A stretch of 57,942 nt of DNA from Gemmatimonadaceae bacterium (GTDB taxonomy: Bacteria > Gemmatimonadota > Gemmatimonadetes > Gemmatimonadales > Gemmatimonadaceae). Under the pieces are notes generated by a model, which was given only the letters and a program-made list of their open reading frames with translations, was not told where the DNA came from and searched no databases. The DNA lies in contig DASTSX010000073.1 of the NCBI GenBank assembly GCA_035760455.1, forward strand, positions 1 through 57,942, in the 5' to 3' direction. The stretch's first letter is position 1; each line of letters begins with the position of its first letter. The position numbers were made by a program, and so were the translations under genes. Positions 1 to 57,942 of the stretch are shown here, piece after piece.

Positions 1-117
1 GTCAGCGCGCACCGCTCTCGGGTTACCGTCGCGCGGCACGCGCGCGGATGGCACGAAAATTTCCTTTGCCACCGGTGAAGGAGAACGTCGCACGAAGTCG
101 CTGGGGGATACGGAGTC

Positions 118-771
118 ATGACGACGCTTCAACAGATCGAACTGCGCTGCCCGATCTGCGATACGCGCTTCAAGTCGCAGCAGGTGATCTCGACGAACTC
201 GTTCGGCGGGAAGCGCACCGACTTCCATGAGCGCGCCGCCGGCACGCAGCCGCTGCCTTTCCTGATTCACATGTGCAACCGCTGCGGGTACTCTGGGGCG
301 GAACGCGACTTCACCGAGGAAGCCGACGTGAGCGCCGGTCTGCGCGAGCACGTGTGGAACGAGCTCGCGCCGCAGATCTCGACGGGCGCTGCCCTCGGCT
401 CCGAGAAATACGAAGCGGCGGCGAAGGTCGCGGAATGGCAGGCGCTCGACGCCCGTCACATCGCTGACCTGCTGCTGCGCGCGGCTTGGTGCTGTGTCGA
501 CGAGTCCGATACCGAAGCCGAGCGATTCTTCCGGCGAAAGGCGGCGTGGAAGTTCGAGGAAGCGCTGTCGAGCTTCGACGGCGTGGCGCGCGAGGAGCGG
601 GCGGTGCTCACCTACCTGGTCGGCGAGCTCTGGCGACGAGTCGGGGACACGAAGCAGGCGGCGGCCTGGTTCAACCGGGTCCCGGCCGAGATCACGGATC
701 TCGGCACGCAGCAGTGGGTGCTGGACGCCGCGCGGCAGCAGCGCGACTGCCCACGCGAGTGGTTCGGATGA
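118..771 (+). CDS. DUF2225-like zinc-ribbon protein with helical (TPR-like) C-terminal region
   Basis: 217-aa ORF. It has an N-terminal CPIC ... CNRC four-Cys ribbon pattern followed by a helical region, which I associate with the DUF2225 family. GGAG lies just upstream of the ATG. A strong hairpin follows the stop. Confidence 0.6.
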   Translation: MTTLQQIELRCPICDTRFKSQQVISTNSFGGKRTDFHERAAGTQPLPFLIHMCNRCGYSGAERDFTEEADVSAGLREHVWNELAPQISTGAALGSEKYEAAAKVAEWQALDARHIADLLLRAAWCCVDESDTEAERFFRRKAAWKFEEALSSFDGVAREERAVLTYLVGELWRRVGDTKQAAAWFNRVPAEITDLGTQQWVLDAARQQRDCPREWFG

Positions 772-803
772 CGTTGCGCGGCTAGCGCGGCGCTCCGACC
801 GAC

Positions 804-840
804 CGAAGGGTGCGCTCGCTGGCTGCGAGCGCACCCTTCG
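804..840. terminator. Bidirectional terminator-like hairpin between convergent genes
   Basis: Perfect 16-bp stem: cgaagggtgcgctcgc (804-819) pairs with gcgagcgcacccttcg (825-840), with a 5-nt loop. It lies between the stop at 771 (+) and the stop at 862 (-). Confidence 0.6.
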
Positions 841-861
841 TGCATCCGGCGGGGGCGGTCG

Positions 862-1509
862 CTACCGGGTGCCGAACAACCGATCGCCGGCGTCGCCGAG
901 CCCGGGGAGGATATATCCCTGGGCGTTGAGCTCCCGATCGAGCGCCGCGCAGTAGACGACCACATCGGGATGCACGTCGGCGAGTCGACGCACGCCCTCG
1001 GGAGCAGCGACCAGACAGAGGAAACGGATGCGCGTCGCGCCGGCTCGTTTCAGCGACGCGACGGCCGCCGCGGCGCTGCCGCCGGTGGCCAGCATCGGGT
1101 CGAGGAGGAAGAAGTCGCGTTCCGCCGCGTCTCCGGGCACCTTGAAGTAGTAGTCGACTGGCTCGAGCGTATCGTGGTCGCGATAGAGGCCGATGTGTCC
1201 CACTCGTGCGGAGGGGACGAGCCGCGCGACTCCCTCGACCATCCCCAGCCCAGCGCGCAGGATCGGGACGAGCGTGAGCTTCTTGCCGCTCACCCGCATG
1301 CCGGTGGTGCGTTCGAGCGGCGTCTCGACGGGCGCCGGCTCGAGCGGCAGCTCGCTGGTGGCTTCGTACGCGATGAGCGTCGCGATCTCGTCGACCAGCT
1401 CCTTGAAGATCTTCGTCGGCGTCGTGCGTGCCCGAAGCAGTGACACCTTGTGCTGCACGAGCGGGTGCGAGACGATGCGCAGCGTGGGGAACGCAGGGGT
1501 GGTGTCCAT
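862..1509 (-). CDS. upp: Uracil phosphoribosyltransferase
   Basis: The C-terminal 215 aa of the 355-aa track ORF read [21 protein letters not shown]...[11 protein letters not shown]...[17 protein letters not shown], which is typical Upp with a PRPP-binding loop. Start trimmed to ATG 1509 (cat at 1507-1509). Confidence 0.9.
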
Positions 1510-1536
1510 GGGGCAGAAGCTAGTAAGTTCGCGCCC

Positions 1537-1713
1537 ATGAAAGAATACCAAGCGGTGATGCTTCGTCTCACACGCCACGCGCGCGACGACGAGGACGCCC
1601 TCACCGATCTCCTGAACGAGCGAAGCCGCAGCGGGTGGCGACCCGCCCTCATGTCGCAGGACGAGCATCGGGTGACGCTGGTCTTCGAGCGTCCCGGCGA
1701 CGGCGAGAGCTGA
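1537..1713 (+). CDS. Small DUF4177-like protein
   Basis: 58 aa from ATG 1537: [11 protein letters not shown]...[22 protein letters not shown]. This resembles the small DUF4177 fold family. It starts only 27 bp from the divergent upp start and has no SD. Confidence 0.45.
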
Positions 1714-1731
1714 CCCGAACCCCACAACCCG

Positions 1732-3144
1732 ATGGAGATCGAGTTCGCCGGCGCAGCGCGCGAGGTGACCGGTTCGTGCCACATCGTCCGCCTCAACGGC
1801 AGGACCGTCCTGCTCGACTTCGGCATGTTCCAGGGCAGACGGCGCGAGACCCGGGCGCGGAACGCGGCACTCCCGCTCGCGGTTCGCGAAATCGACGCCG
1901 TGGTCCTCTCGCACGCGCACATCGACCACGCGGGCCGGTTACCGCTCCTCACCGCGCATGGCTATGCGAGCCCGATCTACTGCACCGCTGCGACGCGCGA
2001 CCTCTCCGCCGTGATGCTCGCCGATTCGGCCCACATCCAGGAGAAGGACGCGGAATTCCTCGCCCGACGGAACCGCGAGGTCGTACCGCCGCTCTACGGA
2101 ATGCGTGACGCCACTACGGCGGTGGACCGGATGGTCGGCCTGCCGTACGACACGTGGTTCGACGTGGTCCCCGGGATGCGCGCGACGTTCACCGATGCCG
2201 GACACATCCTCGGCTCCGCGTCGGTCACCCTGGAGTGCATCGAGGGGGGCACGCGCAAGCGGATCGTCTTCTCGGGCGACATCGGCCGGAACGGGTTGCC
2301 GATCATTCGCAATCCCAAGCCCCCCGAAGGAGGCGCCGACGTCGTGCTCCTCGAGTCGACCTACGGCAATCGCGATCACCCACCGGTCGAGGGCGCGCGC
2401 GACCAGCTCGCGCGCGTGGTGGCCGAAACAGCCGCACGCGGCGGGCGGGTGCTCGTGCCGGCGTTCTCGGTCGGTCGCACCCAGGAGCTCGTCTACGACC
2501 TGCACGTCCTGGCGCGGGCGGGGAAGATCCCCGAGGTGCCGATCTACATCGATAGCCCGCTGGCGATCGACGCGACGACCGTGTTCGCGATGCATCCCGA
2601 GATCTTCGACCAGACCGAAGACCTGGTCCAGAAGGTCCAGGACCTGTTCCGGTTCCCACTGGTGCGCTACACACGCGATGCTACCGAGTCGAAGCAGCTG
2701 AACTCGCAGCACGGGCCGATGGTGATCATCGCCGCGTCGGGGATGGCGGAGGCCGGACGCATCCTGCACCATCTCGCACATGGCGCCGCGGATCCGCGGA
2801 ACACGATCCTCATCGTCGGCTTCCAGGCGGAGCACACCCTTGGCCGGCGGATCGTCGAGCGGGCGCCGATGCTGCGCGTCTTCGGCGACGAGGTCCCGCT
2901 GCGCGCCCAGGTCGAGGTGCTCGCTGGGTACAGCGCGCACGGAGACCGCCACGAGCTCCAACGATGGTTGGACAGCGTCCGCGACGGCGGCGCGCCAACG
3001 GGCACTCACCGGCGCGGGACGGCGCCCGACGTGTACCTGGTACACGGCGAGCCAGAGGCGCAGGACGCCTTTGCCGGCCAGCTGCGCGCTGCGGGCTACC
3101 CTTCCGTGGAAGCACCGATTCCGCACAGGAAGATCGCCCTGTGA
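1732..3144 (+). CDS. MBL-fold beta-CASP family hydrolase (RNA-metabolising metallo-beta-lactamase type)
   Basis: 470 aa. It has the HAHIDHAG (HxHxDH) motif, the N-terminal EVTGSCH motif and a C-terminal GYSAHGD motif typical of beta-CASP nucleases. Confidence 0.85.
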
Positions 3145-3722
3145 TCGAGCGCGCCGGCACCGGAGCGCAGGCCGGAGCGCGGGGGCGCATCGTCAACGCC
3201 GGGGTTCGCTGCATCGCACGCGAGGGGGTGGCCGGAGCCAGTATGGCGGCGATCGCCCTCGAAGCCGGGGTGAGCAAGGCGCTGCTGCACTACCATTATC
3301 ATGATCGCGCGACGCTTCTCGCCGAGATCGTGGAGCGGATCAGCGGGGGCACGATCGAGCGGGAACGCGCCGCCGTCGACGAGAGCACCGCTGGGGGGCT
3401 CGATGCACTCTGGCGATGGCTGGAGGGGGAGCTACGCCGAGGCGAGCTGGCCGCGCTCGCGGAGCTCGCACTGGTCCGCGAGGGGCCCGTCCGCCGAGCG
3501 ACGCGCGCGGCGGCGAGCGACCGGCGCCGGAGCGCCGCGCGCACGATCGAGCGGCTGTTCGCCGAGTTGGATCTCACCCCCCGGGTTCCCGCGCCGCTGC
3601 TGGCCGACGCCGCCGTCGCATTCATCGACGGGCTCGCACTGGACGTGGCCAGTGGCTCGACCCGCGAGCCGCGGGTCAGCTACGACATCTTCTGGCTCGC
3701 GCTCCTCGGCCTGACCGAATGA
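3141..3722 (+). CDS. TetR family transcriptional regulator
   Basis: GTG 3141 overlaps the upstream TGA (GTGA). The HTH segment is GVAGASMAAIALEAGVSKALLHYHYHDRATLL. The track ORF 2964..3722 is over-extended at the N-terminus. Confidence 0.8.
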   Translation: MIERAGTGAQAGARGRIVNAGVRCIAREGVAGASMAAIALEAGVSKALLHYHYHDRATLLAEIVERISGGTIERERAAVDESTAGGLDALWRWLEGELRRGELAALAELALVREGPVRRATRAAASDRRRSAARTIERLFAELDLTPRVPAPLLADAAVAFIDGLALDVASGSTREPRVSYDIFWLALLGLTE

Positions 3723-3772
3723 GCAAGATCTTACCTATCGCCGGCGCGCGAGGCACGGCTAGCTTGCACTGA

Positions 3773-4381
3773 ATGCGTTCGTCGCGCCCACCCGTCGTGC
3801 GCCTCGCGCTCGCGGGGCTGGGTCTGCTGCTCGTCGTCTGGATGGCATCGCTCGGCGCCGTCCTGGCGTGGGAGCGACACGACCAATCGCGCCCGGTCGG
3901 CGCGATCGTGGTGCTCGGTGCGGCGCAGTACGTCGGCCGACCGTCGCCCGTACTCCGGGCGCGGCTCGACCACGCGATCGCACTGTGGCGTCGGGGACTG
4001 GCACCCATCATGATCGTGACCGGCGGAACCGGGACGGGGGACACTACGAGCGAAGCCGCGGTGAGCCAGCGCTACGTCGTGCAGCACGGAGTTCCCGAAC
4101 AGGCGGTCCTCCTCGAGACGGAGGGGCGAACCACCAGCGAATCGATGGCGGGGGTCTCCGCGCTCATGAACAGCCAGAGCCGTCGCGACGTATTGCTGGT
4201 GAGCGACCCCTTTCACATGCTGCGCCTCACGATTCTGGCGCGACGTCACGGGCTGGTACCGTACGCCTCGCCGACGCCGACCAGCCCGATTGCCGCGAGC
4301 CCGACCGAGCGATGGAAGTACGCGTTGAGCGAATCGGTGAAAGCGCCGTTGGCCTTCATCCTGGAGAGGAACGACCGGTGA
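3773..4381 (+). CDS. DUF218 (YdcF/ElyC-like) membrane-anchored protein
   Basis: 202 aa with an N-terminal TM helix. IVVLGAAQY...IMIVTGG...LLVSDPFHMLR is characteristic of the DUF218 family. Confidence 0.8.
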   Translation: MRSSRPPVVRLALAGLGLLLVVWMASLGAVLAWERHDQSRPVGAIVVLGAAQYVGRPSPVLRARLDHAIALWRRGLAPIMIVTGGTGTGDTTSEAAVSQRYVVQHGVPEQAVLLETEGRTTSESMAGVSALMNSQSRRDVLLVSDPFHMLRLTILARRHGLVPYASPTPTSPIAASPTERWKYALSESVKAPLAFILERNDR

Positions 4382-5748
4382 TCTCGCGTCATTGCGTAGC
4401 ATTCTGCGCATTAATAGCCGCCGCCGTGCCGGGACCCACGGCGCGTGCGCAGAGCGTGCCGAAGCTGCAGTTCGAGAAGCTCACGCTGCCGAATGGGCTC
4501 CAGGTGATCCTGCACGAGGACCACTCGACGCCGATCGTCGTCGCGAACACGTGGTACCGCGTCGGCTCGGGCGACGAGAAGCCAGGACGCACCGGGTTCG
4601 CGCACCTGTTCGAGCACCTCATGTTCCTGGGATCGCAGAACGTGCCCCAAGGCCAGTTCGACAAATGGCTCGAGGAAGTCGGCGCTGACAACAACGGCAC
4701 CACGGACTTCGATCGAACGACCTATTACGAGCAGCTTCCGTCGAACGCGTTGCCGCTCGCGCTCTGGCTCGACGCCGACCGCATGGGCAACCTGCTGCCC
4801 GTGATGACGCAGGCCAAGCTCGACCTGCAGCGCGACGTGGTGAAGAACGAGCGTCGGCAACGCTACGACAACGTGCCATACGGGCGGGCGAACGAGACGA
4901 TCTGGGCGACGCTCTTTCCCGCGACGCACCCCTATCACTGGCCTCCCATCGGCTCGATGGCGGACCTCAGCGCGGCGTCGCTCGACGACGTGAAGGCATT
5001 CTTCCGCACGTACTACGCGCCGAACAATGCCACGCTCGTGATCGCGGGCGACTTCAATCGCGATTCGGCCGTCACCTGGGTGAACCGCTACTTCGGGAGC
5101 ATCCCGCGCAACCCGCAAGCACCGGTGCGCCCCACGGTACCGGCGTTCTCGATCCCGCGTGACACCTTCCTCGTACAGGAGGACAAGGTGACGCTGCCAC
5201 GGCTCTACCAGACGTGGCACACGGTGAAGCTCTTCCACGAGGACGACGCCGTGCTCGACGTCCTCGCGGACGTGTTGGCGGGTGACAAGAACTCGCGCCT
5301 CTACAAGCGCCTCGTATTCGACATGCAGGTCGCGCAGGATGTCAATGCGTACCAGTTCAGCGGTCGCCTCGACGGCTACTTCCAGATCATCGTCACACCC
5401 AAGCCCGGCCAGACGCCGACGCAAATGGCGCAACTCGTCGCCGAGGAGCTCGGCAAGGTCGTCCGCGATGGGGTCACCCCACGCGAGCTCGCCCGCTCGC
5501 TCAACAGCCGGCGCGCGTCGTTCCTCGATCAGCTCGCGTCGGTACTCAACAAGGCGGATCGTCTCGCCTCCTACGATTACAACGCGGGGACGCCCGACTA
5601 CGCGCAGCAGGATTTCGCGCGCTACGAGCGCGTGACGGCGGCCGACGTCCAGCGTGTCGCGGCCAAGTACCTCAACCAGCCGAGAGTGGTGCTCACCGTG
5701 GTTCCCGAAGGCAGACGACAGCTGATGGTCACGGGAGGTGCGAAGTGA
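4378..5748 (+). CDS. M16 (pitrilysin) family zinc peptidase, catalytic-type subunit, secreted
   Basis: GTG 4378 overlaps the DUF218 stop (GTGA). The N-terminal signal-like segment is CALIAAAVPGPTARAQS. The HLFEHLMF (HxxEH) zinc motif is present. Confidence 0.85.
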   Translation: MISRHCVAFCALIAAAVPGPTARAQSVPKLQFEKLTLPNGLQVILHEDHSTPIVVANTWYRVGSGDEKPGRTGFAHLFEHLMFLGSQNVPQGQFDKWLEEVGADNNGTTDFDRTTYYEQLPSNALPLALWLDADRMGNLLPVMTQAKLDLQRDVVKNERRQRYDNVPYGRANETIWATLFPATHPYHWPPIGSMADLSAASLDDVKAFFRTYYAPNNATLVIAGDFNRDSAVTWVNRYFGSIPRNPQAPVRPTVPAFSIPRDTFLVQEDKVTLPRLYQTWHTVKLFHEDDAVLDVLADVLAGDKNSRLYKRLVFDMQVAQDVNAYQFSGRLDGYFQIIVTPKPGQTPTQMAQLVAEELGKVVRDGVTPRELARSLNSRRASFLDQLASVLNKADRLASYDYNAGTPDYAQQDFARYERVTAADVQRVAAKYLNQPRVVLTVVPEGRRQLMVTGGAK

Positions 5749-7268
5749 GCCGCATCCTTCATGTCACGACCCTTCGTGCCGCGACGGCGACGGGCATCGT
5801 CACGCTCCTGGCGGCGTGCGCGGGACCACACGTCGTCACGACACCCCCGCCCGTGCCCGTGAGCACGACGAGACCAAGCGCGGCGGCGACGATCGATCTC
5901 ACGAAGCCGCCGACGCTCGGTGCGCCACCGTCGCTGACGCCGCCCCAGATCACCACGCGCGAGCTCCCGAATGGGCTCAAGATCGTCGTCCTCGAGCAAC
6001 ACGAGCTGCCGCTCGTCGACGTCATGTTGCAGGTCCGCTCGGGCGGCGAGAGCGATCCGGCGGGCAAGACTGGGATGGCCGCCCTCGTCGCCGCGATGCT
6101 ATCCGAGGGCACGACGAATCGCACGGCGCTGCAGATCGCCGATCAGGCGGCATTTCTGGGGATCCAGCTCAACGCCTCGAGCGGGTGGGAGCAGAGCACG
6201 GTCTCGCTCCACGCGCCGACCGCGCAGCTCGACAGCGCACTGGCACTGTTCGGCGACGTGGCGCTGCGGCCGAGCTTTCCGGCGGCCGACCTCGAGCGCG
6301 TGCGCAAGGTGCGCCTGACGGCGCTGCAGCAGTTGCGCGATCGCGCCCCGGCGATCGCCGACCGCGCGTTCGCGCACGCCGTCTTCGGCGATCAGCACCC
6401 CTACGGTCGCCCGCTCGCGGGCACGGAAGGCTCGCTCGCCTCGATTACCCGCGATGACGTTCAGCGCTTCTACACGACATACTATCGGCCGAACAATGCC
6501 ACCCTGCTCGTCGTGGGCGACGTCCGGCCGGACGACGTGGAGCGCCGCGCGAGAGAGCTGTTCGGCTCCTGGGCGCGTGGTACCGTGCCGCCGCCGCCGG
6601 CGACCACGCCGAACGCCGCGAGGGGCACGCGCGTCGTGATCGTCGACAAGCCAGGTGCGGCACAGACGTCGTTCCGGCTCGGTGGCATCGGTGCGCCGCG
6701 CTCGACGAGCGATTACTTCCCGCTGCAGGTGATGAACACGATCCTCGGCGGCTCGTACACGAGCCGGCTCAACGCCAACCTGCGCGAGACGCGCGGCTAC
6801 ACGTACGGCGCGGGCTCGGGCTTCGGGCTGCGTCGCTCGGCGGGGCCATTCATCGCCAGCGCGGAAGTCGTCACGGCGAAGACGGACTCGGCCATGATCG
6901 AGTTCGTCAAAGAGCTCCGCGCGATCCGCGACACGGTGCCAGCTGACGAATTGGCAAAGGCGAAGCGATACCTGCAGCTCGGGCTGCCCAGCAGCTTCGA
7001 GACGACGCAGGGGATCGCCCAAGAGTTCCTGCCGCTGATCGCCTACGGAATCCCACTCGACTTCCACGCGTCGGCCGTACAGCGCTACGGCGCAGTCACG
7101 CAGGCCGACGTCCAGCGCGTGGCTCGGCAGTACGTAGACCCCGACCGGTTGACGATCGTCGTCGTCGGGGATCGGAAGGTGATCGAACCGGGCATCCGTG
7201 CGCTCAATCCGGGCGAGATCATCACGCGCGACGTCCGGGACGTGCTCGGGGCGCCCCCCACGCCCTGA
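5745..7268 (+). CDS. M16 family peptidase, non-catalytic partner subunit, lipoprotein
   Basis: GTG 5745 overlaps the upstream stop. It has a lipobox-like LLAACAG. It shows M16 fold similarity (NGLKIVVLEQHELPLV, RETRGYTYGA) but lacks HxxEH. Confidence 0.8.
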   Translation: MSRILHVTTLRAATATGIVTLLAACAGPHVVTTPPPVPVSTTRPSAAATIDLTKPPTLGAPPSLTPPQITTRELPNGLKIVVLEQHELPLVDVMLQVRSGGESDPAGKTGMAALVAAMLSEGTTNRTALQIADQAAFLGIQLNASSGWEQSTVSLHAPTAQLDSALALFGDVALRPSFPAADLERVRKVRLTALQQLRDRAPAIADRAFAHAVFGDQHPYGRPLAGTEGSLASITRDDVQRFYTTYYRPNNATLLVVGDVRPDDVERRARELFGSWARGTVPPPPATTPNAARGTRVVIVDKPGAAQTSFRLGGIGAPRSTSDYFPLQVMNTILGGSYTSRLNANLRETRGYTYGAGSGFGLRRSAGPFIASAEVVTAKTDSAMIEFVKELRAIRDTVPADELAKAKRYLQLGLPSSFETTQGIAQEFLPLIAYGIPLDFHASAVQRYGAVTQADVQRVARQYVDPDRLTIVVVGDRKVIEPGIRALNPGEIITRDVRDVLGAPPTP

Positions 7269-7384
7269 CATCGGCCTCCGAGGAAGTCGAACGGGGCGTG
7301 CCATCCGGTGCGCCCCGTTCGTGCGTCTGGCGCGAGAGGTGCGGAGCTTCGCGCGCCTGCCCGGTACCCCATACCGGCTCACGG

Positions 7385-8713
7385 ATGCAGCTTACGTCAA
7401 TGCAGATACCCATCGAGACCTACGAGCTCGACAACGGATTGTTGGTCGTCCTCTCGGAGGATCATACGGCGCCGCTCGTGGCCGTGAACCTCTGGTACCA
7501 CGTCGGATCGGCGAACGAGCGACCAGGTCGCACGGGGTTCGCTCACCTGTTCGAGCACATGTTGTTTCAGGGCTCGGCGAGCGTCGGCGCGAACGAGCAC
7601 TTCGAGCTCGTGCAGCGCGCGGGCGGCACGCTCAATGGCTCCACGTGGCTCGACCGCACCAACTACTACGAGACGGTTCCGTCGAACCAGCTCGAGCTCG
7701 CCCTCTGGCTCGAGGCGAACCGCATGGGCTACCTGCTACCGGCGATGACGCAGCAGAAGCTCGACACGCAGCGTGACGTCGTGCAGAACGAACGGCGCTG
7801 GTCGATGGACAACCAGCCATACGGCTCCTGGTGGGAGCGGTTGCCGGCACTCTGCTTCCCGCCAAGCCATCCGTTCCACCACTCGCTGATCGGCTCGATG
7901 AGCGATCTCGACGCGGCGAGCCTGGAAGACATCGAGCAGTTCTTCACCACGTACTACACGCCCGACAACGCGGTGCTCTCGATCGCCGGGGACTTCGACC
8001 GCGACGAGGCCAAGCGGCTCGTCGAGCGCCACTTCGGCCCGATCCCGCGCGGCAAGGGGAAGCCTCCGCTGCCGGACATGACACTGCCGCTCTCGCTAGG
8101 CGGTCCACTGCGTGAGGTGGTGCCGGACGACGTCGTGCTGCCGCGCCTGTTCCTCGCGTTCCGATCCCCGGTCTTCGGGAGCGAGGAGTACTACGCGGCG
8201 AGCGTGTGCGGGGCGATCCTCGGCCTCAAGAAGGGAAGCCGCCTGCATCGGCGGCTTGTCCGGGAGAGACAGCTCGCCGCCGAGGCGCAGGCGTTCACGT
8301 ACGATCTCACGAAAGGAAGCGACCTGCTGGTGCTCGATGTCACGGCCCGTCCGGAAACGTCGTCCGAGGAGCTGGAGCGCGCGGTGCACGAGGAGGTCGA
8401 CCGCTTGCGCGACGATGGAGTCACGGCGGAGGAGGTGGCACGCGCCGTGACGCTGGTCGAGACCGAGCTGATCGTCGCGCTGCAGTCGGCGGGCGATCGG
8501 GCCGACAAGCTCTCTCTGTTCGCGACGTACTTCGGTGATGCGTCGCTCGTGAACGTGCAGGGCGCGCGCTACCGTGCGGTCACGGCCGAGCGTGTCAATG
8601 CGTTCGCGCGCGCGCGGCTCGGCGCGGACAATCGCGCGAGCCTGCTGTACGTCCCACGCGAGACAGTGAATGCGTCGACGTCGCGGGAGCTCGCTGAGGC
8701 GGGCGCACGATGA
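7385..8713 (+). CDS. M16 family zinc peptidase, catalytic-type subunit, no signal peptide
   Basis: ATG 7385 (alternative ATG 7400). ETYELDNGLLVVLSEDHTAPLVAVNLWYHVGSANE and the HLFEHMLF (HxxEH) motif are present. No hydrophobic N-terminus is visible. Confidence 0.85.
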   Translation: MQLTSMQIPIETYELDNGLLVVLSEDHTAPLVAVNLWYHVGSANERPGRTGFAHLFEHMLFQGSASVGANEHFELVQRAGGTLNGSTWLDRTNYYETVPSNQLELALWLEANRMGYLLPAMTQQKLDTQRDVVQNERRWSMDNQPYGSWWERLPALCFPPSHPFHHSLIGSMSDLDAASLEDIEQFFTTYYTPDNAVLSIAGDFDRDEAKRLVERHFGPIPRGKGKPPLPDMTLPLSLGGPLREVVPDDVVLPRLFLAFRSPVFGSEEYYAASVCGAILGLKKGSRLHRRLVRERQLAAEAQAFTYDLTKGSDLLVLDVTARPETSSEELERAVHEEVDRLRDDGVTAEEVARAVTLVETELIVALQSAGDRADKLSLFATYFGDASLVNVQGARYRAVTAERVNAFARARLGADNRASLLYVPRETVNASTSRELAEAGAR

Positions 8714-10104
8714 CCGAGACGGCCAAGCGTGAGAACGTACCGGCGCCGCGGCCCAGCCCCACCGCGCCGCGCACCTATCGATTCCCGCACTTCGAGCGGA
8801 TGACGCTGCCGAACGGCCTGCGGCTCGTCGTCGCTCCGGTCTCCAAGCTTCCGCTCGTATCGGTCACGGCCGTCGTCGATGCCGGCGCATCCACCGAGGG
8901 TGAAGGGCAGAACGGCGTTGCCGCCCTCACCGCGCAGCTGCTCCTCGAAGGGGCCGCCGGACTGGACGGCGCGGCGCTCACCGAGCGATTCGAGCGAATC
9001 GGCACCTCGGCGGACGCACACGCGGACTGGGATGCGGCGACGGTCTCGCTCACGGTGCTGGGGGAACGCCTTCCCGAGGCGCTCAGCCTCGTGCGCGACC
9101 TTCTCCGGGCTCCCGAGTTCCCCGAGCGCGAGGTGGCACGACTGAAGGACGAGCGGCTAGCCGAGCTGCTGCAGCTTCGCGCCGAGCCGCGAGCGCTGGC
9201 GGACGAGCACTTCTCCCGCGCCGTGTACGCGCCCTCCGCGCGGTACGCGGCGCCGGCTGGCGGCGACGCGGCAAGCGTTCGGACGCTGACCGGCGAGCTG
9301 GTGCGGCGCTTCTATGCTCAGCGCTATCGGCCGGCGACGACGACGCTCGTGTTCGCCGGCGACGTGAGCGTGGAGCGTGCAGCCGGGCTCGTGATCGAAC
9401 TGTTCGATGACTGGCGCGGCGAGCCGATGTCTCCGAACCCGCGTGCCGTCGACGCCTCCCCACCCACGCGGCTCGCGCGTGTCGTCGCCAAGACCGATGC
9501 GCCGCAGTCGGAGGTGCGAGTCGGTCACGTCGGACTTCCGCGCCGACACCCAGACTATTTCGACGCAACGGTCATGAACGCCGTGCTGGGCGGTCTGTTC
9601 TCGTCGCGCATCAACTTGAATCTGCGGGAAGCGCACGGCTACACGTACGGTGCATTCTCCGCCTTCGAGTGGCGACGGGGCGCAGGTCCATTCACGATTC
9701 AGACCGCCGTGAAGAGCGACGTGACGGGCGCCGCGGTGCGCGAGATCCTGCACGAGATCGAGCGCATGCGCAGCGAGGAGATCGGCACGGACGAGCTGAC
9801 TCTGGCGACGAGCTATCTCGACGGCGTATTTCCGATCCGCTACGAGACCACGGCGGCGATCGCTACGGCGCTCTCGAACCTCGTGATCCACGAACTTCCC
9901 GAGCACTTCTACGACGAGTATCGCATGCGAGTTCGCAGCGTCACGACGGAGGGCGTGCTGCGTGCGGCGCAGCAGCATCTGCACCCCGACCAGCTGCGCA
10001 TCGTCGTGGTGGGCGACCCCGCCGTGGTCGCGCGGCCGCTGGCCGAGATCCACGGCGCGCCCGTGGAAGTCGTGACTCCGGAAGGTGCCGAGGTGGCGGC
10101 GTGA
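8710..10104 (+). CDS. M16 family peptidase, non-catalytic partner subunit
   Basis: ATG 8710 overlaps the upstream TGA (ATGA). It shows M16 fold similarity (LPNGLRLVVAPVSKLPLVS, REAHGYTYGA) with no HxxEH and no signal peptide. Confidence 0.8.
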   Translation: MTETAKRENVPAPRPSPTAPRTYRFPHFERMTLPNGLRLVVAPVSKLPLVSVTAVVDAGASTEGEGQNGVAALTAQLLLEGAAGLDGAALTERFERIGTSADAHADWDAATVSLTVLGERLPEALSLVRDLLRAPEFPEREVARLKDERLAELLQLRAEPRALADEHFSRAVYAPSARYAAPAGGDAASVRTLTGELVRRFYAQRYRPATTTLVFAGDVSVERAAGLVIELFDDWRGEPMSPNPRAVDASPPTRLARVVAKTDAPQSEVRVGHVGLPRRHPDYFDATVMNAVLGGLFSSRINLNLREAHGYTYGAFSAFEWRRGAGPFTIQTAVKSDVTGAAVREILHEIERMRSEEIGTDELTLATSYLDGVFPIRYETTAAIATALSNLVIHELPEHFYDEYRMRVRSVTTEGVLRAAQQHLHPDQLRIVVVGDPAVVARPLAEIHGAPVEVVTPEGAEVAA

Positions 10105-10718
10105 CGCCGAAGCGAAAGAAGACACCGACGGTCGTCACCGCCGCCCAGCTCGACGCGACACCACCCGGTACGAAGTCCGAGGCACAGCTGGGCAGCGAGC
10201 GCATCCACACCGGCAAGATCATCAAGCTGGACCAGGACCGCATTCGCTATCCGGATGGCAGCGAGGCCGAGGTGGACATCGTGCGCCATCCCGGGGCCTC
10301 GGCGGTCGTTCCCTTTCTGACGGATCCGGAGGGGGAGGACCCGCAGATCCTGCTGCTCCGGCAATATCGATATGCGGCCGGTGGATACCTCTATGAGATC
10401 CCCGCCGGCCGGCTCGACCCTGGTGAAGCACCAGCGGACTGCGCCGCACGCGAGCTGAAGGAAGAGACCGGTTGCCTGGCGAGCCGGATCGAACCACTGA
10501 TCACCATGGTGACAACGCCTGGCTTCACGGACGAGCGCATCCATCTCTTCATGGCGACCGACATCACGCACGGTGAAGCGGCACGCGAGGCGGACGAGTT
10601 CGCCGACGTCGTGGTGATGCGCCTGTCCGAGGCGCTCGAGCTCATCCAACAGGGCGAGATCATCGACGGAAAGACGGCGCTCGGCATCCTCTACGCGGCG
10701 GGGTTCAAGACGGGCTGA
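10101..10718 (+). CDS. NUDIX hydrolase (ADP-ribose pyrophosphatase-like)
   Basis: GTG 10101 overlaps the upstream TGA. The Nudix box is GRLDPGEAPADCAARELKEETG. The track ORF 9669..10718 is over-extended. Confidence 0.8.
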   Translation: MTPKRKKTPTVVTAAQLDATPPGTKSEAQLGSERIHTGKIIKLDQDRIRYPDGSEAEVDIVRHPGASAVVPFLTDPEGEDPQILLLRQYRYAAGGYLYEIPAGRLDPGEAPADCAARELKEETGCLASRIEPLITMVTTPGFTDERIHLFMATDITHGEAAREADEFADVVVMRLSEALELIQQGEIIDGKTALGILYAAGFKTG

Positions 10719-10776
10719 TCCATTCCGCCTACGCGGCCCCATTCGCATCACGAGAAAATTGACCGACAACCGCACG

Positions 10777-10813
10777 CCCCTATCGAGTGTCAAAAGTGGA
10801 CACTCGATCGGGG
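10777..10813 (+). terminator. Terminator-like hairpin after the NUDIX gene
   Basis: cccctatcgagtgtc (10777-10791) pairs with gacactcgatcgggg (10799-10813). 14 of 15 positions pair and the loop is 7 nt. There is no clear T-tract. Confidence 0.45.
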
Positions 10814-11043
10814 CATTCTCGCGTTGTGTACCGAAAAGAGGACGCTCGGAGACCCCCAATCCGCAGGCGGTCGGGGCTAGTGGTGGAATAAAGCGTTGAC
10901 CTGCAACGTCTTAAGCGATGGTACGTAGTGAGAGGTGGTGGGCATGGCCCCTGCCTTAGTACGGGGCACGAAGCATCGCTCATCGAGAACTCGAGTTTGG
11001 TCGTCGGAGCGCAACCCTGTCGAAGGGCTTGGGGGATAGAGAA

Positions 11044-11679
11044 ATGGCTGACATCGCAATGAAGCGGGTCGCCCAACGTGGGCCGACGATCCGTGAGCAG
11101 CTGAAGGCGATGGACGACGCCGACGTCGTCGCATCGTTCCTGGACGGGGAAGAGCGTGCGTTTCAGGAGCTGGTGGAGCGCTACCAGACGCGCCTCCTCA
11201 ACTTCATCTACCGCACGATCGGCGACCGCGAGAAGGCAGAGGATCTGGTCCAAGAGGTGTTCATCCGGGTCTACCGGCACCTTCACCGCTTCGACCGGTC
11301 CAAGAAGTTCTCGACCTGGGCATACACGATCGCGTCGAACCTGGCGAAGAACGAGCTACGCAACCGTTCGCGGAATCCGCTCGTGCTCTTCCAAACGATG
11401 AAGGGGAACTGGGAGGACGAGGATCGACCCCTCCAGTTCGAGGATACGACGGCGCGGCCGGACGATCTCTACCGCAAGCGGCACCTGCGCGAGCTGGTGG
11501 CCGAGACGGTGGCGAAGCTGCCGGCCCACCACCGGGAGGTGTTCGTGCTGCGCGAGCTCGAAGGGAAGTCGTACGAGGAGATCGCGGAGATCACGGACTG
11601 CAACCTTGGCACGGTCAAGTCGCGCCTGAACCGCGCGCGGAACGCATTCGCCGAGATCATCGAGCCCTGGGTGGACTAG
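11044..11679 (+). CDS. ECF-type RNA polymerase sigma-70 family factor
   Basis: Region 2 reads LVERYQTRLLNFIYRTIGDREKAEDLVQEVFIRVY. Region 4 reads REVFVLRELEGKSYEEIAEITDCNLGTVKSRLNRAR. ATG 11044 is preceded by a GGGGGA SD-like element. The track start 11029 is TTG. Confidence 0.9.
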   Translation: MADIAMKRVAQRGPTIREQLKAMDDADVVASFLDGEERAFQELVERYQTRLLNFIYRTIGDREKAEDLVQEVFIRVYRHLHRFDRSKKFSTWAYTIASNLAKNELRNRSRNPLVLFQTMKGNWEDEDRPLQFEDTTARPDDLYRKRHLRELVAETVAKLPAHHREVFVLRELEGKSYEEIAEITDCNLGTVKSRLNRARNAFAEIIEPWVD

Positions 11680-11684
11680 AAACC

Positions 11685-11724
11685 GGTGAGTTGGTGAGTT
11701 GGACTGCTGGTTCGTTGGCTGAGG
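11685..11724 (+). repeat. GGTGAGTT-type octamer array (2 perfect plus 3 degenerate units)
   Basis: The array reads ggtgagtt ggtgagtt ggactgct ggttcgtt ggctgagg, with GG phased every 8 nt. It starts 6 nt after the sigma-factor stop. It is near-identical in architecture to the array at 30303..30358. Confidence 0.85.
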
Positions 11725-11850
11725 GGCTTCCAGGCGCGGGGGCCCCTCGGCTCACGTTCGGGGGAAGGCCGGGTCCGTCGGGAACAGCCCCTGGTCCCGC
11801 GGGTACCGAGGGCACATCATCATGGCCTCTCACCCCACCCACCGCGCCGC

Positions 11851-12405
11851 ATGAACTGTCGGGAGTTTCGACGCAAGCACGACGCCTATGTCGACGACAC
11901 GTTGAGTGGAGTCGAGATGGAGGCGATGGGGCGGCATCGTCGCTTGTGTGCCCAGTGTGCCGCGCTCGACACCCGTATCCGGCGCTCACTGCTGCTCGTG
12001 CACAACCTGCCGGCGATCCAGCCGTCGGCCGCCTTCAGCGAGCGCCTCCAGATGCGTCTCGCGCACGAGCGAGTGCTCAAGGCCGCACGGCAGCACGACG
12101 ACGCCAGCACGATGATGGGATTGATGACGCGCCACCGGAGCCCCTTCTCGACAGGGACTTACGTGGCGCTCGCCGCAGGGGTGGCGATGGCGGCCGGGTT
12201 GACGATGAGCGTGATGCTGGCGAACGAGGCCGAGCAGCCGATCCGGCTGGCTCCCGTGGTCGCCACCGCACCAGAGCCGGAGCCCTCGCTGCTCGCGACG
12301 CCGGCGATGGTCGCGTCGCTGCCGGCCGGGATGCCGATCTGGCCCGCCGTGTACGTCGCGCAGCGCGCACCCTGGCATCTCGCGAGCGACGTTACGGGGC
12401 GCTGA
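11851..12405 (+). CDS. Anti-sigma factor (zf-HC2 type), single-pass membrane protein
   Basis: The N-terminus is MNCREFRRKHDAYVDDTLSGVEMEAMGRHRRLCAQCA (H-x3-C-x2-C zinc motif). A central TM segment reads YVALAAGVAMAAGLTMSVML. It lies downstream of the ECF sigma gene. Confidence 0.7.
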   Translation: MNCREFRRKHDAYVDDTLSGVEMEAMGRHRRLCAQCAALDTRIRRSLLLVHNLPAIQPSAAFSERLQMRLAHERVLKAARQHDDASTMMGLMTRHRSPFSTGTYVALAAGVAMAAGLTMSVMLANEAEQPIRLAPVVATAPEPEPSLLATPAMVASLPAGMPIWPAVYVAQRAPWHLASDVTGR

Positions 12406-12472
12406 CGCGCCACGCTGACGAGGTCCGGATCGCCGCGGTCGCCACGCGCACGATCCATCCTATATTTCCCCC

Positions 12473-13522
12473 ATGGCATCCGCAGGGGAGAAAGCGCTTC
12501 ACGCGGCCCTCAAGAAGCGCGTCTTCGATCCGGTGTACTACCTGTTTGGCGAAGACGACTTCCTGAAGGAGCAGCAGACTCGGGAGCTCATCGACGCGGC
12601 GGTCGATCCCGCGACGCGCGACTTCAATCTCGAGCAGCGCCGCGCGAGCGAGCTCGATCCAGAAGCGCTGGACGCGCTGCTGAGCACTCCGCCGATGCTG
12701 GCCGAGCGGCGCGTGGTCGTGCTGCGCGACGTCGACAAGATGAAGAAGGCCGCGCGTGCGTTGCTCGACCGCTACCTTGCGCGACCTGCCCACGACACGG
12801 TGCTGGTGCTGGTGGCACCGAGCGGGGCGAAGGCCGACAAGACGCTGAGCGAGCGCGCGACCGCAGTGGAATACGTGCCGCTCGCCGGCGATCGGTTGCC
12901 GCGGTGGGTGGCATATCACGCGCAGCACGAGCTCGGACGCACCATCACCCCGGAAGCGGTCACGCTGCTCGTGGAAGCCGTGGGGGGTGACCTGGCGCAG
13001 ATCGCCGTCGAGCTGGAGAAGCTCGCGAGCTACACCACGGAGACGATCGACGAGCGTGCGGTGGCCGACGTGGTCGGCGTGCGCCGGGGGGAATCGATCG
13101 GCGACCTGCTCGACGCCGTCGCGGCGAAGGACGCGAGTACCGCTCTGGCACTCGTCCCGATCGTCCTGCAGCTGCCCAAAACCACGGCGGTGTCGGTCGT
13201 GATGGCGTTGACGGTCCAGACGCTCGCCCTCGGCCATGCCGAGGCGACGCTCGCCGCGGGAACGTCGCAGCGGGCGCTGTTCAACGAGCTGATGGCGCTA
13301 CTCAAGGACACGGGCGCCTTCCCGCACCGACCGTGGAGCGAGGCAGTGAACGCGTGGACCAGGAACGCCGCGCGCTGGACCGCCGCCGACCTCGACGCCG
13401 CACTTCACGCCCTCCTCGCCACCGACGTGGCGCTCAAGGAAACCCGCCTCTCCTCACCGGAACAACTGCTCGCCACCCTCGTTCTCGCGCTCTGCGACCG
13501 CGCGGCGCGCCGCGCGGCGTGA
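12473..13522 (+). CDS. holA: DNA polymerase III delta subunit
   Basis: 349 aa. VYYLFGEDDFLKEQ...LSTPPMLAERRVVVLRDVDKM is typical of the HolA N-terminus and overall length. Confidence 0.8.
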   Translation: MASAGEKALHAALKKRVFDPVYYLFGEDDFLKEQQTRELIDAAVDPATRDFNLEQRRASELDPEALDALLSTPPMLAERRVVVLRDVDKMKKAARALLDRYLARPAHDTVLVLVAPSGAKADKTLSERATAVEYVPLAGDRLPRWVAYHAQHELGRTITPEAVTLLVEAVGGDLAQIAVELEKLASYTTETIDERAVADVVGVRRGESIGDLLDAVAAKDASTALALVPIVLQLPKTTAVSVVMALTVQTLALGHAEATLAAGTSQRALFNELMALLKDTGAFPHRPWSEAVNAWTRNAARWTAADLDAALHALLATDVALKETRLSSPEQLLATLVLALCDRAARRAA

Positions 13523-13549
13523 GCACGCGTGCTATCCCTACCTCATCCG

Positions 13550-14650
13550 ATGCGCCGTCCCGTCAGAACGACCGTCTTCCTCCTCGTCGCCGCGACCGCT
13601 CTCGCCGGCTCAAGTGCGGCGCAGGGTGCCGCGCCCTCGAGTGACTCCCCGCTGCCGGCGACCGATTCGATCTTCAAGCGCGCCCGCCGGCTCGTGAGCG
13701 AAGGCGACGGCGCGGCGGGGCGCGCGATCGTCGACTCGATGCTCCGCGTCGCCACGGAGGGCACGCTGGCCTACGGTAATGCGCTGTTCTGGCGCGGGGC
13801 GCTCGCCGAGACGGCCGCCGATGCCGAGCGTGACTACCGGCGCGTCATCGTGGAATACCCGGTCTCGCCATACGCCGACGATGCGCTGCTCTCGCTCGCG
13901 GAGCTCGAACAAGCGCGCGGCGATCGGACCTCGGCCTTTCAGCATCTCCAGCGCTTCGTGCGTGAGCATCCGCTCGGGCCCGCGCGTGCGCGCGCAGGTC
14001 TCGCGGCGGCGCGGCTCGCCTTCGAACAACGCGACCTCACGCGCGGCTGCGCCATGATCGCCGACGCGCGCCTCTCGGCAGGAAGCGACGTGGAGCTGCG
14101 CAATCAGATCGACTATCACGGCTCCCGGTGTCCCGCGACCGCGGCGGCCGTGCCAGCGCCCGCACCGGCGACTCCGAGCACGGGTGCGTCGAGCGTGAGG
14201 ACATCCGGGGCGACGACGACCGCGGCGCCCACGCCGGGTCCGGCGACGCCACCTGGCGCGCGCTCGACGACGACGACGACGACCACGAGCGCGCCGCCGC
14301 CGAGTGCCTCGCCGACACCGATGGCGCCACGGCCGGACACCGGCGCGCCGAGGACGACGTCCGTCGCCGCGAGACCCGAGCCTCCCGCGCCGGCAGCGGC
14401 GCCGCGCGGCATCTGGACCATCCAGCTCGCCGCGTACAACACGCGCCCGGATGCCGAGGCGTTGGTGCGCAGGCTCGCCACGCGCGGCGTCAAGGCGCGC
14501 ATCAGCGGAGACGCGAGACCGTTCCGGGTGAGGCTCGACTACTATCAGACCCGCCAGGAAGCCGCGGCGCAGGTCGCCGCGCTCAAGGAGCGCGGCATCG
14601 TCGGCTTCGTCACCGACGAGCCGAGACCGACGGGAGCGATGCGTCCGTGA
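13550..14650 (+). CDS. Secreted TPR-like / SPOR-domain protein
   Basis: The signal-like N-terminus is MRRPVRTTVFLLVAATALAGSSAAQ (an alternative GTG start is at 13529). A TPR-like region and a long Pro/Thr/Ala-rich linker follow. The C-terminal SPOR-like segment is IWTIQLAAYNTRPDAEALVRRL...FRVRLDYYQTRQEAAAQVAALKERG. Confidence 0.75.
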   Translation: MRRPVRTTVFLLVAATALAGSSAAQGAAPSSDSPLPATDSIFKRARRLVSEGDGAAGRAIVDSMLRVATEGTLAYGNALFWRGALAETAADAERDYRRVIVEYPVSPYADDALLSLAELEQARGDRTSAFQHLQRFVREHPLGPARARAGLAAARLAFEQRDLTRGCAMIADARLSAGSDVELRNQIDYHGSRCPATAAAVPAPAPATPSTGASSVRTSGATTTAAPTPGPATPPGARSTTTTTTTSAPPPSASPTPMAPRPDTGAPRTTSVAARPEPPAPAAAPRGIWTIQLAAYNTRPDAEALVRRLATRGVKARISGDARPFRVRLDYYQTRQEAAAQVAALKERGIVGFVTDEPRPTGAMRP

Positions 14651-17295
14651 GCGGTGCGGTCGTGACGCCGCTGATGCAACAGTACCGGGAGATCAAGGCG
14701 CGGCACCAGAGCGCGATCCTGTTCTTCCGGATGGGTGATTTCTACGAGATGTTCTATGAGGACGCCGAGACGGCAGCCCGAGTGCTCGGGCTCACGCTCA
14801 CGTCGCGCAACAATGGCGGGGCGGCCGAGGTTCCGCTCGCCGGCGTCCCGGTGCGCGCGGGGCAGGAGTACCTGCGCCGCCTCGTACAGCAGGGCTATCG
14901 CGTCGCCATCTGCGAGCAGGTGGAGGATCCCAAGGTCGCGAAGGGGATCGTGCGCCGCGAGGTGGTGGAGACGGTGTCACCCGGCGTGGCGTTCGCCGAC
15001 GAGCTGCTCGACGGCGCACGCAACAACTTCATCGCGGCGATCGGGCGCGTGGCGCGAGGCGACGACGGCCGGCCACTCGCTGGGCTCGCCGCGGCCGACG
15101 TCTCAACGGGCGAGCTCCGACTCTCGATCGTACCACTGGAGGCGCTCGACGCGATGCTGGCGCGCATCGCGCCGCGCGAGCTCCTGGTGCCGCGCGGTGG
15201 CGACGCGCTCCCGCGCACGGGGGCGCTCGATGGCGCGCTCGTGACCGAGCGTGACGCCTGGGAGTTCGACGACGCAATGGCGCGAGACGATCTCGCGCGC
15301 CAGTTCGGCGTGCGCAGCCTCGACGGTCTCGGCTTCGAGGCGCGCGACGAGCCGGCCATCGGAGCCGCCGGCGCACTGCTGCGCTACCTGAAGGAGCTGC
15401 AGCCCGGCGGCGTGCCGCATCTCACGCGTCCACAGATCGAGCGCGCCGGTGGCGCGATGCCGCTCGACGAGATGACGCGTCGCAACCTCGAGCTCGTGGA
15501 GTCGCTCCGCGGCGGGACGGGAGAGGGAACGCTGCTCGCCGTGCTCGATCGGACGATGACACCGATGGGCGCGCGGTTGCTGCGTCAATGGCTGCTTGCC
15601 CCGCTCGTCGACCGCGCGGCGATCGAGGCCCGCCTCGACGCGGTCGCCGCGCTCGTGCGCGAAGCGAGCGCGCGCGACGCGCTGCGCACGGCGCTGGATG
15701 GCGTGCGCGACGTCGAGCGGCTCGGTGGCAAGGCCGCCGCCGGACGGGCGACGCCACGCGAGCTCGCGGCGCTCGGCGCATCGCTCGCGCGGCTGCCCGA
15801 GGTGGAGCGCGCGACGCGTACGCTCACCGCGGCGGGCGCCGTCGCGCCCTTGATGGCGCGCTGGGACGGCTGCGCCGAGATGGCGACACAGGTGCTGGAC
15901 ACGCTCGTCGAACGGCCCCCCCTGCAACTCGGCGACGACGCGACGATCGCCCCCGGGGTCGATCCGGAGCTGGACGAGTTGCGGGCGCTGCGCGACGGCG
16001 GCAAAGACGCGATCGCGCGCATCCAGGCCGAAGAGCGCGCGCGCACCGGGATCGCGTCGCTCAAGGTCGGCTACAACAAGGTGTTCGGGTACTTCATCGA
16101 GATCAGCAACGCGAACCGTCACCTCGTACCCGCCGACTATCAACGGCGGCAGACACTGACCGGCGGCGAGCGGTACGTGACGCCCGCGCTCAAGGAATAC
16201 GAGGAGAAGATCCTCACGGCGGCCGAGCGCATCGAGACGCGCGAGCGCGAGCTGTTCGAGGCGCTGCGGAGCGCGGTAGGCCGGGAGATTCCTCGCATCC
16301 AGTGCGCGGCGCGAATCGTCGCTGAACTCGACGTGCTCGCCGCGCTCGCCGACGTCGCGGCGCGCGAGGGGTACACGCGCCCGACAATCACGGACGACTT
16401 CGGGCTCGAGATCGTCGCGGGCCGACACCCCGTCGTCGAGCGCATGATGCCGCGCGACAAATTCATCCCCAACGATGTCCGGCTCACGGAGGGTGCACGG
16501 CTCGTCATCCTCACGGGGCCCAACATGGCGGGGAAGAGCACGATCCTCCGGCAGGTCGGGCTGATCGTCGTGCTCGCGCAGGTGGGGAGCTTCGTTCCGG
16601 CGTCAGCGGCGACGATCGGGCTGTGCGACCGCGTGTTCACACGCGTCGGCGCGAGCGACAACCTGGTGCGCGGCCAATCGACGTTCATGGTGGAGATGGC
16701 GGAGACGAGTGCGATCCTCCACACCGCGACAGGCCGCAGCCTCGTGCTGCTCGACGAGATCGGTCGCGGGACCAGCACGTACGACGGCGTGTCGATCGCA
16801 TGGGCCGTGAGCGAGCACCTGCACAACGCCGTCGAGTGCAAGACGATCTTCGCCACGCACTACCACGAGCTCGTGCAGCTGGCGGACGAATTAGTAGCAG
16901 TACGGAACTATAACGTCGGCGTGCGAGAGGTCGGCGATCAGGTGCTGTTTCTGCACCGGCTCCAGCCCGGCGGCGCGGACCGCTCGTACGGCATCGAGGT
17001 GGGGAAGCTGGCCGGACTGCCGGAGCCGGTGATCGCGCGCGCGCGCGAGGTCCTTCGGCTGCTCGAGGGGGAAGCGGAGCGCATGGTACCGACCCTGGCG
17101 TCGGGCACGATTGCGCCCCGTGGCGGACGCCGTCCGGGCGTGGCCACGGCGCCGACGGACCAACTCGGCCTGTTCGCGCCGACCGTGCCGCATCCCGTGG
17201 TGGAGCAACTGCGCCGCACCGACGTGAACACCCTCACACCGATTGCCGCGCTGCAACTGCTGGCCGAGCTCGCCGAGCGTGCCCGCCGTGTCTGA
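14647..17295 (+). CDS. mutS: DNA mismatch repair protein MutS
   Basis: GTG 14647 overlaps the upstream TGA. It has TPLMQQYREIKARHQSAILFFRMGDFYEMFYEDA and the Walker A motif GPNMAGKST. The track ORF from 14128 is over-extended. Confidence 0.95.
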   Translation: MSGAVVTPLMQQYREIKARHQSAILFFRMGDFYEMFYEDAETAARVLGLTLTSRNNGGAAEVPLAGVPVRAGQEYLRRLVQQGYRVAICEQVEDPKVAKGIVRREVVETVSPGVAFADELLDGARNNFIAAIGRVARGDDGRPLAGLAAADVSTGELRLSIVPLEALDAMLARIAPRELLVPRGGDALPRTGALDGALVTERDAWEFDDAMARDDLARQFGVRSLDGLGFEARDEPAIGAAGALLRYLKELQPGGVPHLTRPQIERAGGAMPLDEMTRRNLELVESLRGGTGEGTLLAVLDRTMTPMGARLLRQWLLAPLVDRAAIEARLDAVAALVREASARDALRTALDGVRDVERLGGKAAAGRATPRELAALGASLARLPEVERATRTLTAAGAVAPLMARWDGCAEMATQVLDTLVERPPLQLGDDATIAPGVDPELDELRALRDGGKDAIARIQAEERARTGIASLKVGYNKVFGYFIEISNANRHLVPADYQRRQTLTGGERYVTPALKEYEEKILTAAERIETRERELFEALRSAVGREIPRIQCAARIVAELDVLAALADVAAREGYTRPTITDDFGLEIVAGRHPVVERMMPRDKFIPNDVRLTEGARLVILTGPNMAGKSTILRQVGLIVVLAQVGSFVPASAATIGLCDRVFTRVGASDNLVRGQSTFMVEMAETSAILHTATGRSLVLLDEIGRGTSTYDGVSIAWAVSEHLHNAVECKTIFATHYHELVQLADELVAVRNYNVGVREVGDQVLFLHRLQPGGADRSYGIEVGKLAGLPEPVIARAREVLRLLEGEAERMVPTLASGTIAPRGGRRPGVATAPTDQLGLFAPTVPHPVVEQLRRTDVNTLTPIAALQLLAELAERARRV

Positions 17296-17344
17296 CCCAT
17301 CGCCTCGTCGCGAGCGTCCTCGCACCGAGCAGTACATTGCGAAC

Positions 17345-17818
17345 ATGGCGAACTTCGTGCGCTGGCGCACACGGCTTCCATGGCTTGCGCTGCCGGCGGT
17401 GCTCGGGTGTATGGACCGGGACACGCCCAAGAAGGTGGCGCAGGTCTTCCAGGCGGGCCGTGCTACTCCTGACGAGAAGCCGAGGATGGTGAACGACGAG
17501 CTGCCCTTTCACTATCCGCCGGCGCTCTTCGCGCGGAGGGTACAAGGCAACGTCACACTGCGGCTCTTCGTCGACCACGTGGGTCAGGTGACGCCGGACT
17601 CGACGCGGATCGAGGAGTCGAGCGGCTACGCCGGCCTGGACTCGGCCGCAGTGCAGGGCTCGCAGGATCTGCGGTTCACGCCGGCGAAGCTGCGTGGCGA
17701 GCCGCTTGGCGTCTCGATCCTCTTCCCGGTCTATTTCCGTCATCCCGACGCGCACGCATTGCCCGGCGACACCATCCTGCGACGGATGACGCCCGCCGCC
17801 ACTCCGAAGGAACGATGA
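17345..17818 (+). CDS. TonB C-terminal-domain protein (short)
   Basis: ATG 17345. It has a hydrophobic N-terminus. LPFHYPPALFARRVQGNVTLRLFVDHVGQV...SSGYAGLDSAAVQGSQDLRFTPA matches the TonB_C fold pattern. No Pro-rich spacer is present. Confidence 0.65.
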   Translation: MANFVRWRTRLPWLALPAVLGCMDRDTPKKVAQVFQAGRATPDEKPRMVNDELPFHYPPALFARRVQGNVTLRLFVDHVGQVTPDSTRIEESSGYAGLDSAAVQGSQDLRFTPAKLRGEPLGVSILFPVYFRHPDAHALPGDTILRRMTPAATPKER

Positions 17819-19251
17819 GCCTGTCCACGACGTCGGCGACACCAGCCGGTACGCACATGCCTGTGCGCAACACGAAGCCGTACGAGAGCGTCCTCGAGAC
17901 GATCGGGTGGACGCCACTCATCCGCCTGACGCGCGTCACGCGGGGTGTCCGTACTCCCGTCTACGGCAAGGCCGATTTCTTCAACCCGGGTGGCTCGGTG
18001 AAGGATCGGATCGGCTTGCCGATCATCGAGCAGGCGGAGCGCGAAGGCCGGCTCCGGCCAGGGGGGACGATCGTCGAGGGCACGAGTGGCAACACGGGGG
18101 TCGGACTCGCGATCGCGGCGGCGCTCAAGGGCTACAAGTGCATCTTCACGATGCCGGACAAGATGTCGCAGGAAAAAGTGCGGCTGCTCAAGGCATTCGG
18201 CGCGGAGGTGATCATCACGCCGACGGCCGTGGCGGCGGATCATCCGGACAACTACGTGATGATGGCCAAGCGCATCGCGGCCGAGACGCCGAACGCGATC
18301 CTGGCCGACCAGTTCTACAACCAGACGAATCCCGACGCGCACTATGCGACCACGGGTCCCGAGCTGTGGGAGCAGACGGAAGGGCGCATCACGCATTTCG
18401 TCGCCGCCGCAGGGACGGGCGGGACGATCACTGGCGTGGGCCGGTACCTCAAGGAGCGCAATCCGAGCATCAAGGTCATCGCGGGCGACCCGCAGGGCTC
18501 CATCCTGGCCGAGCTGTGGCGCAGCAAGGGCACGCACCGGCCGGACGGCGCGCCGTACAAGGTCGAAGGAATCGGGCAGGACAAGCTGCCCGGCACCCTC
18601 GACCTGGCGCTCGTGGACGACTATCGCACGGTGAGCGATCGCGACGCGTTCGCGATGGCGCGCCGGCTCACGCGCGAGGAGGGGTTGTTCGTCGGCGGGT
18701 CAGCGGGACTCATCACGCACGTCGCGCTGCAGGTGGCACGCGAGATCAACGACCCCGACGCTCTCGTCGTGACGTTCCTCTGTGACACCGGCGAGCGCTA
18801 TCTCTCGAAGGTGTTCAACGACGAATGGATGCGGGAGAATCAGCTCCTCGAGCCCGATCGCGTCACGCTCGGCGATCTGCTGGACCATAAGGGAGACGCG
18901 GCGCCCATATCGCTCGTGAGCGCCGCGCCGGGACAGCTCGTGCGACAGGCGCTTGGGCTGATGCGACTGCACGACGTCTCGCAGCTCCCGGTGTTGGAGA
19001 GCGGGGAATGCGTGGGCAGCGTGACGGAGTACGCCCTCACCCAACGGGGACTCGAGAGCTCCCGGTTCCTCGACGCCGTGGTCGGCGAGGTGATGGACGA
19101 AGCGTTTCCGGTGGTGGATGCCGCGCAGCACGTGGAGTCGGTCCAAAAGCTGCTCTCGAAGGCGACCCCTGCCGTCCTCGTACGCCGTGCCGGGACGATC
19201 GAAGGGATCGTGACGCGGAGCGACATGCTCGCGTATTTGATGTCGAGATGA
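17815..19251 (+). CDS. Cystathionine beta-synthase-type PLP enzyme with C-terminal CBS-domain pair
   Basis: ATG 17815 overlaps the upstream TGA. It has the fold-type II PLP motif GGSVKDRIG and the glycine loop GTSGNTG. The C-terminal roughly 130 aa look like a tandem CBS pair. Confidence 0.85.
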   Translation: MSLSTTSATPAGTHMPVRNTKPYESVLETIGWTPLIRLTRVTRGVRTPVYGKADFFNPGGSVKDRIGLPIIEQAEREGRLRPGGTIVEGTSGNTGVGLAIAAALKGYKCIFTMPDKMSQEKVRLLKAFGAEVIITPTAVAADHPDNYVMMAKRIAAETPNAILADQFYNQTNPDAHYATTGPELWEQTEGRITHFVAAAGTGGTITGVGRYLKERNPSIKVIAGDPQGSILAELWRSKGTHRPDGAPYKVEGIGQDKLPGTLDLALVDDYRTVSDRDAFAMARRLTREEGLFVGGSAGLITHVALQVAREINDPDALVVTFLCDTGERYLSKVFNDEWMRENQLLEPDRVTLGDLLDHKGDAAPISLVSAAPGQLVRQALGLMRLHDVSQLPVLESGECVGSVTEYALTQRGLESSRFLDAVVGEVMDEAFPVVDAAQHVESVQKLLSKATPAVLVRRAGTIEGIVTRSDMLAYLMSR

Positions 19252-19295
19252 GCGCGCACGCGCTCGCGGCGACGAACCTCTGCATTGACTGACCA

Positions 19296-20339
19296 GTGCG
19301 AATCACGGTATTGATGGGCGGCACCTCGTCGGAGCGCGATGTCTCACTCGCGTCGGGGCTGCGGATCGCCGAAGCGCTGCGGTCACGGGGGCACGGCGTT
19401 CGCGCGATCGACACGGCGAAAGGGGAGCTGTCGCGCCCGGACGAGCAGCGTCTCCTCTCGGAAGGGGTCGTGAAGGCGCTTCCCCCGAGTCCCAGCGAGC
19501 TGGCACGGATGAACGCCGAGTCGCTCGCCGACACGGCGGCACGGTTGCCGAAGCGCGGGGAGTGCGACGTGGCCTTCCTCGCGCTGCATGGTGGGCGTGG
19601 CGAGGACGGGACGATCCAGGCGCTGCTCGATCTTGCCGGGGTTCCGTATACCGGCAGCGGCCACCTGCCCAGCGCGCTGGCGATGGACAAGGATCTCTCG
19701 AAGCATCTGTTCCGAGCACACGACGTCGGGACGGCGAACTGGCTGATGGCCACGGATCCGTCGGCGCCGCCGAGCACCGCGAGCGTGGAGCGCGTGCTCG
19801 GTTGGCCGGTGATCGTGAAGCCGTCGAAGCAGGGCTCGACCGTCGGCCTCTCGATCGTGAAGCAGTCGTCCGAGCTGACGGCGGCGATCGCGGAAGCCTT
19901 CGAGCACGACGACGAGGTGATGATCGAGCAGTTCATCGCCGGCCGCGAGCTCACGGTCGGGATTCTGGGTGGTGAGGCGCTGCCGGTGGGCGAGATCATC
20001 CCCAAGCACGAGATCTACGACTACGAGTGCAAGTACACCGCGGGGATGGCCGAGGAGATCTTTCCCGCGCCGTTGACGAAGGAGCAGACCGCCGCCGTGC
20101 AGGAGCAAGCGCGGCGCGCTTTCGGCGCGCTCAAGCTCGGTGGATGTGCGCGGATCGACTTCCGCATGACGACTGCGGGCGAGTTCTACTGTCTCGAGGC
20201 AAATACGCTGCCGGGGATGACGGCGACCAGTCTCATCCCGCAAGCCGCGGCGGCGGCGGGGATCCCGTTCCCGGAGCTGTGCGAGCGAATCGCGCGACTG
20301 GCCACCGAGGCGTCGGTCGCGGCGGGCGTCGTACCATGA
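19296..20339 (+). CDS. ddl: D-alanine--D-alanine ligase
   Basis: GTG start. RITVLMGGTSSERDVSLASG...LHGGRGEDGTIQALLDLAGVPYTGSG...EANTLPGMT is the typical Ddl/ATP-grasp pattern. Confidence 0.9.
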   Translation: MRITVLMGGTSSERDVSLASGLRIAEALRSRGHGVRAIDTAKGELSRPDEQRLLSEGVVKALPPSPSELARMNAESLADTAARLPKRGECDVAFLALHGGRGEDGTIQALLDLAGVPYTGSGHLPSALAMDKDLSKHLFRAHDVGTANWLMATDPSAPPSTASVERVLGWPVIVKPSKQGSTVGLSIVKQSSELTAAIAEAFEHDDEVMIEQFIAGRELTVGILGGEALPVGEIIPKHEIYDYECKYTAGMAEEIFPAPLTKEQTAAVQEQARRAFGALKLGGCARIDFRMTTAGEFYCLEANTLPGMTATSLIPQAAAAAGIPFPELCERIARLATEASVAAGVVP

Positions 20340-20995
20340 CGCCGCCCGACACGCCGATGCCGCTGGGGGCCGCGCTGGCGGGGATCCCGTCGGGTATTCG
20401 CGCGACCGGGCCGTGGGCCGGACGACGGCAGCTGTTCGTGCGCTTTGCAGGGATCGCCGAGACGGCGACGATGTACACGGCCGATGCGCTGCGCACCGAG
20501 GTGGCCCGCCTCGTCCAGCGCTCGGTGTATCACTCGATCTCCATCTCGGGCGGAGATCCGCTGGGCGAGGCGGGTTTCCTGGCCACGGCGTTCGAGGGGG
20601 GCGCGCCACTCGGCGTCATGCTCGACCACGATGGCCAGCGTCCCGAGGCACTCGACCGCGTGATCGGCTGCCTCGCCCTGGTGCAGGTGACGTTGTCGGG
20701 CACGGAGGACGATGCCGCATTGGCCCGTGCCATGGCGACGATACGCCACGCCGCGCAGAAACACGTGGCGCATGCGCTCGCGCTCGTGCCGGAAGCGGAC
20801 CCGAGTGACGGCCGACTTCTGAGGATCGTCGAGCAAGCGAAGACGGCGAGCACCGAAACGTCGATCGTCGTGCACCCGACGATCGAAAGCCTGAGCGGCG
20901 ATCGCCGCTGGCTGACGTGGCTCGAGCGCGCATCGGCCGTGCACGCCGACGTGCGATTGCTGCCGCGTCTGCCCGAGCCGACCGGCATGTGGTGA
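20336..20995 (+). CDS. QueE-like (7-carboxy-7-deazaguanine synthase family) protein lacking the radical-SAM cysteine triad
   Basis: ATG 20336 overlaps the ddl TGA (ATGA). LFVRFAGIAETATMYTAD aligns by eye to QueE FVRxAGCxxxCxxCD with all three Cys replaced. ISISGGDPL and the C-terminal VRLLPRLP resemble the QueE segments ISGGNP and VRVLPQLH. Confidence 0.6.
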   Translation: MTPPDTPMPLGAALAGIPSGIRATGPWAGRRQLFVRFAGIAETATMYTADALRTEVARLVQRSVYHSISISGGDPLGEAGFLATAFEGGAPLGVMLDHDGQRPEALDRVIGCLALVQVTLSGTEDDAALARAMATIRHAAQKHVAHALALVPEADPSDGRLLRIVEQAKTASTETSIVVHPTIESLSGDRRWLTWLERASAVHADVRLLPRLPEPTGMW

Positions 20996-21112
20996 GGACG
21001 AGGTCGTACTGCCGGAACCCGCAACACCGCCGGCGGTTAGTACGTTGATAGAACAGGGTGGCCACCGCGACACGCGTCGCCCGACACGCAGCATCTCGAG
21101 CAGGTCCGTCCG

Positions 21113-22063
21113 ATGGCGACTCCGACTCCATTCGAACCGCACGACCGACTGCGCCTGACGCGGTCAGTGCAGGCATTGCTCGCGATCAACGTCGTGATGC
21201 TGTTCCTGCAGTGGACCGTCGTGAGCGACGCCGACGCGTTCGCGGTGCTGGGGTTCCAGGCGGGCAGCCTGCAGCGGACCCTGTGGAGCGCGCTGACGTA
21301 CATGTTCGTGCACTACAGCGTGTGGCATCTCGCGCTGAACATGTACGTGCTGCTTGCGTTCGGCCCGCGCCTCGAGGCGACGATGGGGACGCGCGCCTTC
21401 ACGCTCTACTATCTGTGGTGTGGGCTGGGAGGCGCGGTGGCGCACATGCTGTTCGTGCGCACGGGACTGCTGGTCGGCGCCTCGGCGGGCGTGCTCGGCG
21501 TGATGTTCGCCTACTGGCAGCAGTGGCCCGAGGAGGAGCTGTCGCTGTTCGGCGTGATCCCGATGCGCCCGTGGACGGTGCTGATGCTTCTGAGCGGCGC
21601 GATCCTCGTGTCGGGCGCGCTCGGCGCCGGTGCGCCGATCGCGGGCGGCGAGCGGATCGCCTACCTGGCGCACGTGGGCGGGATCGCGTTCGCGTGGCTG
21701 TACATGCGCACGCCGCCGGCAGCGAGCATCGAGCGGTTCCGGCAGCGCATCTCGCCGGCGCCGGACTACCCGCAGGACGAGACGCCGCGCGCCATTCCGC
21801 GGACGCTGCCGCGCACACGTACGAGCACACAGCGCGACGACGTGGACGAGATCGTGGCGAAGAGCAAGGCAGTGGCCGCGCAGCAGCCGCGGCCGATGAC
21901 GCGGGCGATCGTGGCGCCTGCGGCGCCGCGCGAGGAACGCGTCGCCGAGCTCGACCGCGTCCTCGACAAGATCTCGCTCGAGGGATTCGAGAGCCTGACG
22001 CCAGCCGAGCGCGCGGTGCTTGACGACATGGCCAAGCGCCTGCGCGGCGACGAGGGGCCCTAA
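21113..22063 (+). CDS. Rhomboid family intramembrane serine protease with C-terminal extension
   Basis: Multiple TM helices. It has the catalytic-type motifs GASAG (Ser) and AHVGG (His), plus the HxxxN-like element WHLALNMY. Confidence 0.85.
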   Translation: MATPTPFEPHDRLRLTRSVQALLAINVVMLFLQWTVVSDADAFAVLGFQAGSLQRTLWSALTYMFVHYSVWHLALNMYVLLAFGPRLEATMGTRAFTLYYLWCGLGGAVAHMLFVRTGLLVGASAGVLGVMFAYWQQWPEEELSLFGVIPMRPWTVLMLLSGAILVSGALGAGAPIAGGERIAYLAHVGGIAFAWLYMRTPPAASIERFRQRISPAPDYPQDETPRAIPRTLPRTRTSTQRDDVDEIVAKSKAVAAQQPRPMTRAIVAPAAPREERVAELDRVLDKISLEGFESLTPAERAVLDDMAKRLRGDEGP

Positions 22064-22070
22064 AGAAAGA

Positions 22071-22093
22071 GCCCCCCGGACTTGCCGGGGGGC
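22071..22093 (+). terminator. Terminator-like GC hairpin after the rhomboid gene
   Basis: gccccccgg (22071-22079) pairs with ccggggggc (22085-22093), giving a 9-bp stem and 5-nt loop. It begins 8 nt after the TAA stop. No T-tract follows. Confidence 0.45.
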
Positions 22094-22204
22094 AGTACCG
22101 CCAGGCCGTTCTCCCGGCGGCAACGGCCGGCCCAGAGGGGACCGGCACGCCACAACATATGGTTGACGCCCCCCGCGGCGCTAGAGTCACGAGGTGGCAT
22201 CGAG

Positions 22205-22297
22205 CAGTGAGCTATGAGCAGTGAGTGATGAGGACGGCCTCGGGAAGCTCCTGCGTCCGGAGGTCGTCGCTGTTAGCTCATCGCTCAAAGCTCACTG
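22205..22297 (+). promoter_or_regulatory. Long imperfect hairpin built from RTGAGNN heptamer repeats in the queF leader
   Basis: The left arm is gtgagct atgagca gtgagtg atgagga (period 7, 22207-22234). The right arm is agctcat cgctcaa agctcac (22275-22295). The outer 9 bp, cagtgagct/agctcactg, pair perfectly. The element ends 48 nt before the queF ATG. Confidence 0.35.
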
Positions 22298-22344
22298 TTC
22301 GGCTCCCCTTTCTCTTCCTCGACCCATCCGGCGATCTTCCACGC

Positions 22345-22746
22345 ATGCCGAGACCCGAGCTGCTGGAGACGTTCGCGAACCCGTATCCGGGGCGTACGTA
22401 CGAGATCGCCATGGAATGCCCGGAGTTCACCTCGCTCTGTCCGCTCGGCGGGATCGAGTCGGACGCGGTGGAGCTGCGGCAGCTCGAGGGAGGCGCCCCC
22501 GATTTCGCGACGATGTACATCACGTACGTGCCGGGCGAACTCTGTGTCGAGCTCAAGAGCCTCAAGCTCTATTTGTGGAGCTTCCGGAACGACGGGATCT
22601 TCTACGAGCGGGCGGTCAACCGGATCCTCGACGATCTCGTGGCGGCGGTGAAGCCCACGTGGATGGAAGTGGTCGGGGACTTCAACATCCGGGGTGGGAT
22701 CAAGAGCGTGATCACCGCCCGGGTCGGCAGCCGGACACCAGAGTGA
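22345..22746 (+). CDS. queF: NADPH-dependent 7-cyano-7-deazaguanine (preQ0) reductase, unimodular type
   Basis: 133 aa from ATG 22345. It has the catalytic Cys context FTSLCPL and the QueF motif ELKSLKLYLWSFR. The track ORF from 22225 is over-extended. Confidence 0.9.
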   Translation: MPRPELLETFANPYPGRTYEIAMECPEFTSLCPLGGIESDAVELRQLEGGAPDFATMYITYVPGELCVELKSLKLYLWSFRNDGIFYERAVNRILDDLVAAVKPTWMEVVGDFNIRGGIKSVITARVGSRTPE

Positions 22747-22922
22747 CGACCTGAGCCCGCGAGGGGGTCGTCCCCGTATTGCTCCGCACCCCCTCGCCCG
22801 AGTCCGCACCCGTCGCGCCGCGTCGCGTGTGTGACCGATCAGTGACGGGTCTTCCCTTGCTGGACCTCCTCGTGGCGGCCTAGCTTTGACGACCCTCCTC
22901 TTCCTCCTCGAGAGAGCTTTTC

Positions 22923-25900
22923 ATGATGCGTAAACGTCCGTTCATCGGCGTCCTTGCAGTTATTGCAGTTCTAAGCTTTTCTGCCCAACCCGCCAGCGCT
23001 CAGGGCGTGACGACGGGCGGTATCACCGGGAACGTCAGCGATGAGAATGGGCAGCCGGTCGAGGGCGCCCAGGTCCAGCTGCGGAACACCCAGACCGGCT
23101 ACAACGTCGGCACCGTCACGCGGGCGACCGGCCAATACACCATCCAGGGGGTGCTCCCGAACCCCAACTACGAGATCATGGTCCGGCGCATCGGGTTCGC
23201 GCCGCTGCGGCGGCAGGGCCTCACGATCGCCCTCGGCCAGATCCGCCGTGAGGATTTCCGGCTGACGCGCGAGGCCACCACGCTGACGGCCGTGGATGTC
23301 GTGGCGACCGCGGACGCGGTGATCAACGCGTCCAAGACGGGGGCGAGCACGACGATCTCGGACTCGGCCCTGACGCGACTGCCGACGCTCAACCGTAATT
23401 TCTCGGACTTCGTCTCGCTCGTGCCGCAGGTGGCCACGACGACGGGGTACTTGTCGGGCGGCGGCGTCAACCTGCGCCAGAACTCGATCCAGATCGACGG
23501 TGCGCAGTCGGGCGATCTGTTCGGCATCGGAACGACCGGGCAACCGGGAGCGAGCGCGAATGCGAAGTCGATCCCGCTCGACGCGGTGAAGGAGTATCAG
23601 GTGCTGCTGTCGCCGTTCGACGTGCGCCAGGGGAGCTTCGGCGGTCTGCTCATCAACGCGGTGACGAAGAGCGGCACGAACGAGTTCCACGGCGGCGGGT
23701 TCTTCTACACCCGCAACCAGTCGCTGACGCGCAAGCAGCCGTATCTGCAGGACTACAAGCAGTCGCAGTTCGGCGGTAGCCTGGGTGGCCCGATCCTCAA
23801 GGACCGGCTGTTCTTCTTCGCGACCGGTGAGTTCCAGCAGCGCCGGCTCCCAGCGACAGGGCCCTTCATCGGCTCGCAGGACGCGCCACTCGCGCAGAGC
23901 TCGATCGACCAGCTGAACCAGATCCTCTCGACCAAGTACAACTTCACGGAGGGAGGAACGGGCGAGCAAGTTCAGCGCGACAATCCGCTGCGGAACATCT
24001 TCGGCCGCGTCGACGCCTACCTGCCGCTGAACACACGCCTGGTGCTGCGCCACAACTACGCGTACGCCGACAACATCACGTTCAGCCGCGGCGCGGCGAC
24101 CTCGGCGACGCCCGAGTTCAAACTGACGTCGAACAGCTACAAGTTCAGCAGCGAGACGAACAGCTCGGTGGCGGAGTTCATCACGAACCTGTCGAACGGG
24201 CTCTACAACGAGCTGCTGATCAACAACTCGACGACCAACGACTTCCGCACGGTGCCGGTGAAGTTTCCGCAGCTGACGATCCGCGGCGTCCCGCGCTCGG
24301 ATGGGGCAGCGGGCTCGGTCAACCTGGTGGTAGGGACGGACGGCCCCTCGCAGGGGAACTCACTCGATCAGCACACGGTCGAGATCACGGACAACTTCAC
24401 GATCCCGATCGGCTCCCACGCGATCACGCTCGGGACGAAGAACGTGTTCTACAGCGCGGTGAACCTGTTCGCGTCCAACGCCTATGGCGTGTGGGAGTTC
24501 GCGAACCTCGACGCGCTCAACAACGGGGTCGCGAACCGCTACGCGATCGCGACACCTGCGCCGACGGACCCCAATCAGGGGCTCGCCCGGATCAAGGCGC
24601 GCAGCAACAGCTTCTACGTGCAGGACGCGTGGGCGGTCACGCCGCAGCTCTCGGTGACGGCGGGCGTGCGGTGGGACAAGCCGACGTTCAAGAACTTCCC
24701 GCCGCTGAACCAGACGGTGCTCACCGAGTACGGCCGCGCAACGAACGTGCTGCCGCAGAACGCGCAGATCTCGCCGCGCCTCGGCTTCAACTGGGACGTG
24801 ACGGGGGACCAGGTCAATCAGGTGCGCGGCGGCATCGGATCGTTCACCGGTCCGCCACCGTTCGTGTACCTCTCGAACGCGTTCGGCAACTCGGGGCTGA
24901 GCGGGTTCACGACGCTGACGTGTGACGGCAACACCGCGGGCACGACGTCGCGCGCGGTGCCGGCGTTCAACCAGCAGAACATCGCCACGCCGCCCACGGC
25001 CTGCGCCCCGGCGACGGTCGCGGGCGTGACGAAGCCGGGGCTCACCGGCGCGCTCGGCGCGCGCATCAACACGATCGACCCGGACTTCAAGTTCCCCAAG
25101 TACCTCAAGGCCTCGCTGGGCTTCGATCACCGATTCTCGAGCGGGCTGCTCGAGGGCGTGACCGGCACGGTTGAGGGACTCTACACGCGCTCCCAGCAGA
25201 ACGTGTTCTACCAGAACCTGGCGCTCGTCGGCCCACAGGGCACGGATTCGCGCGGCCGGGTGATCTACGGGATCTTCGGCACCGGCAACCCCACGTCGTC
25301 CGCCGCAACCCCGACCACGAAGGGGAGTCGCACCGAGGTGCTCGACGCGACCAACTCGTCGGGGGACTACACGTGGAGCACGACGTTCCAGCTCCACAAG
25401 TCGTTCACGACGAACTACGAGGGCTCCGTCGCCTACACGTACCAGCAGGCGCGCGACGTGACGTCGACGACGAGCAGCACGGCGAACTCGAACTACCGCT
25501 ACCAGCGCAGCACGAGCGGCCGGCTCGACGACCGCTCGGTCTCGCGGTCGAAGTACGACCAGCCGCACCGCATCGTGGCGACGGGCACGTACCGGTTCCC
25601 GACGCTCACCGACGTGTCGTTCATCTATACGGGCAACTCGGGCGCGCCGATCGATTTCGTGTACGGCACGACGGGGGGCACGACCGGCGACGCGAACGCC
25701 GACGGTCAGACGCAGAACGATCTGATGTACGTGCCGCGCAGCGCGACCGACCCGACCGAGATCCTGTTCACGGGCTACAGCGGCACGGCGGCGCAGCAGG
25801 CCGCGGCCGCGGCGCAGGCGCAGGCGTTCGAGACCTTCATCTCCAACACGCCCTGCCTCAACTCGCAGCGCGGCCGGATCATGGAGCGCAACTCCTGCCG

Positions 25901-26237
25901 CAACCCATGGATCAACCAGGTCGACGTGTCGTTGGCCCAGTCGCTGCGCGCGCTACGGTATCAGAACCTCCAGGTCCGCCTCGACATCATCAACTTCGGC
26001 AACCTCCTGAACAAGAATTGGGGCAAGACGTCGTACTCGGACCAGAACGCGACCTGCGGCCAGATCTGCAGTGCGACGGTCGCGCTGACGCAGACGGGCA
26101 ACAAACTTCCCGGGACACTGACGGCGAGCCAGGAGGTCATTGGCGTGTACACCTTCGATCAGAAGTACAAGCTGTTCACCTCGGATTTCGCCGGGTCGAA
26201 CTATCAGATGCAGCTGTCGCTACGGTACAGCTTCTGA
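22923..26237 (+). CDS. TonB-dependent outer-membrane receptor with N-terminal CarboxypepD_reg-like domain
   Basis: 1104 aa. The signal peptide ends AQPASAQG. GITGNVSDENGQPVEGAQVQLRN...YTIQGVLPNPNYEIMVRRIGF is the carboxypeptidase-regulatory-like fold. Plug and barrel regions follow. The terminus LSLRYSF ends in an aromatic residue. Confidence 0.9.
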   Translation: MMRKRPFIGVLAVIAVLSFSAQPASAQGVTTGGITGNVSDENGQPVEGAQVQLRNTQTGYNVGTVTRATGQYTIQGVLPNPNYEIMVRRIGFAPLRRQGLTIALGQIRREDFRLTREATTLTAVDVVATADAVINASKTGASTTISDSALTRLPTLNRNFSDFVSLVPQVATTTGYLSGGGVNLRQNSIQIDGAQSGDLFGIGTTGQPGASANAKSIPLDAVKEYQVLLSPFDVRQGSFGGLLINAVTKSGTNEFHGGGFFYTRNQSLTRKQPYLQDYKQSQFGGSLGGPILKDRLFFFATGEFQQRRLPATGPFIGSQDAPLAQSSIDQLNQILSTKYNFTEGGTGEQVQRDNPLRNIFGRVDAYLPLNTRLVLRHNYAYADNITFSRGAATSATPEFKLTSNSYKFSSETNSSVAEFITNLSNGLYNELLINNSTTNDFRTVPVKFPQLTIRGVPRSDGAAGSVNLVVGTDGPSQGNSLDQHTVEITDNFTIPIGSHAITLGTKNVFYSAVNLFASNAYGVWEFANLDALNNGVANRYAIATPAPTDPNQGLARIKARSNSFYVQDAWAVTPQLSVTAGVRWDKPTFKNFPPLNQTVLTEYGRATNVLPQNAQISPRLGFNWDVTGDQVNQVRGGIGSFTGPPPFVYLSNAFGNSGLSGFTTLTCDGNTAGTTSRAVPAFNQQNIATPPTACAPATVAGVTKPGLTGALGARINTIDPDFKFPKYLKASLGFDHRFSSGLLEGVTGTVEGLYTRSQQNVFYQNLALVGPQGTDSRGRVIYGIFGTGNPTSSAATPTTKGSRTEVLDATNSSGDYTWSTTFQLHKSFTTNYEGSVAYTYQQARDVTSTTSSTANSNYRYQRSTSGRLDDRSVSRSKYDQPHRIVATGTYRFPTLTDVSFIYTGNSGAPIDFVYGTTGGTTGDANADGQTQNDLMYVPRSATDPTEILFTGYSGTAAQQAAAAAQAQAFETFISNTPCLNSQRGRIMERNSCRNPWINQVDVSLAQSLRALRYQNLQVRLDIINFGNLLNKNWGKTSYSDQNATCGQICSATVALTQTGNKLPGTLTASQEVIGVYTFDQKYKLFTSDFAGSNYQMQLSLRYSF

Positions 26238-26254
26238 GTGGTTCGCTGGTGTGA

Positions 26255-26286
26255 CGAAGGGCCCGGGGCGACTCCCGGGCCCTTCG
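26255..26286 (+). terminator. Terminator-like hairpin after the TonB-dependent receptor
   Basis: Perfect 13-bp stem: cgaagggcccggg (26255-26267) pairs with cccgggcccttcg (26274-26286), with a 6-nt loop. It lies 18 nt after the stop. Confidence 0.6.
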
Positions 26287-26301
26287 CCGTTTCGGCCGGG
26301 T

Positions 26302-26345
26302 GGTCCCACGTCGGGTCCCACGTCGGGTCCCACGTCGGGTCCCAC
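26302..26345. repeat. 12-bp perfect tandem repeat, 3.7 copies (GGTCCCACGTCG)
   Basis: The unit ggtcccacgtcg occurs at 26302, 26314 and 26326, followed by a partial ggtcccac. The location is intergenic. Confidence 0.9.
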
Positions 26346-26379
26346 CGCTGGCGCGAGTGAGCGCGCCGGCCCGCGGCCC

Positions 26380-26408
26380 TTGACGGATTCCCGGGCCCGG
26401 CATACACT
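26380..26408 (+). promoter_or_regulatory. Candidate sigma-70-type promoter (TTGACG-17 nt-TACACT)
   Basis: -35 TTGACG at 26380-26385, a 17-nt spacer, and -10 TACACT at 26403-26408. It faces the sulfurtransferase operon about 440 nt downstream. Confidence 0.4.
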
Positions 26409-26482
26409 CAGAAGACAATCGAAACTCGTGGTGATTTGCCGCCTCTTGCCGCCACGTTAAACAAAGAGCTAAAAAGCGACTC

Positions 26483-26512
26483 GCCTGGCGGCGCTGCACG
26501 CCCGGCTTTTTT
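26483..26512 (+). terminator. Intrinsic-terminator-like hairpin plus T6 (leader terminator 1, or end of a roughly 95-nt sRNA)
   Basis: gcctggcg (26483-26490) pairs with cgcccggc (26499-26506), with 7 of 8 pairs and an 8-nt loop. TTTTTT follows at 26507-26512. An A5 run lies upstream. Confidence 0.5.
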
Positions 26513-26768
26513 GTTATCCACCATTTCCACTCGCGCTCGCATCTCCGATGCTCGGTGCCTCACCCTCCAGCACGACCCGCTGCCGCGCCCGCATGGGTAC
26601 GCGCGCGGGCGTACCCGGCGGGAAGCGAATCGGGGGGCTAGCCACCGGATGCATGCGCATGTGCATGTGCATCGGCCGGATCCAGGGCTGTCGTCCTGGA
26701 ACGGCGGCGCGGCCGGGCAGCGAGCAGCGGGACTGACCACAGACCACTCGCAGACCCACGGGACCACC

Positions 26769-26798
26769 CGGCCGCTCAGTTCGAGGCGGCCGTTTTTT
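26769..26798 (+). terminator. Intrinsic-terminator-like hairpin plus T6 (leader terminator 2, candidate attenuator)
   Basis: cggccgc (26769-26775) pairs with gcggccg (26786-26792). TTTTTT follows at 26793-26798. It lies 58 nt upstream of the sulfurtransferase ATG. Confidence 0.55.
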
Positions 26799-26855
26799 AC
26801 AGCAGCCTCGACGAGCAGCGATCACCGCTCGACGACCCTCCACCGAGGCATCACC

Positions 26856-27740
26856 ATGAGCACGACCACCGCACCCAACTCCCCGACCGCCGCCGAGAAG
26901 GGCTACGTGAAGCCCGATGTGCTGGTCACCACCGAATGGGTGGCGCAGCACCTGAACGACCCGAAGGTGCGCATCCTCGAGAGCAACGAAGACGTGCTGC
27001 TCTACGACCTCGGGCACATCCCGGGGGCGCAGAAGATCGATTGGCACCAGGACCTGAACGATCCGGTCGTCCGCGACTACGTGTCGAAGGAGCAGTTCCA
27101 GGCGCTGTTGCGCCGGCTCGGCATCGACGACTCGACGACGGTGGTGTTCTACGGCGACAAGAACAACTGGTGGGCCGCGTACGCGTTCTGGGTGTTCCAG
27201 CTGTTCGGCTTCACGAATGCGAAGATCATCGATGGCGGGCGCGCGAAGTGGGAGTCCGAGGGCCGGGAGCTCTCGACCGACGTGCCGACGTACGCCGCGA
27301 CGCAGTACGTGGCCAAGGAGCGCGACGACTCGAAGATCCGCGCCTTCAAGGACGATGCGCTCGCGCACAGCACGGCGAAGAAGCCGCTGATCGACGTACG
27401 CTCGCCCGACGAGTTCAGCGGCAAGAAGACGCACATGCCGGAGTACCCGCAGGAGGGCGTGCTGCGCGGCGGACACATCCCGGGGGCGAAGAGCGTTCCG
27501 TGGGCGCGTGCGGCGAATCCCGACGGCACGTTCAAGACGGCCGACGAGCTGCGCGCGATCTATGAAGGTGAGGCGGGGCTGAAGAAGGGCGACGACGTGG
27601 TGGCCTACTGCCGCATCGGCGAGCGGTCGAGCCACACGTGGTTCGTGCTCACTTACCTGCTCGGCTACGACAAGGTGCGCAACTACGACGGCAGCTGGAC
27701 GGAGTGGGGCAACTCGGTCCGGCTCCCGGTCGAGAAGTAG
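26856..27740 (+). CDS. Tandem-rhodanese thiosulfate/3-mercaptopyruvate sulfurtransferase
   Basis: 294 aa from ATG 26856. It has two rhodanese modules and the active-site loop YCRIGERSS. The track ORF from 26436 is over-extended across the leader. Confidence 0.85.
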
Positions 27741-27821
27741 GCCGGTGATGCCGCTCCGGTCCTCGGGTCTGCGCATCGCTGTGCGCTGTCCGCGCGCCAC
27801 CTCCCTCCGGGGGTGGCGCGC

Positions 27822-28781
27822 ATGAGACGGCGTGCGGTGGTGCGCGTGCCGGGATCGACGGCGAACCTCGGCGCGGGCTTCGACAGCGTCGGCGCCGCGG
27901 TGGACCGGTGCCTGACGGCGTCGGTGGTGGCGCAGCCGGAGCCCGACGCGACGACGGTGATCCAGCGAGGCGGCGCGCTCGCGCGCCTCGACGTGGCGGC
28001 GGAGCAGGACTGGCTGCTGGTGGGACTGCGCGCGGCGTGCAAGGCGGCGGGGCGCGAAGCCCCGCGCGCGCTGCGCGTTCGCGTGAGCTCGAACATTCCG
28101 GTCGCCCGCGGGCTCGGCTCGTCGGCCGCCGCGGTCGTGGCCGGTGCCGTGGCGGCCACGGGGATCTGCGGCTTCTCGCTCACCGACGCGCAGCTGCTCG
28201 AGGTGTGCGCCGCGGTCGAGGGGCACGCGGACAACGTCGCGGCGGCGATTCACGGTGGATTCGTGTTGGTGGTTCCAGGCACCCCGGCACGCGTCGTTCC
28301 GCTCACGGTGGCGCGGGGGCTCACGCTGGTGTTCGCGGTCCCGGATTTCGAGGTGACGACGCGCGATGCCCGCGCCGTGCTGCCGCGCGAGTTGCCGCAC
28401 CGCACGGCCGCCCGCGCCGCGGCGCTGGGTGCGGCGCTCGTCCACGGGCTCGCGACCGGCGACGGGGACACGCTCCGCGCCGCGCTCGACGACGTGCTGC
28501 ACGTGCCGTATCGGCGCTCGCTGATGCTGGGCTACGACGAGGTGTGCGGTGCGGCCGTCGCCGCCGGGGCGCTCGGCGCGACGCTGAGCGGTTCGGGCTC
28601 GACGCTCTGCGCCGTCGTGCCGGAGCGTCAGGCTCCCGCGGTCGCCGAGGCGATGCGCACGGCCTGGCGGCAGCACGACGTGCAGGCGGAAGTCTTCGCG
28701 AACCCGGCGCACGTGGAAGGGCGCAGCCTCGTGGTGCATCTCGACTGCGAGGACGCGCCGGCAACGGCCGCGGCGAGCTGA
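27822..28781 (+). CDS. thrB: Homoserine kinase (GHMP family)
   Basis: VRVPGSTANLGAGFDS and the GHMP motif PVARGLGSSAAAVVAG are present. ATG 27822 was chosen; an in-frame GTG at 27813 is also possible. Confidence 0.85.
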   Translation: MRRRAVVRVPGSTANLGAGFDSVGAAVDRCLTASVVAQPEPDATTVIQRGGALARLDVAAEQDWLLVGLRAACKAAGREAPRALRVRVSSNIPVARGLGSSAAAVVAGAVAATGICGFSLTDAQLLEVCAAVEGHADNVAAAIHGGFVLVVPGTPARVVPLTVARGLTLVFAVPDFEVTTRDARAVLPRELPHRTAARAAALGAALVHGLATGDGDTLRAALDDVLHVPYRRSLMLGYDEVCGAAVAAGALGATLSGSGSTLCAVVPERQAPAVAEAMRTAWRQHDVQAEVFANPAHVEGRSLVVHLDCEDAPATAAAS

Positions 28782-28844
28782 CGCGATGACGCACACGGCT
28801 CCCGCGCTCGACAGTGTTTTCTCATTCTCCTTCGGAGATTCGTC

Positions 28845-29117
28845 ATGGCAGTAACACTCTTTCTTCCCACCGTGCTGGCCAAGCTGGCCGACGGACGCGC
28901 GATCGAATCGAACGGCGACACGGTGGGCGCGGTGGTGGCCGACGTGGCGGCGCGCTATCCTGGCCTCGCCCCGCGACTGCGCGACGAGACGGGACAGCCG
29001 TATCCGTTCGTGACGTTCTACCTGAACGACGAGGACATCCGCTTCAACGGCGGCTTCGACGCGAAGGTGAGCGACGGCGACGAGCTGACCGTCGTGCCGG
29101 CGATCGCCGGGGGCTGA
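28845..29117 (+). CDS. MoaD/ThiS/CysO-family ubiquitin-like sulfur-carrier protein
   Basis: 90 aa ending ...DELTVVPAIAGG (C-terminal Gly-Gly). GGAG lies 8 nt upstream of the ATG. Confidence 0.8.
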   Translation: MAVTLFLPTVLAKLADGRAIESNGDTVGAVVADVAARYPGLAPRLRDETGQPYPFVTFYLNDEDIRFNGGFDAKVSDGDELTVVPAIAGG

Positions 29118-29122
29118 GCATC

Positions 29123-30298
29123 ATGGCCACCGCCACCGCACCACTGGCGACGCAGCTCGAGGAGCTCTCGTCAGACGAGATTCTCCGGTACAGCCGGCAC
29201 CTCATTCTGCCGGAGGTCGCGCTCGAGGGCCAGCAGCGGCTCAAGGCGTCGCGCGTGCTGCTCATCGGCGCGGGGGGCCTCGGGTCGCCGCTCGCCCTGT
29301 ACCTCGCCGCGGCGGGGGTGGGGACGATCGGCCTCGTGGACTTCGACGTCGTGGACGTCACGAACCTGCAGCGGCAGATCGTGCACGGCACGAAGGACGT
29401 GGGTCGCCCGAAGCTGGAGTCGGCGCGCGACCGGCTGAAGGACATGAACCCGCACGTACACGTCGAGGGGTACGAGACGCGACTCACGAGCGAGAACGCG
29501 CTGGAGATCGTGCGCGACTACGACATCGTGATCGACGGGACCGACAACTTCGCCACGCGCTATCTCACGAACGATGCGTGCGTGATCCTCGGCAAGCCGA
29601 ACGTGTACGGCAGCATCTACCGGTTCGAGGGGCAGTCGTCGGTGTTCGCGACCGAGAACGGGCCGTGCTACCGCTGCCTGTACCCGGAGCCGCCGCCGCC
29701 CGGCCTCGTGCCGAGCTGCGCGGAAGGAGGAGTGCTCGGCGTACTGCCCGGGCTCGTCGGCACGATCCAGGCGACCGAGGGGATCAAGCTGCTGCTCGGC
29801 ATCGGCGAGCCGCTGATCGGGCGGCTGCTGCTGATCGACGCACTGTCGATGCAGTTCCGAACGATGCGGCTGCGCAAGAACCCGGAGTGTCCGGCGTGCG
29901 GGACGCGCGAGATCCGCGAGCTGATCGACTACGACCAGTTCTGCGGCATCGGCGGCGATCCGCTCCAGGACCCGCACGGCATCCCGGAGATCACCCCGTC
30001 GGAGCTGGCGACGAAGCAGCAGCGGCGCGATGACTTCGACCTGATCGACGTGCGCGAGCCGCACGAGTGGGCGATCGCGCGCATCCCCGGGGCGCGGCTC
30101 GTGCCGCTCGGCGCGTTCACGGAGTCGCTCTCCTCGTTCGACAGCGCTCGCGACATCGTCGTGACGTGCAAGATGGGCGGCCGGAGCGCGAAGGCGGTGC
30201 GGCAGCTCCAGGCGGCGGGGTTCAAGCGCGTGTGGAACCTCGCCGGCGGCATCCTCCGATGGAGCGACGACGTCGATCCGACCGTTCCCAAGTACTGA
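29123..30298 (+). CDS. MoeZ/MoeB-type E1-like adenylyltransferase fused to a C-terminal rhodanese domain
   Basis: ATG 29123. RYSRHLILPEVALEGQQRLKASRVLLIGAGGLGSP is the ThiF/MoeB nucleotide loop. The zinc CxxC pairs are CYRC and CPAC. The rhodanese active-site loop is CKMGGRS. Confidence 0.9.
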   Translation: MATATAPLATQLEELSSDEILRYSRHLILPEVALEGQQRLKASRVLLIGAGGLGSPLALYLAAAGVGTIGLVDFDVVDVTNLQRQIVHGTKDVGRPKLESARDRLKDMNPHVHVEGYETRLTSENALEIVRDYDIVIDGTDNFATRYLTNDACVILGKPNVYGSIYRFEGQSSVFATENGPCYRCLYPEPPPPGLVPSCAEGGVLGVLPGLVGTIQATEGIKLLLGIGEPLIGRLLLIDALSMQFRTMRLRKNPECPACGTREIRELIDYDQFCGIGGDPLQDPHGIPEITPSELATKQQRRDDFDLIDVREPHEWAIARIPGARLVPLGAFTESLSSFDSARDIVVTCKMGGRSAKAVRQLQAAGFKRVWNLAGGILRWSDDVDPTVPKY

Positions 30299-30302
30299 AA
30301 AG

Positions 30303-30358
30303 CGTGAGTTGGTGAGTTGGTGAGTTGGTGAGTTGGATAGCTGGTTAGTTGGAGTTCG
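30303..30358 (+). repeat. GGTGAGTT-type octamer array (4 near-perfect plus 3 degenerate units)
   Basis: The array reads cgtgagtt ggtgagtt ggtgagtt ggtgagtt ggatagct ggttagtt ggagttcg. It starts 5 nt after the moeZ-like stop and ends 36 nt before the ThrC-like ATG. Confidence 0.9.
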
Positions 30359-30393
30359 CCGTTTTCTGGTTTCCTCGACGCTAGTCTGACGCA

Positions 30394-31680
30394 ATGACTT
30401 CGATTCTTCCCGACGCCGGCCCGGCGTCGCTCGCTCCGACAACGGCCAGCCTGCGGCCCTATCCGCAGCGCTGCAAGCTGTGTGGCACCGAGAACGAATC
30501 GGCGCCCGTGGCGATCTGCGAGAACTGCCTCGGTCCCCTCGAGCCGCTCTACCCGGCGACGCGCCGCATCCCCGACCGTGCGACGATCGCCGCGCGGCCG
30601 CAGTCGATGTGGCGGTATCGCGAGTTCCTGCCGTTCGAGGGGGAACCAGTCGCGTCGCTCGACACGGGCTTCACGCCCCTGATCGACGCGCCGCGGCTCG
30701 CGGACAAGCTGGGCATCGCGCGCGTGTGGGTGAAGAACGACGCGGTGTCGCATCCCTCGCTGTCGTTCAAGGACCGCGTCGTGTCGACGGCGATCAACGC
30801 GGCGCTCGCGTTCGGGCTCGACACAGTGGGGTGCGCATCGACGGGGAATCTCGCCAACGCGGTGGCGGCACACGCCGCGCGCGCGGGGCTGGCGTCGTGG
30901 ATCTTCATCCCCGAGGACCTCGAGATCGGCAAGGTGATCGGCACGGCGGTATACGGGCCGAACCTCGTCCGCATCAAAGGGCACTACGACGACGTGAACC
31001 GGCTGTGCGCGCAGCTCGCCGACCGGTTCGGCTGGGGGATCGTCAACGTGAACCTGCGCGGCTACTACGGCGAGGGCTCGAAGACGATGGCGTACGAGAT
31101 CGCCGAGCAGCTGGGGTGGCGACTGCCGAGCGCGGTGGTGGCGCCGATGGCGGGCGGGTCGCTCGTGACGAAGCTCGGAAAGGGGTTCAAGGAGTTCATC
31201 GACGCAGGGCTCGTGAGCGGCGCGACGCCACGCGTCTACGGCACCCAGGCTTCGGGGTGCGCGCCCATCGTTCGGCTCTGGGAGCGCGGCGACTCCACGC
31301 TCGTGCCGGAGATCCCGAACACGATCGCGCGCTCGATCGCGATCGGGAACCCGGCGGACGGCGCGTTCGCGGCGAAGGTGATGCGCGAGTCGGGGGGCCG
31401 AGGGCAACACGTGAGCGACGAGGCACTCGTCGCCGGCATCCGGCTGCTGGCGGAGACGACGGGCGTGTTCACCGAGACCGCCGGCGGCGTCACCGTTGCA
31501 GGAGCGCTGGCGCTCGCCGAGGCCGGGCACTTCCGTTCCGACGACGAGATTGTATTGTGTATTACGGGCAACGGATTGAAGACGACCGAAGCGGTGAGTG
31601 ACGTTCTGCCCGCTGCGCCGGTCATTGCTCCGAAGGTTCGCGACGTGGCCGCGCTGGTCGCCGAGCGGACGGGTTCCTGA
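30394..31680 (+). CDS. Threonine synthase-family PLP enzyme with N-terminal CxxC...CxxC zinc-ribbon extension
   Basis: 428 aa. The ribbon is CKLCGTENESAPVAICENC. The PLP-lysine motif is HPSLSFKDRV. The glycine-rich loop is APMAGGSL. Overall it shows ThrC-like similarity. Confidence 0.85.
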   Translation: MTSILPDAGPASLAPTTASLRPYPQRCKLCGTENESAPVAICENCLGPLEPLYPATRRIPDRATIAARPQSMWRYREFLPFEGEPVASLDTGFTPLIDAPRLADKLGIARVWVKNDAVSHPSLSFKDRVVSTAINAALAFGLDTVGCASTGNLANAVAAHAARAGLASWIFIPEDLEIGKVIGTAVYGPNLVRIKGHYDDVNRLCAQLADRFGWGIVNVNLRGYYGEGSKTMAYEIAEQLGWRLPSAVVAPMAGGSLVTKLGKGFKEFIDAGLVSGATPRVYGTQASGCAPIVRLWERGDSTLVPEIPNTIARSIAIGNPADGAFAAKVMRESGGRGQHVSDEALVAGIRLLAETTGVFTETAGGVTVAGALALAEAGHFRSDDEIVLCITGNGLKTTEAVSDVLPAAPVIAPKVRDVAALVAERTGS

Positions 31681-31862
31681 GATTCTCACGTTCGACGCAC
31701 GCCAGAGATCGCGATGTCGCTCGTCCTCGCCCTGAACACGATGTGTTGTCGCTGCCGGTGCTGTGGCCGCTCCCTGGAGAGCGCTCACGGTGGCCGCGCT
31801 GTGCTCACGAACCCGTGTCCATGTTGTTGACGACGGCCGACTGACCACACCGCACGCGCACC

Positions 31863-31896
31863 GCGGGCCCGCTCTCCACGACGAGAGCGGGCCCGC
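31863..31896 (+). terminator. Strong terminator-like hairpin
   Basis: Perfect 14-bp stem: gcgggcccgctctc (31863-31876) pairs with gagagcgggcccgc (31883-31896), with a 6-nt loop. A T-rich tail, ttcgcatttctctgctcttc, follows. It lies 52 nt upstream of the porin ATG. Confidence 0.6.
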
Positions 31897-31948
31897 TTCG
31901 CATTTCTCTGCTCTTCGTCGACGCAATCCACTCGAGGAACCCAGCCTG

Positions 31949-33385
31949 ATGTTCGCTTCACGCATCACCACGATCACTCTCGCGCTCGGCGCGGTCGCTC
32001 TCGCCGGCGGGGCTCCCGCAGCGGCGCAGACATCGGCGGCGACGACCGCGACGCACGAGTCGGCCGCGCGGACCGTGCCGGCATCGACCGTCACGCAGCA
32101 GTCGGCCACGACGAGCGAGGCCGAGGCCCGGATCAAGCAGCTCGAGGATCGAATCGCCACGCTCGAGAAGGCGGAGGCGAAGAACAAGATCACCGCAGCC
32201 GCGGCACCAACGGTCTCGGCGTCGCGCGATGGACTCCAGATCCGCTCGGCGGACAACGCGTTCAGCTTCCGGCTCCGCGGCTACGTGCAGTCCGACGCGC
32301 GGTTCTTCGGCGCGAAGGGCCCGGTGGCGCCCGGGTCGAGCACGTTCCTGCTGCGCCGCGTGCGGCCGGTCTTCGAAGCGACGGCGTACAAGTACTTCGG
32401 CCTGCGGCTGATGCCCGACTTCGGCGGCGGTCAGGTCGTGCTGTACGACGCGTACGCCGAGGCGAAGCCGAACGCCGCGCTCAACCTGCGCGTCGGCAAG
32501 TTCAAGCCGCCGATCGGGCTCGAGCGCCTGCAGTCGGCGACGGACGTGCGATTCATCGAGCGCGGACTGCCGACGGCCCTCGTCCCGAACCGCGACGTAG
32601 GCGTGCAGCTTTCCGGCGACCTCGCGAAGGCGCGGGTGCAGTACCAGATCGGTGCGTTCGACGGCGCGCCGGATGCCGCGAACCTCGACGGCGACGCGGC
32701 GACCGGGAAGGACGTCGTGGGCCGCGTCTTCCTCCGGCCGTTCGCGACGAACACGTCGGGGCCGGACCTCGGGATCGGCATCGCCGCGAGCTCGGGGACG
32801 GAGCAGGGGACGGCCGCCGTGCCGGCACTCGGCAGCTATCGGACGACGGGCCAGCTCGCGCTGTTCCGCTACCGCGCCGACGGCACGACGGCGAACACCG
32901 TGCTCGCGCAGGGGCGACGCACGCGCGTGTCGCCGCAGGGATACCTGTACGTGGGGCCCGTAGGCGTGCTCGCCGAGTACGTGCGCTCGACGCACGAGGT
33001 CCGGCGCGCGGCCAACGTCGCCGAGCTGACGAACCAGGCGTGGCAGGTCTCTGGCGGCTGGGTGCTGACCGGTGAGCGCGAGTCGTACACGAGCATCACG
33101 CCGGACCATCCGCTCGACGGATCGAAGGCCGGGGGGCTGGGCGCGCTCGAGCTCGTCGCGCGATACGGCGTGCTGACGACGGATGCGGCGGCATTTCCGA
33201 CGTTCGCCGATCCGGCGACGCAGCCACGGCGCGCGCGCGCCGCGGGGGTGGGGCTCAACTGGCGGCTGACGCGCGGGCTGCTGTTCGCGGCCAACTACGA
33301 GCGCACCCAGCTCGACGCCCCGGAGACGGGCACGGTGCGCCAGACGGAGCACGCGGTGCTCACGCGATTCCAGTTGGGGTTCTGA
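31949..33385 (+). CDS. Phosphate/anion-selective porin O/P family outer-membrane protein
   Basis: ATG 31949. The signal peptide ends AAAQTS. A short coiled-coil reads EARIKQLEDRIATLEKAEAKNK. A beta-barrel with OprO/OprP-like segments (RGYVQSDARFF, FKPPIGLERLQS) follows. The C-terminal residue is Phe. Confidence 0.8.
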   Translation: MFASRITTITLALGAVALAGGAPAAAQTSAATTATHESAARTVPASTVTQQSATTSEAEARIKQLEDRIATLEKAEAKNKITAAAAPTVSASRDGLQIRSADNAFSFRLRGYVQSDARFFGAKGPVAPGSSTFLLRRVRPVFEATAYKYFGLRLMPDFGGGQVVLYDAYAEAKPNAALNLRVGKFKPPIGLERLQSATDVRFIERGLPTALVPNRDVGVQLSGDLAKARVQYQIGAFDGAPDAANLDGDAATGKDVVGRVFLRPFATNTSGPDLGIGIAASSGTEQGTAAVPALGSYRTTGQLALFRYRADGTTANTVLAQGRRTRVSPQGYLYVGPVGVLAEYVRSTHEVRRAANVAELTNQAWQVSGGWVLTGERESYTSITPDHPLDGSKAGGLGALELVARYGVLTTDAAAFPTFADPATQPRRARAAGVGLNWRLTRGLLFAANYERTQLDAPETGTVRQTEHAVLTRFQLGF

Positions 33386-33505
33386 CATGAATGCTTCGCG
33401 CGCAGGTCGAACGACGGAACACGGATTCGAGCGGCGATGTCGCGGGAACGGGGGGATGAACTGCTGTTGAAAGAGACGTGGCGAGTGAGCGTTGGCGAGT
33501 TCGAT

Positions 33506-33593
33506 TGAGTGCAGATCCTTCGACTCCCTGCGCTCGCTCGGGATGACCCTGAGTGCAGATCCCTCGACTCACTGCGCTCGCTCGGGATGACAG
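33506..33593. repeat. 44-bp tandem duplication (2 copies, about 40/44 identical), REP-like
   Basis: Unit 1 (33506-33549) is tgagtgcagatccttcgactccctgcgctcgctcgggatgaccc. Unit 2 (33550-33593) is tgagtgcagatccctcgactcactgcgctcgctcgggatgacag. Each unit can form an 8-bp stem, gagtgcag/ctgcgctc. Confidence 0.85.
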
Positions 33594-33672
33594 CCGTTGC
33601 CTCGCTACGAGCCGACCGACGACCGATCACCGACAAATCACCGCGCTTCGCGCGACCTACACGAATCGAATC

Positions 33673-34698
33673 ATGCAGACCCTGAAAACCATCGCTCGAC
33701 TGACGCTCGCCCTCGCGCTCGCTGCCCCCGCCGGCGGGGCGGCCGCCGCGCAGGAGAAGGTCACGTTGCTGAACGTGTCGTACGATCCGACGCGCGAACT
33801 GTACAAGGACATCAACGCCGCGTTCGCGCGCGAGTGGAAGCGCCGCACCGGGCAGGACGTGGAGATCAAGCAGTCGCACGGCGGCTCGGGCGCGCAGGCG
33901 CGCGCGGTGATCGACGGCCTGGAGGCCGACGTCGTGACGCTCGCGCTGGCCTACGACATCGACGAGATCGCGCAGCGCGGGAAGACGCTCCCCGCCGACT
34001 GGCAAAAGAAGCTGCCGCACAACAGCACGCCGTTCGCGTCCACTGTCGTCTTCGTCGTTCGTAAGGGAAATCCGAAGGCGATCAAGGACTGGAACGACCT
34101 GATCCGCGCCGACGTGCAGGTGATCACGGCGAACCCGAAGACCTCGGGGGGCGCGCGGTGGAACTACCTCGCCGCGTGGGGCTACGCCCTCCAGAAGAGC
34201 AAGGGGAGCGAGCCGGCCGCGCGCGACTTCATCGCGCGGCTCTACCAGAACGTGCCGGTGCTCGACGCGGGGGCGCGCGGGTCGACGACGACGTTCGTCG
34301 AGCGCGGGATCGGCGACGTGCTCATCGCCTGGGAGAACGAGGCGTTGCTCTCGGTGAAGCAGCTCGGGCCGGACAAGTTCGACATCGTCATCCCATCGGT
34401 GAGCGTCCTCGCCGAGCCGCCCGTCGCCGTGAACGAGAGCGTCGCGGCGAAGCACGGCACGACGAAGGTCGCGCGGGCCTACCTCGAGTTCCTCTACACC
34501 GAGGCCGCCCAGGCGCTGGGCGCCAAGCACTATTACCGACCGACGGGGCCGCGGTCGCTCGCCAAGTTCGGCGGGCAGTTCCCGAAGGTCCAGCAGTTCA
34601 CGATCGGCAAGGTGTTCGGCGGCTGGGCGAAGGCGCAGCAGACACACTTCGCGGACGGCGGCATCTTCGATCAGGTGTACTCGGTGGCGAAGCGGTGA
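33673..34698 (+). CDS. sbp: Sulfate/thiosulfate ABC transporter periplasmic binding protein
   Basis: ATG 33673 with a signal peptide. [25 protein letters not shown]...[28 protein letters not shown] is the characteristic Sbp/CysP pattern. Confidence 0.9.
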
Positions 34699-35552
34699 GC
34701 GTGCTTCCGGCGCGTCGAGTGGCGCCCGCCCTGCCGCGCGTGCGGTCCGTGTTGCCCGGGGTGCGGCTGACCCTGGGCTTCACGCTCGCCTACCTGCTGG
34801 TGCTCGTCGTCATCCCGCTCTCGACGCTGTTCGTGCGCTCGGCACGGTTGGGGTGGACCGGGTTCCTCGAAGCGGCGACATCGGACCGCGCGATCGCCGC
34901 GTACCGGCTGAGTGTCGGTGCGTCGGTAACGGCGGCGCTCGTGAACGGAGTATTCGGGCTGCTCGTGGCGTGGGTGCTGACGCGGTACCGGTTTCCGGGG
35001 AAGTCGATCGCCGACGCGCTGGTGGACCTGCCGTTCGCGCTGCCGACGGCAGTGGCGGGGGTCGCGCTGACGACGCTCTACGCGCAGAACGGGTTGATCG
35101 GTGCGCTGCTTGCGCCGCACGGGATCAAGGTCGCGTTCACGCCGCTCGGCATCACGGTGGCGCTGACGTTCATCGGCCTGCCGTTCGTCGTGCGCAGCGT
35201 GCAGCCGGTGCTGGAGACGCTGCCGAAGGAGATCGAGGAAGCCGCGGCGACGCTCGGCGCGGACCGGTGGCAGACGTTCCGGCGCGTGATCCTGCCGGCG
35301 CTGACGCCGGCGCTCGTCGCCGGCGTGTCGCTCTCGTTCGCGCGGGCGATCGGCGAATACGGCTCGGTGGTGTTCATCTCGGGGAACATGCCCGGGTTCA
35401 CCGAGATCGCGCCGCTGCTGATCATGAGCAAGCTGGAGCAGTACGACTACGGCGGTGCGACGGCGATCGCCGTGGTGATGCTGCTGCTGTCGGCCGTGAT
35501 CCTGATCGGCGCGGGGCTGCTGCAGCGCCGCGCGGCGAAGCGCGCGGCCTAG
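34695..35552 (+). CDS. cysT: Sulfate ABC transporter permease CysT
   Basis: GTG 34695 overlaps the sbp TGA. It is a multi-TM permease carrying the EAA-type loop [21 protein letters not shown]. Confidence 0.9.
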
Positions 35553-35564
35553 GAGACCACATCG

Positions 35565-36494
35565 ATGTCGACGACCATCGCACCGCCAGCGCCGAGACAC
35601 GGCATTCCCCCGGGACCCCGCACGAAGCCTCGTGCCGCCGCCGCGGCGACGGGGGAGAGCGCGGGGGCACGGTGGGTCCTGATCGCCGTCGCGCTGGCGT
35701 ACCTGTTCCTGTTCCTGGGGCTACCGCTGTTCGTGGTGTTCCAGGAGGCCTTCAAGAAGGGTGTCACCGCGTATTTCACCGCGCTCAAAGAACCGGACCT
35801 GCTGTACGCGCTCAAGCTCACGCTCATCGTGGCCGGGATCGCCGTGCCGCTCAACGTGCTGTTCGGGCTCTCGGCGGCGTGGGCGATCACGAAGGGGAAG
35901 GTGCGCGGGCACGCGCTGCTCGTCGCGCTGGCAGACCTGCCGCTCGCCGTCTCACCCGTGATCGCGGGGCTGACATTCATGCTGCTGTTCGGCATGCAGG
36001 GCTGGTTCGGGCCGTGGCTCAAGGCGCACGACATCCAGATCGCCTTCACGGTCACGGCGGTGGTGCTGGCGACGATCTTCGTGACGCTGCCGTTCGTGGC
36101 GCGCGAGCTGATCCCGCTGATGGAAGAGCAGGGGGTGACGGAGGAGGAGGCGGCCGTCACGCTGGGCGCGTCAGGGTGGCAGATCTTCCGCCGCGTGACG
36201 CTCCCGAACATCCGCTGGGGGCTGCTCTACGGCGTGGTGCTGTGCAACGCGCGCGCGATGGGCGAGTTCGGCGCGGTGTCGGTGGTGTCGGGGCGCATCC
36301 GGGGCCAGACGACGACGCTGCCGCTGCACATCGAGATCCTCTACAACGAGTACGACTTCACCGCGGCGTTCGCCGCGTCGTCGCTGCTGGCGATGCTCGC
36401 CGTGGTGACGCTCGCCGCGAAACACCTGCTCGAGCGCAGCCACCACGCAGCGCGGGCGCGGATCATCCAGGAGCAACAGGAGCGTCAGCCATGA
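35565..36494 (+). CDS. cysW: Sulfate ABC transporter permease CysW
   Basis: 309 aa. It is a multi-TM permease with the loop [21 protein letters not shown]. It sits between cysT and cysA. Confidence 0.9.
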
Positions 36495-37252
36495 GCGTCG
36501 AGCTCGATCGGGTCTCGAAGCAGTTCGGGGAGTTCACGGCACTGGATCAAGTGAGTTTCGCCGTGGGGGAAGGGGAGCTGGTGGCACTCGTCGGGCCATC
36601 GGGCTCGGGGAAGTCCACACTGCTGCGCGTCGTCGCCGGGCTCGAGCGCCAGGACGCGGGAACCGTGAGGATCCACGGTGAGGACGCGGCCCCACTGGGC
36701 CCGGGCGACCGGCGCATCGGCTTCGTGTTCCAGCACTACGCACTGTTCCGGCACATGACCGTGTTCGAGAACGTGGCGTTCGGCCTGCGCGTGCGCCCGC
36801 GGCGCGAGCGACCGAGCGGGAGCGACATCAAAGCGGCGGTGAAGGATCTGCTCGCGCTGGTGGAGCTCGATACGCTCGGCGCGCGGTATCCATCGGAGCT
36901 TTCCGGTGGACAACAGCAGCGGGTCGCCCTGGCCAGGGCGCTCGCCGTGCAGCCGCGCGTGCTCCTGCTCGACGAGCCGTTCGGCGCGCTGGACGCCCGC
37001 GTGCGCAAGCAGCTCCGGCAGTGGCTGCGACGGCTGCACGACGAGGTGCAGGTGACGACGATCCTCGTGACGCACGACAGCGAGGAGGCGTGCGAGGTGG
37101 CAGACCGCGTGGCGGTGATGCACGACGCGCGGATCGCGCAGATCGGGACGGCGGCGGAGCTGGCGCGCGGCTCGGCCAATCCGTTCCTCGAGTCGTTTCT
37201 GGCCGAGAACACGCGGAAGAGCGCCGCGGTGAAGAAGATCAACTATCACTAG
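36491..37252 (+). CDS. cysA: Sulfate ABC transporter ATP-binding protein (short form, no obvious C-terminal regulatory domain)
   Basis: ATG 36491 overlaps the cysW TGA. It has Walker [10 protein letters not shown], the signature LSGGQQQR and Walker B LLLDEP. At 253 aa it is shorter than the roughly 360 aa I recall for classical CysA. Confidence 0.85.
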
Positions 37253-37347
37253 TTCACTGAAGCGGCGAGTACCCGGTACGACCGACGCAGTGTGGAAGAT
37301 CAACCCAGCGGGATGTAGCTTCGGGGCGTTCAATTCCCGGAGCTCCG

Positions 37348-37869
37348 ATGCGCATCGTCGCGGTGCTGTTGGCGGTCGTGGTGGGGTTGGGGCTGCTCGT
37401 CGTCCTCGTGGGGTACCTGCTGCCGGTAAAGCACGTCGCCACCGTGGCGACGCACGTGCCGGCGACGCCGGAACAGGTGTGGCAGGCGGTGACCGACGTC
37501 GGTGCGTACCCGAAGTGGCGTGGCGACGTGACCTCGGTCGAGATGCTGCCGGTGGACTCGGGGCACGTGGCGTGGCGCGAAATGGGGAAGAACGGCGCCA
37601 TATCCTTCGCGATCGAACAGGCGGAGCCGCCGCGCCGGCTCGTCACGCGGATCACCGACAAGTCGCTGCCGTTCGGCGGCACGTGGGAATACACGGTCAC
37701 CCCCGACGGCACGGGGAGCCGGGTGCGCATCACCGAGCACGGCGAGGTCTACAATCCCGTGTTCCGGTTCGTGTCGCGGTTCATCATGGGGCACTCGGCC
37801 ACGGCGAGCGCGTATCTCAAGGCGCTCGGGGCGCGGTTCGGCGCGACGGTGGAGCCGGAGGTCAGGTAG
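37348..37869 (+). CDS. SRPBCC (polyketide cyclase/dehydrase-like) family protein with N-terminal TM helix
   Basis: 173 aa. PEQVWQAVTDVGAYPKWRGDV is a typical SRPBCC N-terminal motif. The N-terminus is hydrophobic. Confidence 0.65.
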   Translation: MRIVAVLLAVVVGLGLLVVLVGYLLPVKHVATVATHVPATPEQVWQAVTDVGAYPKWRGDVTSVEMLPVDSGHVAWREMGKNGAISFAIEQAEPPRRLVTRITDKSLPFGGTWEYTVTPDGTGSRVRITEHGEVYNPVFRFVSRFIMGHSATASAYLKALGARFGATVEPEVR

Positions 37870-37983
37870 GGCCTCATTTGCGGCTTGGGGTGCCTCCGGA
37901 CGGCCGCAGGGGTTCCACGCGAGCCGGCCGACCCGTTAGGATTATCGTTCGTCCCCGGCGGTACGTCCGCCGAGCGCGACGGC

Positions 37984-38056
<73 letters not shown>

Positions 38057-38100
38057 CTGAGCAGCACGACAATTTGCGAGATCCGGCGCGGTCACCCGCC

Positions 38101-38131
38101 CGACTCCGTACGACAGTCTGTACGGGAGTCG
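38101..38131 (+). terminator. Hairpin downstream of tRNA-Phe
   Basis: cgactccgtac (38101-38111) pairs with gtacgggagtcg (38120-38131), giving 11 bp with one bulged G and an 8-nt loop. Confidence 0.4.
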
Positions 38132-38490
38132 CTGGCGAGGGGGCCGCGCTTTTCGCGTTCTTGGCCGGAACGGGCTCGCGGTCGGTGTTCCCGGAGGCCT
38201 TCCTAGCGCTTGCCGAGGAAGTGCGCGACCAACGCCAACGACCCATCCAGCGAGCCTGCCATAGGCGGCGTTCACGACGATGGCGAACCAACCGTCGCCA
38301 AGCTGCGCGGCGAACTCGGTGGAGCGAGCACTGGCGATCGCCCGGCTCAGGGACGGCAGCAACGCGCCTCCGCCCTCTGCGAGGGTGCGTAGGAACGCGA
38401 TCCAATCGTTACCTCGTCGTCCACTGGCCGACGGCCGTCCGTTGCGCCGCAGCGCCTACGTTCACGCTCCTCGATCAACGGAGCGCGTTC

Positions 38491-38847
38491 ATGCGCAACC
38501 CGATGCCGTTCCAGCTCGAGCTCACGGGGGAATCGGCCACGTTGTATCTCCATGGCCGCCTCGACCATGGCAGCCACGCCGCGATGCTGAAGGCGTGTGC
38601 GGCGCTTCCTGTCTCCGTCCGAACACTTCGGCTCGACCTCCGGGCCATCCGCGTCATGACCGCCGAGGTCACGAGCGTGGTGCGTCTGCTCCTCACCCAA
38701 TGGCGCGACAGTGGACGCGGAGAGTTTCGACTGACTACATCCCATCTCATGGCCGTGTGTACGCGAGTCCCCGCGTCGACGAGCGAGAGGAATCCCGCAG
38801 GGGCTACGATCGCCAAACGAGGCGAGCACGCGCCGGCACCGGCCTGA
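38491..38847 (+). CDS. Possible STAS-domain (anti-sigma-factor-antagonist-like) protein
   Basis: 118 aa from ATG 38491, with GGAG about 8 nt upstream. LELTGESATLYLHGRLDHGSHAAMLKACAALPVSVRTLRLDLRAIRVMTAEVTSVVRLL loosely fits the STAS pattern. This is the only coding-like part of track ORF 37885..38847. Confidence 0.4.
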   Translation: MRNPMPFQLELTGESATLYLHGRLDHGSHAAMLKACAALPVSVRTLRLDLRAIRVMTAEVTSVVRLLLTQWRDSGRGEFRLTTSHLMAVCTRVPASTSERNPAGATIAKRGEHAPAPA

Positions 38848-38857
38848 AAGCGAGACC

Positions 38858-39067
38858 CTACCCCTCTCGCCCTTCGGCTACTTCCCGATCGTCGTCGGCG
38901 CCGTCGGAGGCCGTACGGCGCTCGTCGGCGCCTTCGCGACCGATCGGTCCGCGGATCATGCTGCCAAGCGACATGAAGGCCGTGGCCTGATCGTCCGAGC
39001 TCTCGTCGTCCGGACGCTTCCCCTGCTCGGCGCGAAGCGATTCGGTCTCGCTATCTGAGCGTTCCAT
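38858..39067 (-). CDS. Small acidic hypothetical protein (69 aa)
   Basis: ATG 39067 is preceded by a strong SD (GGGAGGAGTC-ATG on the minus strand). GC3 is high. The sequence MERSDSETESLRAEQGKRPDDESSDDQ... is rich in Asp, Glu and Ser. Confidence 0.5.
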   Translation of the reverse strand: MERSDSETESLRAEQGKRPDDESSDDQATAFMSLGSMIRGPIGREGADERRTASDGADDDREVAEGREG

Positions 39068-39214
39068 GACTCCTCCCGGGGGTTCAGCGCCATCCAGCGC
39101 AAGCCGCTGGCCAGTGCTGGCGCTGACCGCTCGAGCCGGCGGTCCCTCCGCGCGTCGGCGGACCTGCGCCTCGCTTGAGAGGCAGACTCGTTGCACGCCT
39201 GAAGCAGCAACGCA

Positions 39215-40621
39215 TCACACCGCGTCGGACGGCGACGTGAAGTTGAAGTTCCGCACCTTGAGCGTGGGCATGACGAACGACCCGCCGGTCTCCGTGCCGG
39301 CGATGCGGATTGCCGGACCGATCGCCTCGACGTTGTCGAGCATGAAGAGCGGGGACTCGTTGAAGCGGAAGTTCTTCACCGCCCGCGTGATCTTGCCGTC
39401 CTCGATGAGGAAGACGCCATCGCGCGTGAGTCCCGTGTAGAGAATGGTGCGCGGATCGACCGAGCGCAGATACCAGAGCCGCGTCACGAGGATGCCACGC
39501 GGCGTGGACCGGATCATCTCCGCCGCCGTCGTGGGGCCGCCGAGCATCTTGAGCGAGCCCGCGGAGGGGGTCGCCTCCTTCCCCTGCTTTCGCGCCCAGA
39601 ACCGGGAGTAGGAGAGCGCCTTCAGCACCCCGTTCTCGATCCACGTCATCCGTCTCGACGGGAGTCCTTCCTCGGTGAACGGCTGCAGGAACAGCTGCGG
39701 GTCCCGCGGATCGGAGAAGATGGTGACGCGCGGATCCATGATCCGCTCGCCGATCTTGTTGCCGCCCGGCTTGGCGAACGCGCTGCGCCCCTCGTCGGCG
39801 AGCCGGGCCTGCAGCGCGCTCCCGAGCAGACTCACCAGGTCGCCCACCGCCTGCGGCTCGAGGATCACCGTGTACCGGCCCGGCTCCAGCGCGACCGGAT
39901 TTCGCGAGAGCCGCGCCTTCTCGATCGCGGCGCGGCTCACCTTCGCGAAATCGATCCTCCTCCAGTCGTTGTCGTCGGCGCCCGCCCATCCAGAACCAGT
40001 GCCATCGGCCGTCCGAACGGTCACCGTGTAGTTCGCCGACGTCGAGCGGTGGTAGGCGAACAGTCCCTTGCTGGTGCCGAGTGCCGAGGATCGCGCGTTG
40101 ACGAGGAGGAAACCGGCCGCCTGCAGGTCTCCGGCCTTGCGCGCCGGCTCGAGCGCGGTGAGCGCCACGCGCGCGCGATCGGCGGCCGAGACGTTCGCCG
40201 TGGCGTCGACGTACCCCTGCACGGGGACGTAGCGCTGAGGACCGAGCAGGGGAAGCCACTCGGGGTCGTCGGGGGACAGTCTCGCCAATCGCTCCGATTG
40301 CTCGATGACACGTCCGATCGAGTCGTCCGACAGATCACTCGTCACCGCAGTCGCGTGCTTTCGCCCGATCACGCTGGTGACCGTGAGGCTGGTGCTTCGC
40401 ACGCTCCCCGAGGTGGACATCTGGTTCGCGGCGAAGCGTACGTCCGATTGATGGCCGCTACCGACGCTCACGAGCACCTCGTCTGCCCTGGACAGCGCCT
40501 TCACCCGGTCCACGATCGCCCGCGCCTGGTCGCGTGTCATCAGCGTGCCGTCCGCCGCCGCCTCGCGCGGAGCGAGCAGTCGCTTCGGCTCGCCGCGGCT
40601 CCTCTCGGGCGCGCCGCTCAC
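39215..40621 (-). CDS. PmbA/TldE-family protein (TldD partner), no signal peptide seen
   Basis: GTG 40621 overlaps the tldD-like stop (GTGA). An alternative ATG start is at 40540. It shows PmbA_TldD family similarity throughout and has no HExxxH. The track ORF to 41923 is over-extended. Confidence 0.8.
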   Translation of the reverse strand: MSGAPERSRGEPKRLLAPREAAADGTLMTRDQARAIVDRVKALSRADEVLVSVGSGHQSDVRFAANQMSTSGSVRSTSLTVTSVIGRKHATAVTSDLSDDSIGRVIEQSERLARLSPDDPEWLPLLGPQRYVPVQGYVDATANVSAADRARVALTALEPARKAGDLQAAGFLLVNARSSALGTSKGLFAYHRSTSANYTVTVRTADGTGSGWAGADDNDWRRIDFAKVSRAAIEKARLSRNPVALEPGRYTVILEPQAVGDLVSLLGSALQARLADEGRSAFAKPGGNKIGERIMDPRVTIFSDPRDPQLFLQPFTEEGLPSRRMTWIENGVLKALSYSRFWARKQGKEATPSAGSLKMLGGPTTAAEMIRSTPRGILVTRLWYLRSVDPRTILYTGLTRDGVFLIEDGKITRAVKNFRFNESPLFMLDNVEAIGPAIRIAGTETGGSFVMPTLKVRNFNFTSPSDAV

Positions 40622-42240
40622 GACGTCCTCCCGGTGTTGATGACGTCGATCTGTCGGAACCGGCTCGGCACACAGCCGTGGCTCACCGCATTCGACTGAC
40701 TCGGTTGGCCCTTGCCGTCGTAGAATGCGGAGCCGAGCTCGTAGCTGGCCTTGCCGCCGATCATGTCCATCGCGTTCCAGAAGTCCGGTGTGCGCATCTG
40801 GTACGCGACGTCCTTCAGCATCCCGACGATCTTGCCACCCCTGATCTCGTAGAAGACCTGACCGCCGAACTGGGCGTTGTAGCGTTGCTGGTCGATCGAG
40901 AAGGAACCATCGCCCACGATCGCGATGCCGCGATCGGTCGCCGCGATGAGATCGTCCCACCCGATGTCCCGCTCGCCCGGCATGAGGGAGACGTTCGGCA
41001 TGCGCTGGAACTGCACAGTGCCCCACGAGTCGGCGTTCGAGTTGCCGTGCGAGCGCACGGGCTTCCCCTGCTTGTCGTACCACCACTTGAGCCAGCTCGC
41101 CTGCTCGCGGGTGGTCTGGTAGTCGTTGAGGATGCCGTTCCTGACGAGCAGAAAGTCCTCGGGCTGGACGCCCTCGTCGTCGTAGCCGATGGTCGCGCAC
41201 CCGCCGGGCTCCGAGCGGTCGCCCCGGACGTTCATGAAGTCGGGACCGTACCGCAGCGTGCCGAGCACGCGCTCGGGCGGCGCGAGGAAGCTCGTGCCGG
41301 CATAGTTTGCCTCGTACCCCATCGCCCGGTCCAGCTCCGTCGGGTGCCCGATCGATTCGTGGATCGTGAGCCAGAGGTGCGACGGGTGCAGCACGAGATC
41401 GTGGCGTCCCGCGGTGACGGGCTTCGCCGAAAGCTTCTGCACCGCCTCCGACGCCCATCGGCCGGCGTTGCCGACGAGGTCCTGCTCGAGCACGTACTCC
41501 CACCCGCGCTGCGCGGGCGCGACGACGTTGGCACGCGTCTGGAAGTCGCCGGGCGCGGTCGCGGTGGCCTGAAAGGGCACGGCGCAGCGGACCACTGTCT
41601 GCACGATCAGCGAGCCGTCGCTGTTCGCGAAGCTCCGATCCTCCTTGATGAAGTCGAGCCCGGAGCTGACGAAGCTCACGCCCTTCACCGCCATCGCCGC
41701 CGCGTTGGCTCTGAGCAGGAGCTCGGCGCGCTGCTCGATCGGGATCGTGAACGGGTCGATCGTGAACGCGCTCTTCCAGGTCGCATCCTTGTGGACCGCT
41801 GCGGGCGCGAGCTGCACCGGTGTGTCGCGCGCGACCCGATTGGCCTTCGCGATCACGATCGCCTCGCGTGCGGCCGTGGCGACTCCGTCTTTCGTCAAGC
41901 GACTCGTCGCCGCGAAGCCCCACGTTCCGTCCACGAGTGCGCGAACTCCCGCACCGACCGAGTCGGTATCGCTGGTGTTCACGATCTGCTGCTCGCGCGT
42001 CGAGAGCGAGCTGCCGCGATACCGGCCGATGCGCACGTCGGAATAGCTGGCGCCGCCAGCCTTCGCCGCGTCGAGCGCCGTCATCATCAGCTCGCGCACC
42101 ACGTCGTCGGGCGGCATCTCCTCGGCGTGACGCAGCGAGGCGAACCCCGCCCCCACTTGCCTCGGGTCGAGCACCCCGGTCGCGGCGAGCCCGGCCGCCG
42201 CGATCCCGCTCTGCTTGAGGAAGTCACGCCTCGTCTTCAT
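40618..42240 (-). CDS. TldD-family metalloprotease with twin-arginine (Tat) signal
   Basis: ATG 42240. The N-terminus MKTRRDFLKQSGIAAAGLAATG is Tat-like. The metalloprotease motif HESIGHPTELDR (HExxxH) is present. Confidence 0.85.
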   Translation of the reverse strand: MKTRRDFLKQSGIAAAGLAATGVLDPRQVGAGFASLRHAEEMPPDDVVRELMMTALDAAKAGGASYSDVRIGRYRGSSLSTREQQIVNTSDTDSVGAGVRALVDGTWGFAATSRLTKDGVATAAREAIVIAKANRVARDTPVQLAPAAVHKDATWKSAFTIDPFTIPIEQRAELLLRANAAAMAVKGVSFVSSGLDFIKEDRSFANSDGSLIVQTVVRCAVPFQATATAPGDFQTRANVVAPAQRGWEYVLEQDLVGNAGRWASEAVQKLSAKPVTAGRHDLVLHPSHLWLTIHESIGHPTELDRAMGYEANYAGTSFLAPPERVLGTLRYGPDFMNVRGDRSEPGGCATIGYDDEGVQPEDFLLVRNGILNDYQTTREQASWLKWWYDKQGKPVRSHGNSNADSWGTVQFQRMPNVSLMPGERDIGWDDLIAATDRGIAIVGDGSFSIDQQRYNAQFGGQVFYEIRGGKIVGMLKDVAYQMRTPDFWNAMDMIGGKASYELGSAFYDGKGQPSQSNAVSHGCVPSRFRQIDVINTGRTS

Positions 42241-42330
42241 GTGCACGGATGCTGGAAATGGCGGGTTCACGCCTGGCCGCGCCATCGCGGCCACGCGCAT
42301 ACGCCATGGTCGGCGCGGGTATCGATCCCG

Positions 42331-42809
42331 TCAAGTCGCGAGCCGTCGCCACCGCGCGCGCACGTCACGGGTGCAGGGGCGAGACGCCGAGCAGGGGCCC
42401 TCCATCGCGTCGCCAGATACGCAATCGCGCCGCCCATCACGACCCCCCGCGGCCACCAGTCGCCCGACTGGGCCGAGCACGAGCCGCAGGACCCGGGCAC
42501 GCACGGCGCCGAGCGCGATCCGGATGCGCGACTCGGCGACGATCGTCGGGCGGGCGTCCGTCCCGCGCAGCCGCTGATTGCCCGCCGCGAGCCGCGAGGC
42601 GCGGATGGCGTGCCCGAGCTCGACCTGGGTGGGCAACGTCGACAGCAGACGCGCGTTGTCCCACGGCTGAGCGCCGCGTCGAACTCCCGCGCGTCGGCCG
42701 CACGCAGCGTCGCTGCCGGCAAGCCCGCCGCTTCGACGACGAAACCCTCGCCCTCGAGCGGCAGGCGCAGCTACTCGAGCACGTCGGGCTGGTCGTCGGC
42801 GATCAGCAC
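42331..42809 (-). pseudogene. Decayed NtrC-type response regulator fragment
   Basis: The minus strand from GTG 42809 reads VLIADDQPDVLE, an in-frame TAG (42773..42771), then LRLPLEGEGFVVEAAGLPAATLRAADAREFDAAL, which is the first half of a receiver. It then continues in another frame as QPWDNARLLSTLPTQVELGHAIRASRLAAGNQRLRG...IVAES (receiver end plus linker). Walker-like debris, SGDWWPRGVVMGGAI, appears in a third frame. Confidence 0.5.
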
Positions 42810-42894
42810 GCGAGGGGGAGCCGGGACACGGGCAACGCGGGGTCGGGGCGAGGAACGCGACGGAAGGCGTCGCTCCGAAGCAAGCCCGCGGCGC

Positions 42895-44295
42895 TCATGG
42901 GATGACCGACTCCTGCGTCTGCGGGTTCATGTACGGAAGCTGTCGCGCCCCGCTGCGCACGTTGTCGCTGAGCAGCAGCATGTCGACCCCACGGAGCATG
43001 TCGTTCGTGTAAACGAACCCGTTGTACCAGTACGACGACCACACGCGGCCCCCCGCCGGACGGAACACGCCCACCTCGGCGTCGGCGGCGCTGGCGCCGG
43101 CGACGAGCAGCGCGTCGACGTCGACGATGGTCGTCCCACCCGTGTAGTACGCCGACACGAGCACGCGCCGGCCCTTCGGCAGCGGGACGAAGTTGAAGTT
43201 GTGCGCGGTGCACTTGCCCGTCTCGGCGCGCGGGATCTTGTAGCTGCCGAGGAGTGCGCCGGTCTCCACACTCAGGAACCAGATGCGTCCCTGCTGGTCG
43301 TTCGGGTCGGCGCAGCGGGCGTCGGCCCCGCCACCGGACTCGTCGCCGAAGGCGACCGTCTTCCCGTCCCAGCTGAACGCGGCCGAGTGCCAGATGTCGC
43401 CATTGAATCTGTCGACGGCCGGATCGTCGAATCGCCAGAGGAAGCGGGGCTTCTCGGGGTCGCTGATGTCCCACAGCTGCGTCTCGCTCAGACAGGCGGC
43501 GGCCGCGCGCTTGATCTCGAGGAACACGGTGATGTCGTGGCAGCCCGTCACCTGGAGCCCCGCCGTCGAGTATGTCTCGGTTCCGGGGTCGAGGAAGTAC
43601 GGCCACACGTTCTTCGGCGTCGCGGCGGGATTGGCCAGCGACACTTCGACGATCGAGATGTAGCCGAACCCGTCCGCCGTGGTGCAGGGAGGTCCGGCCT
43701 GGCTCGACGCCGGATACGACGAGACGTAGACGAGCACGCGATTCCGCGCCGGGTCGGGAACGAGCGTGTGCGTGTGGCTGCCGCACGGCACGGTCACGAA
43801 GTCGAGCAGCTGGGGACTCGCCGGGTTGCTCACGTCGAAGATGCGAACCCCTTCGAACGGCGTAAGCGCCTCCAGGGGCGCGTCGGCGCTGGTGCAATCC
43901 TTGGTGGTCTGCCGTACGTCCACGGACTGGAAGAGCAGGGTGCCGTAGACGGAGACATCCCCCTGAGCGCCGTTGCACGCGACGGTGCTCACGACCGCGG
44001 GACGTTCCGGATCGGAGACGTCGATGACGCGGAAGCCGCCGTAGTCGCCGGCGAACGCGAATCGTCCGGCGAACGCGAGATCGGACGGCCTGCGCGACTC
44101 GAGCGCGGCGACGTTCGCCAGGAGCTTCACGTTCTTGCTCTGAACGCTGGGTCCGGTGGCCCCGGGATCGGTGGGCTCCTCTTCATGGAGCCGCGGGCCG
44201 TCGAGCGGGACGCGCACACTGGTCGGGGCCTCTCGACAGCCGAGCGCGAGCGCGGTGACGGCGAGCAGGGCGGTGAACGAGCGGAGCTCTCGCAT
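42895..44295 (-). CDS. LVIVD-repeat beta-propeller lipoprotein
   Basis: 466 aa. It has the lipobox LALGC. Repeated motifs read FRVIDVSDPERP, VRIFDVSNPASP, ISIVEVSLANP and QLWDISDPEKP. Confidence 0.7.
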   Translation of the reverse strand: MRELRSFTALLAVTALALGCREAPTSVRVPLDGPRLHEEEPTDPGATGPSVQSKNVKLLANVAALESRRPSDLAFAGRFAFAGDYGGFRVIDVSDPERPAVVSTVACNGAQGDVSVYGTLLFQSVDVRQTTKDCTSADAPLEALTPFEGVRIFDVSNPASPQLLDFVTVPCGSHTHTLVPDPARNRVLVYVSSYPASSQAGPPCTTADGFGYISIVEVSLANPAATPKNVWPYFLDPGTETYSTAGLQVTGCHDITVFLEIKRAAAACLSETQLWDISDPEKPRFLWRFDDPAVDRFNGDIWHSAAFSWDGKTVAFGDESGGGADARCADPNDQQGRIWFLSVETGALLGSYKIPRAETGKCTAHNFNFVPLPKGRRVLVSAYYTGGTTIVDVDALLVAGASAADAEVGVFRPAGGRVWSSYWYNGFVYTNDMLRGVDMLLLSDNVRSGARQLPYMNPQTQESVIP

Positions 44296-44470
44296 GGTGG
44301 CACCTCGTCGGAGGAGGGCACGGTCTCCACGACCACGGTGGCCGTGGGTCTCCTCACCACGTGGTGCTCACCAGGAGGTCACTTCGACGGTGTCCCTGTG
44401 CCACTCAGTAGGCGGCAACTCGCCGGGAATCAGGACAGGGGTCCACAGGCGCGCGAAGGGCGCTCGACCC

Positions 44471-46357
44471 TCAGGCGAAGTCGAGGTTGTCCGTGATCCG
44501 TGTCCCGTCGGCGGCGAACGCCTCCATGTACCGCGCGATGCGCGCCCGAGCGGTCGACACGTCCTGCACGCCGAGCGTGACGTTCAGCAGATCGACGTAC
44601 CACGGCGCCTTCACCGGCTGCGCGACGTACGCCTCCACGATCTCCCGCGCGATCGGCAGCGTCGTGCCCTTGGAGTCGTCGTGCACGTCGCGGTTCCCCG
44701 CGCGCAGGAGCTTCCCGAACTCCTCGGCGATCAATCGCTGGCAGAGATCGAGCGTGAACGCGTCGCCCTCGCCGACGCCCGCGGCGGGATCGGCCGCCGT
44801 GAGCCGCGCGCCCTTGTGCACCCACTCCCACAGGATGCTCAAGCGGATCTCGCCGGTCGCCATGTCCTCCATCAGATAGAGCACGTCGTCGTCGCCGAAG
44901 AAATCGGCCGGCTTCAGCGCCGCGGCCTGGAAGCCCCGCCCGAACGCATTGCCGTACTGGAGCGCGACGCTGATCAGGTCGCGCGCACCGCGAATCGTCC
45001 GCGGCGCAGGGTCGAGCGCGAGCAGCCCGTCCGCGTCGGCCCGCGTGTACGTCAGCCGTGGAAACTCGCGGCCGAGCTGATTCGCCTGACCCACCTTCTC
45101 CCATACCGGGCGGACGATATGCACCATCTTCCAGTGCGCGACCCACTTCCCGCTGGCGCCCTCGCGCTGCTCGCGCTCGGCGCCGGCGATCGCGCGCGCC
45201 ATGCCGGCCTGCACGCCCGCCGGCGAGCCGACGGGGATGTTCGGTTCCATGCCGCCCTGCCAGAGGGCGAAACGACCGTTGCGGTCGGGGGTGTTCACGG
45301 CTCGGCGCACGCGATCCTCGTAGACGCGCATGTAGCCGAAGGTCATCGTGATCGCGTCGATGTTCGGATGCACGATGGCCGGATCCCACGAGGCCGCGTC
45401 GGAGACGCTGTTGATGTAGTCCCACCGCCCGGTGTTGAAGCCGACGAAGTGCGGGCCGAGCGCGGCGCGGATCTCCATCAGCTGAAACGAGGCCTCGAGC
45501 TGCTCGACGAGCACGTAGACCTTGATCGTGCCGCGCGGCAGGCCGAGGTGCGCTTCGAGGGCATCCAGCATGTCGCTCCAGAGCGCGGCCTCCTCGGCCG
45601 TCTGGATCTTCGGCAGGTAGAGCACGACGCTCCGGCCCTCGCCCCGCAGGCGGGCATGGTTGCCGGCGACGTACAGCGCCAGGTCGACCAGCGACGCGCC
45701 GAGTGACTCGCCCGTGGCATGTCGTACGTGGCGGTCGTCGAGATGCAGCCCGCGCGCCCGGAAGATCCGCGTCGTGAAGTCGAGCTGCGTGCGCCATGCC
45801 GTGATGATGTCGCGGCCCAGGACGCCGCGGGCCCACGCATTCATCTCGCCCGCGACGCGCTCGGCCGCGGTCATGAACACGTCGGCCCGCTCGAAGGCCA
45901 GCTTCAGATTGCGCTGGTTCTCGAGCGACATCGTGTCGACCTGTCCGAGCGCGTCCTCGCCGTCGAACATCCAGCCGTCGGCACCCGAGAGAAGCGCGTA
46001 GGCGACGTTGCGAATGCTCTCGGCCGTCCGGGCGCGTGGGCGCGCGGCGGGCCCGGTGCCCTGGATCCACTGGCGCCGAAGGTCGTCCGGGATGTCGGCG
46101 CCGTCGAAGTTGCCCGCGCGGGCATCGCGAACCGCGAGGCCCGTCCCATCGATCGTCGCGTCGGCCGGCAGGAAGTCGATCCGCTCGCGCTCGCGCTGAC
46201 GACGCGTGCGCCGATCGATGCGCGCCTGCATGAGCGCGCGCCGCCTGGCGTCGAACGGCGCGAGGATCCCGATCGCGTCGAGCGCATCGGGAGTGAACAC
46301 GTCGCGATACGCGTCGAGCACGCCCGCGCGCAGGCACAGCGCGCCGACTCTATCCAC
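44471..46357 (-). CDS. Malate synthase (A-type family, long form)
   Basis: 628 aa with a GTG start that shares 1 nt with the upstream TAG. FNTGRWDYINS matches the malate synthase GRWDY motif. The remainder shows MSA-like similarity. Confidence 0.8.
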   Translation of the reverse strand: MDRVGALCLRAGVLDAYRDVFTPDALDAIGILAPFDARRRALMQARIDRRTRRQRERERIDFLPADATIDGTGLAVRDARAGNFDGADIPDDLRRQWIQGTGPAARPRARTAESIRNVAYALLSGADGWMFDGEDALGQVDTMSLENQRNLKLAFERADVFMTAAERVAGEMNAWARGVLGRDIITAWRTQLDFTTRIFRARGLHLDDRHVRHATGESLGASLVDLALYVAGNHARLRGEGRSVVLYLPKIQTAEEAALWSDMLDALEAHLGLPRGTIKVYVLVEQLEASFQLMEIRAALGPHFVGFNTGRWDYINSVSDAASWDPAIVHPNIDAITMTFGYMRVYEDRVRRAVNTPDRNGRFALWQGGMEPNIPVGSPAGVQAGMARAIAGAEREQREGASGKWVAHWKMVHIVRPVWEKVGQANQLGREFPRLTYTRADADGLLALDPAPRTIRGARDLISVALQYGNAFGRGFQAAALKPADFFGDDDVLYLMEDMATGEIRLSILWEWVHKGARLTAADPAAGVGEGDAFTLDLCQRLIAEEFGKLLRAGNRDVHDDSKGTTLPIAREIVEAYVAQPVKAPWYVDLLNVTLGVQDVSTARARIARYMEAFAADGTRITDNLDFA

Positions 46358-46752
46358 TAGGCTTCCCGAAGCAGCTGGCGGTGGCGCGCGCTGTCGATCA
46401 CCTCGAACAGGTAGCCGTTGACCGGCTCGCGAAAGAACAGCCGCTCGAACGGCGTGGCGCGCAGCGGCTCGACGAGCTCGCCGCCGGCGTCGGTGATGCG
46501 CCGGCGGAGCGCGGGGAGGTCGTCGAGCGGATGGAACAGCGCGACGTGCCGTCCGAACTCGGCTTCGAACGGCGACACCACGAAGCCTTCGACGAAGAAG
46601 ACGTGCAGCTCCTGCCCGTGGCCGATGTCGAGCCAGCGCGCCTCGACCGGAGAGTTTGGGGGAACGGGCTTCCGGCGGTAGCCGAGCGTCTGCTCGATGA
46701 AGCGCGTCGTCTCCTCGACGTGCTGCGTCGGAAGCGTCAGGTGCGCGAACAT
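46357..46752 (-). CDS. VOC (glyoxalase/bleomycin-resistance/dioxygenase) family protein
   Basis: 131 aa. The pattern is MFAHLTLPTQHVEETTRFIEQTLGY...HVALF...YLFEV. It lies upstream of and abuts the malate synthase gene. Confidence 0.7.
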   Translation of the reverse strand: MFAHLTLPTQHVEETTRFIEQTLGYRRKPVPPNSPVEARWLDIGHGQELHVFFVEGFVVSPFEAEFGRHVALFHPLDDLPALRRRITDAGGELVEPLRATPFERLFFREPVNGYLFEVIDSARHRQLLREA

Positions 46753-46765
46753 GCTCGCCGTTCGG

Positions 46766-47164
46766 CTACTCGAAGCCCTTCGCCGTCCACTTGGACCAGT
46801 AGAAGGTCATGGCCGTGTCGCCGGTGTTGGTGATCCCGTGCGAGACGTTGCCGCCGCAATACATGATGGCGCCCGGACCCACCGGCGTCGGCCTGCCATC
46901 GACCTCGATGACGCCCGTCCCGCTGGCCACGATCATGAACTCCTCTTCCGGGTGCCGGTGCGGGGGGTGCGGCGTCGCGCCGGGCTCGAGCACGCACATG
47001 CCGGTGCACATCGTCGCCAGCTGGTCGGTCGGGCCGTTGTAATGCACGTAGGCCGCCGTTCCCGGCGCGTCGCCCTCCGCTCGGAGACTCTCGGCGGCGA
47101 CGACGCCGTTCGCCAGGGCGGGGGCGGTCGTCGACGGGACGACGTAGGTGATGCCTTCGGTCAT
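46766..47164 (-). CDS. Cupin-domain protein
   Basis: 132 aa. HPPHRHPEEEFMIVASGTG...GPGAIMYCGGNVSHGITN corresponds to cupin motifs 1 and 2. Confidence 0.8.
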   Translation of the reverse strand: MTEGITYVVPSTTAPALANGVVAAESLRAEGDAPGTAAYVHYNGPTDQLATMCTGMCVLEPGATPHPPHRHPEEEFMIVASGTGVIEVDGRPTPVGPGAIMYCGGNVSHGITNTGDTAMTFYWSKWTAKGFE

Positions 47165-47404
47165 CGGAAGCTCCCGGGTGAGGCGCCGCAGCGCGAACGG
47201 CTCACGCTACAGGGCGGTGGATGCGCAGGCAAGCTCGCGAGGCGAGCTTGACGCGGATTCCGGTAGCCGTGCATCATACCGCGGGCGTTCGGGGCGCCCG
47301 CGGGTCCGCGCGAAGGGCAGAGTCCACCCGTCGAAGCATCCGGTGACGGCACAACGTCTCCGTGCTGGCTGCCTGCGGACCGCGGCCACGAGCATGGAGA
47401 TCGT

Positions 47405-48994
47405 ATGCCGCCCATCCGCCCCCTCCCCGATTCGCCCGACCTCGACCAGCTGAGGCGACAGGCGAAGGACCTGCTCCGCGCCGCGCGCGCCGCGGACTCC
47501 ACCGCGCTGGCGCGCTTCAGGTCGCTCCCCTCCCTGACGCGCGCCGGCGACGAGGATCTCGCCCGCGTGCCGCTCGCGCTCCACGACGCGCAGTCGGTGA
47601 TCGCGCGCGAGCATGGCTTCGCGTCGTGGAACGCACTGCGCGAGCGCGTGGAGGAGCTGACGCTCGGCCTCGACGACGCCGTGCGTGAGTTCGTCGAGGC
47701 CGCGACCGACGGCCGCACGTCGCGCGCGGAGCGTCTGCTCGCGCTGCATCCGCGCATCGCCGGGGCGAGCCTGCACAGCGCGCTCGTGCTCGGCGACGCG
47801 GGGGCCGTCGAGTCACACCTCACACGGCGCCCCGCGCTCGCCCACGAGGCCGGCGGACCGCGCGGCTGGGAGCCGCTCCACTACGTGTGTCACACCTCGC
47901 TCGGTCGCTCTCCCGTCGCGAGCGCGGAGGGGCTGGTGGCCATCGCCCGCCGTCTGCTGGCCCTCGGCGCCGATCCGAACACACGCTTTCCCTGGCTGCA
48001 TCACGGCGTCCGACGTCCCGTGCTGTGGGGCGCGACCCGGGCCACCGGGCTGCACGCCTTGGCCGCGCTGCTGCTCGACGCGGGCGCCGACCCGAACGAC
48101 GGCGTCACGCTGCCCATCGCGGCGAGCGCCGGCGACGTGAGCACGCTGGAGCTGCTGCGCGCGCACGGCGCGGACCCGAACCAGCCCTGGGCGAGCGACG
48201 GGGCCACCGCGCTCTACGCGATTCTCCAATGGGCGAGGACGCCCGTCGGCATCCAGTGGCTGCTCGAGCACGGCGCCGACCCCGACCCGGTGTTCGCCGC
48301 CAACGGCGAAACGCCGCTGCACGCCGTCGCGCGGCGGTGGGACGTCGCGGTTGCGGAGCAGCTCGTCGCGCGCGGCGCGGACGTCTCGCGCCGTCGCGCC
48401 GACGGCCGCACGCCGTACGCCGTGGCGGAGTTGAACGGCAATCGCGCCGTGGCCGACTGGCTGCGAGCGCGCGGAGCGTGGAACGAGCTCGGCGAGGTCG
48501 ACCGGCTCGTCGCGGCGGCGGCGCGCGGCGATCGGGCCGCGGCGGACGCCATGCTCGCGGCCCGGCCGATGCTGCGCGACGAGATCACCGCCGAGCACTA
48601 CGCGGTGCTCCACCGCGCCGCCGAGGCGGGTGACGTCGGGGCGCTCGCGCTGCTGCTCGACTGCGGCTTCGATCCGAGCCGCGGCGACGAGGAGATTGGC
48701 AAGACGGCGCTCCACAGCGCGGCGATGGCGGGACGGCCGGACGCGGTGCGTCTCCTGCTCGCGCGCGGCGCGTCGCCGAACGTGCGCGACCGGGAGTTCC
48801 ACGCGCAGCCGCTCGTCTGGGCGGCCGAGGGCGCGCGATCGCACCACGAGCGCGCGCGGGAGTACGCCGAGGTCGGGCGCCTGCTGCTCGATGCGGGATC
48901 GTCCACAGAGTGGGAGCCGGGCGACGAGCCGGCGGAGGGGATCGTCGAGACGCTCGTCGAGTGGCAGCGGGACTTGGGTGCTCGCGTGCCATGA
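47405..48994 (+). CDS. Ankyrin-repeat protein
   Basis: 529 aa. It has multiple ANK-like units (G.TPLH.A...G....V..LL..GADPN), for example GETPLHAVARRWDVAVAEQLVARGADV and GKTALHSAAMAGRPDAVRLLLARGASPN. Confidence 0.8.
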   Translation: MPPIRPLPDSPDLDQLRRQAKDLLRAARAADSTALARFRSLPSLTRAGDEDLARVPLALHDAQSVIAREHGFASWNALRERVEELTLGLDDAVREFVEAATDGRTSRAERLLALHPRIAGASLHSALVLGDAGAVESHLTRRPALAHEAGGPRGWEPLHYVCHTSLGRSPVASAEGLVAIARRLLALGADPNTRFPWLHHGVRRPVLWGATRATGLHALAALLLDAGADPNDGVTLPIAASAGDVSTLELLRAHGADPNQPWASDGATALYAILQWARTPVGIQWLLEHGADPDPVFAANGETPLHAVARRWDVAVAEQLVARGADVSRRRADGRTPYAVAELNGNRAVADWLRARGAWNELGEVDRLVAAAARGDRAAADAMLAARPMLRDEITAEHYAVLHRAAEAGDVGALALLLDCGFDPSRGDEEIGKTALHSAAMAGRPDAVRLLLARGASPNVRDREFHAQPLVWAAEGARSHHERAREYAEVGRLLLDAGSSTEWEPGDEPAEGIVETLVEWQRDLGARVP

Positions 48995-49404
48995 TGCAGT
49001 CCACTTCGCCTACCGAGCGCGCCGCGCGCCGCCCCCTCCCGTCCGTCCTGGCCGTCGGCGTGCTCTTCGTCGGGCTCGGCGTCGTCGACATCTATCAGGG
49101 TGTCGCCCCGTACCTGGGGTCCGCCCGCCGTCCGCCCGTCGCGGGCGACGACATGCTGGTCCTCGCGATCGGCGTCGCGGCGCTGGTCGGCGGGGTCTTT
49201 CTGCTCCTCGGTCGGAACTGGGCGCGCTGGCTGCTCGCGGCCTGGATGGCGCTGCACGTCGCGATCAGCGCGGGACGACCGGCGCAGTTGGCGGCCCATG
49301 TGGTGATCTTCGGGGTCATCACGTTCCTGCTGTTCCGGTCGCGCGCGTCGGCCCATTTCGGGCCGCGTGTCAACCGCCGACCCGGCGTGGGAAGATCGAG
49401 TTGA
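48991..49404 (+). CDS. Small integral membrane protein (3-4 TM)
   Basis: ATG 48991 overlaps the ankyrin-gene TGA (ATGA). Hydrophobic segments include VLAVGVLFVGLGVV, LVLAIGVAALVGGVFLLL and HVVIFGVITFLLF. Confidence 0.55.
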   Translation: MMQSTSPTERAARRPLPSVLAVGVLFVGLGVVDIYQGVAPYLGSARRPPVAGDDMLVLAIGVAALVGGVFLLLGRNWARWLLAAWMALHVAISAGRPAQLAAHVVIFGVITFLLFRSRASAHFGPRVNRRPGVGRSS

Positions 49405-49476
49405 GCCACGAGCCGGAGGCCTCCGCCGCGCAGGACGCGCACGCGACCATCACCGAGGAGAAGGCGGACACGTAGC

Positions 49477-50529
49477 ATGGACAGACGAGGCTTCGTTCAC
49501 GAGATGCTCGGCGCGGCGGCGACGACACTGCTCGCCGGCGGATGCCCACGCGTGGGAACCCGGCCCGGGACGGCGAAGCTCGCGTCGCGCGCGATGACCG
49601 TGCGCGGGTGGATCGACACGAGCGACATGGGGCTGACCCTGCCGCACGAGCATGCACTGGTCAGCTTCCAGCCGTACGCCGAGTGGACGAGGCAGCCGCT
49701 CGTGTACGACCGTGACGAGGTGGTGCGCGTGGTGCTACCGCGGCTGCGCCGGCTGCGCGAGCTCGGATGCCGGACCTTCGTCGACGCGACTCCCATGCAC
49801 GTCGGCCGCGACCCCGCGCTGCTGCGCCGGCTGTCGGAGGAGAGCGGGCTGCACGTGCTCACGCCGACGGGGAATTACGCCGCGCGCGAGAACAGCTTCC
49901 TGTCACCACTCGTCCTATCGCTGACCGCCGAAGCGCTCGCCGGCCGCTGGACCCGCGAGTGGACGGACGGCATCGACGACACCGGGGTACGGCCGGGCTT
50001 CATCAAGCTGGGCTTCAATGGCCGATCGCTCAGCGAGGTCGAGCGGAAGCTCATCCACGCCGGAGCGCTGACCCATCGCGCGACGGGACTCACGATCGGG
50101 GCGCACACCGGGCCGGCTGTCGCGGCGCTCGAGCAGCTCGCCATTCTCGAGCGCGAAGGCGTGCATCCCTCGGCGTGGATCTGGATCCACGCGCAGGGCG
50201 AGCCCGACGCGGCCCGACACATCGCGGCCGCTCGGCGCGGCGCCTGGATCGAGTTCGACGGGATCGACCCGCGGTCGCTGGATCGCCACCTGGAGCTGGT
50301 GACACGCCTGCGTGATGCGGGGCTGCTGGGACGCGTGCTGGTCTCGCAGGACGCCGGCTGGTACGACGTGGGGCGGCCGAGTGGTCACATGGCCCGCAGC
50401 TACGAGGTGCTGTTCACCGACTTCCTGCCGGCGCTGCGTGCGCGAGGCTTCACCACCGCGGAGATCGACACGCTGCTGGTGCGGAATCCGGCGACGGCCT
50501 TCGCCGTGTCCGTCCGCACCACCCGATGA
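49477..50529 (+). CDS. Phosphotriesterase-family (PTE/PHP, amidohydrolase superfamily) protein, possibly Tat-exported
   Basis: 350 aa. The N-terminus is MDRRGFVHEMLGAAATTLLAGG. The motif GLTLPHEHAL is typical of the PTE family. Confidence 0.75.
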   Translation: MDRRGFVHEMLGAAATTLLAGGCPRVGTRPGTAKLASRAMTVRGWIDTSDMGLTLPHEHALVSFQPYAEWTRQPLVYDRDEVVRVVLPRLRRLRELGCRTFVDATPMHVGRDPALLRRLSEESGLHVLTPTGNYAARENSFLSPLVLSLTAEALAGRWTREWTDGIDDTGVRPGFIKLGFNGRSLSEVERKLIHAGALTHRATGLTIGAHTGPAVAALEQLAILEREGVHPSAWIWIHAQGEPDAARHIAAARRGAWIEFDGIDPRSLDRHLELVTRLRDAGLLGRVLVSQDAGWYDVGRPSGHMARSYEVLFTDFLPALRARGFTTAEIDTLLVRNPATAFAVSVRTTR

Positions 50530-50547
50530 GCGCCCCATCGCGCGGCC

Positions 50548-51321
50548 TCACTCGTGGGCGGCGCGCCAGCGAAAGGCGACATCGGGGACCGCGGCGCGGG
50601 CCGGCGACGGCTTTCGCTTGCACGCGACGATCGTGCGGGCGGGCAGCGCCGGCCGCATGGCGGCGTGCACCCGTGCCTGAACGGCGGGCGAGAGGAACAG
50701 GTCCGTGAGCTCGGGATCGAACTGTCGCCCGCGCTCGGCGGCGATGACCTCGACCGCCGCGGGCGCGCTGCGCGCGGCTCCATATCGGCGACGACGGGTG
50801 ATCGCGTCGTAGGTATCGGCGAGCGCGACGATACGCGCGGCGAGCGGGATCTCGGACCCGCGGAGCCCGCACGGATACCCCGTCCCGTCCCAGCGCTCGT
50901 GATGCGCGAGAACGCCGTTCCCCAGATCGGGATAGAACCGCGAGAGGGGCGCGACCACGTCGGCACCACGCTGCGGATGCGTCGCGATCTCCAGCCGTTC
51001 AGCGGCGGAGAGCGCATGATCGTCGTGGGTGATGTCGAACAGCGCCTCGTGGATCTTGCCCACGTCGTGGAACAGCGCGACGCGCTCCACGCTCGAACGA
51101 GCGCGGGTCGAGAGCCCATGCGCGTCCGCCAGGATGAGCGAGACCGCGGCCACGCGGCGCACGTGCTCGCCCGTGGCGGGATCGTTCGCGTCGATCGCGT
51201 TGAGCAACGACTCGAGCGCGGCGGCCGCGAGCCGCTCGACGCGGTCGCGCTCTCGGCGCACCCTGAGGTAGTAGACGACGGCACCCGCCGCGAGCAGCGT
51301 GGTGGGCAGACGAGACGCCAT
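50548..51321 (-). CDS. HD-GYP domain protein (candidate c-di-GMP phosphodiesterase) with N-terminal TM helix
   Basis: ATG 51321. It has HVRRVA, LFHDVGK (HD) and HHERWDGTGYP (GYP). The track ORF to 51750 is over-extended. Confidence 0.8.
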   Translation of the reverse strand: MASRLPTTLLAAGAVVYYLRVRRERDRVERLAAAALESLLNAIDANDPATGEHVRRVAAVSLILADAHGLSTRARSSVERVALFHDVGKIHEALFDITHDDHALSAAERLEIATHPQRGADVVAPLSRFYPDLGNGVLAHHERWDGTGYPCGLRGSEIPLAARIVALADTYDAITRRRRYGAARSAPAAVEVIAAERGRQFDPELTDLFLSPAVQARVHAAMRPALPARTIVACKRKPSPARAAVPDVAFRWRAAHE

Positions 51322-51365
51322 TGTGGACCTTGGAGTGAAGGTGAGGTCGGAACGACCGGCCGACG

Positions 51366-51626
51366 TCACGTCGTTCCGGACGGAAGGATTCGCGCGGAGA
51401 GCTCGCGGGCCCGCAGCAGCAGGGGGCTCTTGGCCACGGCGGCGCCGCCCTCGCGCTCCTCGATCGCGGCGACGACGTCCGCGGTGACGCGTCGCAGCGT
51501 CACGTAGCTCGTGACCAGCCGGACCACTTGCGGGTGGTCCTGCGCTCGGGCCAGCACCAGCATCTCGCGGAGCTCGCGATCGGTGAGCGGGACGTCGTCG
51601 GCGCGCAGCGGTGCTCGATCGGTCAT
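51366..51626 (-). CDS. Small hypothetical protein (86 aa), translationally coupled to the MerR/B12 regulator
   Basis: ATG 51626 overlaps the regulator stop (ATGA). The sequence begins MTDRAPLRADDVPLTDRELREMLVLARAQDHPQVV. I recognise no family. Confidence 0.45.
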   Translation of the reverse strand: MTDRAPLRADDVPLTDRELREMLVLARAQDHPQVVRLVTSYVTLRRVTADVVAAIEEREGGAAVAKSPLLLRARELSARILPSGTT

Positions 51627-52663
51627 CGCCCCGCCCGGATTCGCGGGCGATTCGACGGGCGATCGACCCTGCCGCCCTCGTCGGTCGCCGCTCCGCGCAG
51701 GGCGCGAAGCCGGCTGCGCAGCATGGCCAGCCCGACCAACGGTGTCGCACCCGTCTCGGCGAGCGCCGCGCGTTGGACGTCGGCGGTCGTCCCGACGACG
51801 AGCAGCTCGACGCGCGGCGGGAGCAGGACGCGGAGCCGGCGGAGCTCGCGCGGGATCAGGCGGTCGCCCGATGCCGCCGGCACGCTCAGGGCGAGGACGC
51901 GCGCGCCGACGTGCTCCAGCGTCTCGGCGATGTCGTCCGCCGGCACGCCGGGCCCGACGTACGTGACGCGCCACCCGTCGGAGGCCGCCGCGGCGGCGAC
52001 GATGAGGGCGTCGAGCTCGTGCGCGTGTCCCCCCAGCAGGCCGACGACGAGATCGCGCGTGGCCAACGGCGCGGTGGCGGTGGCGACGACATGATCGAGC
52101 ACACGACGCAACACCGCGTGGGCGAGGTGGCCGTGCGCGCGGCGCAACGACCCGTCGAGCACGCGCACGCGCAGGTGCTCGACGAGCGGCACCACGACGG
52201 CGTCGAGGAAATCGTCGGCCGACAGCGCTACGGTGGCGCGGCGCAGCAGCAGGTCGAGCGCGACCGCGTCGGAGTCTCCGATGGCGCCGATGCACGCATC
52301 GAGGAAGTCCCCGCCGGCCGGCGGCGCGGCCGGCGCGACGTCGGCGAACCCGCGACGCCGCGGTCGCTGCGGGGCCGGAGCATCCTCGTCGAGCAGTGCG
52401 ACGAGGGTCGCGGTCGGCAGCGCCGCGACCTGACCGATCGCGCGACCGGTGCGCGTGACCTCCACGAGCAGACGTAGACGCTCGATGTCGGCGTCGGAGT
52501 AGAGACGTCGTCCGGTCGTGGAGCGCACGGGGGTGACGACCGCGTAGCGCTTCTCCCAGACGCGCAGCACATCGGCGCTGATGCCCGTGCGACGGGTGAC
52601 GACCTGGATGGGGTGCAGCGTGGCGGCGGACGCCGGGGTGCGCTTCGGCATAGTGGAATGCAT
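51623..52663 (-). CDS. MerR-family regulator with C-terminal cobalamin(B12)-binding domain (CarH/LitR-like)
   Basis: The MerR HTH is IQVVTRRTGISADVLRVWEKRYAVVTPVRSTTGRRLYSDADIERLRLL. The C-terminal Rossmann-like B12 module reads VVGLLGGHAHELDALIVAAAAASDGWRVTYVGPGVPADDI and has a His-containing loop. An alternative ATG start is at 52651. Confidence 0.75.
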   Translation of the reverse strand: MHSTMPKRTPASAATLHPIQVVTRRTGISADVLRVWEKRYAVVTPVRSTTGRRLYSDADIERLRLLVEVTRTGRAIGQVAALPTATLVALLDEDAPAPQRPRRRGFADVAPAAPPAGGDFLDACIGAIGDSDAVALDLLLRRATVALSADDFLDAVVVPLVEHLRVRVLDGSLRRAHGHLAHAVLRRVLDHVVATATAPLATRDLVVGLLGGHAHELDALIVAAAAASDGWRVTYVGPGVPADDIAETLEHVGARVLALSVPAASGDRLIPRELRRLRVLLPPRVELLVVGTTADVQRAALAETGATPLVGLAMLRSRLRALRGAATDEGGRVDRPSNRPRIRAGR

Positions 52664-52708
52664 AACGGGGAGGACGCCGTTTGTCCAGGATATGTCCTAA
52701 ACAAAATA

Positions 52709-52737
52709 TTGACAAACTCCGCGCCGCGCACTAGGTT
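52709..52737 (+). promoter_or_regulatory. Candidate sigma-70-type promoter (TTGACA-17 nt-TAGGTT) in the divergent intergenic region
   Basis: -35 TTGACA at 52709-52714, a 17-nt spacer, and -10 TAGGTT at 52732-52737. It lies in a locally AT-rich patch 63 nt upstream of the lipoprotein ATG. The inverted repeat GTTTGTC (52679-52685) / GACAAAC (52711-52717) overlaps the -35. Confidence 0.45.
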
Positions 52738-52799
52738 GAGTGCATGGACGGCGTCGGACCGGTCGTTCACGCTCTCACCAGGTCCACGCCGGAGGTCAC

Positions 52800-53303
52800 A
52801 TGATTCGATCGTCGCTCTACCCCGTCCTCGTCGTCACGGGGGCACTCGCGCTGGGCGCGTGCAATCCGCTCCGCAGCCCGCTCAAGAAGGATCCCGTCGT
52901 CCAGGTGAGCAATCGCGACGCGAACCTCAACTCGCGCTGGCACGGCACCCTCTCCACGCCATCGACGCTCGCCGGCGCGGTCCAGATGACCGGACAGATC
53001 TCGATGGCGCCGGCGGAGAAGCAGGGCAACACGCACGTCGTCCTTCTCCTCGCGAACGCCTCGCCTGGTGGACTTCACCCGTGGCAGCTGCACCGCGGTC
53101 AGTGCGGCATGGACGAGGGCGTGTTCGGCACGCCGGAGAACTACAACGCGATCAAGGTCGATGAGGGTGGTCGCGCATCGGTGACCGCCAACGTGCCGCT
53201 CACCATGCCGAGCGATGGCCGCTACTTCGTGAGCGTCGGAGCCTCGGGTGCGAACGCGCAGACGATCGTCGCCTGCGGCAACCTGGCGCCACCGACCCAG
53301 TGA
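52800..53303 (+). CDS. Lipoprotein, possibly CHRD-like beta-sandwich
   Basis: ATG 52800, with GGAGG 5 nt upstream. It has the lipobox ALALGAC. WQLHRGQCG weakly resembles the CHRD aHIHxGxxG element. Confidence 0.55.
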   Translation: MIRSSLYPVLVVTGALALGACNPLRSPLKKDPVVQVSNRDANLNSRWHGTLSTPSTLAGAVQMTGQISMAPAEKQGNTHVVLLLANASPGGLHPWQLHRGQCGMDEGVFGTPENYNAIKVDEGGRASVTANVPLTMPSDGRYFVSVGASGANAQTIVACGNLAPPTQ

Positions 53304-53446
53304 GACAGCCGTCGCCGGCGCGCACCGCGCACGCCGGCGACGAGCAGCCCACTCGGCTGCACGGAGGCTACCGACGCGAGCTCCCGCGAATGCGGGGCGC
53401 GCACGGGGTCGCACCCCCGTAGTCACCGTCCCTTCCGGACCATCGC

Positions 53447-53845
53447 ATGAAGCTGCAGCGCCTCTGGACCGGCTCCCCGCCCAATCTCGCGCCCGTCGTG
53501 GGGCCGCATCCCGCCTCGGATCCGATCACGCGGATGAGCGAGCTCGCGCACGCCTTCGATCGCGCACAGCAGGAGACTGGCTGCATCGAGCGGTCCGACG
53601 CCTCGACCGGCGGCTGCGCCGAGCTGGCAGGCGCCGTCCGCGCTCTCGTGGTGGCGGGACGAGCCGACGGATCCCCTCCCGAGCGCGTCCTGGCCGTCAT
53701 CAAGAGCGCGACGCGCCCCTACTTCGTCGATGGTGTCGACGAGGTGCACGGCGACCGACTGCAGACGCTCATCCTGCGCCAGTTCATCGCGTCGTACTAC
53801 GACCTGACGCTACCGGACCTGCGCATGCCGCGGGCCTCCGAATGA
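53447..53845 (+). CDS. Hypothetical protein (132 aa)
   Basis: ORF with high GC3. Its stop overlaps the next start (ATGA). I recognise no family. An internal alternative start at MSELAHAF is possible. Confidence 0.4.
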   Translation: MKLQRLWTGSPPNLAPVVGPHPASDPITRMSELAHAFDRAQQETGCIERSDASTGGCAELAGAVRALVVAGRADGSPPERVLAVIKSATRPYFVDGVDEVHGDRLQTLILRQFIASYYDLTLPDLRMPRASE

Positions 53846-54231
53846 GCGCCCGTCTGCCCAACGACGCCCCGCGGTCGACCGCCCAGGGACGATCACGCCA
53901 GCACGTCGACGTCGCATGCCCGCAGCTGCTCTCGTCGGAGACGTGGTCGTTCCTCGGTCATCACGTGGAGCGCGCGTTCACGCGACCCGGCACCTGGCGT
54001 CCAACGCTCCGGCGAGCCGTGCGCCGCGTGACGACGGAGATGGAAGCGGTGGGCGCCGAGCCCGCGATGGTGCGGCAGGCGCTCGAGCGCTCGGTGCTGG
54101 AGCACTCCGCCTGCGCGCGGCACGACCGCATGCTGATCGTGACGCGCGAGCGGTACTCGGATCGCGTGCTGGCGGCGATGCACGCGTGGGCCGAGGCGGA
54201 TCGATCCTCGACAGCCCCACCGGCGGTCTGA
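53842..54231 (+). CDS. Hypothetical protein (129 aa)
   Basis: ATG 53842 overlaps the upstream TGA. It ends 3 nt before the histidine kinase ATG. It has a weak resemblance to the preceding ORF (AVR..V....G..P..V). Confidence 0.4.
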   Translation: MSARLPNDAPRSTAQGRSRQHVDVACPQLLSSETWSFLGHHVERAFTRPGTWRPTLRRAVRRVTTEMEAVGAEPAMVRQALERSVLEHSACARHDRMLIVTRERYSDRVLAAMHAWAEADRSSTAPPAV

Positions 54232-54234
54232 GCG

Positions 54235-57168
54235 ATGGATCAGACCTCGACCCTGCGGACCCGCCAGAGCGATTCGCTCACCCTGGGACCGGAGCGCCAC
54301 AGCGCCGCACTGATGCGCGCGGGCGCCCTCCAGACGGCGATCTTCAACAGCGCCCACTTCTCGAGCATCGCCACCGACGCGGCGGGCGTGATCCAGATCT
54401 TCAACGTCGGTGCCGAGCGGATGCTCGGCTACGCGGCGGCTGATCTGGTGAACCGGAAGACCCCGGCCGACATCTCCGACCCGCGCGAGATCATCGCGCG
54501 CGCGACGGAGCTGAGCCTGGAGCTCGGCACGCCCATCGCGCCGGGCTTCGAGGCTCTCGTCTTCAAGGCGTCACGCACGATCGAGGACATCTACGAGCTG
54601 ACGTACATCCGAAAGGACGGGAGCCGACTTCCCGCCGTCGTCTCCGTGACGGCACTGCGCGACGAGACCGAGACGATCATCGGCTACCTGCTCATCGGCA
54701 CCGACAACACGGCGCGCAAGCACGCCGAGGCGGCGCTGCTGAAAGCGGGGGCGCTACAGAGCGCGATCTTCAACAGCGCCAACTTCTCGAGCATCGCGAC
54801 GGATGCCGCCGGCGTGATCCAGATCTTCAACGTCGGCGCCGAGCGGATGCTCGGCTACGCGGCGGCCGACGTCGTGAACACGATCACCCCGGCGGCGCTC
54901 TCCGATTCGGAGGAGATCATCGCCCGCGCCAAGGCGTTGAGCGTCGAGGTCGGCACGCAGATCACACCGGGCTTCGAGGCCCTGGTGTTCAAGGCGTCGC
55001 GCGGCATCGAGGACATCTACGAGCTGACGTACATCCGGAAGGACGGTAGCCGCTTCCCCGCCGTGGTCTCGGTCACCGCGCTGCGGGATGAGACCGGGAC
55101 GATCATCGGTTATCTGCTGATCGGCACGGACAACACCGCGCGCAAGCAGGTCGAGGACGAGCGCATGCGGCTCGACCAGCGGTTGCGCGACCAGCACTTC
55201 TACACCCGCTCGCTCATCGAGTCGAACATCGACGCGCTGATGACGACGGACCCGCGCGGCATCATCACCGACGTCAACAAGCAGACCGAGGCGCTCACCG
55301 GGTGCACGCGCGACGAGCTGATCGGGGCGCCGTTCCGGAACTACTTCACCGACGCCGACCGCGCAGAGGCGGGGATCAATCGCGTGCTCGCCGAGGGCAA
55401 GGTCACGAACTACGAGCTCACGGCGCGCCGGCGCGACGGGACGCTGACGGTCGTGTCCTACAACGCCACCACGTTCCACGACCGCGATCGCCGCCTGCAG
55501 GGTGTGTTCGCCGCCGCCCGCGACGTGACGGAGCTCAAGCGCTACGAGCAGACGTTGCAGCAGAAGAACGCCGAGCTCGAAGACGCGAGCCGGATGAAGT
55601 CGGAGTTCCTCGCCAACATGTCGCACGAGCTCCGCACGCCGCTCAACGCGATCATCGGGTTCTCCGAGGTGTTGCGCGACGGCCTCGTCGGCCCGATGAG
55701 CGACCAGCAGCGGAACTTCACCGGCGACATCCTGCGCAGCGGCCAGCACCTGCTCTCGCTGATCAACGACATCCTGGATCTGTCGAAGGTCGAGGCGGGG
55801 AAGATGCTCCTGGATCTGGATCCCGTGGAGGTCTCGTCGCTGTTCGTCAACAGCCTCACGATCGTGCGGGAGAAGGCGGCGGAACGGCGCATCCGCCTGA
55901 AGCTGGAAGCGCAGGACGGGCTGGGCTCGATCATGGTGGATGCGCGCAAGGTCAAGCAGATCGTCTACAACCTGCTCTCGAATGCGGTGAAGTTCACCGG
56001 CGAGGGCGGACTGGTGACACTGCGCGCGGCGAGAGTCGAGCGCGCTCGCGTCGGACAGCTCGACGGCAAGCCCGGTCGCGCGTTCATGCCCGGCGAGAAC
56101 ACGTTCGCCGAATTCCTCGAGATCAGCGTCGCCGACAGCGGCATCGGGATCGCGGCCGAGGACCTCGATCACCTCTTCAAGCCGTTCAGCCAGATCGACA
56201 GCGGGCTGGCGCGTCGGTTCGAGGGAACGGGGCTCGGGCTGGCGATGGTGAAGCTGCTGGCCGATCTGCACGGTGGGTCGGTCGCCGTGGAGAGCGAGGT
56301 CGGCGCGGGGTCTCGGTTCACGGTCTGGCTGCCGCTGCGGCGGCTGGAGCGGCCCGCGCCGCCGGACGTCGCCGTGCTCGAGACGGTGCCGGCGGCGGCG
56401 GACGCATCACACGTGCGCACCGCGCTCGTCGTCGACGACGACCTCACGTCGGCCGACCTGATCCGGATTCAGCTCGAAGCGGAGGGGTTCGCGGTGCTGC
56501 ATGCCCTGTCCGGCGAATCCGCGCTGCATCTGGCCGCGCGCCAGCCGCTGGCGCTGATCACGCTCGACATCGCGCTGCCGAAGATGGACGGCTGGGACTT
56601 CCTCACGCGGATCAAGAAGGTACCGGCGCTCCGCCACGTGCCGGTCGTCATCATCTCGATCATGGCGGATTTCACCAAGGGATTCGCCCTGGGCGCGGCC
56701 GCGGTGATGCAGAAGCCGGTGACGCGGAAGGAGCTGTACGGCTCGCTCGCGCAGCTCGGGCTGTTCGTGCCGGCCGAGGCGCAGACGCTCAAGGTGCTGG
56801 TGGTCGACGACGACCCCAGAGCGGTGGAGCTCGTGGCCGTGCGGCTCGCGGCCATCGGCGCATCGGTCCTCCGTGCCCACGGCGGCCAGGAAGCGATCGA
56901 CCTCGCGCGCGCCGAGCTGCCGGGGCTCATCGTGCTCGACCTGATGATGCCGTCCGTGAACGGGTTCGACGTCGTAGAGGCGCTGCGGGAGCGCGCCGAG
57001 ACGGCGCGAATCCCGGTCATCGTGGTGACCGCGAAGCGGATCACCGAGGGCGACTACCAGCGACTCGACGGATCGGTCGCGGCGATCATGGAGAAGGGGC
57101 AGTTCGATCGGGCCCGCTTCAGCTCCGAGGTCCGGCGCGCGTTGTCGGGCCGCCACGCGGCGTGTTGA
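54235..57168 (+). CDS. Hybrid sensor histidine kinase: 3 PAS domains, HisKA, HATPase_c and 2 receiver domains
   Basis: 977 aa. Two near-identical long PAS modules are followed by a third PAS. The H-box is SHELRTPLNAI. The G-boxes are DSGIGI and GTGLGL. Two receiver domains are present (LVVDDDLTSADL...ITLDIALPKMDG and VLVVDDDPRAVE...IVLDLMMPSVNG). Confidence 0.9.
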   Translation: MDQTSTLRTRQSDSLTLGPERHSAALMRAGALQTAIFNSAHFSSIATDAAGVIQIFNVGAERMLGYAAADLVNRKTPADISDPREIIARATELSLELGTPIAPGFEALVFKASRTIEDIYELTYIRKDGSRLPAVVSVTALRDETETIIGYLLIGTDNTARKHAEAALLKAGALQSAIFNSANFSSIATDAAGVIQIFNVGAERMLGYAAADVVNTITPAALSDSEEIIARAKALSVEVGTQITPGFEALVFKASRGIEDIYELTYIRKDGSRFPAVVSVTALRDETGTIIGYLLIGTDNTARKQVEDERMRLDQRLRDQHFYTRSLIESNIDALMTTDPRGIITDVNKQTEALTGCTRDELIGAPFRNYFTDADRAEAGINRVLAEGKVTNYELTARRRDGTLTVVSYNATTFHDRDRRLQGVFAAARDVTELKRYEQTLQQKNAELEDASRMKSEFLANMSHELRTPLNAIIGFSEVLRDGLVGPMSDQQRNFTGDILRSGQHLLSLINDILDLSKVEAGKMLLDLDPVEVSSLFVNSLTIVREKAAERRIRLKLEAQDGLGSIMVDARKVKQIVYNLLSNAVKFTGEGGLVTLRAARVERARVGQLDGKPGRAFMPGENTFAEFLEISVADSGIGIAAEDLDHLFKPFSQIDSGLARRFEGTGLGLAMVKLLADLHGGSVAVESEVGAGSRFTVWLPLRRLERPAPPDVAVLETVPAAADASHVRTALVVDDDLTSADLIRIQLEAEGFAVLHALSGESALHLAARQPLALITLDIALPKMDGWDFLTRIKKVPALRHVPVVIISIMADFTKGFALGAAAVMQKPVTRKELYGSLAQLGLFVPAEAQTLKVLVVDDDPRAVELVAVRLAAIGASVLRAHGGQEAIDLARAELPGLIVLDLMMPSVNGFDVVEALRERAETARIPVIVVTAKRITEGDYQRLDGSVAAIMEKGQFDRARFSSEVRRALSGRHAAC
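54304..55155 (+). repeat. 426-bp in-frame tandem duplication (two PAS modules) inside the kinase gene
   Basis: aa 24-165 and aa 166-307 are about 85% identical. Long identical nucleotide runs occur, for example atcttcaacagcgcc..cttctcgagcatcgc and ggcgtgatccagatcttcaacgtcgg.gccgagcggatgctcggctacgcggcggc. Confidence 0.85.
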
Positions 57169-57169
57169 G

Positions 57170-57598
57170 ATGGCGACCATCCTCATCGTGGAGGACAATC
57201 CCACCAACATGCGGCTCGCTGCGTACGTGCTCGAATCAGCGGGGCACACCGTGCTCACGGCGAACGACGCGGAAGCCGGGCTGACGATCGCGCGGGACGC
57301 GCTCCCCGCGCTGATCCTGATGGACATCCAGCTTCCCGACATGGACGGGCTCGTGGCCACGGCGCACCTCAAGGCGGACCCCGCCACGCGGGCGATCCCG
57401 GTCATCGCGCTCACGGCGCTGGCGATGAAGGGGGACGAGGAGCGCATCCGCGCGGCGGGATGCGACGGCTACATCGCGAAACCGATGCGCTACAAGGACT
57501 TCCTCGCGACCGTCACGGCGCAGCTCGAGGGCGCGACCGGCCTAGCGGACGTCGGGCCGGTGTTCACCGACGCGGAGCGATCGACGACGCGCGGCTAA
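57170..57598 (+). CDS. Single-domain CheY-like response regulator
   Basis: 142 aa. TILIVEDNPTNMRL...LILMDIQLPDMDG...IPVIALTALAMKGD...GCDGYIAKP is the pattern. The start lies 2 nt after the kinase stop. Confidence 0.9.
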   Translation: MATILIVEDNPTNMRLAAYVLESAGHTVLTANDAEAGLTIARDALPALILMDIQLPDMDGLVATAHLKADPATRAIPVIALTALAMKGDEERIRAAGCDGYIAKPMRYKDFLATVTAQLEGATGLADVGPVFTDAERSTTRG

Positions 57599-57825
57599 AG
57601 GCGACGCGGCAGCTGGATCCCGCTCCGCGGTCAGTTCTTCGGCGCCAGCCCTCCGAGGAAATGGTTCGTACGGCGTGGCGACAAATTCGGCGCTCCGTGG
57701 TGGGCGGAGCGCCGTCGCGGCAGCGAGCGGGTGGCTCCGTGCGGCGGGCCCGTGGTGCCGTGCGTCGGGCGGATGGGCACGGACGCAGCGACCACGGGGC
57801 ATTCAACGCATCAGCAGAGCATCAT

Positions 57826-57906
57826 GTCATCCGATGACTCTTGACGGCGCGTACGAGAACCCCGATATAGGGTCAGACTTCATCGTGCCTCAAGTCATCG
57901 GATGAC
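57826..57906. promoter_or_regulatory. Pair of 13-nt palindromes, GTCATCCGATGAC and GTCATCGGATGAC, bracketing a promoter-like element
   Basis: P1 at 57826-57838 and P2 at 57894-57906 are exact reverse complements, with centres 68 bp apart. TTGACG at 57841-57846 and an AT-rich GATATAG at 57864-57870 lie between them. Confidence 0.4.
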
Positions 57907-57942
57907 TGCCGCCCGCCATTCTACCGCCCGGCTGGGCACTGT

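Follow-up and report, generated by a model that had tools for sequence, protein, structure and literature searches.

In Mycobacterium tuberculosis, the CysO/CysM/MoeZ/Mec pathway produces cysteine by beta replacement on O-phosphoserine. For homocysteine, a thiocarboxylate-dependent synthesis was reportedly described by Krishnamoorthy and Begley in 2011 for Wolinella succinogenes (HcyS/HcyF/HcyD/MetY); this system is said to use O-acetylhomoserine, the fold-type-I enzyme MetY and a JAMM protease, with HcyS carrying extra residues after its Gly-Gly. A thiocarboxylate route from O-phosphohomoserine to homocysteine, MetM/MetO, has been reported from Streptomyces albulus (Hasebe et al. 2024, Appl Environ Microbiol 90:e01247-24). 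Its listed components are MetM, MetO, MoeZ and Mec (bioRxiv 10.1101/2024.10.14.618325), a SAM riboswitch lies upstream of metM (PMC12172450), and the pathway is now included in GapMind.

Here, we analyzed a stretch of 57,942 nucleotides from a Gemmatimonadaceae bacterium (hereafter the window), which holds a five-gene cluster comparable to these systems. Like the S. albulus system, it combines a ThrC-homologous PLP enzyme, of a kind routinely misannotated as threonine synthase, with a ThiS/CysO-type carrier, predicted activation by a MoeZ-type E1 and an upstream SAM riboswitch. Unlike what is described there, the operon itself contains thrB, moeZ and a thiosulfate sulfurtransferase gene, the carrier natively ends in Gly-Gly, no Mec gene lies nearby, and the host belongs to the Gemmatimonadota. 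With M. tuberculosis CysO/CysM, the locus shares the carrier family, a rhodanese-bearing E1 and a fold-type-II PLP enzyme that would swap phosphate for carrier sulfur, whereas its enzyme belongs to the ThrC rather than the CysM/OASS family, the predicted substrate and product are O-phosphohomoserine (gamma replacement) and homocysteine, and no Mec gene was found in the window. As in Wolinella, a ubiquitin-like carrier thiocarboxylate would supply the homocysteine sulfur, in this case with O-phosphohomoserine, a ThrC-type fold-type-II enzyme and a carrier predicted to need no trimming.

Gene content of the cluster and its surroundings

The first-pass annotation had proposed five co-oriented genes, and all five were recovered on the + strand between 26856 and 31680, in the order tandem rhodanese, thrB, carrier, MoeZ and ThrC-like PLP enzyme (Table 1). 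The proposed identities also held: domain and model matches agreed with each of them, and the motifs named for the rhodanese (CRIGERS), the carrier (terminal Gly-Gly, within AIAGG), the rhodanese domain of the E1 (CKMGGRS) and the PLP enzyme (SFKDR and an N-terminal CxxC...CxxC) were all seen.

Table 1. Coordinates of the leader elements and genes of the cluster within the window
Feature	Position	Strand	Evidence
Sigma-70-like promoter, putative	26380..26408	+	TTGACG, 17-nt spacer, TACACT; consensus scan
SAM-II riboswitch aptamer (Rfam RF00521, SAM_alpha)	26418..26494	+	43.0 bits; gathering score 36
Terminator 1	26483..26512	+	Hairpin GCCTGGCG...CGCCCGGC, then six T; hairpin energy -14.2 kcal/mol
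Second terminator-like hairpin	26769..26798	+	CGGCCGCTC...GGCGGCCG, then six T; 57 nt 5' of first gene
Tandem-rhodanese thiosulfate sulfurtransferase, SseA/CysA type	26856..27740	+	Two Rhodanese domains (PF00581); CRIGERS loop
Homoserine kinase ThrB	27813..28781	+	TIGR00191, 215.7 bits; cutoff 168
Sulfur-carrier protein, MetO/CysO family, 90 aa	28845..29117	+	PF02597; native C-terminal Gly-Gly
MoeZ-type E1	29123..30298	+	ThiF adenylation domain PF00899 (1e-86); C-terminal rhodanese PF00581
MetM-like homocysteine synthase, predicted; ThrC-family PLP enzyme	30394..31680	+	PALP domain; TIGR00260

The tandem rhodanese closely resembles thiosulfate sulfurtransferases of known structure, matching 8K55 at 1e-126 and the mycobacterial structures SseA and CysA2 at 1e-94 to 1e-116; it is probably the sulfur donor to the pathway. 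The E1 scored 522 bits against the MoeZ model NF005902, under its cutoff of 647, and 481 bits against the MoeB model NF006444, over its cutoff of 449.

Downstream of the cluster, the sulfate-binding protein and CysT, CysW and CysA each scored above their NCBIfam cutoffs, as had been proposed. The porin ahead of these genes, previously called a sulfate porin, is indeed a porin and matches the phosphate-selective porin O/P family (PF07396), whereas its specificity for sulfate can only be inferred. Similarly, the protein at 17815-19251 carries the PALP and CBS domains expected of the cystathionine beta-synthase it was taken for, but its 497 bits against that model fall slightly below the cutoff of 510. 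Pfam scans of likely genes and a motif search found no JAMM/Mec protease in the 58-kb window, extending the absence already noted for the cluster, and moaE, moaA, thiG and thiH were likewise not found in the window.

The ThrC-like enzyme and its carrier in related loci

The enzyme shares with canonical ThrC the fold, the SFKDR Schiff-base lysine motif (Lys126) and presumably the substrate. It passes the NCBI thrC equivalog threshold (TIGR00260, 258 bits, cutoff 167), every close homolog carries a threonine synthase annotation, and its AlphaFold model (pLDDT 89) has ThrC as closest solved folds (2ZSJ, 6CGQ, 1UIM and 2D1F; target-normalised TM-score of about 0.85, 33-36% identity). The N-terminal ribbon is formed by four cysteines (C27xxC30...C42xxC45). 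Unlike canonical ThrC, it is encoded next to a carrier gene and linked to SAM riboswitches.

Pairwise identities are at least 42.7% inside the ThrC-like family, whereas comparisons with canonical ThrC do not exceed 39.3%; a close relative has both enzymes, and its canonical ThrC is 33% identical to the window enzyme. The enzyme thus belongs to a clade distinct from bona fide ThrC. Fixed differences between the family and ThrC fall in active-site loops: in Thermus ThrC numbering, they are G64V, T88L, S155N, N157R, R160Y, G187A, N188G/S, A189G, N191L, S290G, A291G and a one-residue insertion following N154. The family-specific residues of the window enzyme are V129, L153, N220, R222, Y225, A253, G255, L257, G364 and G365. 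Several of the altered residues (T88, S155 and R160) contact the substrate or product phosphate in ThrC.

The window enzyme was tied to S. albulus MetM via an intermediate homolog from Microcystis, to which it is 53% identical, compared with 35% to the Microcystis canonical ThrC. This homolog has a MetO-like neighbour gene and shares 51.6% identity with S. albulus MetM (PMC12172450). In vitro it produced threonine from O-phosphohomoserine and also deaminated threonine, and its authors doubted its full MetM function in cells (PMC12172450); family members may therefore retain ThrC-type side activities.

The carrier belongs to the ThiS/MoaD family, with M. tuberculosis CysO as best solved relative (3DWG chain C, 1.4e-22). 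In a comparison set of 84 related loci that span more than 10 phyla, a carrier homolog adjoins the ThrC-like gene in 74/84 (median gap about 70 bp), which is more than chance. An adjacent carrier gene is lacking in 10/84, which counts against the homocysteine reading. The complete five-gene order recurs in two loci (L006 and L088), where the rhodanese keeps its equivalent position, and ThrB orthologs are found within the corresponding cluster of L006, L007, L010, L088 and L089. Whereas the window has the order carrier, MoeZ, enzyme, the enzyme gene precedes the carrier gene in most other phyla; the actinomycete Nonomuraea, for example, shows SAM-I, ThrC-like gene, carrier. In sister lineages, at least six protein clusters consist of ThrB-carrier fusion proteins. 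Many relatives of the window carrier extend 1-7 residues past the Gly-Gly, as HcyS does; since the window carrier ends natively in Gly-Gly, Mec-type trimming would be unnecessary.

Canonical threonine genes coexist with the ThrC-like gene in several lineages. In the close relative L005, the trio of carrier, MoeZ and ThrC-like genes follows a canonical thrA-thrB-thrC operon at a distance of 1.3 kb, Nitrospirota loci encode the ThrC-like enzyme, the carrier and canonical ThrC consecutively, and the Microcystis proteome contains both enzymes. The window's ThrB type recurs in the canonical thr operon of L090, from the same phylum, so that the window ThrB may be the only homoserine kinase, in which case its control by SAM would be awkward.

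The SAM-II leader and SAM riboswitches of relatives

Upstream of the operon, a SAM-II aptamer and terminator 1 together span 26418-26512. The aptamer reached E = 2e-6 over the whole window with Rfam and 75.7 bits under a custom SAM-II model. It does not feature in the first-pass account of the locus. Homologous aptamers lie 5' of the corresponding cluster in L001, L004, L005, L008-L011, L013 and L087-L089, and the promoter -35 region is also conserved in the L005 leader.

A hairpin followed by a T-run was found after each Gemmatimonadota SAM-II aptamer examined, and terminator 1 is likely the expression platform. In the window, an alternative pairing is possible between the P1 3' strand, GCCGCCA (26448-26454), and TGGCGGC (26486-26492); it excludes formation of terminator 1. 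Because this alternative pairing is the minimum-energy fold predicted for the nascent transcript, it likely acts as an antiterminator, and we infer a terminator/antiterminator mechanism. The sequence of the second terminator-like hairpin is kept in L006, L088, L005 and L089, and L010 and L011 have hairpins that resemble it; according to RNAalifold, its 5' arm pairs with the conserved upstream GCGGCCGGG.

Across the comparison set, 60/84 loci showed a same-strand SAM-I (46) or SAM-II (14) riboswitch ahead of the ThrC-like gene or of the whole cluster, mostly within a few hundred bases, and Rfam confirmed one at gathering score in 19/37 loci scanned. The two riboswitch classes are unrelated: the window switch is SAM-II with a terminator, whereas the Nonomuraea ortholog has SAM-I. 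A scan with the SAM-II model gave no match in the canonical thrB-thrA-thrC operon of L090. SAM riboswitches usually target methionine and SAM genes, and the sequence comparison supports their control of the ThrC-like/carrier gene pair across phyla.

Proposed route and competing explanations

The cluster is very probably a single SAM-repressed operon that leads from homoserine to homocysteine via a protein thiocarboxylate, as in the MetM/MetO pathway. The sequence evidence establishes which genes are present, the family in which they fall, the conservation of their linkage and the presence of the riboswitch. The chemistry is modelled on the homologous S. albulus MetM/MetO and M. tuberculosis CysO/MoeZ systems: ThrB would phosphorylate homoserine to O-phosphohomoserine, while MoeZ would adenylate the C-terminal Gly-Gly of the carrier and load it with sulfur from the persulfide of its rhodanese domain, giving the thiocarboxylate; the stand-alone tandem rhodanese would probably feed thiosulfate sulfur into this relay. 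The MetM-type enzyme would then eliminate phosphate from O-phosphohomoserine, and the carrier thiocarboxylate, not water, would add at the gamma carbon before homocysteine is released. Methionine, then SAM, would be produced elsewhere in the genome, and SAM binding to the leader aptamer would favour terminator 1 and switch the operon off.

We consider it improbable that the enzyme acts on a different substrate, for example O-phosphoserine, with thiocarboxylate, sulfide or sulfite to form a sulfur amino acid other than homocysteine, such as cysteine or cysteate. ThrC paralogs of differing chemistry do exist, the loops that bind phosphate are remodelled compared with those of ThrC, and the neighbourhood (sulfate transporter, CBS protein) is sulfur-related in general; the full-length match to the cysteate synthase model TIGR03844 is weak, its 59 bits lying far under the cutoff of 325. 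The presence of thrB in the operon and its fusion to the carrier in sister lineages indicate O-phosphohomoserine, the usual role of SAM riboswitches points to methionine or SAM, and the S. albulus enzyme of equal architecture is described as using O-phosphohomoserine (bioRxiv 10.1101/2024.10.14.618325; PMC12172450).

A plain threonine operon (thrB ... thrC) that has gained a CysO-MoeZ pair serving an O-phosphoserine-dependent CysM-type cysteine synthase encoded elsewhere is a highly improbable explanation. It would suit the thrC model score, the annotation of the close homologs, the in vitro ThrC activity of the Microcystis family member (PMC12172450) and the relation of the carrier to CysO of a cysteine pathway. 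Against it, the signal governing the cluster, as in the 60 riboswitch-bearing loci, is SAM and not threonine, the identity to the ThrC of the relative with both enzymes is low, the active-site loops differ consistently, and the conserved neighbour of the carrier is the ThrC-like enzyme, not CysM. We give almost no credence to a carrier and MoeZ placed by chance between thrB and thrC and serving molybdopterin or thiamin synthesis: the ThiS/MoaD and ThiF/MoeB family matches, including the MoeB model passed, would fit, but the window search for partner genes of these pathways was negative, the carrier is nearest to CysO rather than to MoaD or ThiS, its linkage to the ThrC-like gene is kept across phyla, and the cluster is under SAM control.

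The first-pass proposal that CysO/CysM/MoeZ-like logic operates here on O-phosphohomoserine is thus supported by the SAM riboswitches, the carrier adjacency, the distinct clade and the identity to the Microcystis homolog. The Streptomyces precedent that it named is S. albulus MetM/MetO (bioRxiv 10.1101/2024.10.14.618325; PMC12172450), and the idea therefore holds but is not new: the locus represents a well-supported Gemmatimonadaceae copy of an already known pathway.

Organization of the five-gene operon

Based on the annotation of the window (G+C content about 69%), whose proteins have their closest homologs in metagenome-assembled genomes of Gemmatimonadaceae, all five genes that the first-pass annotation had read as a candidate carrier-thiocarboxylate route to homocysteine were found at the positions it had assigned to them and in the same orientation. 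Gaps of 5-95 nt separate the genes, and the five-gene cluster revealed no internal terminator-like site, so that the genes fit a single transcription unit, which includes its own MoeZ-type E1. The particular feature of this locus is that a kinase, a thiosulfate sulfurtransferase, a carrier, an E1 and a synthase stand together behind one SAM-II switch.

Features of the operon, its leader and the remaining window (window coordinates)
Feature	Position	Strand	Evidence or remark
Three successive M16 (insulinase-family) peptidase genes	5745-10104
Cystathionine beta-synthase-like gene	17815-19251		CBS-domain
12-nt tandem repeat GGTCCCACGTCG	about 26300-26345		about 3.7 copies; between the terminator-like hairpin 3' of the TonB-dependent receptor gene and the promoter of the operon
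SAM-II riboswitch	26418-26494	+	RF00521, 43.0 bits against a gathering score of 36 (Rfam)
Terminator 1	26483-26512		G+C-rich hairpin followed by six T, -14.2 kcal/mol; directly 3' of the aptamer
Leader spacer	26513-26768		about 250 nt, poorly conserved
Second terminator-like hairpin	26769-26798		57 nt upstream of the first gene
Tandem rhodanese	26856-27740	+	CRIGERS loop; solved SseA/CysA-type thiosulfate sulfurtransferases at 1e-126
Homoserine kinase ThrB	27813-28781	+	TIGR00191 above cutoff
Sulfur carrier	28845-29117	+	90 aa, C-terminus AIAGG; PF02597, ThiS/MoaD family; best solved relative M. tuberculosis CysO
MoeZ-type E1	29123-30298	+	ThiF and Rhodanese domains
ThrC-family PLP enzyme	30394-31680	+	PF00291 (4.9e-65); TIGR00260 (258 bits); SFKDR with K126; N-terminal CxxC...CxxC
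Porin (O/P family), then Sbp, CysT, CysW and CysA genes	31763-37252		downstream of the ThrC-like gene
tRNA-Phe gene	37984-38056	+	anticodon GAA; 73.6 bits (Rfam)
Regulator similar to light-sensing CarH	51623-52663	-	MerR DNA-binding and B12-binding domains

The sbp-cysTWA genes and the cystathionine beta-synthase-like gene, which had been noted as sulfur-related surroundings of the cluster, were likewise recovered. The porin-sbp-cysTWA block is missing at the same position in the otherwise syntenic locus L088 (compared region 11836-13255), where a HEM4 gene takes its place between the enzyme gene and a polyketide-cyclase-like gene. We therefore regard the sulfate-uptake block as a variable neighbour or insertion rather than a conserved part of the system. 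No second ThrC-family gene was found within the 58-kb window.

The ThrC-like family and its sulfur carrier

When genomes, one for each species, were searched with a profile of the ThrC-like family, at least 600 stretches matched, of which the best 80 loci were kept; these represent Gemmatimonadota, Acidobacteriota, Planctomycetota, Verrucomicrobiota, Nitrospirota, Chloroflexota, Aquificota, Actinomycetota, Methylomirabilota and other phyla. The analysis covered 84 distinct loci after four metagenome loci and one from Nonomuraea had been included. The gene adjacency is retained in relatives, a point that the first-pass annotation had suggested checking: a CysO-like carrier gene adjoins the ThrC-like gene in 74/84 loci (median gap about 70 bp), and the complete five-gene order occurs again in L006 and L088. 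Two of the ten loci without an adjacent carrier are cut by contig ends. Across the loci, the prevailing order is enzyme, then carrier, which also applies to other Gemmatimonadales loci (L008-L012); five Gemmatimonadaceae-type loci (L001, L004-L007) share the order carrier, MoeZ, enzyme with the window. Clustering of the flanking ORFs across loci revealed no conserved neighbours beyond the carrier, and MoeZ, CBS/CysK-like and JAMM genes occur nearby only occasionally.

Two Aquificaceae loci (L071, 2338-3540; L056, 169-1374) encode a MetM-like family member with no adjacent carrier gene; they include a metagenome-assembled genome labelled Aquifex aeolicus, the canonical ThrC of Aquifex being the solved structure 2ZSJ. 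In three Gemmatimonadota loci (L004, 4465-6587; L089, 5795-8004; L010, about 7140-8000), the SAM-II-controlled operon contains an aminotransferase class I/II gene and/or a PanB-like gene (ketopantoate hydroxymethyltransferase family), placed before thrB, carrier, MoeZ and enzyme and absent from the window. One could speculate that such a pair converts pyruvate and methylene-THF to homoserine, with 4-hydroxy-2-oxobutanoate as intermediate; among the titles listed by a literature search, none offered a natural-pathway precedent for this conversion.

Sequence comparison separates the ThrC-like family from canonical ThrC as a paralog clade of its own: family members share no less than 42.7% pairwise identity (median 53%), whereas identity to canonical ThrC does not exceed 39.3% (median 33%). 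The two paralogs coexist in L005, L027, L030, L034, L049 and the Microcystis proteome, and enzyme, carrier and canonical ThrC are consecutive in four Nitrospirota loci. In L005, whose enzyme is 84% identical to the window enzyme, a full thrA-thrB-thrC operon lies 1.3 kb upstream of the unit of SAM-II, carrier, MoeZ and enzyme, and the canonical ThrC encoded there shares only 33% identity with the window enzyme.

An alignment of 85 family members with 6 canonical sequences yielded diagnostic residues that are fixed in 85/85 and 6/6 sequences, respectively. In window numbering (Thermus ThrC in brackets), these are V129 (G64), L153 (T88), a one-residue insertion after N218, N220 (S155), R222 (N157), Y225 (R160), A253 (G187), G/S254 (N188), G255 (A189), L257 (N191) and G364, G365 (S290, A291); the invariance of R222 and Y225 is circular, since both lie inside the search pattern of the scan, while the other positions are independent of it. 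Accordingly, the loops SFKDRG, STGNT, N-S-x-N-P-x-R-x-E-G-Q-K-T and G-N-A-G-N of canonical ThrC read SFKDRV, STGNL, N-V-N-L-R-G-Y-Y-G-E-G-S-K-T and A-G-G-S-L in the window enzyme, which passes the broad TIGR00260 cutoff despite these departures. In Thermus ThrC, we take T88, S155 and R160 to be in contact with the phosphate, which the enzyme would keep in order to guide water to the beta carbon; if this role is right, the remodelling of these three positions would fit a switch to gamma replacement. The AlphaFold model of the window enzyme is confident (pLDDT 89.4) and has ThrC as its best solved matches (target-normalised TM-score about 0.85), and among the structural matches there was no solved structure of the ThrC-like subfamily. 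The N-terminal Cys4 ribbon was also considered as a MetM-specific mark and rejected, as it is present in the canonical ThrC of L005 and L090 and missing from the Microcystis homolog.

Mec is listed as a step of the MetM/MetO pathway (GapMind 2026), whereas no Mec gene was found in the window: the lack of a JAMM/Mec-type protease, noted earlier for the cluster, was seen across the entire 58 kb in Pfam scans of likely genes and in a motif search. In the window carrier, as in all other carriers of the Gemmatimonadota type that were examined, Gly-Gly is the very C-terminus, whereas, outside the phylum, about 30 of the 74 carriers have 1-7 residues beyond Gly-Gly and 14 have longer tails. Given this native Gly-Gly end, maturation by a Mec-type protease is probably dispensable in the window system. 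Homocysteine could be released from the carrier either by direct thioester hydrolysis or by an acyl shift followed by a protease.

Further carrier architectures were observed in other loci. Acidobacteriaceae carriers encoded just downstream of the ThrC-like gene (L017, L021, L042, L044, L048, L052) have long C-terminal extensions ending in a Cys-rich tail, e.g. CCSYCGQEECxC; those of L024, L031, L046, L050 and L070 measure about 175 aa and contain an additional C-terminal domain, and in L055 the carrier is apparently fused to MoeZ.

Fusions of ThrB and carrier were detected in at least six protein clusters of sister lineages (P0500, P0502, P0503, P0513, P0515, P0519). These proteins of 408-411 aa consist of an N-terminal homoserine kinase and a C-terminal MetO-like carrier ending in AIAGG, and thereby tie the kinase functionally to the carrier. 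One fusion gene (L087, 5177-6403) has SAM-II upstream and a further gene directly downstream that is cut by the contig end. Orthologs of the window ThrB (51-89% identity) are located within the cluster or form fusions with the carrier; an ortholog with 56% identity, however, serves the canonical thrB-thrA-thrC operon of L090, so that the window ThrB is no more than a candidate for a dedicated paralog.

SAM riboswitches and the operon leader

The first-pass annotation overlooked a SAM-II riboswitch in the leader. On the sense strand, ahead of a methionine/SAM-type gene, the putative aptamer scores above the RF00521 gathering threshold; it lies just 3' of a promoter-like TTGACG-17-TACACT, and 360 nt separate it from the first gene. 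Counting the window, six independent Gemmatimonadota loci exceed this threshold. Of 37 loci scanned with Rfam at gathering threshold, 19 have SAM-II or SAM-I upstream of the gene pair and in the same orientation. Covariance models built from these hits extended the count to 60/84 loci, with SAM-II in 14 (the window being additional) and SAM-I in 46, and several of the remaining loci are truncated upstream. SAM-II was also found in three further Gemmatimonadota loci (L087-L089). The canonical thrB-thrA-thrC operon of L090, from the same phylum, gave no match to the SAM-II model, the only SAM riboswitch model run on it. That two structurally unrelated SAM sensors have been recruited to one gene pair in different phyla argues strongly, and independently of protein homology, for a function in the synthesis of methionine or SAM.

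In six loci of Acidobacteriota and Methylomirabilota (L018, L020, L064, L072, L073, L075), a diverged SAM-II-like element precedes the ThrC-like gene by about 160-260 nt. It remains below the gathering score in Rfam (23 bits in L018), aligns well with the Gemmatimonadota aptamers and reaches 70-75 bits with a model including both groups.

In the window leader, the P1 3' strand GCCGCCA can alternatively pair with TGGCGGC in the 5' arm of terminator 1, and this pairing gives the minimum-energy fold as long as the transcript does not yet include the terminator's 3' arm. In the simplest view, the leader would act as a transcriptional OFF switch: SAM would lock P1 and allow terminator 1 to form, and in its absence the antiterminator would form.

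Downstream of this switch, the sequence of the second hairpin is kept in L006, L088, L005 and L089, and similar hairpins occur in L010 and L011. A consensus fold, based on only four alignable sequences, pairs its 5' arm with the conserved upstream GCGGCCGGG. The second hairpin may be a second regulated attenuator or an undescribed regulatory RNA. A more elaborate proposal, which we regard as improbable, is that the 360-nt leader contains two regulated terminators in series, with the spacer acting as an undescribed RNA or protein-binding sensor that integrates a second signal with SAM; sulfur or homoserine status would be examples of such a signal. A permissive Rfam scan of the spacer returned no credible known RNA family, and a metagenome pattern scan for additional leaders recovered just 3 loci, all truncated and too few for covariation of the spacer.

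Relationship to MetM/MetO and implications

A thiocarboxylate pathway from O-phosphohomoserine to homocysteine has been described in Streptomyces albulus (Hasebe et al. 2024, as cited in the GapMind 2026 preprint, bioRxiv 10.1101/2024.10.14.618325); the preprint lists as its steps MetO as the carrier, Mec for maturation of the carrier, MoeZ and MetM. The window has in common with this pathway a ThrC-homologous fold-type-II PLP enzyme with a Schiff-base lysine, an adjacent ThiS/MoaD/CysO-family carrier with C-terminal Gly-Gly, and, for thiocarboxylate formation, a MoeZ-type E1 that contains a rhodanese domain. It also shares an upstream SAM riboswitch, SAM-II in the window, with S. albulus metM, for which such an element is reported in an mSystems paper (PMC12172450).

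The membership of the window system in the MetM/MetO group rests on a chain of homologs via Microcystis rather than on direct comparison with S. albulus MetM. The Microcystis 'ThrC' is reported to be 51.6% identical to MetM and to have a MetO-like gene beside it (PMC12172450). Its sequence (thrC_1, taken from the supplement of PMC12172450) is 53% identical to the window enzyme over 374 residues and has all diagnostic residues in common with it, whereas the canonical Microcystis ThrC reaches only 35%. In vitro, this homolog is reported to have threonine synthase and threonine deaminase activities, and the authors doubt that it works fully as MetM in vivo (PMC12172450); side activities within the family are thus possible. 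An ortholog from the actinomycete Nonomuraea gerenzanensis is 47% identical to the window enzyme and is arranged as SAM-I, enzyme, carrier. When a Micromonosporaceae homolog served as query in a protein search, the matches listed were from Micromonosporaceae throughout, with no Streptomyces among them; tblastn of a plasmid collection likewise gave no Streptomyces match and found the Nonomuraea chromosome. This 11.85-Mb chromosome (NZ_LT559118.1, L086) is filed as a 'plasmid' with almost no annotation.

Taken together, SAM control, carrier linkage, the separate clade and the link to Microcystis support the carrier-thiocarboxylate reading of the first-pass annotation, and the window system appears to be a well-evidenced member of the already known MetM/MetO kind. 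The window enzyme is predicted to convert O-phosphohomoserine and the carrier thiocarboxylate to L-homocysteine.

All named close homologs in the databases are labelled threonine synthase. With these labels, metabolic reconstructions would miss the homocysteine route and could wrongly call methionine auxotrophy in Gemmatimonadota, Acidobacteriota, Planctomycetota, Verrucomicrobiota, Nitrospirota, Chloroflexota and other phyla. For re-annotation, MetM-type enzymes can be told from true ThrC by a SAM-I or SAM-II riboswitch upstream, by an adjacent CysO-like carrier gene, and by V129, L153, A253, G255, L257 and G364-G365 (window numbering). The compact operon behind one switch offers a handy unit for reconstitution. 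The presence of at least 600 related stretches in species-representative genomes suggests that the pathway is a major route and not a peculiarity of Streptomyces, and the main value of these findings lies in the correction of annotation, the breadth of the pathway's distribution and its mode of regulation.
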